Source: Candidatus Tayloriibacteriota bacterium
Lineage (GTDB): Bacteria > Patescibacteriota > Minisyncoccia > Phycocordibacterales > PALSA-1337
Assembly: GCA_003151615.1 (NCBI GenBank)
Contig: PLXZ01000001.1
Location: 244,318 to 308,317 of the forward strand
Direction: 5' to 3'
DNA: 64,000 nt
A model generated the notes under the pieces. That model saw only the letters and a program-made list of their open reading frames with translations, searched no databases and was not told where the DNA came from. The first letter of the stretch is position 1; the number at the start of each line of letters is the position of its first letter. Made by a program: the position numbers and the translations under genes. Below, one piece after another: positions 1-64,000 of the stretch.

Positions 1-212
1 CGCTCAAGAATCAATTTGAACAAGCTTACAATGCCCGTATTCTGAGGAAATTTTCTATCGGGGAATTTTCGGAATGTGTAAAAAAGGACGAAATTGAGTC
101 TTTTTTCAAGTATTTACCCGATTATCGGACAATGCTCGAAAAGTATAATTTTGATCCGGCAGACGAAGAGATGATGCTTACGGCCGTTCTTGGGAAAATA
201 AAACAAAATTAA
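1..212 (+). CDS. 3' end of a CDS entering from upstream of the window (hypothetical protein, last ~69 aa)
   Basis: Open frame from window edge to TAA at 210-212 (…LEKYNFDPADEEMMLTAVLGKIKQN*). Absent from ORF track because it lacks a start. No recognisable domain. Confidence 0.4.
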   Translation, partial: LKNQFEQAYNARILRKFSIGEFSECVKKDEIESFFKYLPDYRTMLEKYNFDPADEEMMLTAVLGKIKQN

Positions 213-234
213 TTGCAGGTTTTTCAGATTATTT

Positions 235-687
235 TTACAAGTGCTTAAGTTTGTATTTCAATAAAAACAGCCTATAGATGTTCATGCAAAGAAGAAAAAA
301 CGAAAAAGCTATGATTTGTCCGGAAATAACCGAAATCTCCACAGTGTATTTCGAATTCAAAAGATAGTTAGAGATCAAATAGATTGCCGGATCATATACA
401 AGTAAGCCAAAAATTATTGCGGCGGGCGTGAAGTAATTTACATCATTTCTGATTTTTCGTACCTCGAAATCGTTTTCTTTTTTTCTGTGATAGATGCGAG
501 TGGCCAACCAAAATGACGCGCCGCCGCAAAGGGTTGCTAGTACCGCCGAAGCTGAAATGAGTGTGGTATTTTGCGTAAGACTCGCTGTAATCGGTGCAGC
601 GATGTTTGCAAATATAAGAGCTCCGAACTCGCCGAAGAGAATCTCCTTATTGAAATTGAAAGTAGATGGTTGCATATTTATGTTCAT
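235..687 (-). CDS. hypothetical integral membrane protein (150 aa)
   Basis: ORF track; several hydrophobic helices; no family recognised. Confidence 0.45.
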   Translation of the reverse strand: MNINMQPSTFNFNKEILFGEFGALIFANIAAPITASLTQNTTLISASAVLATLCGGASFWLATRIYHRKKENDFEVRKIRNDVNYFTPAAIIFGLLVYDPAIYLISNYLLNSKYTVEISVISGQIIAFSFFLLCMNIYRLFLLKYKLKHL

Positions 688-744
688 AAAATCATATCAT
701 GAGATGGTGTTTTCTCATTCTTCATAAATTGCCATACTAATCCC

Positions 745-963
745 ATGGAAACCGAGACTTTCAAGGGAATTCCCGTCAGTATCGAAAGTGCGCTCGCGAG
801 CATCGCCGAAATTCGCCAGCAGATTGCGCTGATGGGCGCGAATGACAGCGAGTTTTTTCTGATCGGACAGATAACGGACAAACTTTCCAAAGGGGAGATT
901 GAACCCGCTGAAGCGGTTGCCGAAGCCCGCTCTATTTTAAACGGCAAACAGGATTACCATTAA
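745..963 (+). CDS. small hypothetical protein (72 aa)
   Basis: ORF track only; acidic, helical-looking. Confidence 0.3.
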   Translation: METETFKGIPVSIESALASIAEIRQQIALMGANDSEFFLIGQITDKLSKGEIEPAEAVAEARSILNGKQDYH

Positions 964-1062
964 TTCACGATAATTTGACCTTATAATATTTTCCTGTTAG
1001 TGTGGGGTGAGTCGGTTTGAAACAACACTCACAACATTTCCCAGCACACCACATAATTAACT

Positions 1063-1443
1063 ATGAAAAGAATCCTGATCTTGGACAACGAGCCGGATAT
1101 TGTCCGTCTCATAGCGACAATAATAGCGCAGAATTGGACTCACTTTGAAATCACGAAGGAAAATGACTGGACGGAAGCGGTCTCCATCATCGAAGATGTT
1201 CCGCCGTTCGATCTCGTGATCACGGACTTCCGCATGCCGCGCGGCAGGGAAGGGTTGTCGGTCGTCAAGGCCGTCAGGGAACGCTCCAACGCGACAAAAA
1301 TAATTCTCATGTCGAGCGATATTACCCAGCCGGACATGGAGGAAGCGCGGCCGGACAAGTTTCTTCAAAAGGCGTTCACAGTCGGAAGCGTGGTTGCGGC
1401 AATTAAGGAATTGATTCCTGACATCGAAGAGTGTCCGGCCTGA
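1063..1443 (+). CDS. single-domain response regulator (CheY-like receiver)
   Basis: MKRILILDNEPDIVRL…DLVITDFRMP…KIILMSSD: receiver-domain acidic pocket, phospho-acceptor Asp and conserved Lys pattern. No output domain. Confidence 0.8.
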   Translation: MKRILILDNEPDIVRLIATIIAQNWTHFEITKENDWTEAVSIIEDVPPFDLVITDFRMPRGREGLSVVKAVRERSNATKIILMSSDITQPDMEEARPDKFLQKAFTVGSVVAAIKELIPDIEECPA

Positions 1444-1480
1444 TGCCGTTCATTTTTCCCAACGTTCGCAGTTTTCATGA

Positions 1481-1520
1481 AAGACGCCATTGCATGTTGA
1501 ATGCGGGGCGTCTTTTTTTT
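1481..1520 (+). terminator. rho-independent terminator after response-regulator gene
   Basis: AAGACGCC…GGCGTCTT stem followed by T8. Confidence 0.7.
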
Positions 1521-2113
1521 GTCCGCGATACCTGATTTTGCGGGGTGCATAAATCAATTTGCACATTTTTTAATACGGGTGTATCCTCTTTTCAGGTCGC
1601 TCTTCTCATTATCATCACGTCGATGATGTCACCTCAGTTGGTGATAAGCTCCGAGGCAGTCCTCCGGTTTGTAAGAAGGGGACGATCCGTCGTCTGGCGA
1701 ACGACTTCGACACGGTACGGTAAAAACAAAAGGAACAACAGACAATGAAACCAAACTTCACTTCTCCCTGTCACACCCGTGGCCCGACTGTCATGTCCCG
1801 TGCCGCCGCCGTCGGTTCAACCGGCGTCGTTTCGGCCATATAACCGCATCGCGGCGAGGTTGAGCGGACAGTTTGAGATTAGGTCCGCTTGCCTTTCGTT
1901 TTATCCCTCGGTTGCTTTTTGATTACGACGGATGAAAGCCAGCTCACAGAGCAGGGACGATACATTGCGTTTAATGCGTCATCGCTCCTTTCTTCACGCC
2001 ATTTTTAATGACTTATAAACTACACCGCGCCAGCGCGCCCGAACAGGGATGACGCATGGCCGTGCGGTGCAGCCTCAGTATGGCGGGCATATGAAGAAAA
2101 AGAATCTCATGAA

Positions 2114-2154
2114 CACTCCCGGTACGCGGTACCACGATCGGGGGTGTTTTTTTG
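2114..2154 (+). terminator. candidate + strand terminator with no annotated upstream CDS
   Basis: Nested hairpin CTCCCGGTACGCGGTACC…CGGGGG followed by T7. Confidence 0.35.
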
Positions 2155-2165
2155 TATAAATTTGC

Positions 2166-2197
2166 ATAAAAAAATTCCTCCGCCGCGACGGGGGAGG
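2166..2197 (-). terminator. rho-independent terminator of the 2227-2685 gene
   Basis: CCTCC(GCCGCGACG)GGGGAGG hairpin followed by T-run on minus strand. Confidence 0.5.
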
Positions 2198-2226
2198 AAA
2201 ATGAGAAATACGGGATTGGCAATTGT

Positions 2227-2685
2227 TCAAACCGTTGCCTGTTCGCTGGCAGTTTGCATTTTGAGGCGCTGGAGGGCCGCATGAATCAGGTTTTTGCGGC
2301 TTGATTTTATCTTTTGGAATGAAACTCCGGCATTTTCTTTTGTGAACAATTTTGTGTCGCGAAGTTTGCGGACTTTCGCGTTGGGACCGAATCCAACCGT
2401 GTTTAATGTCTTGGCTGCGTCGTCGGCACGATGAGCCAGATACAGCTCAATGAGCTCTTCCTCGCTCATTTCAGTGGGTGGTTTTTGTCCCGATCCACGG
2501 TTGCGAAATCCGTATGACATGACGCTTGTCTGAACCCACCAGTATCCGGGCTTGCCGGAAACCGGGCGAATTACCCTCAATGACCGGCCTTCATCCCTGC
2601 AGTAAAATCCTGCCCTGACTTCTATTTCCGGTTCTGCTTCACCGATGTTGCCGTTTCCGTTGTTTGTGCCGTTTGTTGTGCTCAT
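2227..2685 (-). CDS. hypothetical protein (152 aa)
   Basis: ORF track; Asn/Gly-rich N-terminus; no confident family. Confidence 0.45.
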   Translation of the reverse strand: MSTTNGTNNGNGNIGEAEPEIEVRAGFYCRDEGRSLRVIRPVSGKPGYWWVQTSVMSYGFRNRGSGQKPPTEMSEEELIELYLAHRADDAAKTLNTVGFGPNAKVRKLRDTKLFTKENAGVSFQKIKSSRKNLIHAALQRLKMQTASEQATV

Positions 2686-2826
2686 AGATGCTGTTGCTGA
2701 ATTGTTGTTGATTTGTTCGCCTGACGATTGGGCGTCAGACGGAAGGACTGTATCGGCAAATACTTTATCATTATATTTAGTTTTTGTCCATTTAACCGTA
2801 ATTGTTCAATGGTGGCGGGCTGGATT

Positions 2827-4143
2827 TTAAAGCTGTTTCGCGAAAAGTTTTATGGAGGAGTACCAGAGTTTGACGATGAAATTTTGCTTGTCCCATTGCA
2901 CCTGCGTTATCTGGTCGGAATTTGAAGCGTCTTGAGCGAAGATGTTTTGAAGTTGTGCCGCCAGCGTCGAATTTTCGATTCCCATAATGTTTTCATCGTT
3001 TAATATTTCCGAGCGGCTGTCGAGATTGGCCGAGCCGATGATTGACCATGCACCGTCGGCTACCATTATTTTTGTATGTATCATTTGCGGTTCGTATTCA
3101 TAGATTTTTACGCCTGCGGCGAGCAATCCGGAATAATCGGAACGCCATGCGTCGCGAAGCAGTACCGAATTTGTTTCGTTGCCGGGCGACATTATTTCAA
3201 CGTCCACACCAGATCGGGCCTTGTTCTCAAGTGCCGCAAGAATGTCCTGATCGGGGATGATGAACGGACTGATTATATAAATGCTTTTTTGCGCGTTCAG
3301 TATCGTGAACAAAAATGTGTCGCGTATCGGTTCGCGATTTTCCGAAGGGATGCTGATGATATGAAGAAATGTATTTGTGGTCGAACTGGTGGCGGAAATT
3401 TCCGGCGCCGCTGAAAGGGGCGGATAGAAAATCGGACCGGCCAGTACTTCGCCCGTCGTTTGATTCCACAATGCGGCAAAGGCGCCCTGCAGACTCTCGG
3501 CCATTTCGTCTTTTACTTCAAACATCGTATCGCTCCAGCCGCTTGCCACGCCGTCGCCGAGCCAGTCGTCGCCGATGCCCATGCCGCCGAGAAAGCCGAT
3601 TTTTCCGTCGATGACAATTGAACGCATATGGTCGCGTTCGTCGTATTGCAGGGGATTGAGGATTGAAAATTGATGATATCGTTCGACCTGTGCTCCGGCT
3701 TTTCGGAGTGAAGCGAGATCGGCGTCGGAAATCGTGTTTCCGCCGAGCGAGTCGATCAGGACGCGGACCGGCACGCCGCGTTGTGCCGCGGAGGTTAGCG
3801 CCGCAATTACTTTACCGCTCATGACGCCGTCGGACCAGGGATATGTCGTAAAATCAATCGAAGACGATGCGTTTTCAATCGCGGTCAAAAGATCCGGCAA
3901 AAATTCCTCGCCTTCCGATATGGGCGTTACCGTTTCGCCCTGTTCGGCCGGAACATTGATGAGCCGGCTCAAGCCCTGTATGAATTGAGGCGAACCGTCG
4001 GCGGTCGGGTTTGGTAAAGTCATACCGGCATTGTTGTGCGGACCCGGCACGAACAATATGTCGATCATGACGAGAATAAAAAGAACGCCAACCATTTGGA
4101 GAAAAATCACGGAAAAAAGCCGGGGAGATTTCATATTTGCCAT
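2827..4143 (-). CDS. cls: cardiolipin synthase / phospholipase D family
   Basis: N-terminal TM helices. Two HKD-type motifs (HMRSIVIDGKIGFLGGMGIGDDW and HTKIMVADGAWSIIGSANLDSRS). Confidence 0.85.
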   Translation of the reverse strand: MANMKSPRLFSVIFLQMVGVLFILVMIDILFVPGPHNNAGMTLPNPTADGSPQFIQGLSRLINVPAEQGETVTPISEGEEFLPDLLTAIENASSSIDFTTYPWSDGVMSGKVIAALTSAAQRGVPVRVLIDSLGGNTISDADLASLRKAGAQVERYHQFSILNPLQYDERDHMRSIVIDGKIGFLGGMGIGDDWLGDGVASGWSDTMFEVKDEMAESLQGAFAALWNQTTGEVLAGPIFYPPLSAAPEISATSSTTNTFLHIISIPSENREPIRDTFLFTILNAQKSIYIISPFIIPDQDILAALENKARSGVDVEIMSPGNETNSVLLRDAWRSDYSGLLAAGVKIYEYEPQMIHTKIMVADGAWSIIGSANLDSRSEILNDENIMGIENSTLAAQLQNIFAQDASNSDQITQVQWDKQNFIVKLWYSSIKLFAKQL

Positions 4144-4180
4144 TTTCGCACTTTTTAGCCCTTTTTGCTACAATGGTCGC

Positions 4181-4750
4181 ATGTTTACCAAAGGAATCTA
4201 TTATAAATTCGGCATAAAAGTTTTTTATCTTTCGCTTCTGCGCGACGGGATTATTTTCCTTCTGGGGCTGGTCATAATTATCATAGCTTCCGCGGCCGTC
4301 GGTTTTTCGCACGGGGGATTTAACATTCTGCTCCCCGGACTCATTCTGCTTCTTCTCTATGCCGTTGGTGCCATTTCAATGGCGAGATACAATTATTCAT
4401 GCCATCAGTTCATGCTTGACGATTATGCGCTTCACATCCGCACCGGCATCATCAACACTTCCGAAATGTCCATTCCGTATCGCCAGATTCAGGACGTCAA
4501 TATCGAGCAAAGTTATATCGAGCGGTCGTTCGGCGTCGCGTCACTTTCCGTTTTGACTTCGGGACATGCCGATGCAGGGTATGCAAAAATCGGCGAAGCA
4601 GGAGTTCCGCAGGAGGAATCCGCGGGTTTTTTCCAGCAAGTCGAACGCGCATACGCCGATGAATTGCAGAAAGTATTGATGCAGGCCTCCAACGTCCAGC
4701 AAGTTGTCAATGCAAATCCCAGTGGTGCAACTCCGGCCGCGAGTGTATAA
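4181..4750 (+). CDS. membrane protein with bacterial PH (bPH_2, YdbS/YdbT-like) domain
   Basis: Two N-terminal TM helices then …SIPYRQIQDVNIEQSYIERSFGVASLSVLTSGH… Start moved to ATG 4181 (MFTKG) inside ORF 4031-4750. Confidence 0.65.
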   Translation: MFTKGIYYKFGIKVFYLSLLRDGIIFLLGLVIIIIASAAVGFSHGGFNILLPGLILLLLYAVGAISMARYNYSCHQFMLDDYALHIRTGIINTSEMSIPYRQIQDVNIEQSYIERSFGVASLSVLTSGHADAGYAKIGEAGVPQEESAGFFQQVERAYADELQKVLMQASNVQQVVNANPSGATPAASV

Positions 4751-4772
4751 TGGGAAAACTAGTACAATATAT

Positions 4773-5450
4773 ATGAGTCCAAAATTAAAAAAAATACTTA
4801 CCTGGGGCGGTTTTGTTGTCATCATCGCTCTCCTTGTCTGGGGATTGGTCGCCGCGAATAAAAAAGCGCAGGGAATCACAAATTCAAGCGGGGTACAGGT
4901 TACTCTCGACAATCCCGTAACATCTTCGGACTGGACGATGGGTTCCAGCACCGCGCCGGTGACTTTGGTCGAGTACGGCGATTTCGAGTGTCCTTCCTGC
5001 GCCGCTTTTTCTCCGGTCGTAAAACAACTTCTTTCCGACGAAGGTCCGTCGCGCGTGTATTTTGCCTTCCGAAACTTCCCATTGCCGCAGCATGCCAATG
5101 CGCTTGTTGCAGCGGAGGCCGCCGGAGCGGCGGGTCTGCAGGGTCAATTCTGGGCGATGCATGACTTGCTCTACGCAAACCAGAACGATTGGGTGAATTT
5201 GGGCGATCCAACTTCGGTATTCGAAGGATATGCCGCCAAAATCGGCATCAACACGACGCAATTTTTGAAAGATTTGAAGTCGCCTGATGTATATAACAGA
5301 GTGATTTCGGATTTGAAGGAAGCACAGCAGAACAATCTCGATTACACACCGACCTTCTTCATAAACGGGGTGCGGATCGACAATCCGACAAGCGCCGCAG
5401 GCTTTAAACAATTAATTGACGATGCCGCCTCTTCAACAGCAAGCAAATAA
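4773..5450 (+). CDS. DsbA-family thiol:disulfide oxidoreductase
   Basis: Signal/TM anchor; thioredoxin CxxC (FECPSCAAF). Start at ATG 4773 (MSPKLKK). Confidence 0.8.
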   Translation: MSPKLKKILTWGGFVVIIALLVWGLVAANKKAQGITNSSGVQVTLDNPVTSSDWTMGSSTAPVTLVEYGDFECPSCAAFSPVVKQLLSDEGPSRVYFAFRNFPLPQHANALVAAEAAGAAGLQGQFWAMHDLLYANQNDWVNLGDPTSVFEGYAAKIGINTTQFLKDLKSPDVYNRVISDLKEAQQNNLDYTPTFFINGVRIDNPTSAAGFKQLIDDAASSTASK

Positions 5451-5928
5451 TAATTCGGGCATTGCGCCGATAAAAACGTTCGCTCCGAAATGGGCGACGG
5501 TTCTCATGGTTATTTTTGCTCTCATCGGTTTTGCCGATGCGACATATCTGACGATTGATCATTATCAGAACATTGCCCCGCCGTGTTTCGTTGGCTCATG
5601 CGAGGTGGTGCTTACGAGCGCCTACTCCACCATTGCCGGCATTCCCGTTTCCATTTTTGGGGTCGTCTATTATCTTTTGATTTTAATTTTGCTTTTCGCA
5701 TACATTAATTCATCGCCTGACGCAACGACTGGAAGAAAAAACGAGAAGGCATACAGCCTTGCAATCAAAATTACGCCGGTAGGATTTTTGGCATCGCTCT
5801 ACTTTTTCATAATTCAGGCGTTCGTACTGCATCATTTTTGCCAATACTGTCTGCTGTCAGCGACGACATCAACCGTTCTGTTTATTATCGCTATTTATTT
5901 GTACTTGAAGAGGAAGAAGAGGTCGTAG
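5416..5928 (+). CDS. vitamin K epoxide reductase (VKOR) family, DsbB analogue
   Basis: TM helices with CxxC (CQYC) and conserved Cys pair (PPCFVGSC); adjacent to DsbA. Confidence 0.75.
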   Translation: MTMPPLQQQANNNSGIAPIKTFAPKWATVLMVIFALIGFADATYLTIDHYQNIAPPCFVGSCEVVLTSAYSTIAGIPVSIFGVVYYLLILILLFAYINSSPDATTGRKNEKAYSLAIKITPVGFLASLYFFIIQAFVLHHFCQYCLLSATTSTVLFIIAIYLYLKRKKRS

Positions 5929-6586
5929 CCTGTAATGCCAACGCCGGCAGTGCGGCTTTTATCTGGTCGATGTTCTGAAAGCCGTCGTAGACTCTTCCGT
6001 TCATGACGAGCGCAGGCAGAACCGAAGGAATATGGTAGAGGGTGATGAGCGTGTTCACCGCGCCGAGTCCGAGATTGTAATCGAACGCATACACGCGCAA
6101 TTCCGGATATTCCTGGCGCAGGGCGGTCAATACGTATCCCTGGTCGGTGCAGTCGGGGCAGTCGCCCTTGTTTGAATAAAAATAAAGTATCGAAGTCGGG
6201 CTCGCATTGCACTTCTGATAAATTTGCTGCATCAGAAGGTAATCCTTTATTTCCAGAAGCGAGTAATTTTCCTTGAGTGACTTCACGTCCGCGCTATTGA
6301 AGCCTTCCTGCGATTCGGCGTAGGAAAGCTTGTCGGCGAGAGTGTTCAATTCATCGGTGAGAATCGATCCGGTGACGATGTCGCATGACGACTGCTCCAG
6401 AAGCTGGTACTGAGCCTCGCTCGACAAAATATCCAATGAAATCTGGTTTTCCGTATCCTGAATGCTGTTTATTTTCGCGTCATTCAAATAGTTGCTCGCC
6501 AGAAAGCCGGTCAGAAAAACCGCGCAGGTAATTGCCAAAACCAGCAAATATTTTTTTGGGTTTATTCCAGGTTCCTTTATCTCCAT
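5891..6586 (-). CDS. DsbA-like thioredoxin-fold protein with N-terminal TM anchor
   Basis: CPDC active-site motif (GDCPDCTDQGYV). Confidence 0.7.
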   Translation of the reverse strand: MEIKEPGINPKKYLLVLAITCAVFLTGFLASNYLNDAKINSIQDTENQISLDILSSEAQYQLLEQSSCDIVTGSILTDELNTLADKLSYAESQEGFNSADVKSLKENYSLLEIKDYLLMQQIYQKCNASPTSILYFYSNKGDCPDCTDQGYVLTALRQEYPELRVYAFDYNLGLGAVNTLITLYHIPSVLPALVMNGRVYDGFQNIDQIKAALPALALQATTSSSSSSTNK

Positions 6587-7887
6587 GGTGTTTTTCGCGA
6601 AAGAGCGACATTATACACGGCTTTTGACAGCCACAGCGGAGCCAAAAATCCGTAGAACACGACGAAATAAAGCATGTCACGCGACGGTTTCATGCTGCCT
6701 TCCGCGATGTATTTTCCGAACATGACGATGGTCAGGGTTATCGCCACCAAAACGATTGCCAAAATTGTTGTTGTTTGCGTATTGACGAAAAACCAGCTGA
6801 AGTGAAACTGCGGCATGCCGATTCCGACGATTGAAATTTTTTCTATGGTTGCGATGACGGAATTTCCAATGTGATAGACGAAGTCGAGAGCAATGGCAAG
6901 CGAGAGAATCAAACCAACAATGGCTGCCGGCAAAACAAATCTTCCCATGTGCCCGTATTTTTTATTGAAGAAAATGTGCCGGTAGTCGATGGCGTTTTTG
7001 ATGAAGCCGTAGGTCCAGCGTGTGCGCTGTCTGTGGAGTTTCGGAATGGTCTCGGGGGTTTTCGTGAGCACGAATGCGTTGTGGCAGTTGGCGATCCGAT
7101 AGCCGAATGACTGGATGCGGAAGGCAATTTCCATGTCCTCGGTATTATGCGCTTCCTTGAACACGCCGATTTGCTTGAAAACACTCGTGCGGAAAATGGA
7201 GAATGGTCCGGGCGTGACGTAAATCGAGTTGAGCATGCCGAAGACGCGTTTTGTGAAAATGCCGACGTTATATTCCGCGCGCTGGATATATTGAAGAATA
7301 TTTTTCGGTTCATGCACGCGCATTGCCGGCGTCACCGCCATAATTGCCGGATTGTCGAAATACGGAATCATCCGCGCGAGTGCATATTTGTCGACGAATG
7401 AGTCCGCGTCGAGGCATCCGATGAATTGCGTACCATTTTGTTGCGCGATTGCGATGCCGCGATTGAGCGCCGTGTACTTTCCGCCGTTTTTTTGCGTAAC
7501 GACTTCGATTCGGGCGAGGCCTTCTTGCTTGTTCAGTCGCGCGGCCGCCTGTGTCGCAACCGCAAACGTTTCGTCTTTGCTTCCGTCATCAACGACCAGC
7601 ACCGAAAGTTTTTCTTTTGGATACTCCAAATTAAGAAGCGAAATCAAAGTGTTTTCAACGGTTTTTGATTCATTCCAGCAGGGAACGACGATGGAAACAG
7701 TTGGGGCCGCAGCGAGCGATGCAGTTTTTGAATCAGCTGTGAGATTTTTATTTCCAGCCTTTTTCCCCGCAGTTTTTTCTTTTTGTTGCGCCTTGAAAAA
7801 GGTGACCAGCAGGAAAATCTGGAAATAGAGGCCGCAAAAGATGCTCGTATAGAGAAGTAGCGATGAAAAATTCATAAAAACGCCCAA
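6577..7887 (-). CDS. family 2 glycosyltransferase, membrane-bound
   Basis: VVPCWNE…VVDDGSKD…DADS GT2 signature; C-terminal TM helices. Confidence 0.8.
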   Translation of the reverse strand: MGVFMNFSSLLLYTSIFCGLYFQIFLLVTFFKAQQKEKTAGKKAGNKNLTADSKTASLAAAPTVSIVVPCWNESKTVENTLISLLNLEYPKEKLSVLVVDDGSKDETFAVATQAAARLNKQEGLARIEVVTQKNGGKYTALNRGIAIAQQNGTQFIGCLDADSFVDKYALARMIPYFDNPAIMAVTPAMRVHEPKNILQYIQRAEYNVGIFTKRVFGMLNSIYVTPGPFSIFRTSVFKQIGVFKEAHNTEDMEIAFRIQSFGYRIANCHNAFVLTKTPETIPKLHRQRTRWTYGFIKNAIDYRHIFFNKKYGHMGRFVLPAAIVGLILSLAIALDFVYHIGNSVIATIEKISIVGIGMPQFHFSWFFVNTQTTTILAIVLVAITLTIVMFGKYIAEGSMKPSRDMLYFVVFYGFLAPLWLSKAVYNVALSRKTPWR

Positions 7888-7954
7888 AAGGCAGGAATGT
7901 AGCTAAGATAATAGCTTATATGGCCCAATATGGCAAACGTGCTATACTCACGAA

Positions 7955-8887
7955 ATGAACGCGGAAATGGCGAAAAATGACCCGAAAATGGGCGAAAAAA
8001 CCGGCTACGAGTTGATAGATTCGGGCGACAGCGAAAAACTGGAGCGTTTTGGCGACGTCGTTTTGTCGCGCCCCGATCCGCAGGCCCTCTGGCCGAAGCG
8101 GTTGCCGGAAAGCGTCTGGGCTGACGCAGACGGAATCTTTTTCCGAAAAGCGAAGGACGGCGAGTGGCGTTTTACGAATTTAAACAAAGACTATAAAAAG
8201 TGGCCGATTAATTTTTCCGGTTTGAAATTTTGGATCAAGCCCACGCCATTCAAGCATGTCGGTTTGTTTCCGGAACAGGCATCGAATTGGGATTGGTTGC
8301 GTGCGAAAATTTCCGCGGCAAAAATTGCGGATTCAAAAAATGCTGCAAATGACATCGAAGTTTTGAATTTATTCGGCTACACCGGCGGGGCGACTCTCGC
8401 GTGCGCACAGGCCGGAGCAAAAGTCGTGCATGTCGACGGTTCGAAATCGGCGATTGGGTGGGCGCGCGAAAATGCGGAGCTTTCGGGGCTTGCCGACAAG
8501 CCGGTCCGCTGGATTTTGGACGATGCTCGCGCATTCGTGACCCGCGAAATAAAGCGCGGACGTTTATACGACGGCATCATCATGGACCCGCCGGCATTCG
8601 GCCATGGCGCGGAGAAAGAAGTTTGGAAAATCGAAGAGGACTTATTGCCGCTCGTCGCCGACTGCATGAAAATTTTGAAGTCGAAGACTGCCGAATCGGC
8701 CGGTCCGCTTTTCTTTTTAATGAACGGTTACTCGGCCGGCTATTCTTCGACCGCATACGGAAATAATTTGGCGCCGCTCACGGAAAAATTTGGCGGCACA
8801 ATCGAAACGGGGGAACTGACGATGAAAGAATCAAATAATGGCCGACTCCTTCCGGCCGGAATCTTTGCGCGATGGTCGCGAAATTAA
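7955..8887 (+). CDS. class I SAM-dependent rRNA methyltransferase (RlmI/RlmK-like)
   Basis: LNLFGYTGGATLACAQAGAKVVHVDGSK…WILDDARAF Rossmann MTase motifs I-IV. Confidence 0.75.
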   Translation: MNAEMAKNDPKMGEKTGYELIDSGDSEKLERFGDVVLSRPDPQALWPKRLPESVWADADGIFFRKAKDGEWRFTNLNKDYKKWPINFSGLKFWIKPTPFKHVGLFPEQASNWDWLRAKISAAKIADSKNAANDIEVLNLFGYTGGATLACAQAGAKVVHVDGSKSAIGWARENAELSGLADKPVRWILDDARAFVTREIKRGRLYDGIIMDPPAFGHGAEKEVWKIEEDLLPLVADCMKILKSKTAESAGPLFFLMNGYSAGYSSTAYGNNLAPLTEKFGGTIETGELTMKESNNGRLLPAGIFARWSRN

Positions 8888-8908
8888 ATCGATCGCATAC
8901 ATATATAC

Positions 8909-9625
8909 ATGCCCATAACTCCGAAACCCCACATTTTATACGAAGACAATCACATCATCGCCGTCGAAAAGCCGTCGGGCGTTTTGATTGATGACTTGAT
9001 GGAACAGACGAAGCAATTTTTGAAGGAAAAATATGCGAAGCCCGGCAATGTTTTTCTCGGCATGGTGCACCAGCTCGACCGGCCTGTTTCCGGCATCGTC
9101 TTGTTCGGAAAAACGTCGAAAGGCGCAGCCCGCCTCTCCGAACAATTCCGCGACCGCGAAGCCGCGAAAATATATCACGCATGGGTCGAGGGCGACGTCA
9201 AAGGCCCCGGCAAAATTAGCAACTATTTGAAAAAAGACGAAAACCGCCGCAAGGCTTTCATATATAGTGAAGAAGTCCGCGACTCAAAATTGGCCGAGCT
9301 CGAATACAGCGTAGTTGCAAAAAAAATGATCGAGGCGGGTCCGTCCGCACCGGCGCAGATGATAACTTTATTGAAGGTCAAGCTCAAAACCGGCCGCTTT
9401 CATCAAATCCGCGCCCAGCTCGGCCGCAAAGGCCATCCTGTTTTAGGCGACGTCAAATACGGCTCGAAAATTACGTTTCCCGATTCGCATATCGCGCTCT
9501 CCGCCACTTCAATAACTTTCAAAACCGCAACCGGAGCAAACCTCAGCGAAATCGCCGAAGGCATTCGCAGTGAAGGTGAGTCGAAGACGCTGACGATTCC
9601 TCCCTTGGAAATGCCGGTGTTGTGA
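8909..9625 (+). CDS. RluA-family pseudouridine synthase
   Basis: HRLDRPVSGIVLFGKT catalytic-Asp motif. Confidence 0.85.
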   Translation: MPITPKPHILYEDNHIIAVEKPSGVLIDDLMEQTKQFLKEKYAKPGNVFLGMVHQLDRPVSGIVLFGKTSKGAARLSEQFRDREAAKIYHAWVEGDVKGPGKISNYLKKDENRRKAFIYSEEVRDSKLAELEYSVVAKKMIEAGPSAPAQMITLLKVKLKTGRFHQIRAQLGRKGHPVLGDVKYGSKITFPDSHIALSATSITFKTATGANLSEIAEGIRSEGESKTLTIPPLEMPVL

Positions 9626-9637
9626 TAGAATTTATCC

Positions 9638-9871
9638 ATGATTTATAAAAAGATAATAGCGACTGCCATCGGTATTTCGGGCATTATTGGACTTGTATCC
9701 ATGTTCGTATCTTTACCTGCTCAAGTAGTTTTTTGGACGACCGTAGTTTTCATATTAAGTATTTGTCTGTTGGGTATCATTGAAACGATGCAAATGAGAA
9801 AATATTTAATTTTGATATTACTTCTCCTAATCGCAGTTATATTTATTCTTGGCTTTGCTTCCTATAAGTAA
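9638..9871 (+). CDS. small membrane protein (77 aa)
   Basis: Three hydrophobic helices; ORF track. Confidence 0.4.
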   Translation: MIYKKIIATAIGISGIIGLVSMFVSLPAQVVFWTTVVFILSICLLGIIETMQMRKYLILILLLLIAVIFILGFASYK

Positions 9872-9931
9872 AGACTTTAATTACGCATATTCCCAATAGC
9901 ATGCTTGTTTGCCGCATGTTACCCTATACCC

Positions 9932-10798
9932 ATGTTAATTCTCGACGGAAAAAAGGCGCGGGCGGAAATAAAGAAAGCCCTTGTCGAAAGGGTGAAGGAG
10001 CTTTCGGTACAGCCACATTTGGTTATTGTTCAAGTGGGTGCGCGCAGCGATTCCGATTCATATATTAATGCGAAGAAAAAATTTGCGGCGGAAATCGGCG
10101 TGCTCGAAACCCATATCACATTGCCGGAGGGAAGCACACAAAACGAAATTCTCCGAACCATCAAAAATGCCAATGCCGATGCATCGGTTCATGGAATCAT
10201 CGTGCAATTGCCGCTTCCTCTTTCGATTGATCCTGAGACGATCATAAATGCAATTGACCCGGAAAAAGACGTCGATGGTTTGGCTGCCGAAAATGTGAAA
10301 AAATGGACTGATGGTCGTGAGGACGCGATCTGGCCGGCGACGACGCGCGGCATCCGTGAACTTCTGAAATTTTACGGCATTTCACTTAATGGAAAAAAAG
10401 TGGCGATGCTCGGCAGGTCGTCTCTCGTTGGCAAACCGACTGCGGCCATGTGCGAAGCGGCAAATGCGACGGTTACTGTATGCCACAGCAAAACGCCAAA
10501 TACTGCCGAAATTACGAAAGCTTCGGACATTATTATTGTCGCAATCGGTAAGCCGCGCCTTATTACTGCGTCATACGTGAACGCGGGTGCGGCGAAGAAG
10601 TCGGAGCAGGTCATCGTCGACGTCGGCACGACTTCGATCGACGGAAAGCTGGTAGGGGATGTCGATTATGAATCGGTCGCGCCGCTCCTCGGTGAAAAGG
10701 GAGCAATCACGCCCGTTCCTGGCGGTGTCGGCCAAATGACGGTGCTCGCCCTTTTTGAAAACCTCGTCGACGCGTGTTATAATCAAGAAAATGATTAG
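9932..10798 (+). CDS. folD: bifunctional methylene-THF dehydrogenase/cyclohydrolase
   Basis: MLILDGKK…GIIVQLPLP…DVDGL…GRSSLVGKP…PVPGGVGQMTV. Start at ATG 9932. Confidence 0.9.
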   Translation: MLILDGKKARAEIKKALVERVKELSVQPHLVIVQVGARSDSDSYINAKKKFAAEIGVLETHITLPEGSTQNEILRTIKNANADASVHGIIVQLPLPLSIDPETIINAIDPEKDVDGLAAENVKKWTDGREDAIWPATTRGIRELLKFYGISLNGKKVAMLGRSSLVGKPTAAMCEAANATVTVCHSKTPNTAEITKASDIIIVAIGKPRLITASYVNAGAAKKSEQVIVDVGTTSIDGKLVGDVDYESVAPLLGEKGAITPVPGGVGQMTVLALFENLVDACYNQEND

Positions 10799-10834
10799 TA
10801 TTTGGCAGTAATTTTTATCAATAATCTAACACAT

Positions 10835-11632
10835 ATGAATATCGAACAAACAAAAATAAAGTTGTGGAAAGCGGGTTTATTTGCGGTTTCAATGCTCTCA
10901 CTTCTTTTTATCGCACTCTTCGCAAACCAGATAAAGATGCTTGTCGGCATCGGTGAAACGCATACGGCGACAAATACGTTTACAGTCAACGGCACAGGCA
11001 AGGTCACAGTCATTCCTGATGTGGCGACATTCAGCTTCAGCGTGACACAGACAGCTTCAACGGTTGCGGCGGCGCAGGCGGCGGCTACGACTCAGATCAA
11101 CAATGCACTGAGCGCTCTCACTTCGGCCGGAGTTGCTTCGTCTGACGTGAAGACTCTTTCATACAATATCAATCCTCACTACGAATCGCAGGGCGGTGGA
11201 TGCAGCGGCCCCAATGGCATTTGTACTCCTTCAAAATCGGTGCTTACCGGATATGACGTCAGCCAGACGATACAAGTAAAGGTACGCGATTTGAGCAAAG
11301 CAGGCGCATTGTTCACGACGATCGGATCGCTCGGCGTGCAGAATGTCGACAGCCTGCAATTTTCTTTGGACAATCCGGAAACAGTACAGAGCGAGGCCCG
11401 CGCAATGGCGATTGCCGATGCACAGACACAGGCGAACATGCTCGCGAAAGAATTGGGCGTCAAACTGGTTGCGGTTGTGAACTTCACGGACAATAGCGGT
11501 TCGCCGACTCCATATCCAATAATGTATGCCATGGCTTCGAACGCTTCAGGTGCGGATTCCGTAGCTCCGAACATTCCAGCAGGCCAACAGCAGGTCACTG
11601 AAAACGTCTCAGTCACTTACGAAATTCGATAG
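10835..11632 (+). CDS. SIMPL/DUF541-like secreted protein
   Basis: Signal anchor; VTVIPDVATFSFSV…SKAGAL…NVDSLQFSL pattern. Start at ATG 10835. Confidence 0.55.
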   Translation: MNIEQTKIKLWKAGLFAVSMLSLLFIALFANQIKMLVGIGETHTATNTFTVNGTGKVTVIPDVATFSFSVTQTASTVAAAQAAATTQINNALSALTSAGVASSDVKTLSYNINPHYESQGGGCSGPNGICTPSKSVLTGYDVSQTIQVKVRDLSKAGALFTTIGSLGVQNVDSLQFSLDNPETVQSEARAMAIADAQTQANMLAKELGVKLVAVVNFTDNSGSPTPYPIMYAMASNASGADSVAPNIPAGQQQVTENVSVTYEIR

Positions 11633-11766
11633 TCGCGGCTGCGTTTCGGTCACTGTTGACTTTCTCAATCCAATACGATAGTATATTCCGTACTGCCCCG
11701 GGAGGGGTTTTTTAGTAGAGCTGTTACATCAGCCGCTTCCAGCGGCACAAAATAGTAATCAAACCA

Positions 11767-11943
11767 ATGAAAATCAGCGAATATATCAAGGAAACACGTT
11801 CGGAAATGAGCCATGTCACGTGGCCGACGCGCGTTCAGGCCATCAATTACGCCTTGCTTGTCATTGGCGTTTCCGTTGTCATCGCGGCTTTTCTCGGCAT
11901 CTGCGATTACGTTTTCTCTCGAGTGCTCACCCTCTTCTTCTAA
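11767..11943 (+). CDS. secE: preprotein translocase subunit SecE (58 aa, below ORF-track cutoff)
   Basis: MKISEYIKETRSEMSHVTWPTRVQAINYALLVIGVSVVIAAFLGICDYVFSRVLTLFF: single-TM SecE directly upstream of nusG. Confidence 0.75.
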   Translation: MKISEYIKETRSEMSHVTWPTRVQAINYALLVIGVSVVIAAFLGICDYVFSRVLTLFF

Positions 11944-11983
11944 ATTTTTCCGTTTCATCACATTATTTAATTAACTAAAACAC

Positions 11984-12529
11984 ATGGCAAAACAACAGGT
12001 CGGCGGAGATCGAAATTGGTACGCAATCCACACATACGCGGGATATGAAAACGCGGTCGCGCGAAATTTGAAGCAGCGCATCGAATCGCTCGGCGTTGAG
12101 AACCAGATTTTCAGCGTGCTTGTTCCCACTGAAAAAAAGATCAAAATTAAAGGCGGCAAGCGAGTCGAGGAAGAAGAGAAAATTTATCCCGGCTACATTC
12201 TCGTGGACATGATTGTGACGGACGAATCATGGTATATCGTGCGAAATACGCCGCGCGTGACCGGCTTTGTCGGTTCCGGCGTCTACCCGGTGCCTCTCGA
12301 CAAGAAGGAAGTCGATGTTCTGTTCGGCCGCATGAATGCAACGGACGTCAAGCACACGATCGATCTCGCAATCGACGACATCGTTAAAATCAGCGACGGT
12401 CCGTTCAAAGATCTCGAAGGAAAAGTTAATGAAGTGGATGACAATCGCGGCAAAATCAAGGTTCTCGTCTCCATGTTTGGCCGCGAGACGCCGGTGGAAT
12501 TGGACTTTCTACAGGTCAAGAAGATCTAA
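11984..12529 (+). CDS. nusG: transcription antitermination factor NusG
   Basis: NGN domain (WYAIHTYAGYEN) and C-terminal KOW (GKVNEVDDNRGKIKVLVSMFGRETPVELDF). Confidence 0.9.
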   Translation: MAKQQVGGDRNWYAIHTYAGYENAVARNLKQRIESLGVENQIFSVLVPTEKKIKIKGGKRVEEEEKIYPGYILVDMIVTDESWYIVRNTPRVTGFVGSGVYPVPLDKKEVDVLFGRMNATDVKHTIDLAIDDIVKISDGPFKDLEGKVNEVDDNRGKIKVLVSMFGRETPVELDFLQVKKI

Positions 12530-12640
12530 CACGAAAGCACTCGTATCTCAGAGAACGCCATAATTTTCTACTGAAAATTTGGCTCACTCTCGGACATCTT
12601 CATGTCCTCCGAGAGTCTCTTCGATACGAGTGCTTTCGTG
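12530..12640 (+). other. 111-nt structured element: perfect 18-bp outer stem enclosing two inner hairpins, between nusG and rplK
   Basis: CACGAAAGCACTCGTATC (12530-12547) pairs perfectly with GATACGAGTGCTTTCGTG (12623-12640). Inner AATTTTC-TACT-GAAAATT and CTCTCGGACAT…ATGTCCTCCGAGAG hairpins. Confidence 0.6.
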
Positions 12641-12752
12641 TCGTATATCCTAACCTGTAGACGCTTGTGTTTTTCCTTAAAATAAGTTAATCTGTTCGAA
12701 CCTCAGCTTCTAGAGGTTTATTCAATAAACCAGACAAAAACCAAAAAATAAC

Positions 12753-13175
12753 ATGGCCAAAAAAGTAATGAAGAAACTGAAACTCCAGATTGCCGGCGGC
12801 AAGGCTAATCCCGCGCCTCCGGTCGGCCCCGCCCTCGGTCAGGCCGGCATCAACATCGGAGATTTCGTCAAGAAATTTAACGATGCGACGAAGGACAAAA
12901 TAGGGGATATCGTTCCTGTTGAAATTTCCGTATACGACGACCGTTCGTACGATTTTGTCCTCAAAACTCCTCCGGCTTCTTCCCTTATTTTGAAAGCGAT
13001 AAAACAGGAAAAAGGTTCAGGAAAACCTAACACAAAAAAAGTGGGCACAATCACAAAAGCCCAGATTCGTGAAATCGCAGAGAAAAAAATGCCCGACCTC
13101 AACGCAAACGACATTGAAGCGGCCATGAAAATCATCGCAGGATCGGCCCGATCGATGGGAGTTGACATAAAATAG
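12753..13175 (+). CDS. rplK: 50S ribosomal protein L11
   Basis: [44 protein letters not shown]…. Confidence 0.9.
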
Positions 13176-13224
13176 CCTTGTGCTATACTGTATTTTAGCT
13201 CCAGTTCTATGAATTTTTGATCTT

Positions 13225-13414
13225 GTGGGTGGCGGTTAGCATCGGTTCCTCGGCCGGAAGACTGTGATCAGGTGTTTGCTGACACCGCTTTTAAAGCCAG
13301 TTGGCGAGGTTTCGCGCATTGTGCGACGAACTGCGCGTCCTGTTACTCGCCCCTGGCCCGGTTTCTGATCGCCGCCACCCACATCGTTTCGGGGTTCTAT
13401 CCCCCTCTTTTTTG
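13225..13414 (+). ncRNA. candidate structured small RNA (~190 nt, 6S-like length) with intrinsic terminator
   Basis: Closing stem GTGGGTGGCGG (13225-13235) with CCGCCACCCAC (13372-13382). Internal hairpins GGTGT-TTGCTG-ACACC, GCCAGTTGGCGAG…CTCGCCCCTGGC and CGCGCA…TGCGCG. Terminator GGGGTTCTATCCCC+T-run at 13391-13414. No ORF. Confidence 0.4.
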
Positions 13415-13549
13415 AAAGCGCTGTAATTTTTTACAGTGCTTTTTCATTTAAGGAAAGCGTACTCGCGGACACTTAAGGGCACACTTATGTGAAGTAATCT
13501 TCACTACGCGGGTATTCCCGACGTCCATATAAAAAGGTATACTAGCTCC

Positions 13550-13822
13550 ATGAACGACATACTTCACGCGAATATTTTCTTTTTCATCACTTCGGTGGTG
13601 GTTGTCATCCTAGGCGTGCTGGCAATTTTCGCGTTTTACTATATTCTCGGCATTCTCAAAAATATCCGGGACATAACGGACCGCGCCCAGCGGGGGAGCG
13701 AGGTGCTGGCCGGCGATTTGCAGGATCTTCGCGCAAATATAAAGGAAGAGGGAATGCGTTTTCGCCACATCAAGAAATTCCTGAAGGGCTATTCAAAATG
13801 GTTTCCATCGGATGATAAATAG
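13550..13822 (+). CDS. small membrane protein (90 aa)
   Basis: N-terminal TM helix; ORF track. Confidence 0.45.
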   Translation: MNDILHANIFFFITSVVVVILGVLAIFAFYYILGILKNIRDITDRAQRGSEVLAGDLQDLRANIKEEGMRFRHIKKFLKGYSKWFPSDDK

Positions 13823-13825
13823 ATT

Positions 13826-14149
13826 ATGAAAGGGACGGTTCCTATTATTAATTTTAATAAAGATTTAAACAAAAAATACATGTCACAGAAAAAATCGCAT
13901 GCGGGGAAAATAGGGTTGGCGGGAGTGGCGGCTGCAGCAGCGGCCGCGGCGGGGGCATATTATTTATACGGAAGCAAAAACGCCGCGAAAAACCGCGCGG
14001 CAGCCGCGGCTTGGATGAAAAAAGCCGAAGCGCACATTGTGAAGGAAGCAAAAAAGGGCGTCAAAGTTGCGCACGCAAAAATCTCAAAAGAAATGACAAA
14101 GGGCATGAAGACCGTGAATAAAACTCTTAAAAAGCGTTCGAAAAAATAG
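13826..14149 (+). CDS. Lys/Ala-rich small protein (107 aa)
   Basis: ORF track; Ala-rich TM-like segment then basic tail. Confidence 0.4.
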   Translation: MKGTVPIINFNKDLNKKYMSQKKSHAGKIGLAGVAAAAAAAAGAYYLYGSKNAAKNRAAAAAWMKKAEAHIVKEAKKGVKVAHAKISKEMTKGMKTVNKTLKKRSKK

Positions 14150-14192
14150 ACCGCAATTTGTCTGGTAATACGCCTCGGCCCAATCCGTCAGA

Positions 14193-14384
14193 ATGGGCAT
14201 GACTATGGAAAAATATAAGGAAGTCGAGGAGAACGCGCTTGATGCGTTGAAAGAGCGATGCGCGAGCGGGGATGCGGACGCCGATCATCTCAATGCCGAC
14301 GATGTGATTGCGCACGCGGTCAACGCTCTTGGCTTGCATGAACTTGCCAAACAATATCGGAAGACGATAAATAAGGTCAGCTAA
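14193..14384 (+). CDS. small hypothetical protein (63 aa)
   Basis: ORF track only. Confidence 0.3.
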   Translation: MGMTMEKYKEVEENALDALKERCASGDADADHLNADDVIAHAVNALGLHELAKQYRKTINKVS

Positions 14385-14422
14385 GAAAAACATACTCCAA
14401 GAGCGACCTTGCTAGGTCGAAT

Positions 14423-14451
14423 AAAACAACCCGCGTAACGCGGGTTGTTTT
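14423..14451. terminator. bidirectional rho-independent terminator
   Basis: AAAACAACCCGCG-TAA-CGCGGGTTGTTTT perfect palindrome with flanking A/T runs. Confidence 0.7.
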
Positions 14452-14740
14452 ATCATATAGAGCTCCTCTTCGTGGAGATGGATGCGAAAATATAAGGCGG
14501 AGCGATAAAACGGCGCAAGGCCTGTTTTTTATAAATGCTCCTATGTTTCTTAAGATCCTCTCCCTTAGAATGAACCCTGCATCAATTTTAATACTATCTT
14601 AATATAAGTCAATAGGACTTGGGGGAAAAGCTTGTTCATAAACTGTTGATAATTTCGGGTAACAATTCGTCCCCCGTGCCGTCAGAGAGAACAAAGGTCG
14701 TAATGTAAAATTATCAGCATATAGCTTAACTATAAAACAT

Positions 14741-15187
14741 ATGATCAAAAGAATTGTTTCAAGTGCTTTTGTCGCGACAGCCCTTGGCGTGGCAGTAAGC
14801 ATAACGGGTGCCCTGAGCGCTTATGCTCAGACGACCACGATGCCGGCTTTGTATAATCAGGCGGGCGTAGAGGTCAACAACGGAAACGTAACGCCTCTTG
14901 CTGCGGGATATTACTTCCTTGCACCGGGGGCATCGGCAAACACGGAAGTTTACTACTACGGCAACGGAACCTACTATGATTCAACGACAGGCATGTACGG
15001 CGGAAGCGTCGCCGATCCTAACGGTACGGCAGGCGTAGTCATTAACGGCAGCGGTGCTCCGGGAGTTCCCGACACGGGTCTCGGCGGCAATGCGGCTTCC
15101 GTATGGATGGCTCTTGTAGCTTCAGGTTTGGTTGTAGCTGCGGGCGCAACCTACCTGGTCCGCTCACGAGTTCCATTTTTGCGATAA
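14741..15187 (+). CDS. secreted protein with C-terminal sorting signal (VPDTG + TM + RSR), putative sortase substrate
   Basis: Signal peptide; C-terminus …GAPGVPDTGLGGNAASVWMALVASGLVVAAGATYLVRSR. Sortase gene immediately downstream. Confidence 0.6.
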   Translation: MIKRIVSSAFVATALGVAVSITGALSAYAQTTTMPALYNQAGVEVNNGNVTPLAAGYYFLAPGASANTEVYYYGNGTYYDSTTGMYGGSVADPNGTAGVVINGSGAPGVPDTGLGGNAASVWMALVASGLVVAAGATYLVRSRVPFLR

Positions 15188-15304
15188 AATAAAGTCGCAC
15201 AAGGCGGAGACTGCGCTTAAACCTATATCCCGGCGTACTATCCGTCTTGCAATAAGTTTCAGAAAGAGTTTCGAGGAAATTCGCTCTATTTTTTACACAT
15301 TCAC

Positions 15305-15970
15305 ATGAAAACATTCATCGCATATACAGTCACCATCGCCACTGTCATTGCCGCGGCAATATTTGCGCGCACCCTCGTCGAGGCGGCCATATATGTTCCT
15401 GGCAGTACCGGAGTAGTGGCGCCTCTTCCAAATTCTCAGGCCGTCGACAGCAATGTATCCGTTCCTCCCGCCGCATCCGCCACCGTCGCGACCATTGCCC
15501 AAAATGTCGCCGTCACTCCGCCGGGGTATCCGGTCCGTCTTGCCATTCCGGCTCTCAACATAAATGCGGCGGTGCAGGATGTCGGCATTACAGCAAAGGG
15601 AAATATGGGAATACCGAATAATTTCGTCGATGTTGGGTGGTATTCCTACGGCGCGATTCCCGGGCAGACCGGCAGCGCGGTCATTGACGGGCACGTGGAC
15701 AATGGTTTGGCATTGGTCGGAGTTTTCAAACATCTTTCGGACATTAAAACGGGGGACGATGTGTATGTCACTAATTACGCGGGACAAAAATTGCATTTCG
15801 TTGTTACGGATATCCAATATTATGGATATGAAAATGCGCCAACGAGCGAAATATTCAATGCCGACAACGGAGGTGCCGAATTGAAGCTGATTACCTGCGG
15901 CGGCACCTGGGTCCCAGGTCAGAAAACCTATGACCAGCGTTTGGTTGTGACGGCGAAACTTGAACAATAA
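15305..15970 (+). CDS. sortase-family transpeptidase
   Basis: N-terminal anchor; conserved His (VIDGHVDN) and TLxTC-like active-site Cys (LKLITCGG). Confidence 0.8.
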   Translation: MKTFIAYTVTIATVIAAAIFARTLVEAAIYVPGSTGVVAPLPNSQAVDSNVSVPPAASATVATIAQNVAVTPPGYPVRLAIPALNINAAVQDVGITAKGNMGIPNNFVDVGWYSYGAIPGQTGSAVIDGHVDNGLALVGVFKHLSDIKTGDDVYVTNYAGQKLHFVVTDIQYYGYENAPTSEIFNADNGGAELKLITCGGTWVPGQKTYDQRLVVTAKLEQ

Positions 15971-16095
15971 GAAAACTTGCATTTATCATCTTTCCATGGT
16001 ACAATCTGGCTTGGAACATCGTTTACGGAGGTGTTCTTTTCAAAAACAGCAACAGGCAACAATACAGCAACAGCAACAAAAAACAGGAGCACACA

Positions 16096-16353
16096 ATGGT
16101 AAAAACAATAGTTATCAACCAACCTCTGTCGCGAAAATTAACAACCTGCGGCGGAGTAACCCCCATGCCAATGAGCCCTCTTGAGGCGGCGACTATCATG
16201 GACAGCGTTCAGCTCAACGAAGAGGTCATGAGGCCCGGAGAACTTGCCCGACGGAACGAGATGTTTCGGAAGGGCTTGTATCATCCGGCCATGTCCGAAC
16301 TCACGCTCATCGCGGCCAGGATCGTTTCCGGAGGAGGTGTTATCCAAGCATAA
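16096..16353 (+). CDS. hypothetical protein (85 aa)
   Basis: ORF track only. Confidence 0.3.
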   Translation: MVKTIVINQPLSRKLTTCGGVTPMPMSPLEAATIMDSVQLNEEVMRPGELARRNEMFRKGLYHPAMSELTLIAARIVSGGGVIQA

Positions 16354-16548
16354 ATTACTCAAACTTGGGAAGGGCGTCACGATGTATTTCGTGGCGCCCT
16401 TTATTTTTTTCATGAAAATAAAAAATCCCGTCCGAATTTCTCCGGAGGGGATTTCGCTGTCATGATGGATTGTATCTTTCACTTTGTTTATGTTGAAGAG
16501 CGCTGGCAAAAGGCTATCAAAAAAACGCGGGGAAATCAATGAAACAGA

Positions 16549-16761
16549 TTAGATTTTGTTGAGGTGCAATTTTTCCGCAACGAATCTGAAGCTTGTATAT
16601 GAAAGGTATCCTGCGACGACAAATGCCAACCAACTGAGCCAGATTGGAACCGACCATCCGCCGACAATGAGACTGATGCCAAAGACAGCCCGGACAAGAT
16701 GGGCGAGTGAGACGATTCCCAGGACGCACCCGAGAATTATGTAATAGTTTTTGTGGGTCAT
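16549..16761 (-). CDS. small two-TM membrane protein (70 aa)
   Basis: ORF track; two clear hydrophobic helices. Confidence 0.4.
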   Translation of the reverse strand: MTHKNYYIILGCVLGIVSLAHLVRAVFGISLIVGGWSVPIWLSWLAFVVAGYLSYTSFRFVAEKLHLNKI

Positions 16762-16877
16762 GTTTTTAAAATTAGTTTATCTTTTAAATTTATTTTCACC
16801 CTATCACAGGTTGTGACGATGTTACGGGGGTTTTGTTACGGGCGACTTCTATTGGATTTTGTGGTAAATTATTCTGA

Positions 16878-17498
16878 ATGAAACGATATGCTTTTATTGA
16901 TGTTCAAAATACAGCAAGTACTGCACAACAAATGCTTGGTTTTGTCGTGGATTGGCAAAAACTTTGCGAGCTTCTTAAAAACAAGAAGTCTTGTACGGAG
17001 GTATATTTGTATACCGGCATAGATAATGGTGATCTAGAAACAGCAAAAGAATTCGACGCCTTATCGAAAACAAGCTGTTGTGTGGTAAAAAGTAAATCAA
17101 TTTTTTCTTACAAAAACAAAGATCTGACGGTTCCTCTTAAGTGTTCTGGATGTGCTTTAGAGACTGTGCATATGGTAGATATGGGGTACACAAAAAAATC
17201 AAATTGCGATGTTGAATTAACCGTGGATGTCATTGAAAAGTCGGGTCCTGATGTTGAGTTGTTATTATTTACAGGGGACGGCGATTTTGAATATTTGATT
17301 CGGAAGGCTTTGGATAAAGAAGTAAGTAAAGTTTCTATATTTTCATGTGCTGATAGATACGTAAAGGCCGGTATGACTATTTCAAGGTTTTCGACAAAAC
17401 TCAGAAATTTGATTGCCGAAAAACCGGCGAAAGTATTTTATGTTCCTCTGAAAGACATTAAAGACCAGATAAAAAAGAATATTTCTCCTATTATTTAG
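16878..17498 (+). CDS. NYN/LabA-like PIN-fold domain protein
   Basis: FIDVQN…LLLFTGDGDFEYL pattern typical of NYN (COG1432) domains. Confidence 0.6.
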   Translation: MKRYAFIDVQNTASTAQQMLGFVVDWQKLCELLKNKKSCTEVYLYTGIDNGDLETAKEFDALSKTSCCVVKSKSIFSYKNKDLTVPLKCSGCALETVHMVDMGYTKKSNCDVELTVDVIEKSGPDVELLLFTGDGDFEYLIRKALDKEVSKVSIFSCADRYVKAGMTISRFSTKLRNLIAEKPAKVFYVPLKDIKDQIKKNISPII

Positions 17499-17506
17499 AC
17501 AAATGA

Positions 17507-17534
17507 AAAGGCCCCTCGTAAGAGTGGCCTTTTC
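17507..17534 (+). terminator. rho-independent terminator
   Basis: AAAAGGCC-loop-GGCCTTTT. Confidence 0.6.
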
Positions 17535-17652
17535 GAATGACACTGTTGAGTATATACGAACGCCCCCAAAAGTCAATGGTTTATCCACATATTTTGATGG
17601 CATTCAAATGTAGTGACGTTTTTAGGACTCTCCTATTACATTACGAAGGTTT

Positions 17653-18086
17653 TGGTGGAGATGCGCGGAATTGAACCGCGGTGCACATGACTTCCTTGAA
17701 CGCTTCTACATTGGATAGGGTGCTTTATCGGCCACATGCCGGAAGAGTTGCCTCGTCCGACTGCCGGCCGTTTGACCCGCGCTCCTCACAGCAAACGAAA
17801 TAGAGTGCGGGCGAGTCCCGTTTTTTCAGATACGGCATGAGACTGTGCCGGATCCAAGTCCGCGATATATCACCAAACCTGTTCTGCAGACGTGAACAGG
17901 CCGATGTCACTTAGGCTACTTGCGTAGCGTAAGCGAAAGCGAAAGAGTTGGCTCCAAAATATGGAGACACAACAGATTTTGCCATTGCTACTGATTTTGC
18001 AGTTGCGATTCCGTCAGATTAAAGAGTTAACGGTGCTCTCCAATGCGCATAAAAGGGCAGGTCACGTGTCGATGCCTGTCATCCCC
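17653..18086 (-). ncRNA. ssrA: tmRNA (SsrA), unannotated, directly downstream of smpB
   Basis: Minus strand reads 5' GGGGATGACAGGCATCGACACG… and 3' …CGCGGTTCAATTCCGCGCATCTCCACCA. tRNA-like acceptor stem with G3:U70; T-arm CGCGG-TTCAATT-CCGCG. Internal tag ORF GCC AAC TCT TTC GCT TTC GCT TAC GCT ACG CAA GTA GCC TAA (ANSFAFAYATQVA). Confidence 0.8.
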
Positions 18087-18101
18087 AGATAATTTATATT
18101 G

Positions 18102-18554
18102 TTAAAGTGCAAATTCTCTCGCGATGTCGCGTTCCGATGCGCGCTTTTTGAGCGTCTCTCTCTTGTCGTATTTTTTCTTGCCGCGGACGATGGCGATGTC
18201 GATTTTTATCTTGCCGCCCGTTTTTTTACCGTCCTTACTGTACACTGAAATTGGGGCTATTGTCAAACCTTTCTTCAGGTTGGCGAGCTCGGCTATTTCA
18301 GTTTTTCGGAGTAAAAGCTTGCGATTGCGATAAGGATCATACGAAGTAGGCGTATTTTTTTCCTGAAACGGTGGAATGTGCACGCCGACGAGAAACGCTT
18401 CGCCTCCGCGGACTATGACGTATGAACCGAGAAGGCTCCCCGTATGCGCGCGCAGGGATTTCACTTCAAAACCGAGCAATTCGATGCCCGCCTCATAGCT
18501 TTCCATGATTTCATAGTCGAGGCGTATTTTTTTGTTCTCCACCAGCGTGGCCAT
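18102..18554 (-). CDS. smpB: SsrA-binding protein SmpB
   Basis: MATLVENKKIRLDYEIMESYEAGIELLGFEVKSLR… Start taken at conserved Met (ORF extends to 18587). Confidence 0.9.
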   Translation of the reverse strand: MATLVENKKIRLDYEIMESYEAGIELLGFEVKSLRAHTGSLLGSYVIVRGGEAFLVGVHIPPFQEKNTPTSYDPYRNRKLLLRKTEIAELANLKKGLTIAPISVYSKDGKKTGGKIKIDIAIVRGKKKYDKRETLKKRASERDIAREFAL

Positions 18555-18573
18555 GCACTCAGCGTAGCATTGT

Positions 18574-18602
18574 TTGACAAATAACACAATATGTGATATT
18601 AT
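18574..18602 (+). promoter_or_regulatory. consensus sigma70 promoter upstream of cas1
   Basis: TTGACA-17 bp-TATTAT, 32 bp upstream of cas1 ATG. Confidence 0.6.
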
Positions 18603-18633
18603 TTCAGCGTTTATCAGCTAATATACAAAAACC

Positions 18634-19677
18634 ATGGACCTTCTTATCGACACCTATGGAACGAAAATCGGAGCAACGGGTGAACGCATTGCCCTTACTT
18701 TTCCCAACGTAAAGGAAAAGAAAGAATATCCGATTCATCGTATTGACAAAATTCTCATCCTTCGTGCCGGTTCATTGTCGACTGACGCGGCAAAATTGGC
18801 ACTCGATCATGACGTTGACATTGTATATCTCGGCTCGTTCGGCAAACCGATCGGCCGTTTGTTTTCGAGCGAACCAAAAGGTCTTGCCGGCCTTCGCCGT
18901 GCCCAGCTTGAAATCTCAAATTCTGAAAAGTCGCTCGAAATTGCAAAAATTCTCGTAAAGGGGAAGTGCACCAACCAAATTTCATACATTCGCAGTCTTG
19001 GCCATGCGCATAAAAAAGACTTCAGCAGGGAAATTCTCCAGATGGAAAGCATTTTAAAAACCATTGAACCTTTGCCGAATATTGAAAAAAGCAAGGAGCA
19101 GCTTCTCGGAATAGAAGGATACACGGCCGAGCGCTATTTCAGCTGTCTCAAAAAACTTCATACATTTTCAGGACGAAAACCGGAGGCGCGCGACAAATTC
19201 AACAGTGCCCTCAATTACGGTTACGGAATGCTTTACAATGAAGTTGACCGGGCGTGTCTTTATACCGGCCTTGATCCGAATATGGGTCTGTATCACAGCG
19301 AACGATATGGCAAGCCTGCGCTTGTCCTCGATCTCGTGGAGGAATTTCGCGTGCCGATCGTCGACTCGGTCGTATTTCCGCTTTTTTTGGAAAAGAAAAT
19401 CACCCAAAAAGGATGTTTTGATAAAACCGGACCCGGAGAATATCAGTTATCGCAGAAAGGGAAGAAGTTTTTGATTGAAGCGGTTGTGAATCGCCTCAAT
19501 GAAAGCGTTGTCTGGAACGGCGACGGCAAACGCTACAGCCTGAAGACGGTAATTGAAAACCAGGTTCGCGGCATGGCGCGGCACTTTATGGGCAAGGAAG
19601 AAAAATATATTCCGTTCGACATGGCGGAAATGCTTCAGCTCCGGCCGGAAGTTTTGGCTAAAAATTCGCATGAATAA
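18634..19677 (+). CDS. cas1: CRISPR-associated endonuclease/integrase Cas1
   Basis: LLGIEGYTAERYF (catalytic Glu region); NSALNYGYGMLYNEVDRACLYTGLDPNMGLYHSERYGKPALVLDLVEEFRVPIVD (Cas1 His and Asp/Glu metal-binding motifs). Confidence 0.9.
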   Translation: MDLLIDTYGTKIGATGERIALTFPNVKEKKEYPIHRIDKILILRAGSLSTDAAKLALDHDVDIVYLGSFGKPIGRLFSSEPKGLAGLRRAQLEISNSEKSLEIAKILVKGKCTNQISYIRSLGHAHKKDFSREILQMESILKTIEPLPNIEKSKEQLLGIEGYTAERYFSCLKKLHTFSGRKPEARDKFNSALNYGYGMLYNEVDRACLYTGLDPNMGLYHSERYGKPALVLDLVEEFRVPIVDSVVFPLFLEKKITQKGCFDKTGPGEYQLSQKGKKFLIEAVVNRLNESVVWNGDGKRYSLKTVIENQVRGMARHFMGKEEKYIPFDMAEMLQLRPEVLAKNSHE

Positions 19678-19996
19678 CTTCCCGATAATTACTTTGGTCA
19701 CATGGGAGACGCGTAATTGGCGGCATAATGATAAAGCATTGGTCTGGTGCAAAAATTACGGACTCAAGCCGATCACACGTACGGTTTATGTCGGAAAATT
19801 ATATGGTAAGGAGCGGATGCTGCTTCAGAAAAAGTTCCAGTTGGTTTTCAACAAAAAAACCGAGAAGTTCGCATTTATAGGCCTATGCCAATCATGCTTT
19901 GCCGCGGCTCGAATCGATGATACCATTAAGTGCAATGCGGAGCATATTTCAAACTTTGAACTCATTCAATTTCCCGAAATAGCCAATAAACGCTAG
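19670..19996 (+). CDS. cas2: Cas2 (108 aa), start overlapping cas1 stop (ATGAATAA)
   Basis: MNNFPIITLVTWETRNWRHNDKALVWCKNYGLKPITRTVYVGKL… fits the Cas2 beta-alpha-beta pattern. 8-bp cas1/cas2 overlap. Confidence 0.6.
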   Translation: MNNFPIITLVTWETRNWRHNDKALVWCKNYGLKPITRTVYVGKLYGKERMLLQKKFQLVFNKKTEKFAFIGLCQSCFAAARIDDTIKCNAEHISNFELIQFPEIANKR

Positions 19997-19998
19997 CT

Positions 19999-20035
19999 CC
20001 TGCATAATAGTGTCGCAAAAAGGAGATTGTGCAAC
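19999..20035 (+). repeat. array repeat R1
   Basis: Exact 37-mer. Confidence 0.95.
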
Positions 20036-20057
20036 CAATTCTATCAAGACCGTTACT

Positions 20058-20276
20058 ATGGGAAAAAAACGCAACTGCTTCTCCTTGTCTGATGCCAACA
20101 TTGAAAGGCTTATCTCGTTAGGCTTCGAAATAGAGCACATTTTCCATAAACCACAGGATATCGAAGCTGTGTTTTCCGAGTCCGGGGAACTTATTGTGAC
20201 CCAAGCCAGAACGATAACTGTATTACCTCCAAACTACAAATCTGCCGGAACAGCCGGAAAAACCGCGAATAACTAA
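20058..20276 (+). CDS. small hypothetical protein in segment S1 (72 aa)
   Basis: ATG 20058 (MGKKRNCFSL…). The ORF-track ORF starts inside repeat R1. Confidence 0.3.
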   Translation: MGKKRNCFSLSDANIERLISLGFEIEHIFHKPQDIEAVFSESGELIVTQARTITVLPPNYKSAGTAGKTANN

Positions 20277-20301
20277 CAAATACTAAACACCAAACCAAAC
20301 T

Positions 20302-20883
20302 ATGAATAACCAACAAAAGTCTATTGTAATAATTGATTTCATCAATGAAATCATTGACTCAAAGGGGAAGCTCGCCGGCAAAGGCTATGCTGCATTTGAT
20401 GCGAAGCATGGGACTTTGGACAATGTAAAAAAACTCCAAGAATTTGGCCGAAGAAATCACATTCCAATTTTATTTGTCCGAGTGGGTTTTTCTTCTTCCT
20501 ATGTAGAGCATCCGGAGAACTCCCCGTTATTCGGAGGAGCAAAGAAATTCGGGGCGTTGCAACTCGGAACTTCGGCAACTGAATTCCATCCAAAAGTTGC
20601 CCCGATCTCGGGCGAAACCATTATTACAAAACATCGTGTTAGCGCATTTTACGGAACCTCGTTGGAATTAATTTTGAAGAATCTTCAAGTTAAAGAAGTT
20701 CTTCTCGCTGGCGTGGCGACTGATTTAGCGGTTCAGGCTGCGGCTCGAGATGCACATGATCGCGATTTTGCCGTCACAGTTGTTTCCGATTGTTGTGCAG
20801 CGGCAAATGAGGAAGATCACGAATTATCTATCAAGACAATTGCTAAGATCGCAAAAATTATAACGCTCAGCGACTTGACGTAA
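20302..20883 (+). CDS. isochorismatase-family cysteine hydrolase (S1)
   Basis: IVIIDFINEI…VATDLAVQAAARDAHDRDFAVTVVSDCCAA: isochorismatase/PncA-like fold with catalytic Cys. Confidence 0.75.
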   Translation: MNNQQKSIVIIDFINEIIDSKGKLAGKGYAAFDAKHGTLDNVKKLQEFGRRNHIPILFVRVGFSSSYVEHPENSPLFGGAKKFGALQLGTSATEFHPKVAPISGETIITKHRVSAFYGTSLELILKNLQVKEVLLAGVATDLAVQAAARDAHDRDFAVTVVSDCCAAANEEDHELSIKTIAKIAKIITLSDLT

Positions 20884-21073
20884 CTCGAATTTCCGTTTTG
20901 TAGGAATGTCATCGCCTCCTGACCATATATTTTGGCCATGGACACTACTCAAATAGCTTTAATTAGAAGCATACCGGGCGGTAATATCATTGTTCCGGCC
21001 AACGACCATTGGCCGGACGCTCCTCGTGGTATGCCCTCCGGATACCACCAATCAATCATCCAAGGGAATACGC

Positions 21074-21110
21074 CCTGCATAATAGTGTCGCAAAAAGGAG
21101 ATTGTGCAAC
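21074..21110 (+). repeat. array repeat R2
   Basis: Exact 37-mer. Confidence 0.95.
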
Positions 21111-21294
21111 CAAATAAAACTTCGGTGACTCCATCCGTTGCAAGTTTGGTGAGGATGCGTTTGACTTCAGGCAACGGAGTCGGTGTTGCCTTTTCAAAAA
21201 GAGGATCAGCAGAATAGCAAAACGAACATTTCGCCGCGCAGCGAGTGCTGAAGTGCAGCGCAACGAAATCAAGATGAACTTTGTCGCCACTCAT
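21111..21294 (-). pseudogene. radical SAM protein, N-terminal ~60 aa only; cut at repeat R2 (S2)
   Basis: VALHFSTRCAAKCSFCY (CX3CX2C) …GVTEVLFGCT, then the frame runs into the repeat. Confidence 0.5.
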
Positions 21295-21300
21295 AAAATC

Positions 21301-22041
21301 TCATAGGCCGTTGTATTCAGGATTGCTTGGAGTGAGCACAAGCGACCGAACGTATGAAAATTCTTGACCAAGAATAAATTCAACAGCCTTGGCTAAATCT
21401 TTTGGATGTATCGCGCTATTTCCTTTGGAATTTATAAAGTCGGCGTCTGAAGTTCCATATTCAATATCGGCAGCAACGATGCCAGGACAAAGGTTGGTGG
21501 TTTTAATTCCTAATTTTGCAATTTCCGTTTGCAGAGCCGCTCCAAGACCATGCACAGCATATTTGGCAGAAATATAGGCTGACGGGCCAGTCATCACATT
21601 GTGCATTGGAAAACCCCAGTCTGCTACAATGTTAATAATACGCGCGTCTTTGCTATGTTTGAGAAAGGGGATTGCCTGACGGATCACATCAGCAGTTCCT
21701 ACGACACTGATTCGGAAGAATTCGGTGAGAGCATCACCGTCTATTTTAACAAGCTCGTTTTCCATCTTGCCGAATGCATTGCTAATGAGAACATCAATAA
21801 CATTGGTTTTTAATGACAACTCCTCAAACATTATTGAAATGCTTTTTGTATCTGCCAAATCGCAACGAAGAAGTGTAAAATCAGCAGACCCAAGCCCCTT
21901 TGCAAGGGCGTCCAGTTTTTTTTGATCACGGCCATGCAAATAAAGAGTGAAGCCGAGTTGAGCGAAGTGATGTGCCAAATAAGTTCCGATGCCAGATGTT
22001 GCACCAGTAATTAACATTTTCTTTTTCATCATAAAATTCAT
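21301..22041 (-). CDS. short-chain dehydrogenase/reductase (SDR), intact (S2)
   Basis: MLITGATSGIGTYLA (TGxxxGxG)… SAYISAKYAVHGLG (YxxxK). ORF extends to 22134. Confidence 0.8.
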   Translation of the reverse strand: MNFMMKKKMLITGATSGIGTYLAHHFAQLGFTLYLHGRDQKKLDALAKGLGSADFTLLRCDLADTKSISIMFEELSLKTNVIDVLISNAFGKMENELVKIDGDALTEFFRISVVGTADVIRQAIPFLKHSKDARIINIVADWGFPMHNVMTGPSAYISAKYAVHGLGAALQTEIAKLGIKTTNLCPGIVAADIEYGTSDADFINSKGNSAIHPKDLAKAVEFILGQEFSYVRSLVLTPSNPEYNGL

Positions 22042-22283
22042 TTTTCTAAAATTACGTCGCCATTGAAATACGTTGTCTCCATTATATCCAACTTTTTTAG
22101 AATGTAAAGGATGGACTTGTATTGTGGCTGGCATTTTGGCAAAAATTGCTGTTGCGATATAAAAACACCATTCATCAATGCTTATCAGGGAATTCGAGCC
22201 TTTTTTGAAGTGAGCGTATATGAGTGCGGCTGCTCGTTCCGCTTCGTAGCCGTAGGTTTTAACTTCGTCTCCGTCTCCACGCT

Positions 22284-22539
22284 TTAATACACTTTAACAG
22301 CTAACGGCACAGCTCGTGATCTGGACCTGAATAATTTTCCAGGCTGCCATTGCCAAACGTTTAGTTTCCAAGCGGTAGGTTGCCCGGATGAGAGTAGCAT
22401 TAAAGGGGCGGCTATACGGGCTTTTTTAGACCGTGCGATCCGATGTAAAGTTTGAATGTCTTTTGCGCTCAAATTGGGCAATATTTGCCTTGGATGAGAA
22501 TGCCAATCCCCTAGATATGTCCATTTGCGACACGATGAC
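22284..22539 (-). pseudogene. JAB/MPN metalloprotease C-terminal fragment, N-terminus removed at repeat R3 (S2)
   Basis: GDWHSHPRQILPNLSAKD = HxH-x8-S-xx-D JAMM-like motif; upstream part replaced by repeat sequence. Confidence 0.45.
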
Positions 22540-22576
22540 CCTGCATAATAGTGTCGCAAAAAGGAGATTGTGCAAC
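22540..22576 (+). repeat. array repeat R3
   Basis: Exact 37-mer. TTTGCGACAC at 22524-22533 is an inverted copy of repeat positions 11-20. Confidence 0.95.
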
Positions 22577-22655
22577 CAAATTTGACGGTGCGGATTCAAG
22601 GGGCGATTGGCCCGAGTTCAGTCCAAATAAAATAACAACTTTGAATCGAATCCGT

Positions 22656-23528
22656 ATGACATCATATACTAGAACAAAAAGTATCAGCTCGGATCTTGCC
22701 GATGGTTATGAGAATCTTCGAATTGCATTTGAAAAGCTGGGAGTAAAAATGGACTCTCCATCCATGGACGGCTTCCTGCGAAGAATTTTGTTCCCAGACG
22801 GCAGAAAGATATTTTTCACCGCGAATGCACTTCCATTAAATTGCGCCTCAGCGGTATCACTGGCACATGACAAATTAGCAACATATCAGGTTCTTATTGA
22901 AGAAGGCATTGCTATTCCAAAAGGAATCGCCTTTTTTGCTAGCGAGTTTCATCGTCGTCAAACACAAGCAGAACCTCAATTACTTCTCGAAAATTTACCT
23001 TCAGCAATCCTCGAACACTTTCCGGACATTACAGCGGCGAATTTTAAAGTGATTATTAAACCCGGACAGGGAAGGTGCGGCTATATGGTTAATATCTGCA
23101 AAACTCTTTTTGAAATCCAGTCATTCGCGAGAGATATTTTAACATCGTTTCATTATGGCTTAATCCAAGAATACATAAATGGGCCAGAGTATCGTGTTGT
23201 CATTTTGGATGAAAATCCCATTATCATATATCAAAAATGTTTAAGCCGTCTTGAAAAGGGGGAGAATGATAACCCCGTGCGTGGTGATACTGGCATTTCT
23301 ATTGAACTGGCAAAGGCACCTTTTGAAGTCATCGAAATTGCAAAGAAAGCTCATCGGGCTCTTGGCCTACGGTTTTCAGGTATAGATGTTTGTCTCCCTC
23401 AAAATATTCCGCCAGCAATAGTATTAGAAGTCAATTCGAGTCCTGGTTTTGATGCCTTGGAAGACGATTTTAATTTTGACGCGGAAAAATTAGCGGGTAT
23501 AATTGCAAAAGCGGTGCTTGCCACTTAA
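22656..23528 (+). CDS. ATP-grasp domain protein (RimK/glutathione-synthetase-like) (S3)
   Basis: FKVIIKPGQGRCGYMV…EYRVVILDENPIIIYQK…SGIDVCL…VLEVNSSPGF. Start at ATG 22656. Confidence 0.65.
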   Translation: MTSYTRTKSISSDLADGYENLRIAFEKLGVKMDSPSMDGFLRRILFPDGRKIFFTANALPLNCASAVSLAHDKLATYQVLIEEGIAIPKGIAFFASEFHRRQTQAEPQLLLENLPSAILEHFPDITAANFKVIIKPGQGRCGYMVNICKTLFEIQSFARDILTSFHYGLIQEYINGPEYRVVILDENPIIIYQKCLSRLEKGENDNPVRGDTGISIELAKAPFEVIEIAKKAHRALGLRFSGIDVCLPQNIPPAIVLEVNSSPGFDALEDDFNFDAEKLAGIIAKAVLAT

Positions 23529-23566
23529 TTTGTGTTAAAATTGTGCAAGTTTAGCTTCAAATTCTT

Positions 23567-23935
23567 ATGACGAATCAAAACCATAACATTCCTCGATTAA
23601 ACCTTGTTGCCATTCGGAGCCATCATCTTCAACTTTCTGTCCAGTTTTACTCGCTATTGGGACTGATTTTTGTGAAGGAGTGCCATGGAAAAGGACCTGA
23701 ACACTATTCTGCAAATAACGGTTCTTATGTTTTTGAAATATATCCTTCTAACGGTTCCGCGTCAGTTGAAAATGTTGTGCGCGTTGGGTTCTACATCAAA
23801 CACTTTAATGAGATTCTTGACACGCTGAACAAAAATGGGGCAATCCTACAGGTGCCGCCAAAAATTTCTCCGTGGGGAAGACGAATGGTCGTGCTTGATC
23901 CAGACAACAATCGTGTCGAGTTAATAGAAGAATAA
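23567..23935 (+). CDS. VOC/glyoxalase-family protein (S3)
   Basis: beta-alpha-beta-beta-beta module pattern (HLQLSVQ…WGRRMVVLDPDNNRVELIE). Confidence 0.55.
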   Translation: MTNQNHNIPRLNLVAIRSHHLQLSVQFYSLLGLIFVKECHGKGPEHYSANNGSYVFEIYPSNGSASVENVVRVGFYIKHFNEILDTLNKNGAILQVPPKISPWGRRMVVLDPDNNRVELIEE

Positions 23936-23945
23936 TCGTTTTGTC

Positions 23946-24634
23946 GTGAAATCGCATTGCAATCATGATTATGATGTCCTTGTAGTAGGTGCTGGCCCAG
24001 CCGGTTTGACTATAGCAAACCTTTTAGCCAGGACAAGTTTGAAATTTACCATTATCGAAAAAGAGACTTCTGGCCAAAGGCCAAGCCGAGCGACCGGTTT
24101 ACAACCCAGGCTTTTAGAAATCTTCGAATATATTGGCATCAAGGATCAGGTCATTAAGCGAGCTATCACACTGAAGGGAAGCCAGATATTTGTTGATGGA
24201 AACCAAACTGCCACGGTGTCCTTTTATGATCCAGTTACTAATTCGCACTCGCTTTCTTTAGATCAAGGTGTAATCGAAGCAATGCTTGCCGCAACCTTTC
24301 AGAAAGGTGGAGGCGTCATCGAGTGGGGCAAGCGTCTTGTGGGTCTACGACGGAAAAATGACCGCTGGATGGCAGATATTGCGACAACGATTCCCTCCCT
24401 TGAATATATTACCGCAGACATTATCATTGCATGTGATGGAGGCAAAAGCACTGTGAGAAAATTTGCAAACATTGAGTTTGTCGGGGAAACGTATTCAGAG
24501 ACTTCATTTATTTCTGATTGTCGCATCAGTTCCGATCTCAAGCCACAATATGTTTGCTTTTTATTTTCCAAAGAATATAGGCTCGTGTTAGTTCCATTCT
24601 CTCAGAGTAAATACAAAGTCAGTGGTGGTATGCA
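23946..24634 (+). pseudogene. FAD-dependent monooxygenase, N-terminal ~230 aa; 3' end cut at repeat R4 (S3)
   Basis: YDVLVVGAGPAGLTIANLLAR (GxGxxG FAD fold)…DGGKSTVR; frame continues into the repeat (…HLHNSVAKRRLCN). Family normally ~400 aa. Confidence 0.6.
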
Positions 24635-24671
24635 CCTGCATAATAGTGTCGCAAAAAGGAGATTGTGCAAC
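24635..24671 (+). repeat. array repeat R4
   Basis: Exact 37-mer. Confidence 0.95.
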
Positions 24672-25224
24672 TGGGCATGACAAGGCGAATCTGCTCGGTT
24701 CGTTGCTGACAACACAATTTCAACTTGGCGCAATGGCGCGGGCGAACCGGCCAGAGGAGGAACGTCGTGATTTTTATCTCTTCATTGACGAATTTCAGAA
24801 CTTTTCGACCGATGCTTTTGCTTCGATTCTGGCCGAAGCCCGCAAATACCGCTCCTGTCTTACGCTGTCACACCAATACATTGACCAGTTGCCGCTGCCG
24901 ATCCGGCAGGCGGTTTTTGGCAATGCCGGAACTCTGATTTCATTTCGCATCGGCAACACCGATGCCGAGGTGATGGAAAAGGAATTCGGCGGCGCATTCC
25001 CGGCGGCTGTGCTCGTTGACCTTGACCGCTATGAGGCGGCGGTGAAGTTGCTTGAAGACGGAATGAACCGGGAACCGTTTCGGGCGAAGATGCTGCCGCC
25101 GCTGGAAAATCGCGTTGGCCGGAAGGACAAACTCATCACACTGTCGCGCGAGCGGTTTGCCATGCCGCGCGCGAAGATTGATGAAAAGTTGAAGCGGTGG
25201 ATGGATTCGATGGTTGCTCAATGA
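24672..25224 (+). pseudogene. FtsK/HerA/TraG-superfamily ATPase C-terminal fragment; 5' end missing at repeat R4 (S4)
   Basis: Walker-B-like LFIDEFQNF then …TLSHQYIDQL…FGNAGTLISFRIG; no N-terminal Walker A; begins at repeat. Confidence 0.45.
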
Positions 25225-25236
25225 CAGAGTGTTTAT

Positions 25237-25797
25237 TTATTCATGGCCGAAGCAAAGTTGTTTCATGCCATCCCAAGCGTAAACCAATGCTGATATTACC
25301 GTGCAAACCGCGCACACAAGGAACCAATGCATATTAAGACTTCGATCCCATTTCAACAAAATCAAAAAAATAAGAATCATTTGTGACCCAGTCGCAATTT
25401 TCCCAATGATGTGTGGATTCACTGAAACCTTTCCGACAATCGTGCGTATAATTGTAAAACCAACGAGTAGTAACAAGTCCTGTCCGATTATCACACCAAA
25501 GAGCCAGAGCGGAATATAGTCTAAATAAATACCGTGATAAAAGCTCAAGATGATAATACCTACCGCAAGTAGCAATTTATCCGCAAGCGGATCAAGGATA
25601 GCCCCGATTTCGCTTTTCTGATTGAAGTGTCGAGCAATAAACCCATCCATCAAATCCAAAATTAATATGGCTATTAAAGAGGCTATTGCCAATACATGAT
25701 AAATATTTTCTCCATAGAAAACATAACAAATCAGTCCGATGGAAAAATATGGTATCAGTAAAATGCGCAAAATGGTGATTTTGTTCGCAGTCGTCAT
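25237..25797 (-). CDS. CDP-alcohol phosphatidyltransferase (S4)
   Basis: DLMDGFIARHFNQKSEIGAILDPLADKLL = D-G-x2-A-R…G-x3-D-x3-D motif; multi-TM. Confidence 0.7.
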   Translation of the reverse strand: MTTANKITILRILLIPYFSIGLICYVFYGENIYHVLAIASLIAILILDLMDGFIARHFNQKSEIGAILDPLADKLLLAVGIIILSFYHGIYLDYIPLWLFGVIIGQDLLLLVGFTIIRTIVGKVSVNPHIIGKIATGSQMILIFLILLKWDRSLNMHWFLVCAVCTVISALVYAWDGMKQLCFGHE

Positions 25798-25970
25798 GGT
25801 GTTACACGACCCTCTTATACTACCAATTGTTAATGCCATGATTGTTGAAATAATAGCGTAAACATTCAATTGCAACAATAGTAGGCCGAACTTTCTACCT
25901 TTGTAAAAGAATGCGCGACTGGCTTGCCGCAAAGCGCAAACCTTGACGCCTACCGTGACTGCCTGGCATC

Positions 25971-26143
25971 GTGCAAAATGGCGCGATGGAATCACGTCTG
26001 CCCCGTTTCAACCGCGCGCCCATCGTTGCCCCCATGCAGCTTGAGGAGCGCGACCGCCAGATCATCCGGCTCATTCACCGGCATCGTTTTCTCCGTTCCG
26101 ACCACATTGTTTCGTTCATCGGCGGCAGCCAGCAGCAGATTTT
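25971..26143 (+). pseudogene. N-terminal fragment of a winged-helix-like protein; cut at repeat R5 (S4)
   Basis: …LEERDRQIIRLIHRHRFLRSDHIVSFIGG then the frame enters the repeat. Confidence 0.3.
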
Positions 26144-26180
26144 CCTGCATAATAGTGTCGCAAAAAGGAGATTGTGCAAC
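26144..26180 (+). repeat. array repeat R5
   Basis: Exact 37-mer. Confidence 0.95.
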
Positions 26181-27162
26181 AACGCAATAGAGCCTGGGTC
26201 GAGCCAATTACCAATGCCGTAAGTATAGTCACCAATACCATGCCTGCCAGATTTACCTTGATAACAAATAGCAAAAGGACGCAAATCCAAATGACTATGC
26301 ACCAAGAGAGAATCCTAATTGTTCCCCGCTGCGCCGCCGCCCGGCACATGAAATAGGTGAATGGAAACGCAAGCAATTGAACACCGAGAAGGAATCCGCC
26401 AATGACACTTGTGGAAAGTTTCAATTCCTGTGAAGCGTAAAGTGCGGTAAAAGAAATGACAGCTCCTATCGTATCAGCAATTAGGAAGTAGCCCAACAAC
26501 AAGCCGATGCGATCCCTATTTAACGCTGCAAACATCTCACGAACAGTTATTCTAGGCCGCCCGCGGGCTTTCAAAAGCGGTCGCCGGAGCAAGATCAAGG
26601 CAAGGACTCCAAAAAAAGAATAAAACAGGGACGTAAACAAATAAGGCAGTTTTGAATTTAATCCGAAAGAATTTTGCAAAAAAAACACTACCATAAAACA
26701 CAGGATGCCGCCTAAATAGCCAAACCCCCACGCAAAGCCCGAAAAAGATGCCTTGTCCTTTCCAGTGACAAGGCTATTTAGCAATGAATTATAAATGTTT
26801 CCAGTCAGATAAAAAAGAGCGTTTGCAACAATAAATGCACCCACAATGTGCCAGTAAGATTTACCTATAACGAGAGACAGGGCTAACCCTGAAATAAAAG
26901 AGACGGCGGCTACAATTGAAAAAACATTCCATCTGCCGTTTCGATCAGCCCATCGGCCTGCAAATGGTCCAGCAAGAACAGCAATTAGCGCCGATGCTGA
27001 AAGCAAGATGCCCCATGACAAATCACTGTTTGTTCCCGGCTTGAAAACGAACTGGTAAAGGTAAAGCGGGAACAAATATGCATGAAATATGAGCGTGAAG
27101 GCCGAGCTGGCAAAATCAAACAGGCTGTATGCAACCAGCGGCTTGAGGTTGCTATTGTGCAT
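26181..27162 (-). CDS. MFS transporter whose C-terminus runs into repeat R5 (probably 3'-truncated) (S5)
   Basis: 11+ TM helices; the last residues (…TISFLRHYYAG) are the repeat translated. Confidence 0.55.
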
Positions 27163-28177
27163 CGTAAGGATGATACCAGAAATCCTCCTGCACGATAAGA
27201 TGAACCAGACACGAAAATTGCATTTTTACATCTGCTGGCAGCGGCAAAAGTGAAATACATTCTTCAACTGTTGCCTCCGCTTGTGTCAGTGTATTCAATG
27301 CGAATTCGCGGACATCTTTTGTCCAGATTTTCTCAAGAAGTTTTAACCACTGGTCGCAAGTCAGCATTCGTTGATCCAGTTCTGTGTTAATATCCGAGGT
27401 GCCATGAAGCCGAAGGTAAATAGCCAATGGAAAGGAAAATGTGATGCGCCAAGAATCGCCGGCGGCGTGCCGTTTGCGAAGATTGTCAGGCTGCAAATCA
27501 TGATAGTCGTTTGAAAGTTGATAGAGTTTTCCCATGGCATGACCAAGTTTTTGAAAGCTGTCACCGAGATCGTTTCGGTTTGCAATCACGGCAGCGGAAG
27601 CAAAACTATACTCGAACATTGCGCTGGTTTTTTGATAAATTTGCTCGTTGTATCCCTTGCATATCCATTTGTTTATTGGTTCAACCATTAGGACATCATA
27701 CATCTCGCCGATTGTTAGCTGGCGATAAGTCTTGAGAAGTAGCTTGAGTATTTCTGGTTGATCTATGACTAAATTTATTGCTTCAGCACATAGAAAGTGC
27801 GCTTGAAGGGCTGAAGCCGGGGTTCCTATATTTGCTTGAGATGATTGGTGGCCATGCCTCACATCATCCCCGTCCAATATATCATCCACCAATATGGAGG
27901 CGGCATGGCACATCTCAATGCTTAAGCAGATGTCGAGAAGCATTTTTTCAGGAAGATTTCCAGCAATGTTCGTCGCAGTTTTAAGAAATAAGTAAGATCT
28001 GATTTTCCTGCCCTTCTCAATTCTTTTCAAAATTTCACTTCCCAGAAAAGTATCCGAATAAAGGTCTGCTATTCGCTTGGCAAGCTCTCGGTTAAGTGAA
28101 ACACGAAACTGCCCTAAATGCTCTACGCACGTCATGGTTTCGGTCGTAAAATCTTTTTGTGTTTTGGTTGATGTCAT
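27152..28177 (-). CDS. polyprenyl synthetase (trans-isoprenyl diphosphate synthase) family (S5)
   Basis: FARM LVDDILDGDDVRHG and SARM-like GKLYQLSNDYHD. Confidence 0.7.
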   Translation of the reverse strand: MTSTKTQKDFTTETMTCVEHLGQFRVSLNRELAKRIADLYSDTFLGSEILKRIEKGRKIRSYLFLKTATNIAGNLPEKMLLDICLSIEMCHAASILVDDILDGDDVRHGHQSSQANIGTPASALQAHFLCAEAINLVIDQPEILKLLLKTYRQLTIGEMYDVLMVEPINKWICKGYNEQIYQKTSAMFEYSFASAAVIANRNDLGDSFQKLGHAMGKLYQLSNDYHDLQPDNLRKRHAAGDSWRITFSFPLAIYLRLHGTSDINTELDQRMLTCDQWLKLLEKIWTKDVREFALNTLTQAEATVEECISLLPLPADVKMQFSCLVHLIVQEDFWYHPYDAQ

Positions 28178-28188
28178 AAAATTTATAA

Positions 28189-28794
28189 TTAAGGGGATTC
28201 GGCAGGCTTTTTGCGTTCTGTAATACTAATCAAGAAATGTTGAATTGCCCAACCGATTGAGCAGCCAACTATTGAGCTAATCCAAATAAATAATTCTCGC
28301 CCCCAGTCAGGAGTATAGCAAACCATGATTAAAGCAACAATTGCCACAGAAAGTGCGGCTATGAATTTAATTCTCGGTGAACGCGGCACAATAGTCGCCA
28401 CTGGAAACAATACCAAATATGCAGAACCGTAGAGACTTTTATTTAGACCACCCGTGTGGGCTGTCCACCAGCCAAATATCGATACGGTTTCGATAAAAAA
28501 CAGGACGTTCAAGAAGTCTCGAAGTTTAATGCGTTGATTGAAGTAAATGGCAGCCACACCGGTTGTGGCTTGGAAGATTAAAAACAATGCTTCATGACCG
28601 TGGCCAGTAACTAAATTATCCAGCCACGGCGTGCATATTGATTTTGGCGGAGAAATTCCAGCAAGCCCCGTGTTTTCTCCAGCAAATACTAGCAAGCAAA
28701 GGATTCCATCAGCAATGAAAATGAAAAGTGTCACCCAGACCGGATCGAGTGATTCATTTCGGTTAGACACTGTCATACAGGAAATCAATGCCAT
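28189..28794 (-). CDS. integral membrane protein (201 aa) (S5)
   Basis: Six hydrophobic helices; co-oriented with the prenyl synthase. Confidence 0.5.
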   Translation of the reverse strand: MALISCMTVSNRNESLDPVWVTLFIFIADGILCLLVFAGENTGLAGISPPKSICTPWLDNLVTGHGHEALFLIFQATTGVAAIYFNQRIKLRDFLNVLFFIETVSIFGWWTAHTGGLNKSLYGSAYLVLFPVATIVPRSPRIKFIAALSVAIVALIMVCYTPDWGRELFIWISSIVGCSIGWAIQHFLISITERKKPAESP

Positions 28795-29053
28795 CAGACA
28801 ATACGGAGGTCAAGCATTTTGTATTTTTTGATTTTATATTGCAACGGCACACGTTCTTTTTGGTGAAAGCTTCTGCTTTGATCTGCAAAAAGTCGGAGGT
28901 GGGCAGCGGCTATTTTGGCGCATCACCTCTTATTGCTGAACTGCCGGAGCCGGAGTTTGCCCAATCACCCCCTGAATGCGAACCGTCAAATTTGACACCC
29001 CGCTTTGAAGCTGGGCTAAAAGTTTATCGTTCATATCGGCGATTTTTGATTTG

Positions 29054-29090
29054 CCTGCATAATAGTGTCGCAAAAAGGAGATTGTGCAAC
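29054..29090 (+). repeat. array repeat R6
   Basis: Exact 37-mer. Confidence 0.95.
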
Positions 29091-29184
29091 CCCCCCGACT
29101 GTTGATTATCCAACTGTTTTGGAAAGCAGTATTCTTAATAAAAATGGAGGCAAAAGTTCAATAGGATGTTGTCCAACGAAATGA

Positions 29185-29583
29185 ATGAAAAAGATTTTTA
29201 TAGCCATTATAGTTACATCTTGGCTCGTAATTTTTGCCTTGGGAATAATTCTGTCGCTGGCTACGCCGCATTATATGCAAATGAGTGCGGGAACGATAAA
29301 AGCCAAAAAAGTAAGTATAGAAGGTCAGCCTTTTATCAGAATTGATGGCGAAGCGATGAATTATTTGGGACAGTTTCAGTTGATAAACGTGGATTGTGAT
29401 GATTCCAGCAAGCGAATCACGGTCACTTGTTGCATTATTTATAAGAATCCATTCAGCAAAATTGTGTTAGGTGATGGTTGGCCGGTTTTTTGCCCACTCG
29501 AAGGTGCAAAGCCTGGAAAATACTCCGTGGTTTATAAAAGTTCAGAAGGAGAACAGACAGCCGGGACATTTGATGTCCCGTAA
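29185..29583 (+). CDS. small secreted/anchored protein, paralog A (S6)
   Basis: Signal anchor; shares NY(L/F)GQ(F/I)Q(L/S)INVD…KYSVVYKSSEGE(Q/T)TAGTFD(V/I)P with the next gene. Confidence 0.55.
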   Translation: MKKIFIAIIVTSWLVIFALGIILSLATPHYMQMSAGTIKAKKVSIEGQPFIRIDGEAMNYLGQFQLINVDCDDSSKRITVTCCIIYKNPFSKIVLGDGWPVFCPLEGAKPGKYSVVYKSSEGEQTAGTFDVP

Positions 29584-29620
29584 TCTGCTTTCCAATTGAC
29601 TGCCCAGTGAAACCGTCAAA

Positions 29621-30025
29621 ATGAAAAAGAGATTGTTAGTAGCGTTCGTTTTTACGATTTTGACTTTGATTATCATTGCCGCAGGAGTTGTCCTTCGACT
29701 TGCCACGCCCGCAGAATGGCCAATTCAGGCAGGAACATTAAAAATTGAAAGCTTTAAGATTGGAGATCAGCCATTCGTGATGATAGAAGGGCAGCCGATG
29801 AATTATTTCGGACAAATTCAATCAATCAATGTTGATTTTGACGGAACGAGTAATCGCCTTATTGTTAGCCGATGTCTGGTTCGATGGAATCCATTCAACA
29901 AAATTATTGTAAATAATCAATGGCCCGTCGTTTATCCTCTTGATGGCATAAAAGCAGGTAAATACGCCGTCGTCTACAAAAGCACAGAAGGCGAAACAAC
30001 AGCCGGAACTTTTGATATTCCATAA
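29621..30025 (+). CDS. small secreted/anchored protein, paralog B (S6)
   Basis: Tandem paralog of 29185-29583. Confidence 0.55.
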   Translation: MKKRLLVAFVFTILTLIIIAAGVVLRLATPAEWPIQAGTLKIESFKIGDQPFVMIEGQPMNYFGQIQSINVDFDGTSNRLIVSRCLVRWNPFNKIIVNNQWPVVYPLDGIKAGKYAVVYKSTEGETTAGTFDIP

Positions 30026-30415
30026 CCAAAACAAGTTTTCAATTGACTGCCTACCTCAATCGCCGATAAATGGAACACTCCCGATGAGTATCACCGTCAA
30101 GTTATAGGAGGGTTGCGGCTAGGATTATTCCGAATCCACACTGACCGGACGGTTGTTTTGAACAGTTTGCGCAATTATGGTGAATAAATCGGACGCAATG
30201 TTGCGATAGTAGTTGTGCATTGAAAATAAGAGTCCTCCATGATTGCTTCTCCGGTTTTTTGGTAAACGTCGCTTTAATGTTTTCCGCCGTCATATAACGT
30301 GATGTAATCCTTCTGTTTTTTTGATCAAACAATTCTCCACTTGCCATCGACGCCGTTGGCATATCGCAGCAACCCCAAGTTCCCATCCTTAACCGTAAAT
30401 AACACGAGAGCAACT

Positions 30416-30540
30416 CACCAGAATCGCCCCTTTTTCATGTTGCCGCTTCCGGCAATTCTGCCCGTCTTCATCGAAAGGCTGCGGGGAGATACGCTTCAGG
30501 GTGGCAGTTCATTTCAAACCAACAACCAAAGGAGAAAACT
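30416..30540 (+). promoter_or_regulatory. 125-bp structured leader (copy A) upstream of DUF1281-like gene (S6)
   Basis: ~85% identical to 32103-32232; contains hairpin TTGCCGCTTCCGGCAA and a conserved GGGTGGCAGTTC block before the RBS. Confidence 0.5.
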
Positions 30541-30978
30541 ATGCCCAACTGGTGCAACAACAAGCTCGTCGTGCTTGGACCCGACGAGGACGTTGAACGG
30601 TTCAAGAAAACAGCCATCGGCAATTCGCCGTGGCACACGAAAGAAGAAAAGAAAAGCGTCCTCAACTTCCACAGCCTCGTGCCCGTCCCGCCGGAGATTG
30701 TATCGGCTGGCTATGGGGAGGCCGGTTACGAATGGGAACGGCAAAACTGGGGCTGCAAATGGGGCGCGTGTCATACCCGACTGGTGGACGGACGGAAAGG
30801 CCACCTCGAATACAGCTTCGAAACCCCGTGGTGTCCGCCCATTCCGTTTCTCGAAAAGCTGGGACGGGAGTGGCCGATGCTCACGTTCCTCCTCGACTAC
30901 GAAGAACCGGGCATGAGCTACAAGGGCATCGCCAAAGTTCATGGCGAGGCCGTTGAAGATCATTGCTTCGACCTCTGA
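30541..30978 (+). CDS. DUF1281-like plasmid leading-region protein (MPNWCNN N-terminus) (S6)
   Basis: MPNWCNNKLVVLGPDEDVERF… From memory, this N-terminus matches a family common on conjugative plasmids. Confidence 0.5.
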   Translation: MPNWCNNKLVVLGPDEDVERFKKTAIGNSPWHTKEEKKSVLNFHSLVPVPPEIVSAGYGEAGYEWERQNWGCKWGACHTRLVDGRKGHLEYSFETPWCPPIPFLEKLGREWPMLTFLLDYEEPGMSYKGIAKVHGEAVEDHCFDL

Positions 30979-31007
30979 AACACAAACAACCAACAGAAAG
31001 GAAAATT

Positions 31008-32087
31008 ATGAGTGCAGTCATGGAATCAAAAGATCAAGTCACCCTGTATTACCGTGGAGGTTCATCAGACAAGGTGTATCAGGCCGCGATTGAACCGAGG
31101 GGCGACGAGTTCGTCGTCCACTTCGCCTACGGACGGCGCGGGTCAACATTGACGACCGGGACGAAGACAAGTTCACCAGTGGACTATGACACGGCGAAGA
31201 AAATCTTCACCAAACTCGTCAGCGAAAAGAAGGCCAAGGGCTACATCGAAGGCGAGAACGGCACGCCCTATCAACACCATGAGCACACGGACAAACAGGC
31301 ATCAGGCATTTTGCCCCAATTGTTGAACGCCATCGAAATGGCCGACGTGGAGAAGTTCCTGCACGATGACGCATATTGCGCCCAGGAGAAATTCGACGGG
31401 CGACACATCCTCATCCGCAAGCAGGACGAACACGTCGAGGGCATCAACAAGAAAGGATTGCTGGTCGGATTGCCGGAAACCGTGTCAGACGACATCCGCA
31501 ACCTGTCCGGCAGCTTCATTCCCGACGGTGAATCCATCGGCGATGAGTATCACGTCTTTGATCTCCTCGAATGGAACGGCGAGAACTTGCGTCCGTTGCC
31601 CTACAGGAAACGGCGCGCTCACCTGATGGAATTGCTCTCCGGTTCGCAGCTTCAGTTCATCAAGCTGGTCGGGACGGCGTTCACGACGGCGCAGAAGCTT
31701 GAACTGTGGCACCGGTTGAAGTGGGAAAACCGCGAGGGCATCGTGTTCAAGCGGCTGGACGCGCCCTACACGCCGGGCAAGCCCAACAGCGGCGGGCCGC
31801 AGTTGAAATTCAAGTTCACCGCCACGGTGTCTGCAATCGTTGCCAAAATCAATGTCCAGCGCAGCGTGGAGATCAGTTTGTTCAAGGGCAGGAGCTTGAT
31901 TTCGTGCGGCAACGTCACCATCCCGGCCAATCACGACATCCCCACAGTGGGCGCTGTCGTGGAGGTGCGGTATCTCTACGCCTTCAGGGAAAGCCATTGT
32001 TTGCACCAGCCGGTGTATCTGGGAATCCGTGATGATGTTGAACCCGGCGAGTGCATTGTCCAGCAGTTGAAATTCAAGGCGGAGTAA
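31008..32087 (+). CDS. WGR domain fused to ATP-dependent DNA ligase (S6)
   Basis: WGR (VTLYYRGGSSDKVYQAAIE…FVVHFAYGRRGSTLT); ligase adenylation motif KxDG (EKFDGRHILI). RBS AAAGGAAA before ATG 31008. Confidence 0.7.
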   Translation: MSAVMESKDQVTLYYRGGSSDKVYQAAIEPRGDEFVVHFAYGRRGSTLTTGTKTSSPVDYDTAKKIFTKLVSEKKAKGYIEGENGTPYQHHEHTDKQASGILPQLLNAIEMADVEKFLHDDAYCAQEKFDGRHILIRKQDEHVEGINKKGLLVGLPETVSDDIRNLSGSFIPDGESIGDEYHVFDLLEWNGENLRPLPYRKRRAHLMELLSGSQLQFIKLVGTAFTTAQKLELWHRLKWENREGIVFKRLDAPYTPGKPNSGGPQLKFKFTATVSAIVAKINVQRSVEISLFKGRSLISCGNVTIPANHDIPTVGAVVEVRYLYAFRESHCLHQPVYLGIRDDVEPGECIVQQLKFKAE

Positions 32088-32093
32088 AATCAC

Positions 32094-32232
32094 AGGGGCG
32101 ATTCACAAGAATCGCCCTTTTTTCATGTTGCCGCTTCCGGCACATCTGGCCGTCTTCATGGAAACGGCACGGGGCGATACGATTCAGGGTGGCAGTTCCT
32201 TTCAATAAACCAACAACCACAGGAGCATCACA
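32094..32232 (+). promoter_or_regulatory. terminator hairpin plus 130-bp structured leader (copy B) upstream of ardC-like gene (S6)
   Basis: GGGGCGATTC-ACAA-GAATCGCCC+T6, then the same TTGCCGCTTCCGGCA hairpin and GGGTGGCAGTTC block as copy A. Confidence 0.5.
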
Positions 32233-33090
32233 ATGAAAAATCAAACGTATGACCGTATCACCGACCGAATCATCGCCTTGATGGAGCAAGGCACCGTCCC
32301 ATGGCACAAGCCGTGGAAAGCCCGAACCGGGTTGCCCCGGAACTTCGTCAGCAAACATCCCTATCGCGGCATCAATGTCTTTCTGTTGATCGCCATGCGG
32401 TATGAATCACCGTTCTGGCTCACCTGCCGTCAGGCAAATCAGTTGGGTGCCAGCGTCAAGAAGGGCGAGAAGGCTTGTCCAGTTGTTTTCTGGAAACAGA
32501 CGACCGTTGAGGACAAGCAAACGGGCGAAGAGAAGAAAAAATATCTTCTTCGCTTTTACCACGTTTTCAACACCGCCCAATGTGACGGATTGAAGCTGGA
32601 TTCAGCCATAGCGGAGGCGCTGTTGAGTCCCACATCAAAACCGGAGGACATTGTGGCCGGTATGCCGCAGCCGCCAGTTCTGAAGCACGGCATGACCCAC
32701 GCCTACTATTCCCCCCGTGAAGATTGCGTCAGCCTGCCGCCACGGGAGCGGTTCGAGCGGACGGAGGATTATTATTCTACCGTCTTCCACGAGCTTGTTC
32801 ATTCGACAGGTCACGAAAAGCGGTTGAAGCGATCCACGCTCACGGAATCAGCCGGTTTCGGCTCCAATCCCTACTGCAAAGAGGAATTGATTGCCGAAAT
32901 GGGTGCGGCGTTTCTGTGCGGACAGGCCGAGATTGCCGAGCGGACGATTGACAATTCCGCCGCATATCTCAAAGGCTGGCTTGAACAGTTGCGTCATGAC
33001 AAGATGCTCATTGTGCAGGCGGCGGCGCAGGCGCAGAAGGCGGCGGACTTTGTTCTGGGAAAAAGCGAACCCGCAGAGGTTGCGCCATGA
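32233..33090 (+). CDS. ardC: ArdC-like antirestriction protein (ssDNA-binding N-domain + HExxH metalloprotease) (S6)
   Basis: VPWHKPW…RGINVFLL… and HELVHSTGH zincin motif. Confidence 0.8.
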   Translation: MKNQTYDRITDRIIALMEQGTVPWHKPWKARTGLPRNFVSKHPYRGINVFLLIAMRYESPFWLTCRQANQLGASVKKGEKACPVVFWKQTTVEDKQTGEEKKKYLLRFYHVFNTAQCDGLKLDSAIAEALLSPTSKPEDIVAGMPQPPVLKHGMTHAYYSPREDCVSLPPRERFERTEDYYSTVFHELVHSTGHEKRLKRSTLTESAGFGSNPYCKEELIAEMGAAFLCGQAEIAERTIDNSAAYLKGWLEQLRHDKMLIVQAAAQAQKAADFVLGKSEPAEVAP

Positions 33091-33548
33091 AAGACTTCAA
33101 TCCGAAGGAATTCAAGGTCGTCGCCTTGCGGGAATGTCCGGTGCCGGACGAGATGAAAATCTGTGCGGAACCGCAGCAGGTCGTGGATTATTGGCGGATG
33201 CACATTGCGACACATCCGTATTTCAACCCGGATTGCGAGTGTTTCGTGGTGCTGCTTCTAAACATACGCAGGCGGGTCAAGGGGCATCATCTGGTGTCCA
33301 TCGGAACGATGGACACCATCTTGGTGCATCCGCGCGAGGTGTTCAGCGTGGCGGTTGCGATGAAGGCGGCTTACATCGTGCTCATTCACAACCACCCATC
33401 GGGTGACCCGACGCCAAGCGACGCGGACATCAAGGTCACGCGCGATTTGATTCGCGCCGGCCAGTTGTTGAAAATCGAAGTTACGGATCATGTCATTATG
33501 GGAAATCCTGAATATTCCTCGTTGCGAGGGTTGGGATATTTCTTTTAG
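33087..33548 (+). CDS. RadC-like JAB domain protein (DUF2466) (S6)
   Basis: VLIHNHPSGDPTPSDADIKVT JAMM motif; start overlaps ardC stop. Confidence 0.8.
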   Translation: MKDFNPKEFKVVALRECPVPDEMKICAEPQQVVDYWRMHIATHPYFNPDCECFVVLLLNIRRRVKGHHLVSIGTMDTILVHPREVFSVAVAMKAAYIVLIHNHPSGDPTPSDADIKVTRDLIRAGQLLKIEVTDHVIMGNPEYSSLRGLGYFF

Positions 33549-33797
33549 CTCCGGGTAATGCCGAGTTCACGGGGTGATTCTTCAGAACGCTGAAGAATCA
33601 CCCCTTTTTTATTTCTTCGACTCGGCATTAACGGGATTATGCCGAGCTCGGCATAATGGTTATTTCTACAATTGAATCCCATTAACCCGGACAAGGAAAC
33701 TTGCCGGGTTTTTAATTTCCATTTATTAACTCCAATCCGATTTGTAAATATTTAATAAAAACCCGCATAACAAGTATGCGGGTGGTCGAGGAATCAA

Positions 33798-34193
33798 TCA
33801 GGGACAAACTGGCTGCAAGAGCTTAATGCTTTCCAAAGCATCATTGAAATGGCCTTTTGATGCAAAGGCATCAATCAGCTTGGCAATTTCTTCGAGTGTC
33901 AAAGAACGCCCTGCAAGCTTGACTGCTTCAAGAGCGGTGCTTGCGCGTGCGTCAACTAGACAAGCATTAACCAATTTGTTAATCTCTTCTAGTGTTAAGG
34001 GCCGGTCGGCGAGTTTAGCCGATTCGAGAGCGTCATTAAACCAGCCCTTTGTCACACAGGCATCAATTAATTTCGCGATTTCTTCGTTTGTTAAAGAACG
34101 CTTTGCAAGCTTGGCGGCTTCAAGGGCAATTCCGATCTTTCCATTACGGATTGAAACGGCAATGAGATAATCAGCAGCATCGTCTAGTAACAT
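33798..34193 (-). CDS. HEAT/PBS-lyase-like repeat protein (S6)
   Basis: ~30-aa repeats (RSLTLEEIAKLIDA…GHFNDALESxKL) four times. Confidence 0.5.
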   Translation of the reverse strand: MLLDDAADYLIAVSIRNGKIGIALEAAKLAKRSLTNEEIAKLIDACVTKGWFNDALESAKLADRPLTLEEINKLVNACLVDARASTALEAVKLAGRSLTLEEIAKLIDAFASKGHFNDALESIKLLQPVCP

Positions 34194-34403
34194 AGGTGGC
34201 TCCTTTGGTTTTGATATATGCTGCTGATTCCGTAAGTGGGATCGGTGCAGCAGTCAGAAATCCTTCGCCGCAAATCCCTGACTGCTGAAACGATTCCACT
34301 CATAGCTGCTTGGCAACTGTGGCGAATGCTATCATAAGGCTTTATTATGGTCAAAGCGCTGACCTGGTTATTTGTTAGATTTCTTGAAAAGTTCTTTTAA
34401 TGC

Positions 34404-34970
34404 GTGTATGATTCAGCCGTGAAAATTGTGGGGCTTTGCGGAAGATCTGGCGCTGGGAAAAGCAGCGTAGTCGCAATTGTCCGAGAAAGTCTCCCCGCTG
34501 TGCAGATCATTTCTACTGGCGATGCAATTCGTCAACTGTTAAATAGGCGCGGAATTGAAATCAATCATTACAATCTCCAATCCATAACAAAAGAGATTCT
34601 TGCAGACAGAGGAGAAAATTATATTTCCATTGTTTTTGATCTCATTGATTCTAAATTTCCAATAACTTTAATTGATTCATTTCGTCGCCTTGAAGATGTT
34701 GCGTGTGTAACCAAGGCGTTTGGACAGCCACTAATAATTTCAATCAGCGCGCCCGCAACGGTTCGTTTTAATCGATTGCTTGCCAGGTCAAGACCGTCGG
34801 ACGCTTTAGATGAAGCTTCGTTCAAGGATTTAACATTGCTTGAAAATTCTTGGGGCGTTGAGAATCTGTGTCGGATTGCTGAAATACAAATTGAAAATAC
34901 CAACACATATGCGGAACTGCGTAAGCAGACCCTGGCTGTTCTCCGGAAAGTATTTCAGCCATTCTGCTGA
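34404..34970 (+). CDS. P-loop NTPase/kinase-like protein (S6)
   Basis: Walker A GLCGRSGAGKSS at N-terminus. Confidence 0.5.
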   Translation: MYDSAVKIVGLCGRSGAGKSSVVAIVRESLPAVQIISTGDAIRQLLNRRGIEINHYNLQSITKEILADRGENYISIVFDLIDSKFPITLIDSFRRLEDVACVTKAFGQPLIISISAPATVRFNRLLARSRPSDALDEASFKDLTLLENSWGVENLCRIAEIQIENTNTYAELRKQTLAVLRKVFQPFC

Positions 34971-35037
34971 TAAAATAGGTGCAACATCATATGTATAGGA
35001 ATATTGAGTCATTGGTCTTGCCATTTCTGGATCAAGA

Positions 35038-35074
35038 CCTGCATAATAGTGTCGCAAAAAGGAGATTGTGCAAC
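35038..35074 (+). repeat. array repeat R7
   Basis: Exact 37-mer. Confidence 0.95.
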
Positions 35075-35097
35075 AATATTTAAGACCTACCGAAGCT

Positions 35098-35697
35098 ATG
35101 TGGATGTCTGTTGAATTCGAGGTTCCACGGGGAGGCATGCAGCATATTTCATGGCCGTCATTTTGGCAACGAGTTCTAGTCCGGCAATGGAGTTTCCCAT
35201 TAATTCTTATGTCACCCAAGGCCTTTGCGGAATGGAGAAATAATCAATTCAATATTTTCGGAAGAAAAACCGAACCAGATTCGCACCTTAAGGCGGCTGT
35301 TGGACACGTGCTGGAAATTTTACGCAAATCAAATTATCCAAAAGTTACAGATTGGCGATTGTTTATACATTGGGCACAACGAATTAGGATACAGCGCATT
35401 AAAATTCCCAAAGAGATTGTAGAACCGCCATGCGATCACATTTTACCCCAAGCCAAAAAATGGTTTCGTTTTAGAAGTGATCCCATTCCCAATACTGATT
35501 GCCGCGATGAGTTCTGGTTTGGTGACTTGCCTTCAATTTCGGCACCCGAACCGAATGACGGTTTTCGCCTTGAATTCAAAGCCGTTGTTAATAACTGGCT
35601 TTATATTTATTTGCTGCCGTGGCTTGGATTTATCGGCTTTTTGATAGCATGTGGTAGGTTGCTTTTCAATCTTTGGGAGAAAGGCACTCCCCAATAA
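35098..35697 (+). CDS. hypothetical protein with C-terminal TM helix (S7)
   Basis: ORF from ATG 35098; no family recognised. Confidence 0.4.
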   Translation: MWMSVEFEVPRGGMQHISWPSFWQRVLVRQWSFPLILMSPKAFAEWRNNQFNIFGRKTEPDSHLKAAVGHVLEILRKSNYPKVTDWRLFIHWAQRIRIQRIKIPKEIVEPPCDHILPQAKKWFRFRSDPIPNTDCRDEFWFGDLPSISAPEPNDGFRLEFKAVVNNWLYIYLLPWLGFIGFLIACGRLLFNLWEKGTPQ

Positions 35698-36477
35698 AAA
35701 ACAATCTTCTTACGAAGATTGTTTTGCAAAATCTGGCGACTCAACACTTTACCGTTGTGAAGCTACAGGATTTTGATTTCTGCGCACGTTAAGCATGGCT
35801 GCCCGTCGAGCTTGGTCAAAATCTCTGGCAAAAGCGGCTCTAAATTCCCTCCGCTTCTTCCAGTAATTTTTACTGAATAGATGTTTGATTGATTTCATAT
35901 CGTTTAAGATGCGTAATTTAGTTCAAAGAACAATTTGCCATTTTAAGCTTTGCCCTTAATAAGGTGCTTAAAAAGCGTCCCACGTCTCTATTAAGTAGTT
36001 TAATGCTTATTTATCATTTTTGCAAATTGTAAAAAGTGGCAGATGTTCCTTTCACGAAGGAGAATCGTCTGCAGTCCCCTTGAAAATCCGCGCGACCGGA
36101 TATTGTCAGCTTTTCGAGCTGCGGAATCCGCCCGCGACAAAGATGATAAGGCATATCAGCAGAATCAGGCCAAGCCCACTGCCGCCGATGACGGGACCAC
36201 CAAAGTAAAACCCACCGCCGCCGAACAAGAGAAGCAGAACAACCATGAGTAGTAATAGGTTCATAGGCCGATAAAATAACACGCCATTGCACGGTTGCTA
36301 TGGGGTCTTCACCCCATAGCGCACAAAATGTGAAATATTCCTGTAAAATAGTTACTCTCTTAAACTTGCCAGAATTGGCACGTTTGCCCACCTACTGATT
36401 TTCCCGGCGGAAGATAGGATTTCATTCGGATGCAGTTCGACTTCGCGAGCCGCACCAGTTCTTCACAACCAAATAAC

Positions 36478-36514
36478 CCTGCATAATAGTGTCGCAAAAA
36501 GGAGATTGTGCAAC
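36478..36514 (+). repeat. array repeat R8
   Basis: Exact 37-mer. Confidence 0.95.
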
Positions 36515-36944
36515 GCTTTCACAAAATTGGTTCAATCTGTTCAGCATCATCGGGATCATCGGCAGTCTTTGGGTTGCAATCATCACGCTCCGCTCTGAAG
36601 CCAAAACAAGGCGCGTCGCAAACCTCCTCACCATCACCGCCAACCACCGCGAGATCTGGAAGGAGTTTTTCCACTCTCCACAGTTAGCGCGCGTCATTGA
36701 CCCTTCCGCCGACGTTTCAAAGACACCGCCAACTCCAGCCGAGGAATTTTTCGTCTCTCTGGTCGTTTCCCACATCAGCAGCGTCTATGAAACTCTCAAG
36801 GACGACCTACTAACCAAGCAGGAAGGATTACGTCGCGATGCCGCATGGTTCTTTTCCCTGCCGATTCCAAAGGCAGTTTGGACTGCGACCAAACTGCTGC
36901 AAAATCAAGATTTTGCAGCTTTCATTGAATCTTCTTTGAAGTAG
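36515..36944 (+). CDS. hypothetical membrane-associated protein; 5' end undefined, begins at repeat R8 (S8)
   Basis: Open from the repeat; hydrophobic FNLFSIIGIIGSLWVAIITL then a soluble domain. Possibly 5'-truncated. Confidence 0.3.
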
Positions 36945-37075
36945 TGTGAGAACTTGAATTTGACTGTGGGATATCCAAGGAATCGTCCAAGAAGAAGCCC
37001 CGTCAAGGCGGGGCTGTGAAGTGATGTATTCGTTTCATACATCATCAAATTTCGTTGGGACAAAACAAGCTTCAG

Positions 37076-37330
37076 CTAATCTATGCAGGAACAAAGATGG
37101 GGACGTATTGGAACCCCCTGTGCCCGCACGATGTAACGTTCGCCAGATTGGCGTATTGCCCCAAACTCGACAAGCAGATCGAGATAAGCATTAACAGTCG
37201 TTGAAAAATCAACAACGTTGCTGTGACGGGCTCTCTTGTATGCGACAACCACCTCGCGTGCTGTAAAGCTGTCACGAGAATAGATAATTTTGGCAAGAGC
37301 TTTTTGGTTTTCAATAATGCGTGTGTTCAT
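37076..37330 (-). CDS. small hypothetical protein (84 aa) (S8)
   Basis: ORF track. Confidence 0.35.
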   Translation of the reverse strand: MNTRIIENQKALAKIIYSRDSFTAREVVVAYKRARHSNVVDFSTTVNAYLDLLVEFGAIRQSGERYIVRAQGVPIRPHLCSCID

Positions 37331-37454
37331 ATGTTTGTTAATAGTCTATATTAGTTATACTAAACATTTATCCATTTTGCAAATTCTTCCCAGAGTAATT
37401 TCCCAAACTTGGCTCTCCAGGCTGGGAATTTGGCTTCGGGCAAAATTTTAGAGT

Positions 37455-37491
37455 CCTGCATAATAGTGTCGCAAAAAGGAGATTGTGCAAC
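37455..37491 (+). repeat. array repeat R9
   Basis: Exact 37-mer. Confidence 0.95.
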
Positions 37492-37745
37492 GGATATATG
37501 TATATGATATTAGGTATAATCATTTTAGATACTAAATACAACATGCTTACACTAATCGTATTCTTAATACTCTGTGTTATATCACCACCTCTGGCTTGGT
37601 TTGTATTTATCATTTGGGCTATATACTGGATATATATCTTAATAGTGGCGAGTAGAATCTAAGGAACTAGATGAAGTGCTGCACCAATTCCTGCTGCATT
37701 TGTTGCTGCATGAACTCCTGCTTTTACAACTGGATTATTTTTTAT

Positions 37746-37782
37746 CCTGCATAATAGTGTCGCAAAAAGGAGATTGTGCAAC
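37746..37782 (+). repeat. array repeat R10 (last); followed by an AT-rich stretch
   Basis: Exact 37-mer. Confidence 0.95.
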
Positions 37783-37963
37783 AATATATAATTTTGTTGT
37801 TCAGTGCGGAACAGGGGATTACGCCAATTTTAAAATAAAATTTTGATAAAGTTTTTGTAAAAAATAACCTTGCAAATATTTTCGGACGTGAGAGCATGGA
37901 GGCATGGAAGCACGCATCGCCATTCGCGAGGGACTGAAGCAGGAATAATGCTATACTTTTGAT

Positions 37964-38425
37964 ATGAATCCTGACGATCTTTCAGTCCCAGTTACCGACG
38001 ACGATGTTGCATCGAGCACGCCGCCGGTTAGCGACGTTTCGTCGTCGACGCCTGCAGATGATGATGGCGTGCCAATCGTTCAACAAGATTCCGCTGAACC
38101 TCCAGTCGTTCAATCTGCACCCGTACCTGTGTTTGTTTCTGCCGCACCGCCCGTTTTTGATCCGCATTCGGCCGATGAGATTGGTTTTTTGCGGACGGTA
38201 CTCGGGCCGCGCGCATGGGCTGCGCACCGGGCGCGGACGCAGGCCAAGCTGGACCGAATCATGGTTTTGGCGCATGAGAAAGGGCAGATCGACCGCAAGG
38301 ACGTCCGCAATCTTCTCAACTGTTCCAAACCCGCCTGTACCCGGCACCTAACCGCCCTTGTCCGCCAAGGTAAATTGACGCGGTATAAGGTGCTGGATGA
38401 CATGGTGTATAGGGTAACGGGGTGA
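37964..38425 (+). CDS. acidic/Pro-rich protein with C-terminal winged-helix DNA-binding domain
   Basis: C-terminus …RKDVRNLLNCSKPACTRHLTALVRQGKLTRY is wHTH-like. Confidence 0.5.
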   Translation: MNPDDLSVPVTDDDVASSTPPVSDVSSSTPADDDGVPIVQQDSAEPPVVQSAPVPVFVSAAPPVFDPHSADEIGFLRTVLGPRAWAAHRARTQAKLDRIMVLAHEKGQIDRKDVRNLLNCSKPACTRHLTALVRQGKLTRYKVLDDMVYRVTG

Positions 38426-38562
38426 GGAGTTTAAGGGGGGGGATTACTTGACCGCTCGTTGGCACGCGTGTTAAAGTCTTTTGTAGGTGCAAAGACGGGC
38501 AATTCAGCCCATTTTTGCAAGAACACGGTTCAAAAAACAGAAAACACAAGGAGTAGTAGAAG

Positions 38563-39291
38563 ATGAGACAATATATTGTTGCAGTAATGGCCGCGGGCAT
38601 TTGCGCCGCGGGCTTAACGAGCGCGTCGGCTGGTTTGACGGTTACTCAAAGCTTCGGATCAGTTCCGGTAGGCAGCTATAGCGGAACCGGTATTCCTGTG
38701 GATACATCGGTTAAAACGACGGTCACGGGCATACCGGGTCCTACTGTATTCTCTCCGTCGGACTCTCTGACGTTGGCCTTGAGCACGACTGCACATGGCG
38801 CATTCAATCCGGCGCCAGGAAATGACGGGGTCAGCACGTTCACGGTAGGCACCGGCCTCGTCAGCGGCAGATCAACATGGAATTACGATTACTACTTCAG
38901 TTCGGCCAATGGCGACCTGAGCGGTTATTCATTCCTGGTGACGATCCTGAATGTGGGCAACGGCGAAAGTTTTTCCTACAACCCGTTACTGGTCGGCGAC
39001 AACGTTGGCGGCCCGTCAAGCGCAGGAAATTCGGAGAGTCTCGACTTCATCTCCAGTTTCATCGGCTACAACCCGAATCTGAATGACACGTATGACGTTT
39101 CGCTCAGCGCATCAATCGGCAATAACGCACCGTTCGCGAGGACCAGCGAGCAGATCATCGCCGGCACGGGTGCACCAGCTCCCGTTCCCGAAGCTTCGAC
39201 GCTCATGTCCGGCGCATTGGTGTTGTTGCCGTTTGGTATCGGCACGCTTCGTTCCTTCCGCCGGAAAGCCGCATCGGCCCCGACGGCTTGA
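38563..39291 (+). CDS. secreted protein with PEP-CTERM-like C-terminal sorting domain
   Basis: Signal peptide; C-terminus PVPEASTLMSGALVLLPFGIGTLRSFRRKAASA (motif-TM-basic cluster). Confidence 0.55.
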   Translation: MRQYIVAVMAAGICAAGLTSASAGLTVTQSFGSVPVGSYSGTGIPVDTSVKTTVTGIPGPTVFSPSDSLTLALSTTAHGAFNPAPGNDGVSTFTVGTGLVSGRSTWNYDYYFSSANGDLSGYSFLVTILNVGNGESFSYNPLLVGDNVGGPSSAGNSESLDFISSFIGYNPNLNDTYDVSLSASIGNNAPFARTSEQIIAGTGAPAPVPEASTLMSGALVLLPFGIGTLRSFRRKAASAPTA

Positions 39292-39366
39292 AACTTGAAA
39301 AAAGTTTTGATTCATGAACCCCAGAGTGTAATGCTCTGCGGGTTTTTTCTTTATAAAAAGCAATGA

Positions 39367-40863
39367 TTATTCCACCACAACCTCGTGTTCATGGGTCAGC
39401 TTGCTCCGGTCCACTTTAATGAAAAAGGCGAAGAATCCGCCGATTAAAATGACGGTGGCGGCGGTGACGAAGACCGTGCTGTAGGCGTCGATCTGGGCTT
39501 TCAATTCCATGAGGCCGACGGCCGTGGCGAATTCGTGGGCGTTGACGAGCCCGGATGAGAGGCTTGATGAAAAACTATTTTTTGCGATGGTCAAAAGATG
39601 GCTGTTGGTTGAATTATTCAAAATGGTTCCGAAAATGGCGATGCCGAAGGCGCCGGCGATGTTGCGGGCGAGAGCAAGTACCGATGAGGCCACCCCGATT
39701 TCAGAGCTTGGCACGGCGACGGCGATGAGGTTTGTGCGCTGTGCCATTCCGAAGCCCATGCCGAATGCCATAATGAAAAGCGGCCAGATAATGGCCTGCG
39801 GCCCGGAACGCGGGTCGAGGCCGATGAACAGATACAATCCCGCCGCCGCGACGAACGTGGATGCCGCGATGACGTATGAGGGTTTCACTTTGCCGATGAG
39901 TCGTCCGCCGATAGGAGAAGCGAGCATGAAGGCGAATGCGAGAGGTATGAACAAATATCCCGATTGCGTTGCCGTGAGCCCGAGAAATGTTTGCGCGAAA
40001 ATCGGAATGAGGAAAATGCTTCCCATCATGCCCATGAAGACGATGAAATTATTGATAGTCGTATTCATGAAGAGGGAATTGCTGAAGAATTTCAGGTCGA
40101 CGATTGGTTCGGGATGATGTTTTTCGATGTAGACGAAGAGGATTCCGAAACCAATCGTCGCGATATAGCAGAGAATGCTGTTCATTGAAGTCCAACCCCA
40201 TGAAAGTCCCTGGTCAAGAACGAGAACCAATGCGGAAAGAGATGAACCGAGAACAATTGCGCCCCACCAGTCGAAGGCATGACTGACTCGTTCCTGCACG
40301 GATTCCTTCACGAAGGTCAGCGCCATGCCGAGACCGATAAGACCGACAGGAAGGTTGACGAGGAAGACCGATCTCCAGCCGAACGTATCAATGAGCGGCC
40401 CGCCGATGAGCGGTCCGAAAACCGAGGCGACAGCGAATGATGCCGACCAGATGCCGAGTGCCTGCGCGCGTTCCTTGCCCGTAAAAGTTACCGCGAGAAT
40501 GGCCATGGCGGTAGGGTAGTCTGCCGATGAAGCCACCGCCTGAATGATGCGGAAGACGATCATTGAAGCCAGATTCCATGACAGTCCGGCCAAAACCGAA
40601 CCTATGATGAATATTCCGAAGCCCAAGATGTAGACTTTTTTGCGGCCTTTGGTGTCGCCGAGCTTGCCCCAGATTGGCACGAAAACGGCATTGGCTAAAA
40701 TGTATGCGGTGGCGATCCACCCCGCGGCCGAAACAGTGATGCTGAAGTCGTTGATGATTTTCGGCAACGCCAAATTCACGATCGTCTGGTCAAGGCGTCC
40801 GAGAAATGTCCCCATCATGACTGTCGCGAGGACCCACCATCTGAGGTTCGACTTTTCTTCCAT
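39367..40863 (-). CDS. MFS drug:H+ antiporter, 14-TMS DHA2 family (EmrB/QacA-like)
   Basis: 14 TM helices with typical MFS motifs (GKLGDTKGRKKV). Confidence 0.85.
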   Translation of the reverse strand: MEEKSNLRWWVLATVMMGTFLGRLDQTIVNLALPKIINDFSITVSAAGWIATAYILANAVFVPIWGKLGDTKGRKKVYILGFGIFIIGSVLAGLSWNLASMIVFRIIQAVASSADYPTAMAILAVTFTGKERAQALGIWSASFAVASVFGPLIGGPLIDTFGWRSVFLVNLPVGLIGLGMALTFVKESVQERVSHAFDWWGAIVLGSSLSALVLVLDQGLSWGWTSMNSILCYIATIGFGILFVYIEKHHPEPIVDLKFFSNSLFMNTTINNFIVFMGMMGSIFLIPIFAQTFLGLTATQSGYLFIPLAFAFMLASPIGGRLIGKVKPSYVIAASTFVAAAGLYLFIGLDPRSGPQAIIWPLFIMAFGMGFGMAQRTNLIAVAVPSSEIGVASSVLALARNIAGAFGIAIFGTILNNSTNSHLLTIAKNSFSSSLSSGLVNAHEFATAVGLMELKAQIDAYSTVFVTAATVILIGGFFAFFIKVDRSKLTHEHEVVVE

Positions 40864-40917
40864 ATTTTTTTAAGGGGAGCGTACTCGCGGACACTTACGT
40901 CGAGTACTCTCGACGTA

Positions 40918-41583
40918 TTAATTTTTATAAATCCAAACTTTCGCCGACATGCCGTTGGTAAGTTCAGGATACGCCGTCACGTCGAAGCGGATTTTCACGT
41001 CGAATTCCTGCGTTTCGCGCGCGTCCGAAATGTTGAAGACAACATCGCCCTGGCGCGCGGTCGGGCTGATTTCATCCACGATGCCCTGATATTGTTTTCC
41101 GGCGAATGCGTCAACCGTGAAGACGACATGCTCGCCTACTTGGACCGACGAAAGACCCTTGTCCTCATCAAGATGCGCAACCGCGCGGAGAGTGGTCGGG
41201 TCAATCATGGTCACGATTGCATCGCTCGGGCTGACATTTTGTCCGATGCTGTTTTTGGTACTCGTAATGATGCCGGCAACCTGCGTCTGGATGAGCTGGT
41301 TGCCGACTTGTGCGACAGGGGTATCCGCGTTGACATGGTCTCCGACGTTGACGAATATTTTCTGAAGAACGCCGGGTGTCGTCGGACTCAGGGTAATGGT
41401 CGGCGCTTCAATGTCGGCCTGGTCAGTGTATACGCGGCTGTTGAGGGTTTTTAGGATGATTGCTCCGACGATTGCGAGCACGATCAGAATTACTACTCCA
41501 ATTATGCGCGCGGCTTTGCTTCGTGCCAGACGCGTGAGGATGGGTGTTTTCTTTGGTTGGCTATCTGTTTTTTGGTTTTCCAT
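40918..41583 (-). CDS. HlyD/EmrA-family membrane fusion protein (short)
   Basis: N-terminal TM, beta-barrel/lipoyl-like segments; upstream of and co-oriented with the MFS pump. Confidence 0.65.
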   Translation of the reverse strand: MENQKTDSQPKKTPILTRLARSKAARIIGVVILIVLAIVGAIILKTLNSRVYTDQADIEAPTITLSPTTPGVLQKIFVNVGDHVNADTPVAQVGNQLIQTQVAGIITSTKNSIGQNVSPSDAIVTMIDPTTLRAVAHLDEDKGLSSVQVGEHVVFTVDAFAGKQYQGIVDEISPTARQGDVVFNISDARETQEFDVKIRFDVTAYPELTNGMSAKVWIYKN

Positions 41584-41600
41584 GATGTTATTTAAAATTA

Positions 41601-43082
41601 TTATTGTCTCGCTGAGTTGCCGAATGACGCTATTGTATCGCTTGCGGACAGTCCGCTTTTCACTTCAACATATGTGCCTGTGTCCGAAGTCGAAGAAGCA
41701 TTTATTCCGGTAATGCCTGTCTGGACTTTGGTTTTAGTGAAGCTTCCATTTGCATTCTGCAGCTCGACATATGTGGCGGAGCTTTGGGTTACCAGGGCGC
41801 TGGAAGGTACGGCGACAACCTGAGACGCATACCCTGCATCGATGCTGACGTTCGCTGTCATGCCGGAAATAATTCGCGGGTCAGTCTGCGTGAAATGAAG
41901 AGTGATTTTATATGAATTAACTCCGTTCGTAACAGTTTCTGCCGGATCGATCTGCGTGACAATTGCAGGGAATACAGTACCGGAACCGTATGCGTCGAGT
42001 GTAATGTGCGCCGCATCGCCGACGGCAAGTTTCGCCACGTCAGTTTCGGAAACATAGACTTCAACTTTATATACCCCGGTGGATATAATTGTGAATGCGG
42101 GAGTGCCTGCCGCGAAAACTTCGCCGACTTTCGGTTCGGAGTCGGTGATAATGCCGTCGAATGGAGCTGTTATTACAGTGTGATTTATTTGGGCCTGGAT
42201 GGCATCCACTGCCGCCTGTTGCGCGGCTATTGTTGAAAGGGTGCCACCCGATTGTTCTACGGCGAGGGTTGCAGTTGCTTCCTGGTATCCAGCGAGAGCG
42301 TTGGTGTATTCTGATATTGCACCGTTTACTTCAGTTGCGGCGGTATTCACAGCCGTACGGTCGGCATTGATCTGTGCTTGGGTCAGGCCGCTACTTACGG
42401 TGTTCAAGTTAGTAGCTATGGCCGCAAGGTCGGTTAGGAATACTTTTGTTGCGGAAAGGGTAGTGCTGGCGCTCGTGGTGCTGGTTGTATTGTTCGTCCA
42501 TGCCGCCAAGAATCCCAATACATTTACGTACTCATTATTGATGGAAGCGGCTTGAGCCTGTGTTTGTGTATATACATTAATGGTAGGGTTGGCAGAACCC
42601 GGATTATTGAAGAGGGTGTCGATCTGATTTTGGACTGCATCGGTCGTTTTCAAATACGCATCGTGAATTGTAGAGTCGAGAGTTGTCTGTGCGTCGGTCG
42701 TTTTTTGCGAATACAATGCGATATCGGCAGGTTTCGCCCCTCCTTCGACTGATTGCAATCCCGCCTGCGCTGCTTCTAGATTTGCGTTCAATATGTCGGA
42801 GCGCAATGTACCCAGAATTTGACCCTGCTTTACATTGTTGCCTGCCTGGACGTTGACGGTCGCAATGGTGCCGCCGTTTCCGTCAAAGGCGAGAACGGCT
42901 TCCTGGTCAGGTTGAACCTGCCCGGTGCCTGTAACCGTTTCAACAATATTCATTTGATTGACCGGAACGGTGACATAGTGGGAGGTTGGGGTAGGAGTTG
43001 CCAAATATGCCGCGGCGGCGATTGCCCCGAGAGCCACGATTCCGCCGAGAGAATAGATGATTATTTTTTGTGCCTTTTTCAT
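41601..43082 (-). CDS. HlyD-family periplasmic adaptor with long Thr/Ala/Ser-rich coiled-coil region
   Basis: N-terminal anchor; lipoyl-like hairpin and C-terminal beta domain; paralog of 43625-45193 and 52196-54052. Confidence 0.6.
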   Translation of the reverse strand: MKKAQKIIIYSLGGIVALGAIAAAAYLATPTPTSHYVTVPVNQMNIVETVTGTGQVQPDQEAVLAFDGNGGTIATVNVQAGNNVKQGQILGTLRSDILNANLEAAQAGLQSVEGGAKPADIALYSQKTTDAQTTLDSTIHDAYLKTTDAVQNQIDTLFNNPGSANPTINVYTQTQAQAASINNEYVNVLGFLAAWTNNTTSTTSASTTLSATKVFLTDLAAIATNLNTVSSGLTQAQINADRTAVNTAATEVNGAISEYTNALAGYQEATATLAVEQSGGTLSTIAAQQAAVDAIQAQINHTVITAPFDGIITDSEPKVGEVFAAGTPAFTIISTGVYKVEVYVSETDVAKLAVGDAAHITLDAYGSGTVFPAIVTQIDPAETVTNGVNSYKITLHFTQTDPRIISGMTANVSIDAGYASQVVAVPSSALVTQSSATYVELQNANGSFTKTKVQTGITGINASSTSDTGTYVEVKSGLSASDTIASFGNSARQ

Positions 43083-43086
43083 TTTT

Positions 43087-43548
43087 TTAATTATTAAATT
43101 GAGCGTGTTTTCTGATTTTTCCTATGAAGTTCTCCAACAATTCCGCGGTGTGTCTGCGGTCGTCGTCGCGTATGTCCTTGAAAATTTTTTCAAAGGCCGC
43201 GGTAACCTCTCTCATCGCGGTGTCGAGAGCCTTCTTGCCCTTTGGCGTGATGGTCGGGCTCTGGCCCTTTTTGACCGCGAAACCGCCCTTGATCAGTATG
43301 CCTATTTGACGGCTGACTGATGCCTCCGTTACGTCCCAAAAATCCGCGATGACTTTCTGAGTCATCTCGGGTTTGTTGGCCAAAACGTACAGTATCCGGA
43401 ATTGCGAAACTCCGAAGCCCATTTTTTTACGCAGGACGCTGCTGGTCACGCGGTCGAGACATGCGCGCAGTTGCATAATAGGGCGTATGACGGAATGTAT
43501 CGGCGTTTTCAACGTCTTTACTCTTGTCGTTATTTTTGCTTGCGGCAT
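43087..43548 (-). CDS. MarR-family transcriptional regulator
   Basis: wHTH …VSQFRILYVLANKPEMTQKVIADFWDVTEASVSRQIGILIKGGFAV. Confidence 0.8.
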   Translation of the reverse strand: MPQAKITTRVKTLKTPIHSVIRPIMQLRACLDRVTSSVLRKKMGFGVSQFRILYVLANKPEMTQKVIADFWDVTEASVSRQIGILIKGGFAVKKGQSPTITPKGKKALDTAMREVTAAFEKIFKDIRDDDRRHTAELLENFIGKIRKHAQFNN

Positions 43549-43624
43549 GTGGATATCTTAACATGTTAAGATATCCACAGTCAAACCGTTTTCGTTAATG
43601 TCTTTTGTGGATAACTGTGCGATA

Positions 43625-45193
43625 ATGACAATATATATGACAACATTTTTCAAACATGCAAAGAAGTTTTTTCGCCGGAAGACCGTCATCGCGATAGTCA
43701 TAGTTCTGGTTATTATCGGATTCTTCGTCGCAAGGGCTGCAGGCAAGAGCGGAATTTCCGGAATACAGTCAACGGCTGTGGCATATGGAAATGTCGTCGA
43801 GCAGGTTTCGGTCACGGGAACAGTGTCGCCGGTTTCGCGCGCGGATCTTGCCTTTGAAAAAGGCGGAGTGGTTTCAGCGATCAACGTTGCCGTCGGCGAT
43901 CAGGTGAAGGCCGGACAGGCAATCGCGTCACTCGACAATGCGACGGATAGGGCATCGCTCGCTTCTGCCCAGGCGAAATTGGACGATTTGACCCGCAGTC
44001 TGACGCCGCAGGAATCGGCGGCAGATCAGTCGTCGGTAAATACGGCGCAGACTTCCATCAATAATGCCGAACAGGATGCAGTCAATGCCGCACAGCAGGG
44101 CTATGCGGAGACACTGTCGGCGATTACCAATTACGCGGACGTTTTCTTCAACAATCCGCAAACCTCGAACCCTACCGTCAACGTATATACGCAGACGCAG
44201 GCCACGGGCATTTCAATAAACAATGAACGCTTGGCCGTTTCAACAGCCCTGGCTCAGTGGAAATCGGATGCGTATGCGGCAAGTAACGCTTCCGGCGCGA
44301 CTTCGACTGCTGCGGCTTCAGCCCTGCTGAGTCGGACAAACAAATATCTGACGACAGTGAAGCAATTCGTGTCCGATCTTTCCACAATCATAAATACCCT
44401 GACGCCGGGAAATTCAGGTCTTTCTCAGGCGACGATAAATACGTATGTTTCATCCATGAATTCGTCCGCGACCGGAGTCAATCAGGCTGTGACGACGGTT
44501 TCCGGAGTTCAGACCGAGCTGACCAATGCATCCGCTTCATATTCGGCCGCACAGAACCAATTTGCTCTGGATGTAGCAGGTTCGTCCGCGCAGGCGATTG
44601 CGGCGCAGTCGGCTCAGGTCGCTTTGGCCCAGGCACAGCTTAATCAGGACACGATTATTTCTCCGATTGATGGCGTCGTAACGCAGAAAATTCCGAATGT
44701 CGGCGAATTTGTGCCGGCAGGACAGACGGAATTCAGCGTTCAGGGAACCGGTTTTAAAATTGAAGCATACGTGCCTGAGGCTGATATTGCAAAAGTGGCG
44801 ATTGGCGACATGGCTTCGGATACTCTCGACGCGTACGGTTCATATGTTGATTTTCCTTCGCAGGTAACCGCGATTGATCCCGCGCAGACTGTTTTGGAAG
44901 GCGTTCCGACGTACAAAGTTACTCTTAAATTCGTTAATCCCGATTCGCGAATTCTTTCCGGCATGACGGCCAACCTTGAAATCTTGACCCACGAAGCCGG
45001 CAATGTTTTGGAAATTCCGTATCGTGCAGTTCTTGTGACAGCAACGTCAACAACTGTGCGTTTGCTTAGCGCAGACGGAAAAACATTCACGACGGTTCCG
45101 GTTGTTGTCGGTTTGAAAGGTTCCGACGGCACGATTCAGGTTATTTCCGGTTTGAATGAAGGGGATAAGGTCGTGACATACATACCGAGCTAA
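43625..45193 (+). CDS. HlyD-family periplasmic adaptor (MacA-like)
   Basis: N-terminal TM; coiled-coil; C-terminal beta domains. Start at ATG 43625. Confidence 0.65.
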   Translation: MTIYMTTFFKHAKKFFRRKTVIAIVIVLVIIGFFVARAAGKSGISGIQSTAVAYGNVVEQVSVTGTVSPVSRADLAFEKGGVVSAINVAVGDQVKAGQAIASLDNATDRASLASAQAKLDDLTRSLTPQESAADQSSVNTAQTSINNAEQDAVNAAQQGYAETLSAITNYADVFFNNPQTSNPTVNVYTQTQATGISINNERLAVSTALAQWKSDAYAASNASGATSTAAASALLSRTNKYLTTVKQFVSDLSTIINTLTPGNSGLSQATINTYVSSMNSSATGVNQAVTTVSGVQTELTNASASYSAAQNQFALDVAGSSAQAIAAQSAQVALAQAQLNQDTIISPIDGVVTQKIPNVGEFVPAGQTEFSVQGTGFKIEAYVPEADIAKVAIGDMASDTLDAYGSYVDFPSQVTAIDPAQTVLEGVPTYKVTLKFVNPDSRILSGMTANLEILTHEAGNVLEIPYRAVLVTATSTTVRLLSADGKTFTTVPVVVGLKGSDGTIQVISGLNEGDKVVTYIPS

Positions 45194-45210
45194 TAAATAT
45201 ATGAAGGCCC

Positions 45211-45951
45211 ATGAAACCAGAAACAATCGAAAACATCATTTCCGTGAAAAATCTGAAGAAGTCATATCATGACGGGGTTGAAGCGACGACGGCTCTCGCG
45301 GGGGTAACGTTCGATGTGCGAAAAGGTGAATTCGTGGCGATTATGGGACCGTCGGGTTCGGGAAAATCGACGCTTCTGCATTTGCTCGGTTTGCTCGATT
45401 CCCCGACATCTGGGACGTATCATTTCAACGGCAAAAATACGACGACGTTTTCGGGCGATCAGCTGGCGGATTTGCGCAACCGCGAGCTCGGCTTCGTTTT
45501 TCAGGCTTTTAATTTGCTCGCAAGAACAAGTGTTTTGGAAAACGTGAAATTGCCGCTCATCTATTCGGAGAATATTCCGGAAAGCGAATGGAATGCCCGC
45601 GCGACGAAGGCGATCGAGGCGGTCGGTCTCGGCCATCGCATCAATCATGACCAGAGCGAATTGTCCGGTGGCGAGCGCCAGCGCGTGGCCATTGCCCGCG
45701 CACTCGTAACCGATCCTGAAATCATTTTCGCCGACGAACCGACGGGAAACCTCGATTCAAAGTCCGGCAAAAATGTCATGTCGATTTTGCAGGGTCTCAA
45801 TGAAAAAGAAGGGAAGACCATTATTCTGATCACCCACGAAACGGCTACGGCCGAACATGCCGAGCGCATTATTCGACTGCTCGACGGTGAGATTGAGACA
45901 GACACGAAGGTTCGCAACCGTCTCGGCGCGGATGCTGAGTATGTGAAATAG
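45211..45951 (+). CDS. ABC transporter ATP-binding protein (MacB/LolD-like)
   Basis: Walker [10 protein letters not shown], signature [15 protein letters not shown], Walker [13 protein letters not shown]. Confidence 0.9.
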   Translation: MKPETIENIISVKNLKKSYHDGVEATTALAGVTFDVRKGEFVAIMGPSGSGKSTLLHLLGLLDSPTSGTYHFNGKNTTTFSGDQLADLRNRELGFVFQAFNLLARTSVLENVKLPLIYSENIPESEWNARATKAIEAVGLGHRINHDQSELSGGERQRVAIARALVTDPEIIFADEPTGNLDSKSGKNVMSILQGLNEKEGKTIILITHETATAEHAERIIRLLDGEIETDTKVRNRLGADAEYVK

Positions 45952-45975
45952 CATGTCAATTTTTTTATATTTTAT

Positions 45976-47214
45976 ATGACCTACCGCCATCTTTTCAAAA
46001 CTTCTCTCACAGGACTCTCGACAAACAGGTCGAGGTCGTTTCTGACGATTCTCGGAATTGTCATTGGTATCACTGCAATTATGCTGGTGGTGTCGCTTGG
46101 TGCCGGAGCGCAGGGTTTGATTCTCGGCGAAGTGCAGGGACTTGGCACGAATACGATCGCCATAATTCCCGGACAGATTTCGACCAGTCCTTCCAATGTT
46201 TCGGCGCTGTACAGCGATTCGTTGAAGCCGGCTGATGTTACGGCCCTTTTGAATAAAGCCAATGTGCCGAATCTGGTATCGCTCATGCCGGTTGTTTTGG
46301 GCGCATCGACCGCTTCATATAATTCAAATACGTATCAAGTGACGATTTTCGGCGCGACGGATTTGATCGCGAATATTTTCAATCTGGTTCCATCGGAAGG
46401 ACAGTTTTTTGACCAGACTGATGTTGCCGGGGCCGCGAGCGTGGCAGTCATCGGCGCGGACACTGCTACGTATCTTTTTGACAATCAGGATCCGCTCAAT
46501 CAAAGTATAAATATAAAGGGGCGAAATTTCCGTGTTGTGGCGGTTCTGCCGAAATCCGGTGGCGGTTCGATTTTCGATTTTGATTCGATGGTCATCATGC
46601 CGTACACCACGGCGCAGACGTATGTGACGGGACAGAAATATTACAACCGAATCATTACCCAGGCGACCAACGATGCGGCTGTGCCGGAAACCGCGCAGGA
46701 CATCCGTTTGACGCTCGAAGAATCGCACAATATTACCGATCCGACGAAGGATGACTTTACCGTGCAGACACAACAGTCGCTCGCGGATACTCTCGGTACT
46801 ATTACTAGCGCATTAACTTGGTTTTTGGTTTCAGTCGCATCGATCGCACTGTTTGTCGGGGGAGTTGGAATTATGAATATCATGCTCGTTTCTGTCACGG
46901 AACGAACGCGCGAAATCGGCTTGCGAAAAGCATTGGGTGCGAAAGACCGCGATATTTTGTCGCAGTTTTTGCTTGAAGCGGTGCTGCTGACTATTATTGG
47001 TGGAATTGTCGGTATTCTGCTCGGCTCGTCGCTTGCATTTTTAGTCGCATTCATTTTGTCGCATGCTCTCGGTTTGAATTGGCAATTTGTTTTTCCATGG
47101 ACGGGCGCGGCGCTCGGTTTGACGGTTTCCGCGGTCATTGGTCTTGTGTTCGGAGGATATCCGGCGAATCAAGCAAGCAAGAAGAGTCCGATCGAGGCAC
47201 TGAGGTATGAGTAA
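45976..47214 (+). CDS. ABC transporter permease, FtsX/MacB-type
   Basis: N-terminal TM, large periplasmic domain, C-terminal 3-TM FtsX domain. Confidence 0.85.
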   Translation: MTYRHLFKTSLTGLSTNRSRSFLTILGIVIGITAIMLVVSLGAGAQGLILGEVQGLGTNTIAIIPGQISTSPSNVSALYSDSLKPADVTALLNKANVPNLVSLMPVVLGASTASYNSNTYQVTIFGATDLIANIFNLVPSEGQFFDQTDVAGAASVAVIGADTATYLFDNQDPLNQSINIKGRNFRVVAVLPKSGGGSIFDFDSMVIMPYTTAQTYVTGQKYYNRIITQATNDAAVPETAQDIRLTLEESHNITDPTKDDFTVQTQQSLADTLGTITSALTWFLVSVASIALFVGGVGIMNIMLVSVTERTREIGLRKALGAKDRDILSQFLLEAVLLTIIGGIVGILLGSSLAFLVAFILSHALGLNWQFVFPWTGAALGLTVSAVIGLVFGGYPANQASKKSPIEALRYE

Positions 47215-47246
47215 TCATTTGAAAAAGTGCATAGAAGATATATAAT

Positions 47247-48962
47247 TTGGCTATGACTCTGGAAGCTTTTAAAGTCGAGGCCGAGACTAAGGAAAATACG
47301 ACAAGTCCGGAAATCGCCGACAAAAGCGAAGGTTTTAAGGATCTCTTGAATAGGGCACGCCGCTGCTATTTTTCGTTTAGCAGATACGATGAAGAAAGTC
47401 GGAATGAGCTTGAAATAAAAAGACTTTTAAGGGAAGGCGGGTCGGAACTTGTTGATTACGTCATTGGGGAAGTCAACGCTGCCATTAAAGATGCAAAGGA
47501 AAACGGGGGAAGAAATCCGAGTAATACCATTTTCCATTTAACCAACGATGTTATGGAGTACGCAGCCACGTTCGCTGATGCCGAAAAAATAGGCAAACTT
47601 GTTCTTGACGATGCAATATGTCTTGACGCTGATGGTTCGACCAAAAGTAATCTACTTCAAATTTTGGATCGCGTCGGCGGAAAGGAAAACATTGAGCAAC
47701 TAAGACTTGCCGCTTTGAAAATTCTTCAAGCCGGAAGAAATCTTGAGTCTAATGCACCGACAGACCAAATGCGCGCGACTGATATGGCGTATACGTTGCT
47801 AAACATCAAACATCGGCTTGTTGATGAAAAAGAAACGGAAGCTGTTGATCGAACATTGGGAGACATAAGCAATGCCCTTATGGACGAAGGTTATAAGCCG
47901 TTGACTGCCGACTGGATTCAGGAAAGGAGTCAAAGAATACAAAATTCAAATTTGGAGGAAAGGTTTGAAGCTGAATTTGTAGAGCACGAGGTGCCGCCTC
48001 CGAGGAGCACAGGGTCGGGCCACTCGATGAATTCTTTCGATGACGGTTGGGATAATTGGGATTCCGATCCTGCAGATCGAAATTACGGAATGGGATCTAC
48101 GCGTGTCGAAGAAGAACACATCTCACCCGAAGTCCGAGAGCAGATTGAAAAGAACATTGAAAAAGTCGATGAGCTGACACTAAAAGAAGAAGTGGCGCCG
48201 ACCGCTCTACCTGCCATTCGATTGCATATGTTTAATTTCCTGCAGAAGAAACCTGAGTCGAGCGAGACTGAGCTTGAAGAAGAATTTGATCGGATGAAAA
48301 AGCTTTCCGACCTTGAAAAAAAATGTGCGGAAAAGAGGAATCCTTTGCCGACGATTGGTATCGAGATTGAGATACCGGGATATATATTGACGGGGCAAAA
48401 GCTTAGCATACTAAGATCTTTCAGTATTCCAAACCATGAAGAAGCCCTCGACAATCTCTGGGAAGTCAATCCGGATTATTCCTACAGCGCCACAACGCAG
48501 TCGCGTATCATTCAGGAGTTGGGGCATCTCGGCGCTATTCCTATTGATAAAGGGACGAAAAAAGTAGATTCCAATGAGCAGCTTTCGATGCATGTCAATT
48601 TCGGTATGCCGGAGGGAATTACGGAAAAAATGTTGGAGAAAACAAAATATAAGGAAAGAATTAAAGTCTTAAATGACCTCATCATTTACGCGTTTACTTC
48701 GCCGGAGCGTCTTTTAGCTAGAAAGACTACCAGATCACTTGAAATAAAAAATGATGCTCTTGCGAGCGAAAAAGGCCCTAAAACGCAACGCAATTCCCGA
48801 TTGAGTGGCAATGCGCGACTCGAATTGCGGGCAGGGGAATTCAGGGATCAGTCGTCGTTTCGAATGCTCACCGAATCCCAGAGACTTATGGCTATGCTTA
48901 TTTCCTATATCAAGTACGCAGAGAAATTTGAGATGACATTTGCCGAGGCTTGTCTGGCTTGA
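47247..48962 (+). CDS. large hypothetical cytoplasmic protein (571 aa), no recognisable domain
   Basis: ORF track; acidic, helical; inserted between two MacAB-like sets. Confidence 0.45.
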   Translation: MAMTLEAFKVEAETKENTTSPEIADKSEGFKDLLNRARRCYFSFSRYDEESRNELEIKRLLREGGSELVDYVIGEVNAAIKDAKENGGRNPSNTIFHLTNDVMEYAATFADAEKIGKLVLDDAICLDADGSTKSNLLQILDRVGGKENIEQLRLAALKILQAGRNLESNAPTDQMRATDMAYTLLNIKHRLVDEKETEAVDRTLGDISNALMDEGYKPLTADWIQERSQRIQNSNLEERFEAEFVEHEVPPPRSTGSGHSMNSFDDGWDNWDSDPADRNYGMGSTRVEEEHISPEVREQIEKNIEKVDELTLKEEVAPTALPAIRLHMFNFLQKKPESSETELEEEFDRMKKLSDLEKKCAEKRNPLPTIGIEIEIPGYILTGQKLSILRSFSIPNHEEALDNLWEVNPDYSYSATTQSRIIQELGHLGAIPIDKGTKKVDSNEQLSMHVNFGMPEGITEKMLEKTKYKERIKVLNDLIIYAFTSPERLLARKTTRSLEIKNDALASEKGPKTQRNSRLSGNARLELRAGEFRDQSSFRMLTESQRLMAMLISYIKYAEKFEMTFAEACLA

Positions 48963-49188
48963 CCTGTGGATGACATTTGAAGACGAAGTTGCCGGATATC
49001 TTGCGGTAGAAACTCCAAAATCGAATCTTGTGGATAGTAACGCTCGTATGGCTGCTGAAAAACTTCGAAAAACCGATCTCAAAGCGTGGTCAAGATTTCT
49101 CGTCTCTGACTATTCGAAAAAAATTGGAAATATCTTAAGAGAAGCTGTTCCGGTATCTTAGAAATTGATGAATTATTCATACCCTGCA

Positions 49189-49236
49189 AATCAAGCAAGC
49201 AAAAAGAGTCCGATTGAGGCGCTGAGGTATGAGTAG
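49189..49236 (+). pseudogene. orphan duplicate of the ABC-permease 3' end (encodes NQASKKSPIEALRYE*)
   Basis: ~46/50 nt identical to 47164-47214; differences are synonymous. Confidence 0.5.
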
Positions 49237-49239
49237 AGG

Positions 49240-50142
49240 CTATTTATCGGACGTCCCCAGTGCGACAATGCCGTGGGAGGGGGCTTCGAGGGCGTAAATC
49301 TTGTAGACATCCATAGCGGTAAGCGAAGCCGAGTACAGCGCGGCGTCATCAATAGCGCCGGCTGTTTTGTACCAATTGCCGCCTATGCCGAATGTGCCGA
49401 CGCCTGCATAGTTTGGTGTTTGTGTCGCTGATCCTATGAAGGTACCATTGACATAAAGAGATATCGTCGAATTACCAGTTCCGTTCGGATATTTCACGGA
49501 GGCGACGATGTTATACCAACTGCCTGATTTACACCTGAAACTTGGCGTTGTTGCTGCTGCCCCTCCATCCGCGGTGCTGAGATTGGCTGATATACTGCAA
49601 ATACCACTTGAATTACCAGCGATTGACGAAAATAAAAGATTGCCGTTGCTACCAAGCCCGACAATGGGCGCGCCCGTTCCACCGAGGCTCGCTGCCGGCT
49701 TGTACCAGACTGACATAGCCCAATTTCCGCCTGATATGGCGTTGTTTATTATCGTCTGGTTTTTAGTGTCTGAACTGCCGCCTAAGTCGAACCCGCCGGA
49801 AGCTTCGGCATAGACAACCGTCAACTGTTTTCCAGTTTTATGAAGATCAGTGTCAGCAGTGATAGAAAAAAAAGTGTAGTTAGGGATAGTAAATGATCCG
49901 CTCACCGTACCGTAGCTCTGAACATTTGTCGGTAAAGTATTTCCCGCATCGTCAAAATCGACATAAACGACACGGGCATCGTACAGGGCACTCTGTGTCT
50001 GACCGGCAAATTCTTCACCCGCAGCGAAACTGGCGCCGCTTCGAGCACTGCTCAGCGACGCCAAAATAATCGACGACAATACAGCGACGATTGAGATGAC
50101 GACCATGAGCTCGATGAGGGTGAAACCTTTTCTGTGCGTCAT
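49240..50142 (-). CDS. prepilin-type N-terminal cleavage/methylation domain protein (type IV pilin/pseudopilin-like)
   Basis: KGFTLIELMVVISIVAVLSSIIL N-terminus. Confidence 0.7.
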   Translation of the reverse strand: MTHRKGFTLIELMVVISIVAVLSSIILASLSSARSGASFAAGEEFAGQTQSALYDARVVYVDFDDAGNTLPTNVQSYGTVSGSFTIPNYTFFSITADTDLHKTGKQLTVVYAEASGGFDLGGSSDTKNQTIINNAISGGNWAMSVWYKPAASLGGTGAPIVGLGSNGNLLFSSIAGNSSGICSISANLSTADGGAAATTPSFRCKSGSWYNIVASVKYPNGTGNSTISLYVNGTFIGSATQTPNYAGVGTFGIGGNWYKTAGAIDDAALYSASLTAMDVYKIYALEAPSHGIVALGTSDK

Positions 50143-50204
50143 AAACTTAATTACAGTCTACCACGGCTCAAATCTCATTCAAGGGGTGTATAGTAACTCG
50201 AAAA

Positions 50205-51425
50205 CTATTCGTATCGGAGCGCTTCAATCGGATTCAAACCGGCGGCGCGTCTCGCAGGATAATATCCGAAAATAATTCCGATGCCGGCAGAAACACAAAA
50301 AGCGAGGATGATGGAACTTGATGTGATGTTGGTGGTGATTCCGGCGAAGGTTGTCGTCAGGTATGACGCCGTGACGCCGAGTATTACGCCTATTATTCCG
50401 CCGATGAATGTCAGCGACACCGCTTCAACCAAAAATTGCGTGCTGATGTCGCTTTTTTTTGCGCCGATTGCCTTGCGTAATCCGATTTCGCGCGTGCGTT
50501 CAGTGACGGTCGTGAGCATCATATTCATAATGCCGATTCCGCCGACCAAAAGAGAAATGCCGGCGACCGCGGCGAGTAAAACAGTGAACGTCGAGGAAAC
50601 GCTCGTGGCCGTAGCGGCGATGTCGGTTTGATTTACGGTGCTGAAATCAGCCGACGCAGGATTGCTTATGCCGTGCCGCGACAATAGAAGCGTTGTAATT
50701 TCCGCCTGCACGTTTGCCATGTCCGCGGTCGTGTCCGCTTCGACGCTGATCGTTGATGCATATTTATTTCCGGTAAAAAGCTGTTGCGCCGTCGTTATCG
50801 GTATGAAAATTTGATCGTCCTGATTGCTGAAGCCCGAGCCGCCCTTCGCCACGGAAACCCCGATGATGGTGAAATCATTTCCGCCGATATTGATTTGTTG
50901 GCCGACCGGTTCCGTTCCCGTTGCGAAAAGATCCGATTCAACCGTAGGGCCGATGATTGCAACTTGCGCGAGCGAAGAGACCTGGCTCGCCGTAAAATAC
51001 GACCCGTCGCCAATCTGCAGATTTCGCACCGCCGGATATTGTTCACTCGTGCCGATCACCGTCGTGCGGGTGTTCATTCCCTGGTATACGACCTGTTTTG
51101 AAGTTTGAACTTCCGGATCAACGGCGACAACGCCCTGCAATTGACCGACAGCCGTAGCGTCGTCATCCGTTAGCGTCTGTGCGGTACCTCTTCCAACGGA
51201 GACAATCGAACCCGGCGTCTGCGTCGCGCCCGGCATTACCAAAATCAAATTCGAGCCGATCGATTGTATGCTGTTTTGAATGGAACTCTGCGAGCCTTCG
51301 CCGATGGCGGTTAGGGCAATGACCGAGCCGATGCCAATGACGATGCCGAGCATGGTCAAGCCGGAGCGGACCTTGTTTGCCAGCAGAGCCGAAGATGTTT
51401 CGTGGTAAATGTCTGATATTGTCAT
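50205..51425 (-). CDS. ABC transporter permease, FtsX/MacB-type (second set)
   Basis: Paralog of 45976-47214; C-terminus …NPIEALRYE. Confidence 0.85.
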   Translation of the reverse strand: MTISDIYHETSSALLANKVRSGLTMLGIVIGIGSVIALTAIGEGSQSSIQNSIQSIGSNLILVMPGATQTPGSIVSVGRGTAQTLTDDDATAVGQLQGVVAVDPEVQTSKQVVYQGMNTRTTVIGTSEQYPAVRNLQIGDGSYFTASQVSSLAQVAIIGPTVESDLFATGTEPVGQQINIGGNDFTIIGVSVAKGGSGFSNQDDQIFIPITTAQQLFTGNKYASTISVEADTTADMANVQAEITTLLLSRHGISNPASADFSTVNQTDIAATATSVSSTFTVLLAAVAGISLLVGGIGIMNMMLTTVTERTREIGLRKAIGAKKSDISTQFLVEAVSLTFIGGIIGVILGVTASYLTTTFAGITTNITSSSIILAFCVSAGIGIIFGYYPARRAAGLNPIEALRYE

Positions 51426-51440
51426 ATTTTTTATAATGGG

Positions 51441-52166
51441 CTAAATCGGGTCGGCGACGTCCGTCCGCGCCTTCGTCGGATGCGGATTTATTTTATCCTC
51501 GACAATTTTTCCGTCGCGGATATGGATGATGCGGTTGGCGTGCATGGCAATATCCGGTTCGTGAGTAATCAAAACGATCGTGCTGCCTTTTTCCTTGTTG
51601 AGCCGTTGAAACGTGCCGAGGACGATTTCGCCGGTCCGAGTGTCGAGATTTCCCGTCGGCTCGTCGGCCAAAATGAGCGATGGGTCATTGACGAGCGCGC
51701 GGGCAATGGCAACGCGCTGGATCTGGCCTCCGGAAAGTTGATTCGACAAATGAAGAAAGTGGCTTTCGTCCAAGCCGGCGCTTTTGAGAGCGGATTTTGC
51801 CCTAACGTCACGCAGTTCGGGCTTCACTCCGGCGTACATGAGAGGCAGGCTGACGTTTCGCAATACCGTCGTGCGGGGAAGAAGGTTAAATGATTGGAAC
51901 ACGAAGCCGATATGATTGCGGCGAATTTCAGCGAGTTCCTCATCGGAAAGAGACGATACATCCTTGCCGTCGAGATGATATGTTCCCGACGTCGGCGTAT
52001 CGAGCGCACCCAAAATATGCATGAGTGTCGATTTTCCGGAACCCGACGGCCCCATAATCGCCACAAATTCGCCGTCTTTTATGGTGAAGCTGATGCCGTC
52101 GACGGCTTTCACTTTTTCTATGCCGGCATTTCCGTATACCTTTGTAATGTTTTTTACTTCAATCAT
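51441..52166 (-). CDS. ABC transporter ATP-binding protein (second set)
   Basis: Walker A, signature [15 protein letters not shown], Walker B. Start at MIEVKNI (ORF extends to 52196). Confidence 0.9.
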
Positions 52167-52195
52167 TGTTAATTTTTGGACTTGGCGTTTTTGCA

Positions 52196-54052
52196 TTAAC
52201 CGCCCCTGCCGCCGCCCGCGAATCCACCTCCGCCGCCGCTGACACGGGCTCCGCCTGCTCCTCCAAGACCGCTCAGTATACTCGTTGAAGTTGTTGTTTT
52301 TGCGGCGGTTGCCGTACCGGCAACGGTTTGCGTCACAACGAGATCGCCGGGATTCAAACCGCTGATAATCTGGGTGTTCGTATTGTCGCTCAGTCCGATC
52401 TGCACGATTCTATTCACAACCGAAGTCACCGTGCCGCTGATTGACGTTGAAATTCCCGCACCGGTGCGCGTGCGTGTCGAACTTCCGAACGCATAAGGAT
52501 ATGTTCCGGACGCAATTGTTGTCGATGCGGTTGTACTGCCAAATCCACCACCATAGTTTCCGCGAACGCGCGTTCCGGCACCTGCGCCAGCTGCCGGAGT
52601 GCTCGTCGCTACAGGCCCTGCGGGAATCTGAACATACGAAACGCCGTTCACCGTTTTCACGGCGCTGTTCGGCACAACGAGAACGCTGTTTGCTTCGGCC
52701 GTAATGATGTTTGCGTTGATGCTCATGCCGGCCTTGATGCTCGGATTGTCGTTGCCGAACGAGACGACGACATTGTAGCTGACGACGCCCTGGCTGACGG
52801 TACCCACGACATCTACATCAGTAACCGTACCCGTCGCCGTGACATTCGGAAGGGCATTGAAGGTAATGTTGACCGGATTTCCGACTGAAACTTTCGCTAC
52901 GTTTACTTCGTTCAGAACTATCGTCGATTGATACTGTTTCGTAACGATCGTTCCGATTGGAGTCGAAGGCCCTGCGCTGTCGCCCGGCTGCAAAGTGACA
53001 TTTCCGATGACTCCGTCAAAAGGTGCGGTAATAGTGTAATCGTTATAGGTTGTCTGCGCCTCCTGAAGGGCCAGTTCCGCCGATTGCAATGCGAGGGGAT
53101 TATTCGTACCCTGATCCGCCGTAAAATTCGACTGTGCTTGAATAATTGACTGCGCCGAGCTTTGGATGCTTGTTTGTGCTGACGCGAGACTGGAATTATC
53201 CTGATTGGCGGTTGAAAGCCACGAAGCAACATTATTTTGATCGGTTGTCATGGTATTGGTGCGGCTCGTCGAAGGAGTCTGGTTGATCACATAATTGAGT
53301 GCAAGCGACGTGTTTTTCACCGCAGTCGCGAGATCCTGCGCTATCGTCAATTCCTGCGAAAGGGTGGCGGATATGCCGGTCGTCGAAGCAAGGTTTGTCG
53401 CCAGGTATTCCTGTTGGAAAGCATTGTATTCATTTGTCACTTTGTCGACTGACAACCCGGCTGTCTGCTTATATCCGGTTGCCGTTGAACCGTAACTCCC
53501 CACGGCGGTATCGGTAAAGTAAGAAGAGGTATTTTTTCCGTAAAAAAGATTGTTGAGTCCCGTGACGACCGTATTCATATCATTGTATGCCGATGAAAGG
53601 GTGTTGAAAGCGCTCTGGTACGCCTGCGTCTGCGAAGTTTGCGCATTCGTCAGGGTATTTTGGTCTCCCGTCAATGAAATCGGATTTGAAGTCTGAAGCT
53701 TTTCGAGGGAGATTTTCGTATTTTCAAGACTGTAATATGCATTGGTGCTGTCGAGGGTCGCGAGTACTTGTCCCTTCGTAACCGTATCGCCGTTTTTTAC
53801 ATTGACGGTGAGAACTGTGCCGCTGACCTGCGGGTCGATTGCGAGTTCCTGGGAACTGGAAACCTGTCCGGTGCCCGATACGGTAGTTGCCACGGTCCCT
53901 ATTGTTGCGGGCTTTACCGTATATGTGGTGGCTGTGGCGATATGCGTCGAATGATAATACCAAAAGCCGCCGACAATTACGATTACGGCGACGATTACTG
54001 TCTTTTTATATTTTTTTACGAAATCAAAAATAGCTGTTGTTGTCTTTTTCAT
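52196..54052 (-). CDS. HlyD-family periplasmic adaptor with Thr/Ser-rich region and Gly-rich C-terminal tail
   Basis: N-terminal TM; coiled-coil; C-terminal GGAGGARVSGGGGGFAGGGRGG. Confidence 0.6.
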   Translation of the reverse strand: MKKTTTAIFDFVKKYKKTVIVAVIVIVGGFWYYHSTHIATATTYTVKPATIGTVATTVSGTGQVSSSQELAIDPQVSGTVLTVNVKNGDTVTKGQVLATLDSTNAYYSLENTKISLEKLQTSNPISLTGDQNTLTNAQTSQTQAYQSAFNTLSSAYNDMNTVVTGLNNLFYGKNTSSYFTDTAVGSYGSTATGYKQTAGLSVDKVTNEYNAFQQEYLATNLASTTGISATLSQELTIAQDLATAVKNTSLALNYVINQTPSTSRTNTMTTDQNNVASWLSTANQDNSSLASAQTSIQSSAQSIIQAQSNFTADQGTNNPLALQSAELALQEAQTTYNDYTITAPFDGVIGNVTLQPGDSAGPSTPIGTIVTKQYQSTIVLNEVNVAKVSVGNPVNITFNALPNVTATGTVTDVDVVGTVSQGVVSYNVVVSFGNDNPSIKAGMSINANIITAEANSVLVVPNSAVKTVNGVSYVQIPAGPVATSTPAAGAGAGTRVRGNYGGGFGSTTASTTIASGTYPYAFGSSTRTRTGAGISTSISGTVTSVVNRIVQIGLSDNTNTQIISGLNPGDLVVTQTVAGTATAAKTTTSTSILSGLGGAGGARVSGGGGGFAGGGRGG

Positions 54053-54205
54053 TTTTTAGTGTTTTTTTACCGCCTCAGTATACTACAGTTCATTAGGGCC
54101 TTTTATTTCCAAGCGGTTATTGCTTTTGATTTGACAAAAGACCGCTTTCTGTTATTGTGTGTTTCGGGCAAAAAACAGCAACAAACCAAAACAGCACCTT
54201 GAATT

Positions 54206-54805
54206 TTGTCTATGAAAACGAAAATATTCGAACTGGTGACTTCAAACCGTCACCCGTTGTCAATCGGATTGGCCTGCATTGCGTGCATATCGGTCTTTCT
54301 TGCCGCCGTAATATATGAAGCGTGCCGCCGCCTTTCTCAACGAAAAAAATATGAACGGATTTGCTATCACTGCCATGTCGGCAAGCTTGACCGCAGACAC
54401 GTCAGGGTGAAATTGTCTCCCGATCTGACGGGGAATTTTCTGACGCGGCTTCTGTCGCGCATGGATTATCTCTGCCAGACGCAGGCGACGTGCCTCAATC
54501 CCGAATGTTCGCACAAATGCATTGCGGACAACAAGCTTCTTGGCGTCAAAAAAGGCGACAACATGCCTTTTGCGGAAAAAAGCGAAGTGAAGCAGTGGGG
54601 TTTCAGAAGCCGTCTTACCAGGTTCAAGCAATTGCGCCATACGGTAAAGGCGGAACAGCTTATTTCCAACAGTTATGTTGACAAGGTTCTGAAGGAGCGC
54701 GGCATAAAGCCGAAAGTCCCAAAGGCAGGGCTTACTTTCAGAAAGCAGATTGTCTTGGATCATAAAGCCGAGGAGCCCTTTCACGAGGTGAGTCCGAAAA
54801 AATAA
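54206..54805 (+). CDS. Cys/His-rich hypothetical protein with N-terminal TM helix
   Basis: ORF track; CxxC…CxxC spacing (CYHCHVGK…CLNPECSHKC) suggests a metal-binding fold. Confidence 0.4.
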   Translation: MSMKTKIFELVTSNRHPLSIGLACIACISVFLAAVIYEACRRLSQRKKYERICYHCHVGKLDRRHVRVKLSPDLTGNFLTRLLSRMDYLCQTQATCLNPECSHKCIADNKLLGVKKGDNMPFAEKSEVKQWGFRSRLTRFKQLRHTVKAEQLISNSYVDKVLKERGIKPKVPKAGLTFRKQIVLDHKAEEPFHEVSPKK

Positions 54806-54884
54806 CTGTCATCAAACCAGTTTCAAGCCGTCTCGCAATGAGGCGGCTCTTTCTTTTCCATACCATAATAGTATACTAAATCAA

Positions 54885-56804
54885 ATGCCTCCCCAAAACA
54901 ACAAACAGCACGGCAGAAAACAATCCCCAAAAAATAGCCGTCCGCCGGCGCGCTGGAGCTTCATGACCATGCTGGGCTTCGCTTTTTTGGCGTTGCTGGT
55001 GGTGACCAGCGCGTATTCGTATTTTGTCAGCGGTCCGACAAATGTCGCCAAAATTTCACTAACCGAACTCGCGTCCGATGTTGCCTCGGGAACCGTGGCT
55101 TCAATCGATCAAAATAACAGCGATCTGAGCGCTCAATATAAAAACGGGGAAGTAAAAACGACCGAGGCTGAACCCAATTCTTCTTTGACCGACAGTCTCG
55201 TTCATTACGGCGTGACGCCGGCGGAATTGGCGACGGTGAAGATTACGGTTGAAAGCCCGAGTGGCTTTTGGTTCTGGTTCGAACAGTTTTCGCCGTTCCT
55301 CGGTTCGATTCTCTTTTTGATTTTGCTTGTCTGGTTTTTCACGCGGCAGATGCGCGGGGCGGGAGTTCAAGCTCTTTCTTTCGGCCAATCAAAAGCGCGC
55401 GTAACCATGCCCGACGATACGAAACAGAAAGTCACATTTAAAGACGTTGCGGGCGCCAAGGAAGCAAAGCAGGAGCTGGCCGAGATTGTCGATTTTCTAC
55501 GAAATCCGAAAAAGTTTTTGGATATCGGTGCGGCTATTCCAAAAGGCATCCTGCTCATGGGTCCGGCGGGAACCGGTAAAACATTGCTCGCGCGCGCGGT
55601 GGCGGGGGAGGCCGGCGTCGCGTTTTTCTCGGTTTCCGGATCGGAGTTTGTTGAAATGTTTGTCGGTGTCGGCGCATCGCGCGTCCGAGACCTTTTCAAA
55701 ATGGCAAAGCAGACCGCGCCCGCGATTATTTTCGTCGACGAGATCGACGCCGTCGGACGCGTGCGCGGAACCGGCGTCGGGGGAGGCAATGACGAGCGCG
55801 AACAGACCTTGAACCAGATTCTCGTCGAGATGGACGGCTTCGAGCCGACGGAAAAAGTCATCGTCATGGCCGCGACGAACCGTCCCGATGTTTTGGATCC
55901 GGCACTGCTTCGTCCTGGCCGTTTCGACCGTCGCGTTACCATCGATTTGCCCGACCGCGCCGACCGCGAGGAAATTTTGAAAATACATGCCAAGAAAAAG
56001 CCGTTCGCAGAGGATGTCGATTTAACAGTCATTGCGGAGCGCACGCCCGGTTTTTCAGGCGCCGATCTTTATTCGCTCATGAACGAAGGCGCGATTTTGG
56101 CCGCACGCGAAAATCGCAACAAAGTCGCGCAGTTTGATTTGATACGATCGATTGAAAAAGTCATGCTCGGCCCTGAACGCAAGAGCCATATTTTGAGTAA
56201 AAAAGAAAAAGAGATTACCGCATATCATGAAGCCGGTCATGCACTTATTTCATCGGTTTTGCCGCACGCCGATCCGGTTCATAAAATTTCAATCATTTCG
56301 CGCGGCCGGGCGGCGGGGTATACCCTGCATCTTCCGCTCGAAGATCGCCGATTGCAAAGCAAGAAGCAGTTTCTTGATGATATTGCCGTTTCGCTCGGCG
56401 GATATGTAGTTGAAAAAATGATGTTCGGCGACGTTACGACGGGTCCTTCAAATGATCTCCAGGTTTCGACGGCCTTGGCCCGTGACATGGTCACCAAATA
56501 CGGCATGTCCGACAAATTCGGCGCCCAGGCGTTCGAAGGCAACGAAGGCGGCCGCGCGATGTTTGGCCGAGGGCTCGACGAACACGGCGAATATTCCCAA
56601 AAAGTCAGCGCTGAAATCGACGCCGAAGTTTCCCGCATCATGGCCGAAGCTTTCGCAAAAGCCGAGGAAATCGTCACGACGCATCGTGCCGCGTTGGAAG
56701 CCATCGCAAAACGCCTTGTTGAAGTTGAGACAATCGAACGCGATGAGTATGAAAAAATCATCGTAGCGCACGGGATTCAACCGAAGAGGAAGTTGGAGAT
56801 ATAG
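54885..56804 (+). CDS. ftsH: ATP-dependent zinc metalloprotease FtsH
   Basis: Two TM; AAA Walker A GPAGTGKT, Walker [13 protein letters not shown]; HEAGH zinc motif. Confidence 0.95.
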
Positions 56805-56809
56805 ACATC

Positions 56810-56933
56810 TCGCATAACGGCATGCAGTATGCTTTTCTCGAAAACAGAAATTTTTTGCTAAAAATTTCTTCGGCTTCGTCGCCTTCGCGACTGCAGATGT
56901 TTCTCCAAAAGCATACTGCATGCCGTTATGCGA
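56810..56933 (+). other. 124-nt element with 27-bp near-perfect inverted repeat enclosing an A/T palindrome, just after ftsH
   Basis: CGCATAACGGCATGCAGTATGCTTTTC (56811-56837) pairs with GAAAAGCATACTGCATGCCGTTATGCG (56907-56933). Inner GAAATTTTT-TGC-TAAAAATTTC. Confidence 0.55.
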
Positions 56934-57054
56934 AAGTCTTGTTTCCGAGTATTTTATGATGAGCGCAATTGTAGAAATTACCAAAATAAAAAACCGGCAA
57001 AACAATTTCTTGTTTGCCGGTCATTGAGTTGGATGTGAATACCCTGATTATTTA

Positions 57055-57687
57055 TTAAAGCACCGTTACGAAATAGGTAAGCCATTCGGAACGAATTTTA
57101 TGGAGTTTATGATCCGGGGTTACCATTTGATGCTGCAGAATCTTGAAACCGTTTGATTCGAGGATTTCTGAAAATTCGCCATCTTGATAAAAAGCAAAAA
57201 ACCGCTCGTCATCCTCGGATTGGCCGCGCACCATTCTTTCACCGTCCCCTTTTTTGAGAGCGATGAAACCCGTTCCACCCGGTTTCACCACTTTTTTGAT
57301 CTGGTTGAGCACCGTCCGCACATTCTTTTTGGGAATATGGAGGAGGGAAGCCGCCGCCCAAAATCCGTCGAAAATTCCGGGAGGAAATTCGAGGTCATAC
57401 ATATTCATTTTTAGGAGATGGATTCTGGGGACTAGTTCACGCGCCGCCGCAAGCATTTCATCCGACAGGTCAATGCCGACGTAGTTGAAGAAACGGCTGT
57501 TTGCGAACATCAATGCGTCCCGTCCGGCCCCGCAGCCGATGTCAATTATCTGCCCCCCCTGAGGAAGCAGTTTCTTGAAGACGTCGAATTCAGGCTTCCA
57601 AAAGTTCGGGTCTGCATGAGTTTTGTTTCGCCGTCCGGCGATTTTCTTGTAGGATTCAAGCGTTTTTGTTTCTTCGAGTGTAAGCAT
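57055..57687 (-). CDS. class I SAM-dependent methyltransferase
   Basis: IIDIGCGAGRDA motif I; acidic motif II. Confidence 0.8.
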   Translation of the reverse strand: MLTLEETKTLESYKKIAGRRNKTHADPNFWKPEFDVFKKLLPQGGQIIDIGCGAGRDALMFANSRFFNYVGIDLSDEMLAAARELVPRIHLLKMNMYDLEFPPGIFDGFWAAASLLHIPKKNVRTVLNQIKKVVKPGGTGFIALKKGDGERMVRGQSEDDERFFAFYQDGEFSEILESNGFKILQHQMVTPDHKLHKIRSEWLTYFVTVL

Positions 57688-57884
57688 AATTTTAAAATAG
57701 CGATGATTCCTTTGTGGAATAGGGCTAAAAATACATTACTTTAAAAGTTTGATTGCGTCAATGGCACATGGTAGCCGAAAGAAGTTTTCTATACAAATTC
57801 GTGATTATATTTTATAACCGAAATTTTATCGTTTCTTTAGAAAATCTTCATTAAAATTTCATTTCGGTTTGGTAGGCTATTGGG

Positions 57885-58373
57885 ATGGATAAAAATTTTG
57901 ATTGTTGGAATGAAACAAAAAAGAAAGTAGATTTAGTCCCTCCGCCGTATTTTAAGGAACGGGATATTTGGTGGTGTATTTTTGGAGTTAATGTTGGCGT
58001 TGAAATTGACGGAAAGGGTGATTTTTACACCAGACCCGCGGTCATTATCCGGAAAATCAATAACCACGGTTGTTACGTAGTTCCCCTGACAACCCAGTCG
58101 TCGAAACATACACCGGAGTTTTCCTTATCCGTCGGCATTGTTGATGAAAAACCGGCGTATGCAAACATTACTCAGGTTAAGGCAATTTCTTCAAAAAGAC
58201 TCGAACAAAGGATAGGAACTTTAAAGAGTGATATTTTTAACTTAATTAAAAAATCTGCACGGGATTTTATATTCCCGGCAGATCTTTTAAATTCTCCCCT
58301 CATACCAGAAGGGCAGCCCGAAGGCGACATAAAAAGTATAGCCAAAAACGATTCTATGGACAACTTCTTTTAA
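57885..58373 (+). CDS. PemK/MazF-like toxin-fold protein, no adjacent antitoxin
   Basis: …RDIWWCIFGVNVGVEIDGKGDFYTRPAVII…CYVVPLTTQ… fits the MazF/PemK beta-barrel pattern. Confidence 0.45.
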   Translation: MDKNFDCWNETKKKVDLVPPPYFKERDIWWCIFGVNVGVEIDGKGDFYTRPAVIIRKINNHGCYVVPLTTQSSKHTPEFSLSVGIVDEKPAYANITQVKAISSKRLEQRIGTLKSDIFNLIKKSARDFIFPADLLNSPLIPEGQPEGDIKSIAKNDSMDNFF

Positions 58374-58407
58374 TGTTATTTCTGTGTTATAAAATAGATC
58401 ATACAAT

Positions 58408-58480
58408 GCACGCGTAGCTCAGTTGGTAGAGCAGTCGACTTATACTCGATCGGTCCCTGGTTCGAGTCCAGGCGCGTGCA
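58408..58480 (+). tRNA. tRNA-Ile, anticodon UAU (decodes AUA)
   Basis: Cloverleaf: acceptor GCACGCG/CGCGTGC, D-stem GCTC/GAGC, anticodon stem GTCGA/TCGAT with loop CTTATAC, T-arm CCTGG-TTCGAGT-CCAGG, discriminator A; CCA not encoded. Confidence 0.7.
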
Positions 58481-58578
58481 CAGCATTGTTTTCATTGACA
58501 AAATCACCCGTTGGGATAGTCTTTTCTCAGTCTTGAGTCGGGTCAGTAAACAATTGTAATGGAAGTGAGTACTGAATT

Positions 58579-59526
58579 ATGAGAACATTGAGAGCTTTAA
58601 TTGTCGGAAAGGGTGGAATCGGCCGGGAGCTGGCCAAGCAGTTGACGGCATTAGGTTGGTCGGTCGTTTTTTCCGAAGCCCGCGACCGGATGTTTGATTT
58701 TGTCAAAGAGGTCGAAAACGCTGACATTGTTTTTGTCTGCATTCCCACAAGGGACAAGGGCGAAGCGGCCTATCAATACATCACCTATGCGTTGGCGGCG
58801 GGAAAATGCGTCGTCACTGCGGAAAAAGGCGCTTTGGCATATCACTTCGAAAGCTTGCGTCCGCGTCTTCCTCGAATCGGATTCACGGCGACAGTCGGAG
58901 GCGGCAGCGAACCGTTGAGTATGTTTTCCTCTCTCGGGGCGCCGCGTCCGAAAAAAATAAACGGCTTCGTCAATGGAACTGTGAATTTTCTTTCATGGTG
59001 TCTGTCACAGGGCATGGAACCGGAGGAGGCGCTTGCGGCCGCATTTGAAAAAGGCATGCCCGAAAAGGGGGCAACGACCTTTTTTCAGGTGTTCAATGCT
59101 GAAATCGGAGACATTCTCATGAAGCTCGCCGTGCTCGTCAATGTTTCGGGAGTGTGCGGAAAATATTCCATCACTCCGGACTGTTTCAGCACATTCATGC
59201 TGTATGAAGGCGAAGTTTTGCGGCTCTTGTCCAATCCGAGATTGCGCTTCATGGTCAGCATGTCCGAACAAAGGGTCGGAATGCAAAGCTCGTGGCAGGT
59301 CTACGCCAATGTCAATGGCGTGCACATTGTCGGCGCTTTTTTGGATCCAACGGAACATTATGAAGGTAAAATTATTCCGGCCCAGGAACAAAACTCTCTT
59401 TTCGCCGAAGACTATTTGGGACGATCCCAGGAAAAGTGGGGTCCGGGTGCGGGTTTTGAACCGACGGCCGGCGTCATGGTCAAGGACGCCAAGCGGCTTA
59501 TTGCTGTTCATGGTATTAAGGAATAG
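58579..59526 (+). CDS. homoserine-dehydrogenase-like NAD(P)-binding protein
   Basis: N-terminal Rossmann (LIVGKGGIGRE) and INGFVNGTVNFLSWCLSQG resembling the Hom catalytic-domain motif. Confidence 0.5.
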   Translation: MRTLRALIVGKGGIGRELAKQLTALGWSVVFSEARDRMFDFVKEVENADIVFVCIPTRDKGEAAYQYITYALAAGKCVVTAEKGALAYHFESLRPRLPRIGFTATVGGGSEPLSMFSSLGAPRPKKINGFVNGTVNFLSWCLSQGMEPEEALAAAFEKGMPEKGATTFFQVFNAEIGDILMKLAVLVNVSGVCGKYSITPDCFSTFMLYEGEVLRLLSNPRLRFMVSMSEQRVGMQSSWQVYANVNGVHIVGAFLDPTEHYEGKIIPAQEQNSLFAEDYLGRSQEKWGPGAGFEPTAGVMVKDAKRLIAVHGIKE

Positions 59527-59729
59527 GGTCGTCCGTGACGAAAAATTACACAATGAACCTGCTGCGTTTTGCGGCAGGTTCTTTTTTGCTCAAGTTGTCC
59601 CCATATGTTGATTTGTGGCTCGGGGGCGCTGTTGATATAATAATGAACGAAGTTGCCACTTGTTTACATGGAGTTGTCCTTTGCTTTTGGCGTACATACA
59701 TTATTAGAAAAAAATAACAATACATTTAT

Positions 59730-59909
59730 ATGTTTGGACTTGGAACAAAAGAAATCATCATAATTGCCGTCATCATCGTGCTTCTTTTTGGCGCGAAAAA
59801 GGTGCCGGAACTTGCGAAAGGAATCGGCCAGGCTGTTCGTCATATCCGCGGAGGATTCAAAGACGAGACGGAAGCCGGCCAGAATGATTCGAGCGACAAG
59901 AAAAACTAG
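59730..59909 (+). CDS. tatA: twin-arginine translocase subunit TatA/E (59 aa, below ORF-track cutoff)
   Basis: MFGLGTKEIIIIAVIIVLLFGAKKVPELAKGIGQAVRHIRGGFKDE…. Confidence 0.7.
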   Translation: MFGLGTKEIIIIAVIIVLLFGAKKVPELAKGIGQAVRHIRGGFKDETEAGQNDSSDKKN

Positions 59910-59947
59910 TCAGAGCGAAGTTTTCAGCCCTGATTAAGTAGATTCGT

Positions 59948-60754
59948 TTGAGACGGAAGAAAAAAAGCATATTTTTAAAACATAAAGTGATAGCATCAAA
60001 GTACTCTTTCAGATTAGTCTCTCCCGAAAAAAGGAAAGCGCAGTATTCGCATCTTGATGTACCACCTCGATCTGCCCGAAACCAAGAGTCTGCGACTTCT
60101 ACGGAGAGTGACAGCAAAAAAAGATCATTCCTCAAACTAGCAGGAGTGGTGGGTGTTGGTGCTGCCGCTACTATGCTTATTCCAAAAAAGGCCGAAGCGC
60201 TCGTTTTTGGCAGTTCGCCTACGGCGACTTCTATGGGCGTCAAGAACGCTTCCGGTACCAGGATAAATCCGGCAACCGAAGATACGCTCGCTTTGGTGCA
60301 AGGAAACACTTCCGATATCGATACAAATATCGGGACGGTGAACACAAATATCGCAACCGTCAATTCGAATATCTCGAGCATCGCCGCGAACACGGCGAAC
60401 ATTCCCGCAAAAGGCCAGACGACAATGGTCAACTCAATGCCGGTCACCATCGCGAGCGATCAGCCGGCTTTGCCTATTTCCGGCACGATGACCTTCGACG
60501 CGACGTCGAAAATGACCGTCGATTCCGCCGACAGCCTGTTCTATCTGCGAAAGATAGTAAAGCAGCTGGAACCATTGACCACAGTGGATAGCTCCAATAG
60601 ACAAAAAGTTTATATCGACGGCTCGGCAACTTTGACATTCACATTGGCTACGACTGCGGTCACTACTATTGCCGGCCAAGGCGACCAGATGTTCCAGGAT
60701 GTCGCACGAAACACCTATGCGAACGGCATACGGAATAACCTGGCATTTTCATAA
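59948..60754 (+). CDS. Asn/Thr-repeat surface protein with N-terminal hydrophobic export signal
   Basis: SKKRSFLKLAGVVGVGAAATMLIP signal-like segment; T-N-I/T-A-N repeats; conserved LFYLRKIVKQLE shared with the next gene. Confidence 0.5.
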   Translation: MRRKKKSIFLKHKVIASKYSFRLVSPEKRKAQYSHLDVPPRSARNQESATSTESDSKKRSFLKLAGVVGVGAAATMLIPKKAEALVFGSSPTATSMGVKNASGTRINPATEDTLALVQGNTSDIDTNIGTVNTNIATVNSNISSIAANTANIPAKGQTTMVNSMPVTIASDQPALPISGTMTFDATSKMTVDSADSLFYLRKIVKQLEPLTTVDSSNRQKVYIDGSATLTFTLATTAVTTIAGQGDQMFQDVARNTYANGIRNNLAFS

Positions 60755-60760
60755 AAATCA

Positions 60761-61285
60761 ATGAGCCTCAATTTTTTTAAAAATCTAAATAATGCAAAGA
60801 TAAATCCAGCGACGCAGGAGACGTTGGCGCAGGTTCATAGCAATACCGCGGACATCGACACAAAGACCGCGACTCTTGCCACGAATACGGCGACTTTTGC
60901 GACAGGTACGACGACTCTCGCGGCAAATGCGGCGAATATACCTGTAAAACACAATACGACGGTGCTTAACTCGATGCCGGTCACCGTTGCCAACAATCAG
61001 ACGGTCTCGGTTTTCGGAAAAATGAAGTTCGATACTTCGACGACACTGATCGCCAACGCCGCCGATCCGCTCTTTTATCTGCGGAAGATCGTAAAACAAT
61101 TGGAGTCAAAGGCTACTATGGATTCCGCGAAAAGACAGCGGGTATATGCCGATGGAATTTCAAATTCCGCTATACAGTTAAGTACTGGCCTTAGCCCTAT
61201 CGCCGGATATGATCAGAAAATGTATCAGTATTCATCCAGGAACGCGTTTGCGAGGGGTATCAGAAAGGGATTGAAATTTAGTTAA
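60761..61285 (+). CDS. paralog of 59948-60754 (no signal segment)
   Basis: Shares NIP(A/V)K…TVLNSMPVT(I/V)A…LFYLRKIVKQLE…GIR(N/K)xLxFS. Confidence 0.5.
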   Translation: MSLNFFKNLNNAKINPATQETLAQVHSNTADIDTKTATLATNTATFATGTTTLAANAANIPVKHNTTVLNSMPVTVANNQTVSVFGKMKFDTSTTLIANAADPLFYLRKIVKQLESKATMDSAKRQRVYADGISNSAIQLSTGLSPIAGYDQKMYQYSSRNAFARGIRKGLKFS

Positions 61286-61289
61286 AAAC

Positions 61290-64000
61290 CATGGCTGTAA
61301 CAAATAATCTAAAACCACAAGTCGACACACCAGTATGGGAATGGTGCCGTCAGTTGCCGGCGGTATCGTCGAGCGTTAGCTCAACATGTTCGCCAAAGAA
61401 TTCCTTGCTACATGTCACGTTCGGCAGGTACATCTACTTTATGCAGTCGTTTGCCGTAACGACGGGTAACGTCTTGACTACCGGATTCTTCAGGTACGAT
61501 ACGATATCGGATTCGTACCAGGAGCTCAACCAACCGCCGTTCACGCCCGCTACCTACAGCTCGATGGAGTTTACCGAAGACCATGGATACGCGGGCTTCG
61601 TCTTGGGAAACGGCGGAGGTCCGAATACTTTACAAATCGCTGGAATGACCGGCCAGAGCTTGAAAGGGTTCGAAATCCGCATCGTCGACGGCACGGGAAA
61701 CGGCCAGATGAGGACCATCACCGGAGTCGCGGATCCCGTGATCTGGGATGTTGGGACAATCACAGCCGTCGCAGCGACGCCTACCGGTAACATCACTGAT
61801 TCATCCAAGAACTGGGTATGGAACCAGTGGGCAGGATACCAGCTGCGATTTGTGTCGAACAACGGACAGTCGCAGATAAGGAAGATCCTCTACAACACGG
61901 CCACCTCGATATATTTTGCCGATGTGGCGAAATTTGCCGAAGACCAATGGGCAGAAGCGCCGATGATTTCGGTAGCCAACTCGGCTTTGATCATACCGGT
62001 GCTAGCATCATCCGTATACCATATAGAATCCTCTGTCATAACCGTCGACTCGAACTGGATGACCATCCCGGATACGACGAGTCGTTTCATCGTGAGAAGC
62101 GGCGGCATCTGGTTTTTGAGCGCTGGCACCGAGTATGTATTGCAGTATTACGATGTTATAGCCGATACATGGTATTTGAGGAATGGTGGTGCAGCGACCA
62201 GCCCAATGACCGGTGTAGGCACCGATGCCTCTATCATCAATACCGGAGAGAGCGCGACAATATGGGAGAGGGGAACAGCCTCGAGCGGAAGCTCCACGAC
62301 TCTGGTAGACGCTACAAAGAACTGGATAGCTGGATCCGGTACCGCCGGAGCCAACCAATGGGTCGGCTATTATGTGCGTATCTGGTCCGGAACGGGAGAA
62401 GACCAATACAGGCTGATCACCGCCAACACAAGCAACACTCTGACTGTCGCCGCGTGGACGACCATCACTCCGGATTCGACGACGAAATATTTTATAGAAG
62501 GGGATGACAATGGCACGTTTACATCCGTAGGTGCGATGACGCAAACCGGCGCCTCGACGGGCACGATCATCGGCAATGTCTTCACTGCCGGATCGACGAC
62601 GGGATATTATTGTCCGGGACAGATTTTGACCGGTACCGGGGTTTTGGCTACAACGACTCTCTCTTCTCCTTTTGGTGCCTGTAATACCAACGGTTTGGTA
62701 ACTACAATTTATTTTGCCTGGGGAAATCCGTCAACAATGGGAATCACAGTTGGTATGGCAGTGTCGATCTCTTCCATCAGTGCCGGTACCGGAACTCTTG
62801 CCACTGCGGCGACAGGACCGACGTATGTCTCGACGATTGTTGCGCCGTCAGGCAGCACTCCTGGTTATATCACCGTCAGCAATGCCGTTTCTGTACAGCT
62901 GGTCGGAGTCACGCTCCAGTTCACCAATGCATGGTTCTCCGGTGCTGCTACGGCTGCTCATACAAATGCCGGAACAATCGTTACGCTCTCCGGAGGCAAC
63001 GGAACGACGGGCCTTTACCCGGGAATGTTGCTAACTGTCGGAACCGGTACCGGAACATTTGTCGCGCAGACGTATGTGACGCAAATCATTAACTCTACAA
63101 TGTTTCAAGTTTCTGCCGCCATGTCGGCAAACTTTGCCGGAAGCACGTGGATCCAAGGAACTCCACTGTCACAGACAGTCATCACTGCTCAATTATCCGG
63201 AGTGCCAGGCGGTGCAGGAACGTATTCCGTCTTTCCTTCACAACAGGTCGCCAGCACGACGATAACCGGGACAGGAGTAGGAACGGTCACGGACAACACG
63301 AAGGATTGGTTGGAAGAGAGATGGAATAACTATGCTGTCAGGATCAAGAGCGGAACAGGCAAGGGTCAAGTGCGAGCGATTACTAGAACCGTTAGTTCCG
63401 GTGCTGTCGTATATACCTCCGCTTCTGGGGCAACGAACGTAGGAGCCCTGATCACCGTCGGCAGTACTACTAATCTATCGGTCAACAACATCCTCAATAT
63501 TACCTCGGGAACTGGCGCTTTTGCTTTTGGAACATACGTCGTTTCCATATCGAGCAGCACGCAATTTATAGCTTCGGCGTCGCCGACAACGAACCTATCC
63601 GCGAGCGCAGTCGTTACGGCGTATGCAATCGATACGCTTGCCGTCTCTCCGGCATGGACGACGCAACCGGATAGCACTTCCACGTATGTTATTCATGGCA
63701 ATTCAGACAATCTGTACATCAGCGAGTCCGGATTGACGCCATTATTTCTCCAGAGTGTCGATGCCGATACGATATGCACGGGGCGAGTCTTGGAAAGAGG
63801 TGTGGCCAGAGGCGCTGCCGCTCAGATCGGAACACAGGAAGCTCATGCATTATCTACGGCAACGCCACCCATATCGGTCTTGAATATCACCGGAGGTTAC
63901 GGCTATATCGCTGGCGTGAACGTGACGAGCGGTTCATGGACGAGCAACATCGCCACGCTTGGATATACGACTACAGCTGCCGTAGGCACGCTTGCAGTGG
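61290..64000 (+). CDS. very large Thr/Gly/Ser-rich beta-rich surface or fibre-like protein, 5' part (>900 aa, runs off window)
   Basis: Manual translation from ATG 61290 is open to the window end. Missing from the ORF track because no stop falls in the window; the listed small ORFs in 61554-63683 are other frames. Confidence 0.6.

Follow-up and report, generated by a model that had tools for sequence, protein, structure and literature searches.

Two closely similar non-coding leaders stand ahead of a DUF1281-like gene and an ardC-like gene in the 64,000-nucleotide stretch of Patescibacterium DNA analysed here (the window), and they raise the question whether such leaders are promoters read from transferred single-stranded DNA, as originally predicted, or signals of another kind. 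That two leaders about 85% identical exist was confirmed: copy A (30401–30544) and copy B (32089–32236), both on the + strand, share 85% mean column identity in a MAFFT alignment and 83.2% identity over 143 nt by blastn (E=2e-36), and an ungapped repeat finder paired 129 nt at 81% (30398–30526 with 32086–32214). The homology begins farther upstream than previously given, and a decayed version of the terminator of copy B is present in copy A (30408–30435). The terminator reported ahead of copy B is indeed there (32094–32119; stem of 11 pairs, loop of 4 nt, T run), as are the conserved block, GGGTGGCAGTTC, which is identical in the two copies and absent from the rest of the window, and the strong ribosome-binding sites, AGGAG lying 6–7 nt 5′ of ATG in both. 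The perfect 6-bp hairpin also described holds for copy A (30440–30455) but not for copy B, where the outer pair of the dyad is lost and a 5-bp stem remains (TTGCCGCTTCCGGCAC). Both leaders are real, but they are not the only ones, as three further related elements were located in the window. The features are as follows.

25924–25988, + strand: promoter of the Replic_Relax type ahead of a truncated Replic_Relax gene, with the geometry common to 19 of 19 loci: dyad TTGCCGCAAAGCGCAA, CGCCT (25947–25951), CAAAAT (25974–25979), 6 nt, ATG (25986)
30408–30435, + strand: copy A, decayed intrinsic terminator (GAGCAACTC-ACCA-GAATCGCCC) and T run, recognized by alignment with copy B and native copies; the sequence retains only 6 of 9 stem pairs
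30440–30455, + strand: copy A, dyad TTGCCG-CTTC-CGGCAA (about −62 to −47), with the family core TTGCC-N6-GGCAA
30463–30467, + strand: copy A, CGTCT box at about −39 to −35, separated from the dyad by 7 nt
30490–30495, + strand: copy A, −10-like hexamer TACGCT, 22 nt downstream of the box
Near 30503, + strand: copy A, predicted transcription start
30496–30540, + strand: copy A, predicted 5′ UTR, made up of TCA, the GGGTGGCAGTTC block (30499–30510), a CA-rich tract and AGGAG (30530–30534)
30541–30978, + strand: DUF1281_C/Api92-like gene (Pfam PF18406, E=1.8e-9), served by copy A
30979–31007, + strand: remnant of a third leader ahead of the ligase gene, reduced to the CA-rich tract and Shine–Dalgarno sequence; alignment with the full ligase leaders of loci L003, L004, L006 and L007 shows the promoter part to be deleted
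31008–32087, + strand: gene for a WGR and ATP-dependent DNA ligase protein (Pfam PF05406, PF01068)
32094–32123, + strand: copy B, intrinsic terminator with 11-bp stem, ACAA loop and T run
32128–32143, + strand: copy B, dyad with broken outer pair
32151–32155, + strand: copy B, CGTCT box
32178–32183, + strand: copy B, −10-like hexamer TACGAT
32184–32232, + strand: copy B, predicted 5′ UTR with the GGGTGGCAGTTC block (32187–32198), a CA-rich tract and AGGAG (32221–32225)
32233–33090 and 33087–33548, + strand: genes for ArdC and, overlapping it, RadC (Pfam PF08401, PF18818, PF04002), served by copy B
33571–33604, + strand: terminator at the end of the ArdC–RadC unit; homology to native elements stops near 33669
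36366–36477, + strand: primase-type leader with dyad TTGCCAGAATTGGCAC, CACCT and TAGGAT, 89% identical to L005 927–1056, interrupted in its CA-rich tract by a 37-nt repeat at 36478

The leaders belong to a large family. Among 201 sequences searched (200 genome and metagenome loci and the window), 146 contained 303 copies, with 1–6 per sequence; for most metagenome copies, detection relied on a pattern in which several boxes are fixed, so that the statistics of these copies are biased. The window and 26 of 80 genome loci selected by ArdC together hold 61 copies, all on the strand of the genes. Carriers are mostly contigs of Verrucomicrobia metagenome-assembled genomes and unbinned metagenome contigs, from samples of soil, peat and lake. 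The closest ArdC relatives, at 70–93% identity, are mostly unnamed metagenome proteins, those named by organism being from Verrucomicrobia, and relatives in the genome loci reach 85%. The genes downstream of 279 copies encode ArdC (92), ligase (54), a Cys-rich 109-aa protein (46), primase (35), a 91-aa protein (33) and DUF1281 (12). One cis-element thus recurs in separate promoters of at least six gene families, and is also found ahead of Replic_Relax and of an HTH gene. The order of the module in native loci is T4CP, Replic_Relax, primase, DUF1281, ligase and ArdC–RadC. As to context, the original prediction was right: the leaders are expression signals of a conjugative-type element, placed ahead of its genes for anti-restriction and establishment. 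The cassette is widespread and previously undescribed; its carrier is a Verrucomicrobia-type conjugative element, in which a copy stands ahead of every gene for anti-restriction or establishment. A literature search on this element returned nothing specific, and a scan of IMG/VR with the cassette pattern gave zero matches.

The family has one order of parts: an intrinsic terminator, the dyad TTGCC-N6-GGCAA, 7 nt, the CGTCT box, 22 nt, a TAnnnT hexamer, a CA-rich leader of flexible length (about 45 nt), AGGAG and ATG. The terminator, a GC-rich hairpin with a T run, closely precedes 222 of 296 copies, and its stems differ among copies while the pairing is kept. In 54 copies that were not chosen by the pattern, the dyad core is nearly invariant, without covariation, the final CT of the box is invariant (54/54) and so are T1, A2 and T6 of the hexamer (54/54). 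The spacing is rigid upstream, with 7 nt from dyad to box in 278 of 279 copies and 22 nt from box to hexamer in 270 of 279, whereas the distance from the hexamer to ATG varies from 39 to 72 nt and includes a 9-nt indel. Outside full leaders, 23 extra sites with dyad and box were found, each with YAnnnT at 22–23 nt. The Replic_Relax genes of the same elements carry the dyad and the box, followed by a hexamer exactly 6 nt before ATG, in 19 of 19 cases. Because this is the geometry of a leaderless mRNA, the hexamer can be taken as a true −10. No TTGACA-like or other conserved −35 accompanies it in the family, and a generic sigma-70 promoter scan gave no site above threshold in either leader.

The rigid spacing of the boxes, the invariant TAnnnT and the leaderless Replic_Relax geometry argue for a double-stranded promoter of the ordinary kind, preceded by a dyad. 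Accordingly, we consider it probable that the leaders are double-stranded promoter–operator cassettes of an establishment regulon like the ArdK regulon of plasmid R388, and not Frpo elements; the sequences themselves point to a candidate promoter core at a fixed distance from a putative operator. What the sequences show directly is the family with its anatomy, spacing, conservation pattern and gene association, and its want of conserved structure; that it is a promoter, where its transcripts begin, and that a regulator acts on it, positively or negatively, is what we infer. The terminator would end the preceding unit, and the dyad and the CGTCT box, at about −62 to −47 and −39 to −35 respectively, would recruit or regulate RNA polymerase, most likely via an element-encoded dimeric DNA-binding protein. 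TAnnnT would act as the −10, transcription would start about 7 nt 3′ of it, near a conserved GG, and the transcript would open with about 45 nt of unstructured, CA-rich 5′ UTR that include a strong AGGAG. As the cassette is common to at least six gene families, these genes would form one co-regulated establishment regulon. We lean towards an activator-type or polymerase-recruiting role for the dyad and box because the dyad precedes the core; it is equally possible that the genes are repressed and then expressed in a burst once the element enters a naive cell. The 1,179 clustered neighbouring open reading frames include no universal HTH or sigma gene and no universal regulator candidate; an XRE-type HTH gene with the same dyad and box upstream of it occurs in three loci only.

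The nearest functional parallel is offered by the IncW plasmid R388, in which ArdK represses PardC, Pssb and other promoters that burst after transfer, and in which, under ArdK (and StbA), one cis-element likewise recurs in separate double-stranded promoters of ardC, ssb and other establishment genes (PMC3937220). The two systems share no sequence relation. Moreover, in the present family the core promoter has the dyad on its upstream side, there is an additional CGTCT box and no −35, and the whole 130-nt cassette, terminator and 5′ UTR included, is homologous between genes. A good −10 without a −35 consensus, combined with a conserved protein-binding repeat near or over the −35 zone, is also a hallmark of the phage Mu Mor/C-dependent and lambda cII-dependent promoters. 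Their repeats, however, are centred near −43 or straddle the −35, whereas the dyad of the present cassette is centred near −54.5 and accompanied by a separate box. This position is classic neither for a repressor nor for a class I or class II activator.

Alternatively, the TTGCC/GGCAA hairpin and the CGTCT box may form a small single-stranded signal read strand-specifically by a DnaG-like primase or by a polymerase, in the manner of ssi-type priming sites or, for a polymerase, the hairpin promoters of phage N4. A hairpin with a conserved box 7 nt away resembles recognition sites of relaxases and primases, and the element does encode a primase. The dyad can form a hairpin in single-stranded DNA, although a modest one (median −5 kcal/mol, and no higher than −4 in 38 of 54 copies). 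Copies lie on one strand in 144 of 146 sequences, and this strict co-orientation fits a strand-specific function as well as the promoter reading. Nevertheless, the inner and outer pairs are broken in 22–26% of copies without covariation, the position is fixed relative to the Shine–Dalgarno sequence and ATG of the downstream gene, and it would be left unexplained why TAnnnT is invariant and rigidly spaced at 22 nt and why the hexamer stands 6 nt before ATG. In addition, a single dyad in locus L096 is used both ways, serving two divergent units; this arrangement, on a 1.1-kb contig, could be an assembly artefact and weighs little. Such a signal is, overall, unlikely.

A second alternative keeps the promoter in double-stranded DNA and moves its core, so that TTGCC would be the −35 and CGTCT the −10 of an ECF-like sigma factor, 18 nt apart, with TAnnnT inside the transcript. 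CGTC is the commonest −10 motif of ECF promoters, and 18 nt is near their spacing range. Yet the AAC typical of ECF −35 boxes is missing from TTGCC, the right arm of the dyad would be left without a role, and there would be no reason for the invariant hexamer 22 nt downstream or for the Replic_Relax ATG 6 nt after it in 19 of 19 cases. No sigma gene was seen among the conserved neighbours either, and we regard this reading as quite improbable. Two related assignments were tried and rejected: an ECF geometry with GGCAA as the −35 has a spacer of just 7 nt, and a sigma-54 promoter (TGGCAC-N5-TTGC) read by eye on the GGTGGCAGTTC block or on TGGCAAG...CGTCT has its −12 GC missing or misplaced, the GGTGGCAGTTC block moreover being split by a 9-nt indel.

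About 130 nt of conserved non-coding sequence 5′ of genes could also represent a structured cis-regulatory RNA (a riboswitch, an attenuator or a protein-binding 5′ UTR) transcribed from farther upstream. The Rfam motifs radC and STAXI are conserved non-coding elements of this kind, which precede radC, anti-restriction, ssb and integrase genes of mobile DNA. The present leaders, however, match no Rfam model, either at gathering thresholds or at E≤10, and show neither conserved RNA structure nor covariation. RNAalifold retained a 4-bp hairpin only, with a covariation term of 0.04, and pair counts did not exceed those of shuffles. The best-conserved boxes are spaced like DNA sites and the transcribed part tolerates indels; there is, in addition, no room for a conserved upstream promoter, because the terminator immediately precedes the leader. 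An RNA element is accordingly very unlikely.

The single-strand promoter of the original prediction fares worse. Under it, a long hairpin of the transferred strand would rebuild a duplex −35 and −10 for the host RNA polymerase, and the setting is suggestive: leading-region-like genes (ArdC, primase, methylase, ligase) adjoin T4CP, and repeated homologous non-coding elements precede each early anti-defence or establishment gene, as in F and ColIb-P9 (PMC11541004). Whereas Frpo needs a long hairpin that restores duplex −35, −10 and UP elements, the leaders have no such fold, their consensus structure being the 4-bp stem, and no TTGACA-like −35. When both strands of copy A were folded as RNA and as DNA, the stability was no greater than that of shuffled sequences (z +0.16 to +0.48). 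The 54 family cores gave mean folding z values of −0.8 and −0.65. In 300-nt single-stranded DNA folds these zones paired no more than background, and both were in duplex in 0–1 of 54 copies. Furthermore, blastn of the whole ~3.2-kb block against PLSDB (72,556 plasmids, which should include F-like and I1 plasmids) returned matches in coding regions only and none in the leaders. The geometry on which the prediction depended is thus absent, and an Frpo/ssi-like promoter is extremely improbable.

Hardly credible, finally, are recombination or mobility sites, such as attC-like integron cassette boundaries or REP/MITE-like repeats: the copies are intergenic, gene order and content differ among elements, and the three L007 copies are nearly identical in the stretch that varies elsewhere in the family, suggesting exchange between copies, but there are no terminal inverted repeats, the copies are much shorter and less symmetric than attC, their orientation follows the downstream gene and each has its Shine–Dalgarno sequence and start at a set distance.

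The host of the window is a Patescibacterium, and the cassettes came into its genome within a foreign block of ~3.3 kb, lying between cas1-linked 37-nt repeats that are 0.3–6 kb apart. Pieces of the same element family adjoin several of these repeats in the window, one of which cuts a leader copy. Related Patescibacteria possess cas1, a cas2-sized gene and a homologous repeat at spacings of 0.18–4 kb, and two of their arrays hold fragments 79–83% identical to the same element family. It is tempting, if somewhat doubtful, to speculate that native Verrucomicrobia-type early promoters were captured here together with their anti-restriction genes as kilobase-long 'spacers' between the cas1-linked repeats. 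A literature search on kilobase spacers in CRISPR arrays of Patescibacteria yielded nothing specific.

The leaders introduce a new cis-regulatory cassette, which occurs at least 300 times in mobile elements; most of the named genome hosts of these elements are Verrucomicrobia. The cassette marks a putatively co-regulated set of establishment genes. Three products of this set, the Cys-rich 109-aa protein, the 91-aa protein and DUF1281, have no known function, which makes them candidates for anti-defence roles. Leaders that recur ahead of anti-restriction genes are not necessarily single-stranded promoters of the Frpo type; searches for such promoters that rely on hairpins would miss cassettes like these, and searches that rely on motifs could mislabel them. 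The cassette also serves as a tracer of its element family, and in this respect it exposed family fragments in the long-spacer arrays that Patescibacteria carry in linkage with cas1. Should Cas1 be responsible for the insertions, such an array would serve as a CRISPR-like memory, or for gene capture, with inserts the size of genes.

Copy A and copy B, the two look-alike leaders of the window, belong to the following run of features, the genes being assigned by Pfam.

~30401-30544, + strand, leader before the DUF1281 gene (copy A)
30541-30978, DUF1281_C/Api92-like gene
30979-31007, remnant of the ligase leader
31008-32087, WGR and ATP-dependent ligase gene
~32089-32236, + strand, leader before the ArdC gene (copy B)
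32233-33090, ArdC gene
33087-33548, RadC gene

The original prediction of two non-coding elements of about 85% identity is borne out by the alignment (85% column identity), by the ungapped comparison (81% over 129 nt) and by blastn (83% over 143 nt, E=2e-36). Both contain the block GGGTGGCAGTTC, which has no further exact copy within the window, and the strong ribosome-binding site is AGGAG, 6–7 nt upstream of ATG in each. The intrinsic terminator ahead of copy B is indeed clean (32094-32119); the alignment shows that it is the start of the repeat unit, a decayed version of which occurs in copy A (30408-30435). The perfect 6-bp hairpin attributed to each copy is present in copy A but not in copy B, where the stem has 5 bp. 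Of the ligase leader, the CA-rich tract and Shine–Dalgarno sequence alone remain; its promoter part has been lost by deletion in the lineage of the window, so that the ligase gene is now read together with DUF1281.

The anatomy of the leader was drawn from 54 copies chosen without any DNA pattern. From 5′ to 3′, they consist of a terminator hairpin of copy-specific sequence with a T run, the dyad TTGCC-N6-GGCAA, 7 nt, the box CGTCT (final CT invariant), a variable, G+C-rich stretch of 22 nt, and the hexamer TAnnnT, whose T, A and T are invariant in 54/54 copies and whose middle positions are free (TACGCT, TACGAT, TAGGCT, TACACT, TACAAT, TATGCT). There follow TCA, about 3 nt, a conserved GG, an optional 9-nt insert, GTTCAT, a CA-rich tract, AGGAG and ATG. 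In a larger set, partly pattern-selected and hence biased for the boxes themselves, the dyad–box spacing is 7 nt in 278 of 279 copies and the box–hexamer spacing 22 nt in 270, while the hexamer-to-ATG distance varies from 39 to 72 nt. A terminator-like hairpin lies just 5′ of 222/296 copies; primase leaders, first in their series, mostly lack one (present in 2/34).

Independent support for the hexamer as the −10 element comes from 23 more dyad-plus-box sites outside full leaders, each with YAnnnT 22–23 nt 3′, many of which head a Replic_Relax gene. At 19/19 evaluable Replic_Relax loci (3147-3211 in the compared locus L004 and 18 others, including the window, with the promoter at 25924-25988 and its hexamer-to-ATG part at 25974-25988), exactly 6 nt separate the hexamer from ATG, and none of these 19 starts has a Shine–Dalgarno sequence. 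By established promoter geometry, the Replic_Relax mRNAs appear to be leaderless, with the A of ATG as first base, 7 nt after the −10. On this reading, dyad, box and hexamer would together constitute one promoter. Applied to the leaders, it would place the transcription start near the conserved GG, at ~30503 and ~32191. At 46-254 of L096, a 1.1-kb contig in which an assembly artefact is possible, a single dyad with AGACG and CGTCT boxes symmetric around it serves two divergent copies of a gene for a Cys-rich 109-aa protein.

As judged from sequence, the leaders are thus quite probably double-stranded promoter–operator cassettes of an establishment regulon, ArdK-like rather than Frpo. The terminator would insulate each cassette from the upstream unit, and the shared cassettes would bring a number of anti-restriction and establishment genes under joint control. 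Among documented systems, the ArdK regulon of R388 comes closest: there, a common repressor acts on PardC, Pssb and other promoters that overshoot after transfer (PMC3937220). Unlike those promoters, the leaders have no −35, have their dyad (about −62 to −47) on the 5′ side of the core, carry an additional, directional box (−39 to −35), and are homologous between genes over the entire cassette. The upstream position of the dyad and the additional box would favour recruitment or activation over simple occlusion. An XRE-type HTH gene with the same dyad and box upstream was found in three loci only, and clustering of 1,179 neighbouring ORFs yielded no candidate for a universal regulator.

Alternatively, the dyad might act in single-stranded DNA as a small hairpin signal, recognised by a polymerase or by the primase of the element. 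Such a hairpin could form on energy grounds, since the dyad alone is foldable (median −5 kcal/mol). No measure of the six-pair hairpin, however, rose above shuffles (e.g. 212/500, 105/500); the inner pair is GC in 23 copies, GU in 11, AU in 8 and unpaired in 12, and the outer pair is broken in 14/54. The dyad is conserved in sequence and not in pairing, as would be expected of a site bound by a dimeric protein, its half-sites separated by one turn of the helix. The hairpin signal is unlikely. An ECF-like promoter with CGTCT as −10 is quite unlikely, being at odds with the hexamer-N6-ATG geometry. A structured RNA leader is very unlikely: the Rfam search gave no match, the terminator lies immediately 5′, and there is no covariation, RNAalifold retaining only four dyad pairs with a covariation term of 0.04. 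Finally, the original prediction likened the leaders to Frpo/ssi promoters, and what defines Frpo is a hairpin in which −35, −10 and UP elements are restored as duplex (PMC11541004). Folds of both strands show no rebuilt duplex −35/−10. On neither strand, whether folded as RNA or as DNA, is copy A more stable than its dinucleotide shuffles (z +0.16 to +0.48); copy B reaches z ~−4 owing to its terminator. As single-stranded DNA, the 54 cores have a mean z of −0.8 (+ strand) and −0.65 (− strand). In 300-nt contexts, the pairing probability is 0.61–0.66 at the −10 and 0.50–0.55 in the −35 zone (background 0.55–0.57), with both >0.8 paired in 0 and 1 of 54 copies. An Frpo-type fold is accordingly most improbable.

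An HMM made from 11 copies found 61 leaders in the window and 26 of 80 ArdC-selected genome loci, at most five per locus and all on the gene strand; a recombination site or mobile repeat is a most improbable reading of them. Scanning metagenome contigs for TGCC-N6-GGCAA-N7-CGTCT-N22-TACGCT matched at least 120 stretches, and the same pattern had zero matches in IMG/VR. With nhmmer, 303 copies were found, 1–6 per sequence, in 146 of the 201 sequences searched (the window plus 200 loci); orientation was mixed in two loci only. The genes downstream of 279 classed copies encode ArdC (92), WGR-ligase (54), the Cys-rich 109-aa protein (46), DnaG-like primase (35), a 91-aa protein (33), DUF1281 (12) and a 93-aa protein (4). 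In native loci, genes for a type IV coupling protein, a CHC2 zinc ribbon, a 664-aa product and Replic_Relax precede this module, which sometimes includes an orphan N6-methylase along with a Fic protein. Such a gene content is typically found on the leading, or establishment, side of conjugative elements. In locus L007, three leaders are near-identical even in the normally variable 22-nt stretch, which suggests exchange between copies within one element. We found no Rfam family, plasmid record or published description of the cassette, which by its kind ranks among the regulated promoter families that mobile elements carry.

The G+C content of the block (~30336-33669) is ~55%, against ~42% in its surroundings; the window is part of a 333-kb metagenome contig. 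NusG (11984-12529) is nearest to Patescibacteria (Parcubacteria/Paceibacterota) proteins, whereas the ArdC relatives (70–93% identity) are mostly unnamed metagenome proteins, the named ones being from Verrucomicrobia; ArdC genome loci are mostly Verrucomicrobia and Limisphaerales MAGs (up to 85% identity). The block is thus foreign to its present host, and the Patescibacteria backbone around a Verrucomicrobia-like ArdC block points to a recent transfer of DNA between phyla. Three contigs share this arrangement, so a one-off chimera is unlikely. The stretch of about 100 nt that follows RadC, a terminator plus the palindrome ATTATGCCGAGCTCGGCATAAT (33636-33657), is repeated in either orientation, with 98% identity, in the verrucomicrobial locus L028 (2459-2549 / 5754-5850), and may be another repeated element of the same family. 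Two paralogous genes in tandem (29185-29583, 29621-30025) lie just 5′ of copy A, in the low-GC stretch of the repeat interval that it occupies; they encode small proteins with an N-terminal hydrophobic segment, for which the Pfam search gave no match. A tRNA-Ile (anticodon TAT) lies at 58408-58481 (+).

The block resides within a cas1-linked repeat array; arrays of the same layout occur in related Patescibacteria contigs (L204–L207).

18634-19677, cas1 (Pfam E=8e-68)
19553-19996, cas2-sized ORF (no Pfam match)
19999-37782, ten identical 37-nt repeats, CCTGCATAATAGTGTCGCAAAAAGGAGATTGTGCAAC
22577-22610, 24672-25216, 25916-26143, 28937-29037, 36320-36477, 36522-36960, element fragments
L204, 11362-14668, repeat spacing 3.27 kb
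L205, 1758-5069, repeat spacing 3.27 kb
L206, 11368-14691, repeat spacings 2.1 and 1.2 kb
L207, 11355-19668, repeat spacings 177-4044 nt

The first repeat begins 3 nt past the cas1 and cas2-sized genes; spacings are 291–5984 nt, the intervals contain whole genes on both strands, and copies A and B are located in the sixth. The fragments, 71–100% identical to loci of the Verrucomicrobia-type element, lie at or near repeat junctions (at R3, R4, R5 and R8, no more than 7 nt past R8, and with an end 17 nt short of R6): a T4CP gene truncated mid-frame directly follows repeat 4, a Replic_Relax gene truncated mid-frame directly precedes repeat 5, and a primase-type leader is cut by repeat 8. In the related contigs, Cas1 is 63–67% identical, and a homologous ~37-nt repeat, with long and irregular spacings, sets in immediately after cas1 and a 105–117-aa gene; L206 (12345-12768) and L207 (18408-18521) hold pieces 79–83% identical to the same element family. 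In the window, tmRNA (17653-18086, −) and smpB (18102-18587, −) adjoin cas1 directly. The repeat (19999-20035 and nine other copies) contains a −10-like CATAAT and a Shine–Dalgarno-like AAGGAG, and several ORFs begin within it and run into the next interval (e.g. 22551-23528, 36489-36944). The cassette is unusual in its anatomy, and its regulon points to small proteins without assigned function; the repeat-array context is worth more than the leader finding itself.
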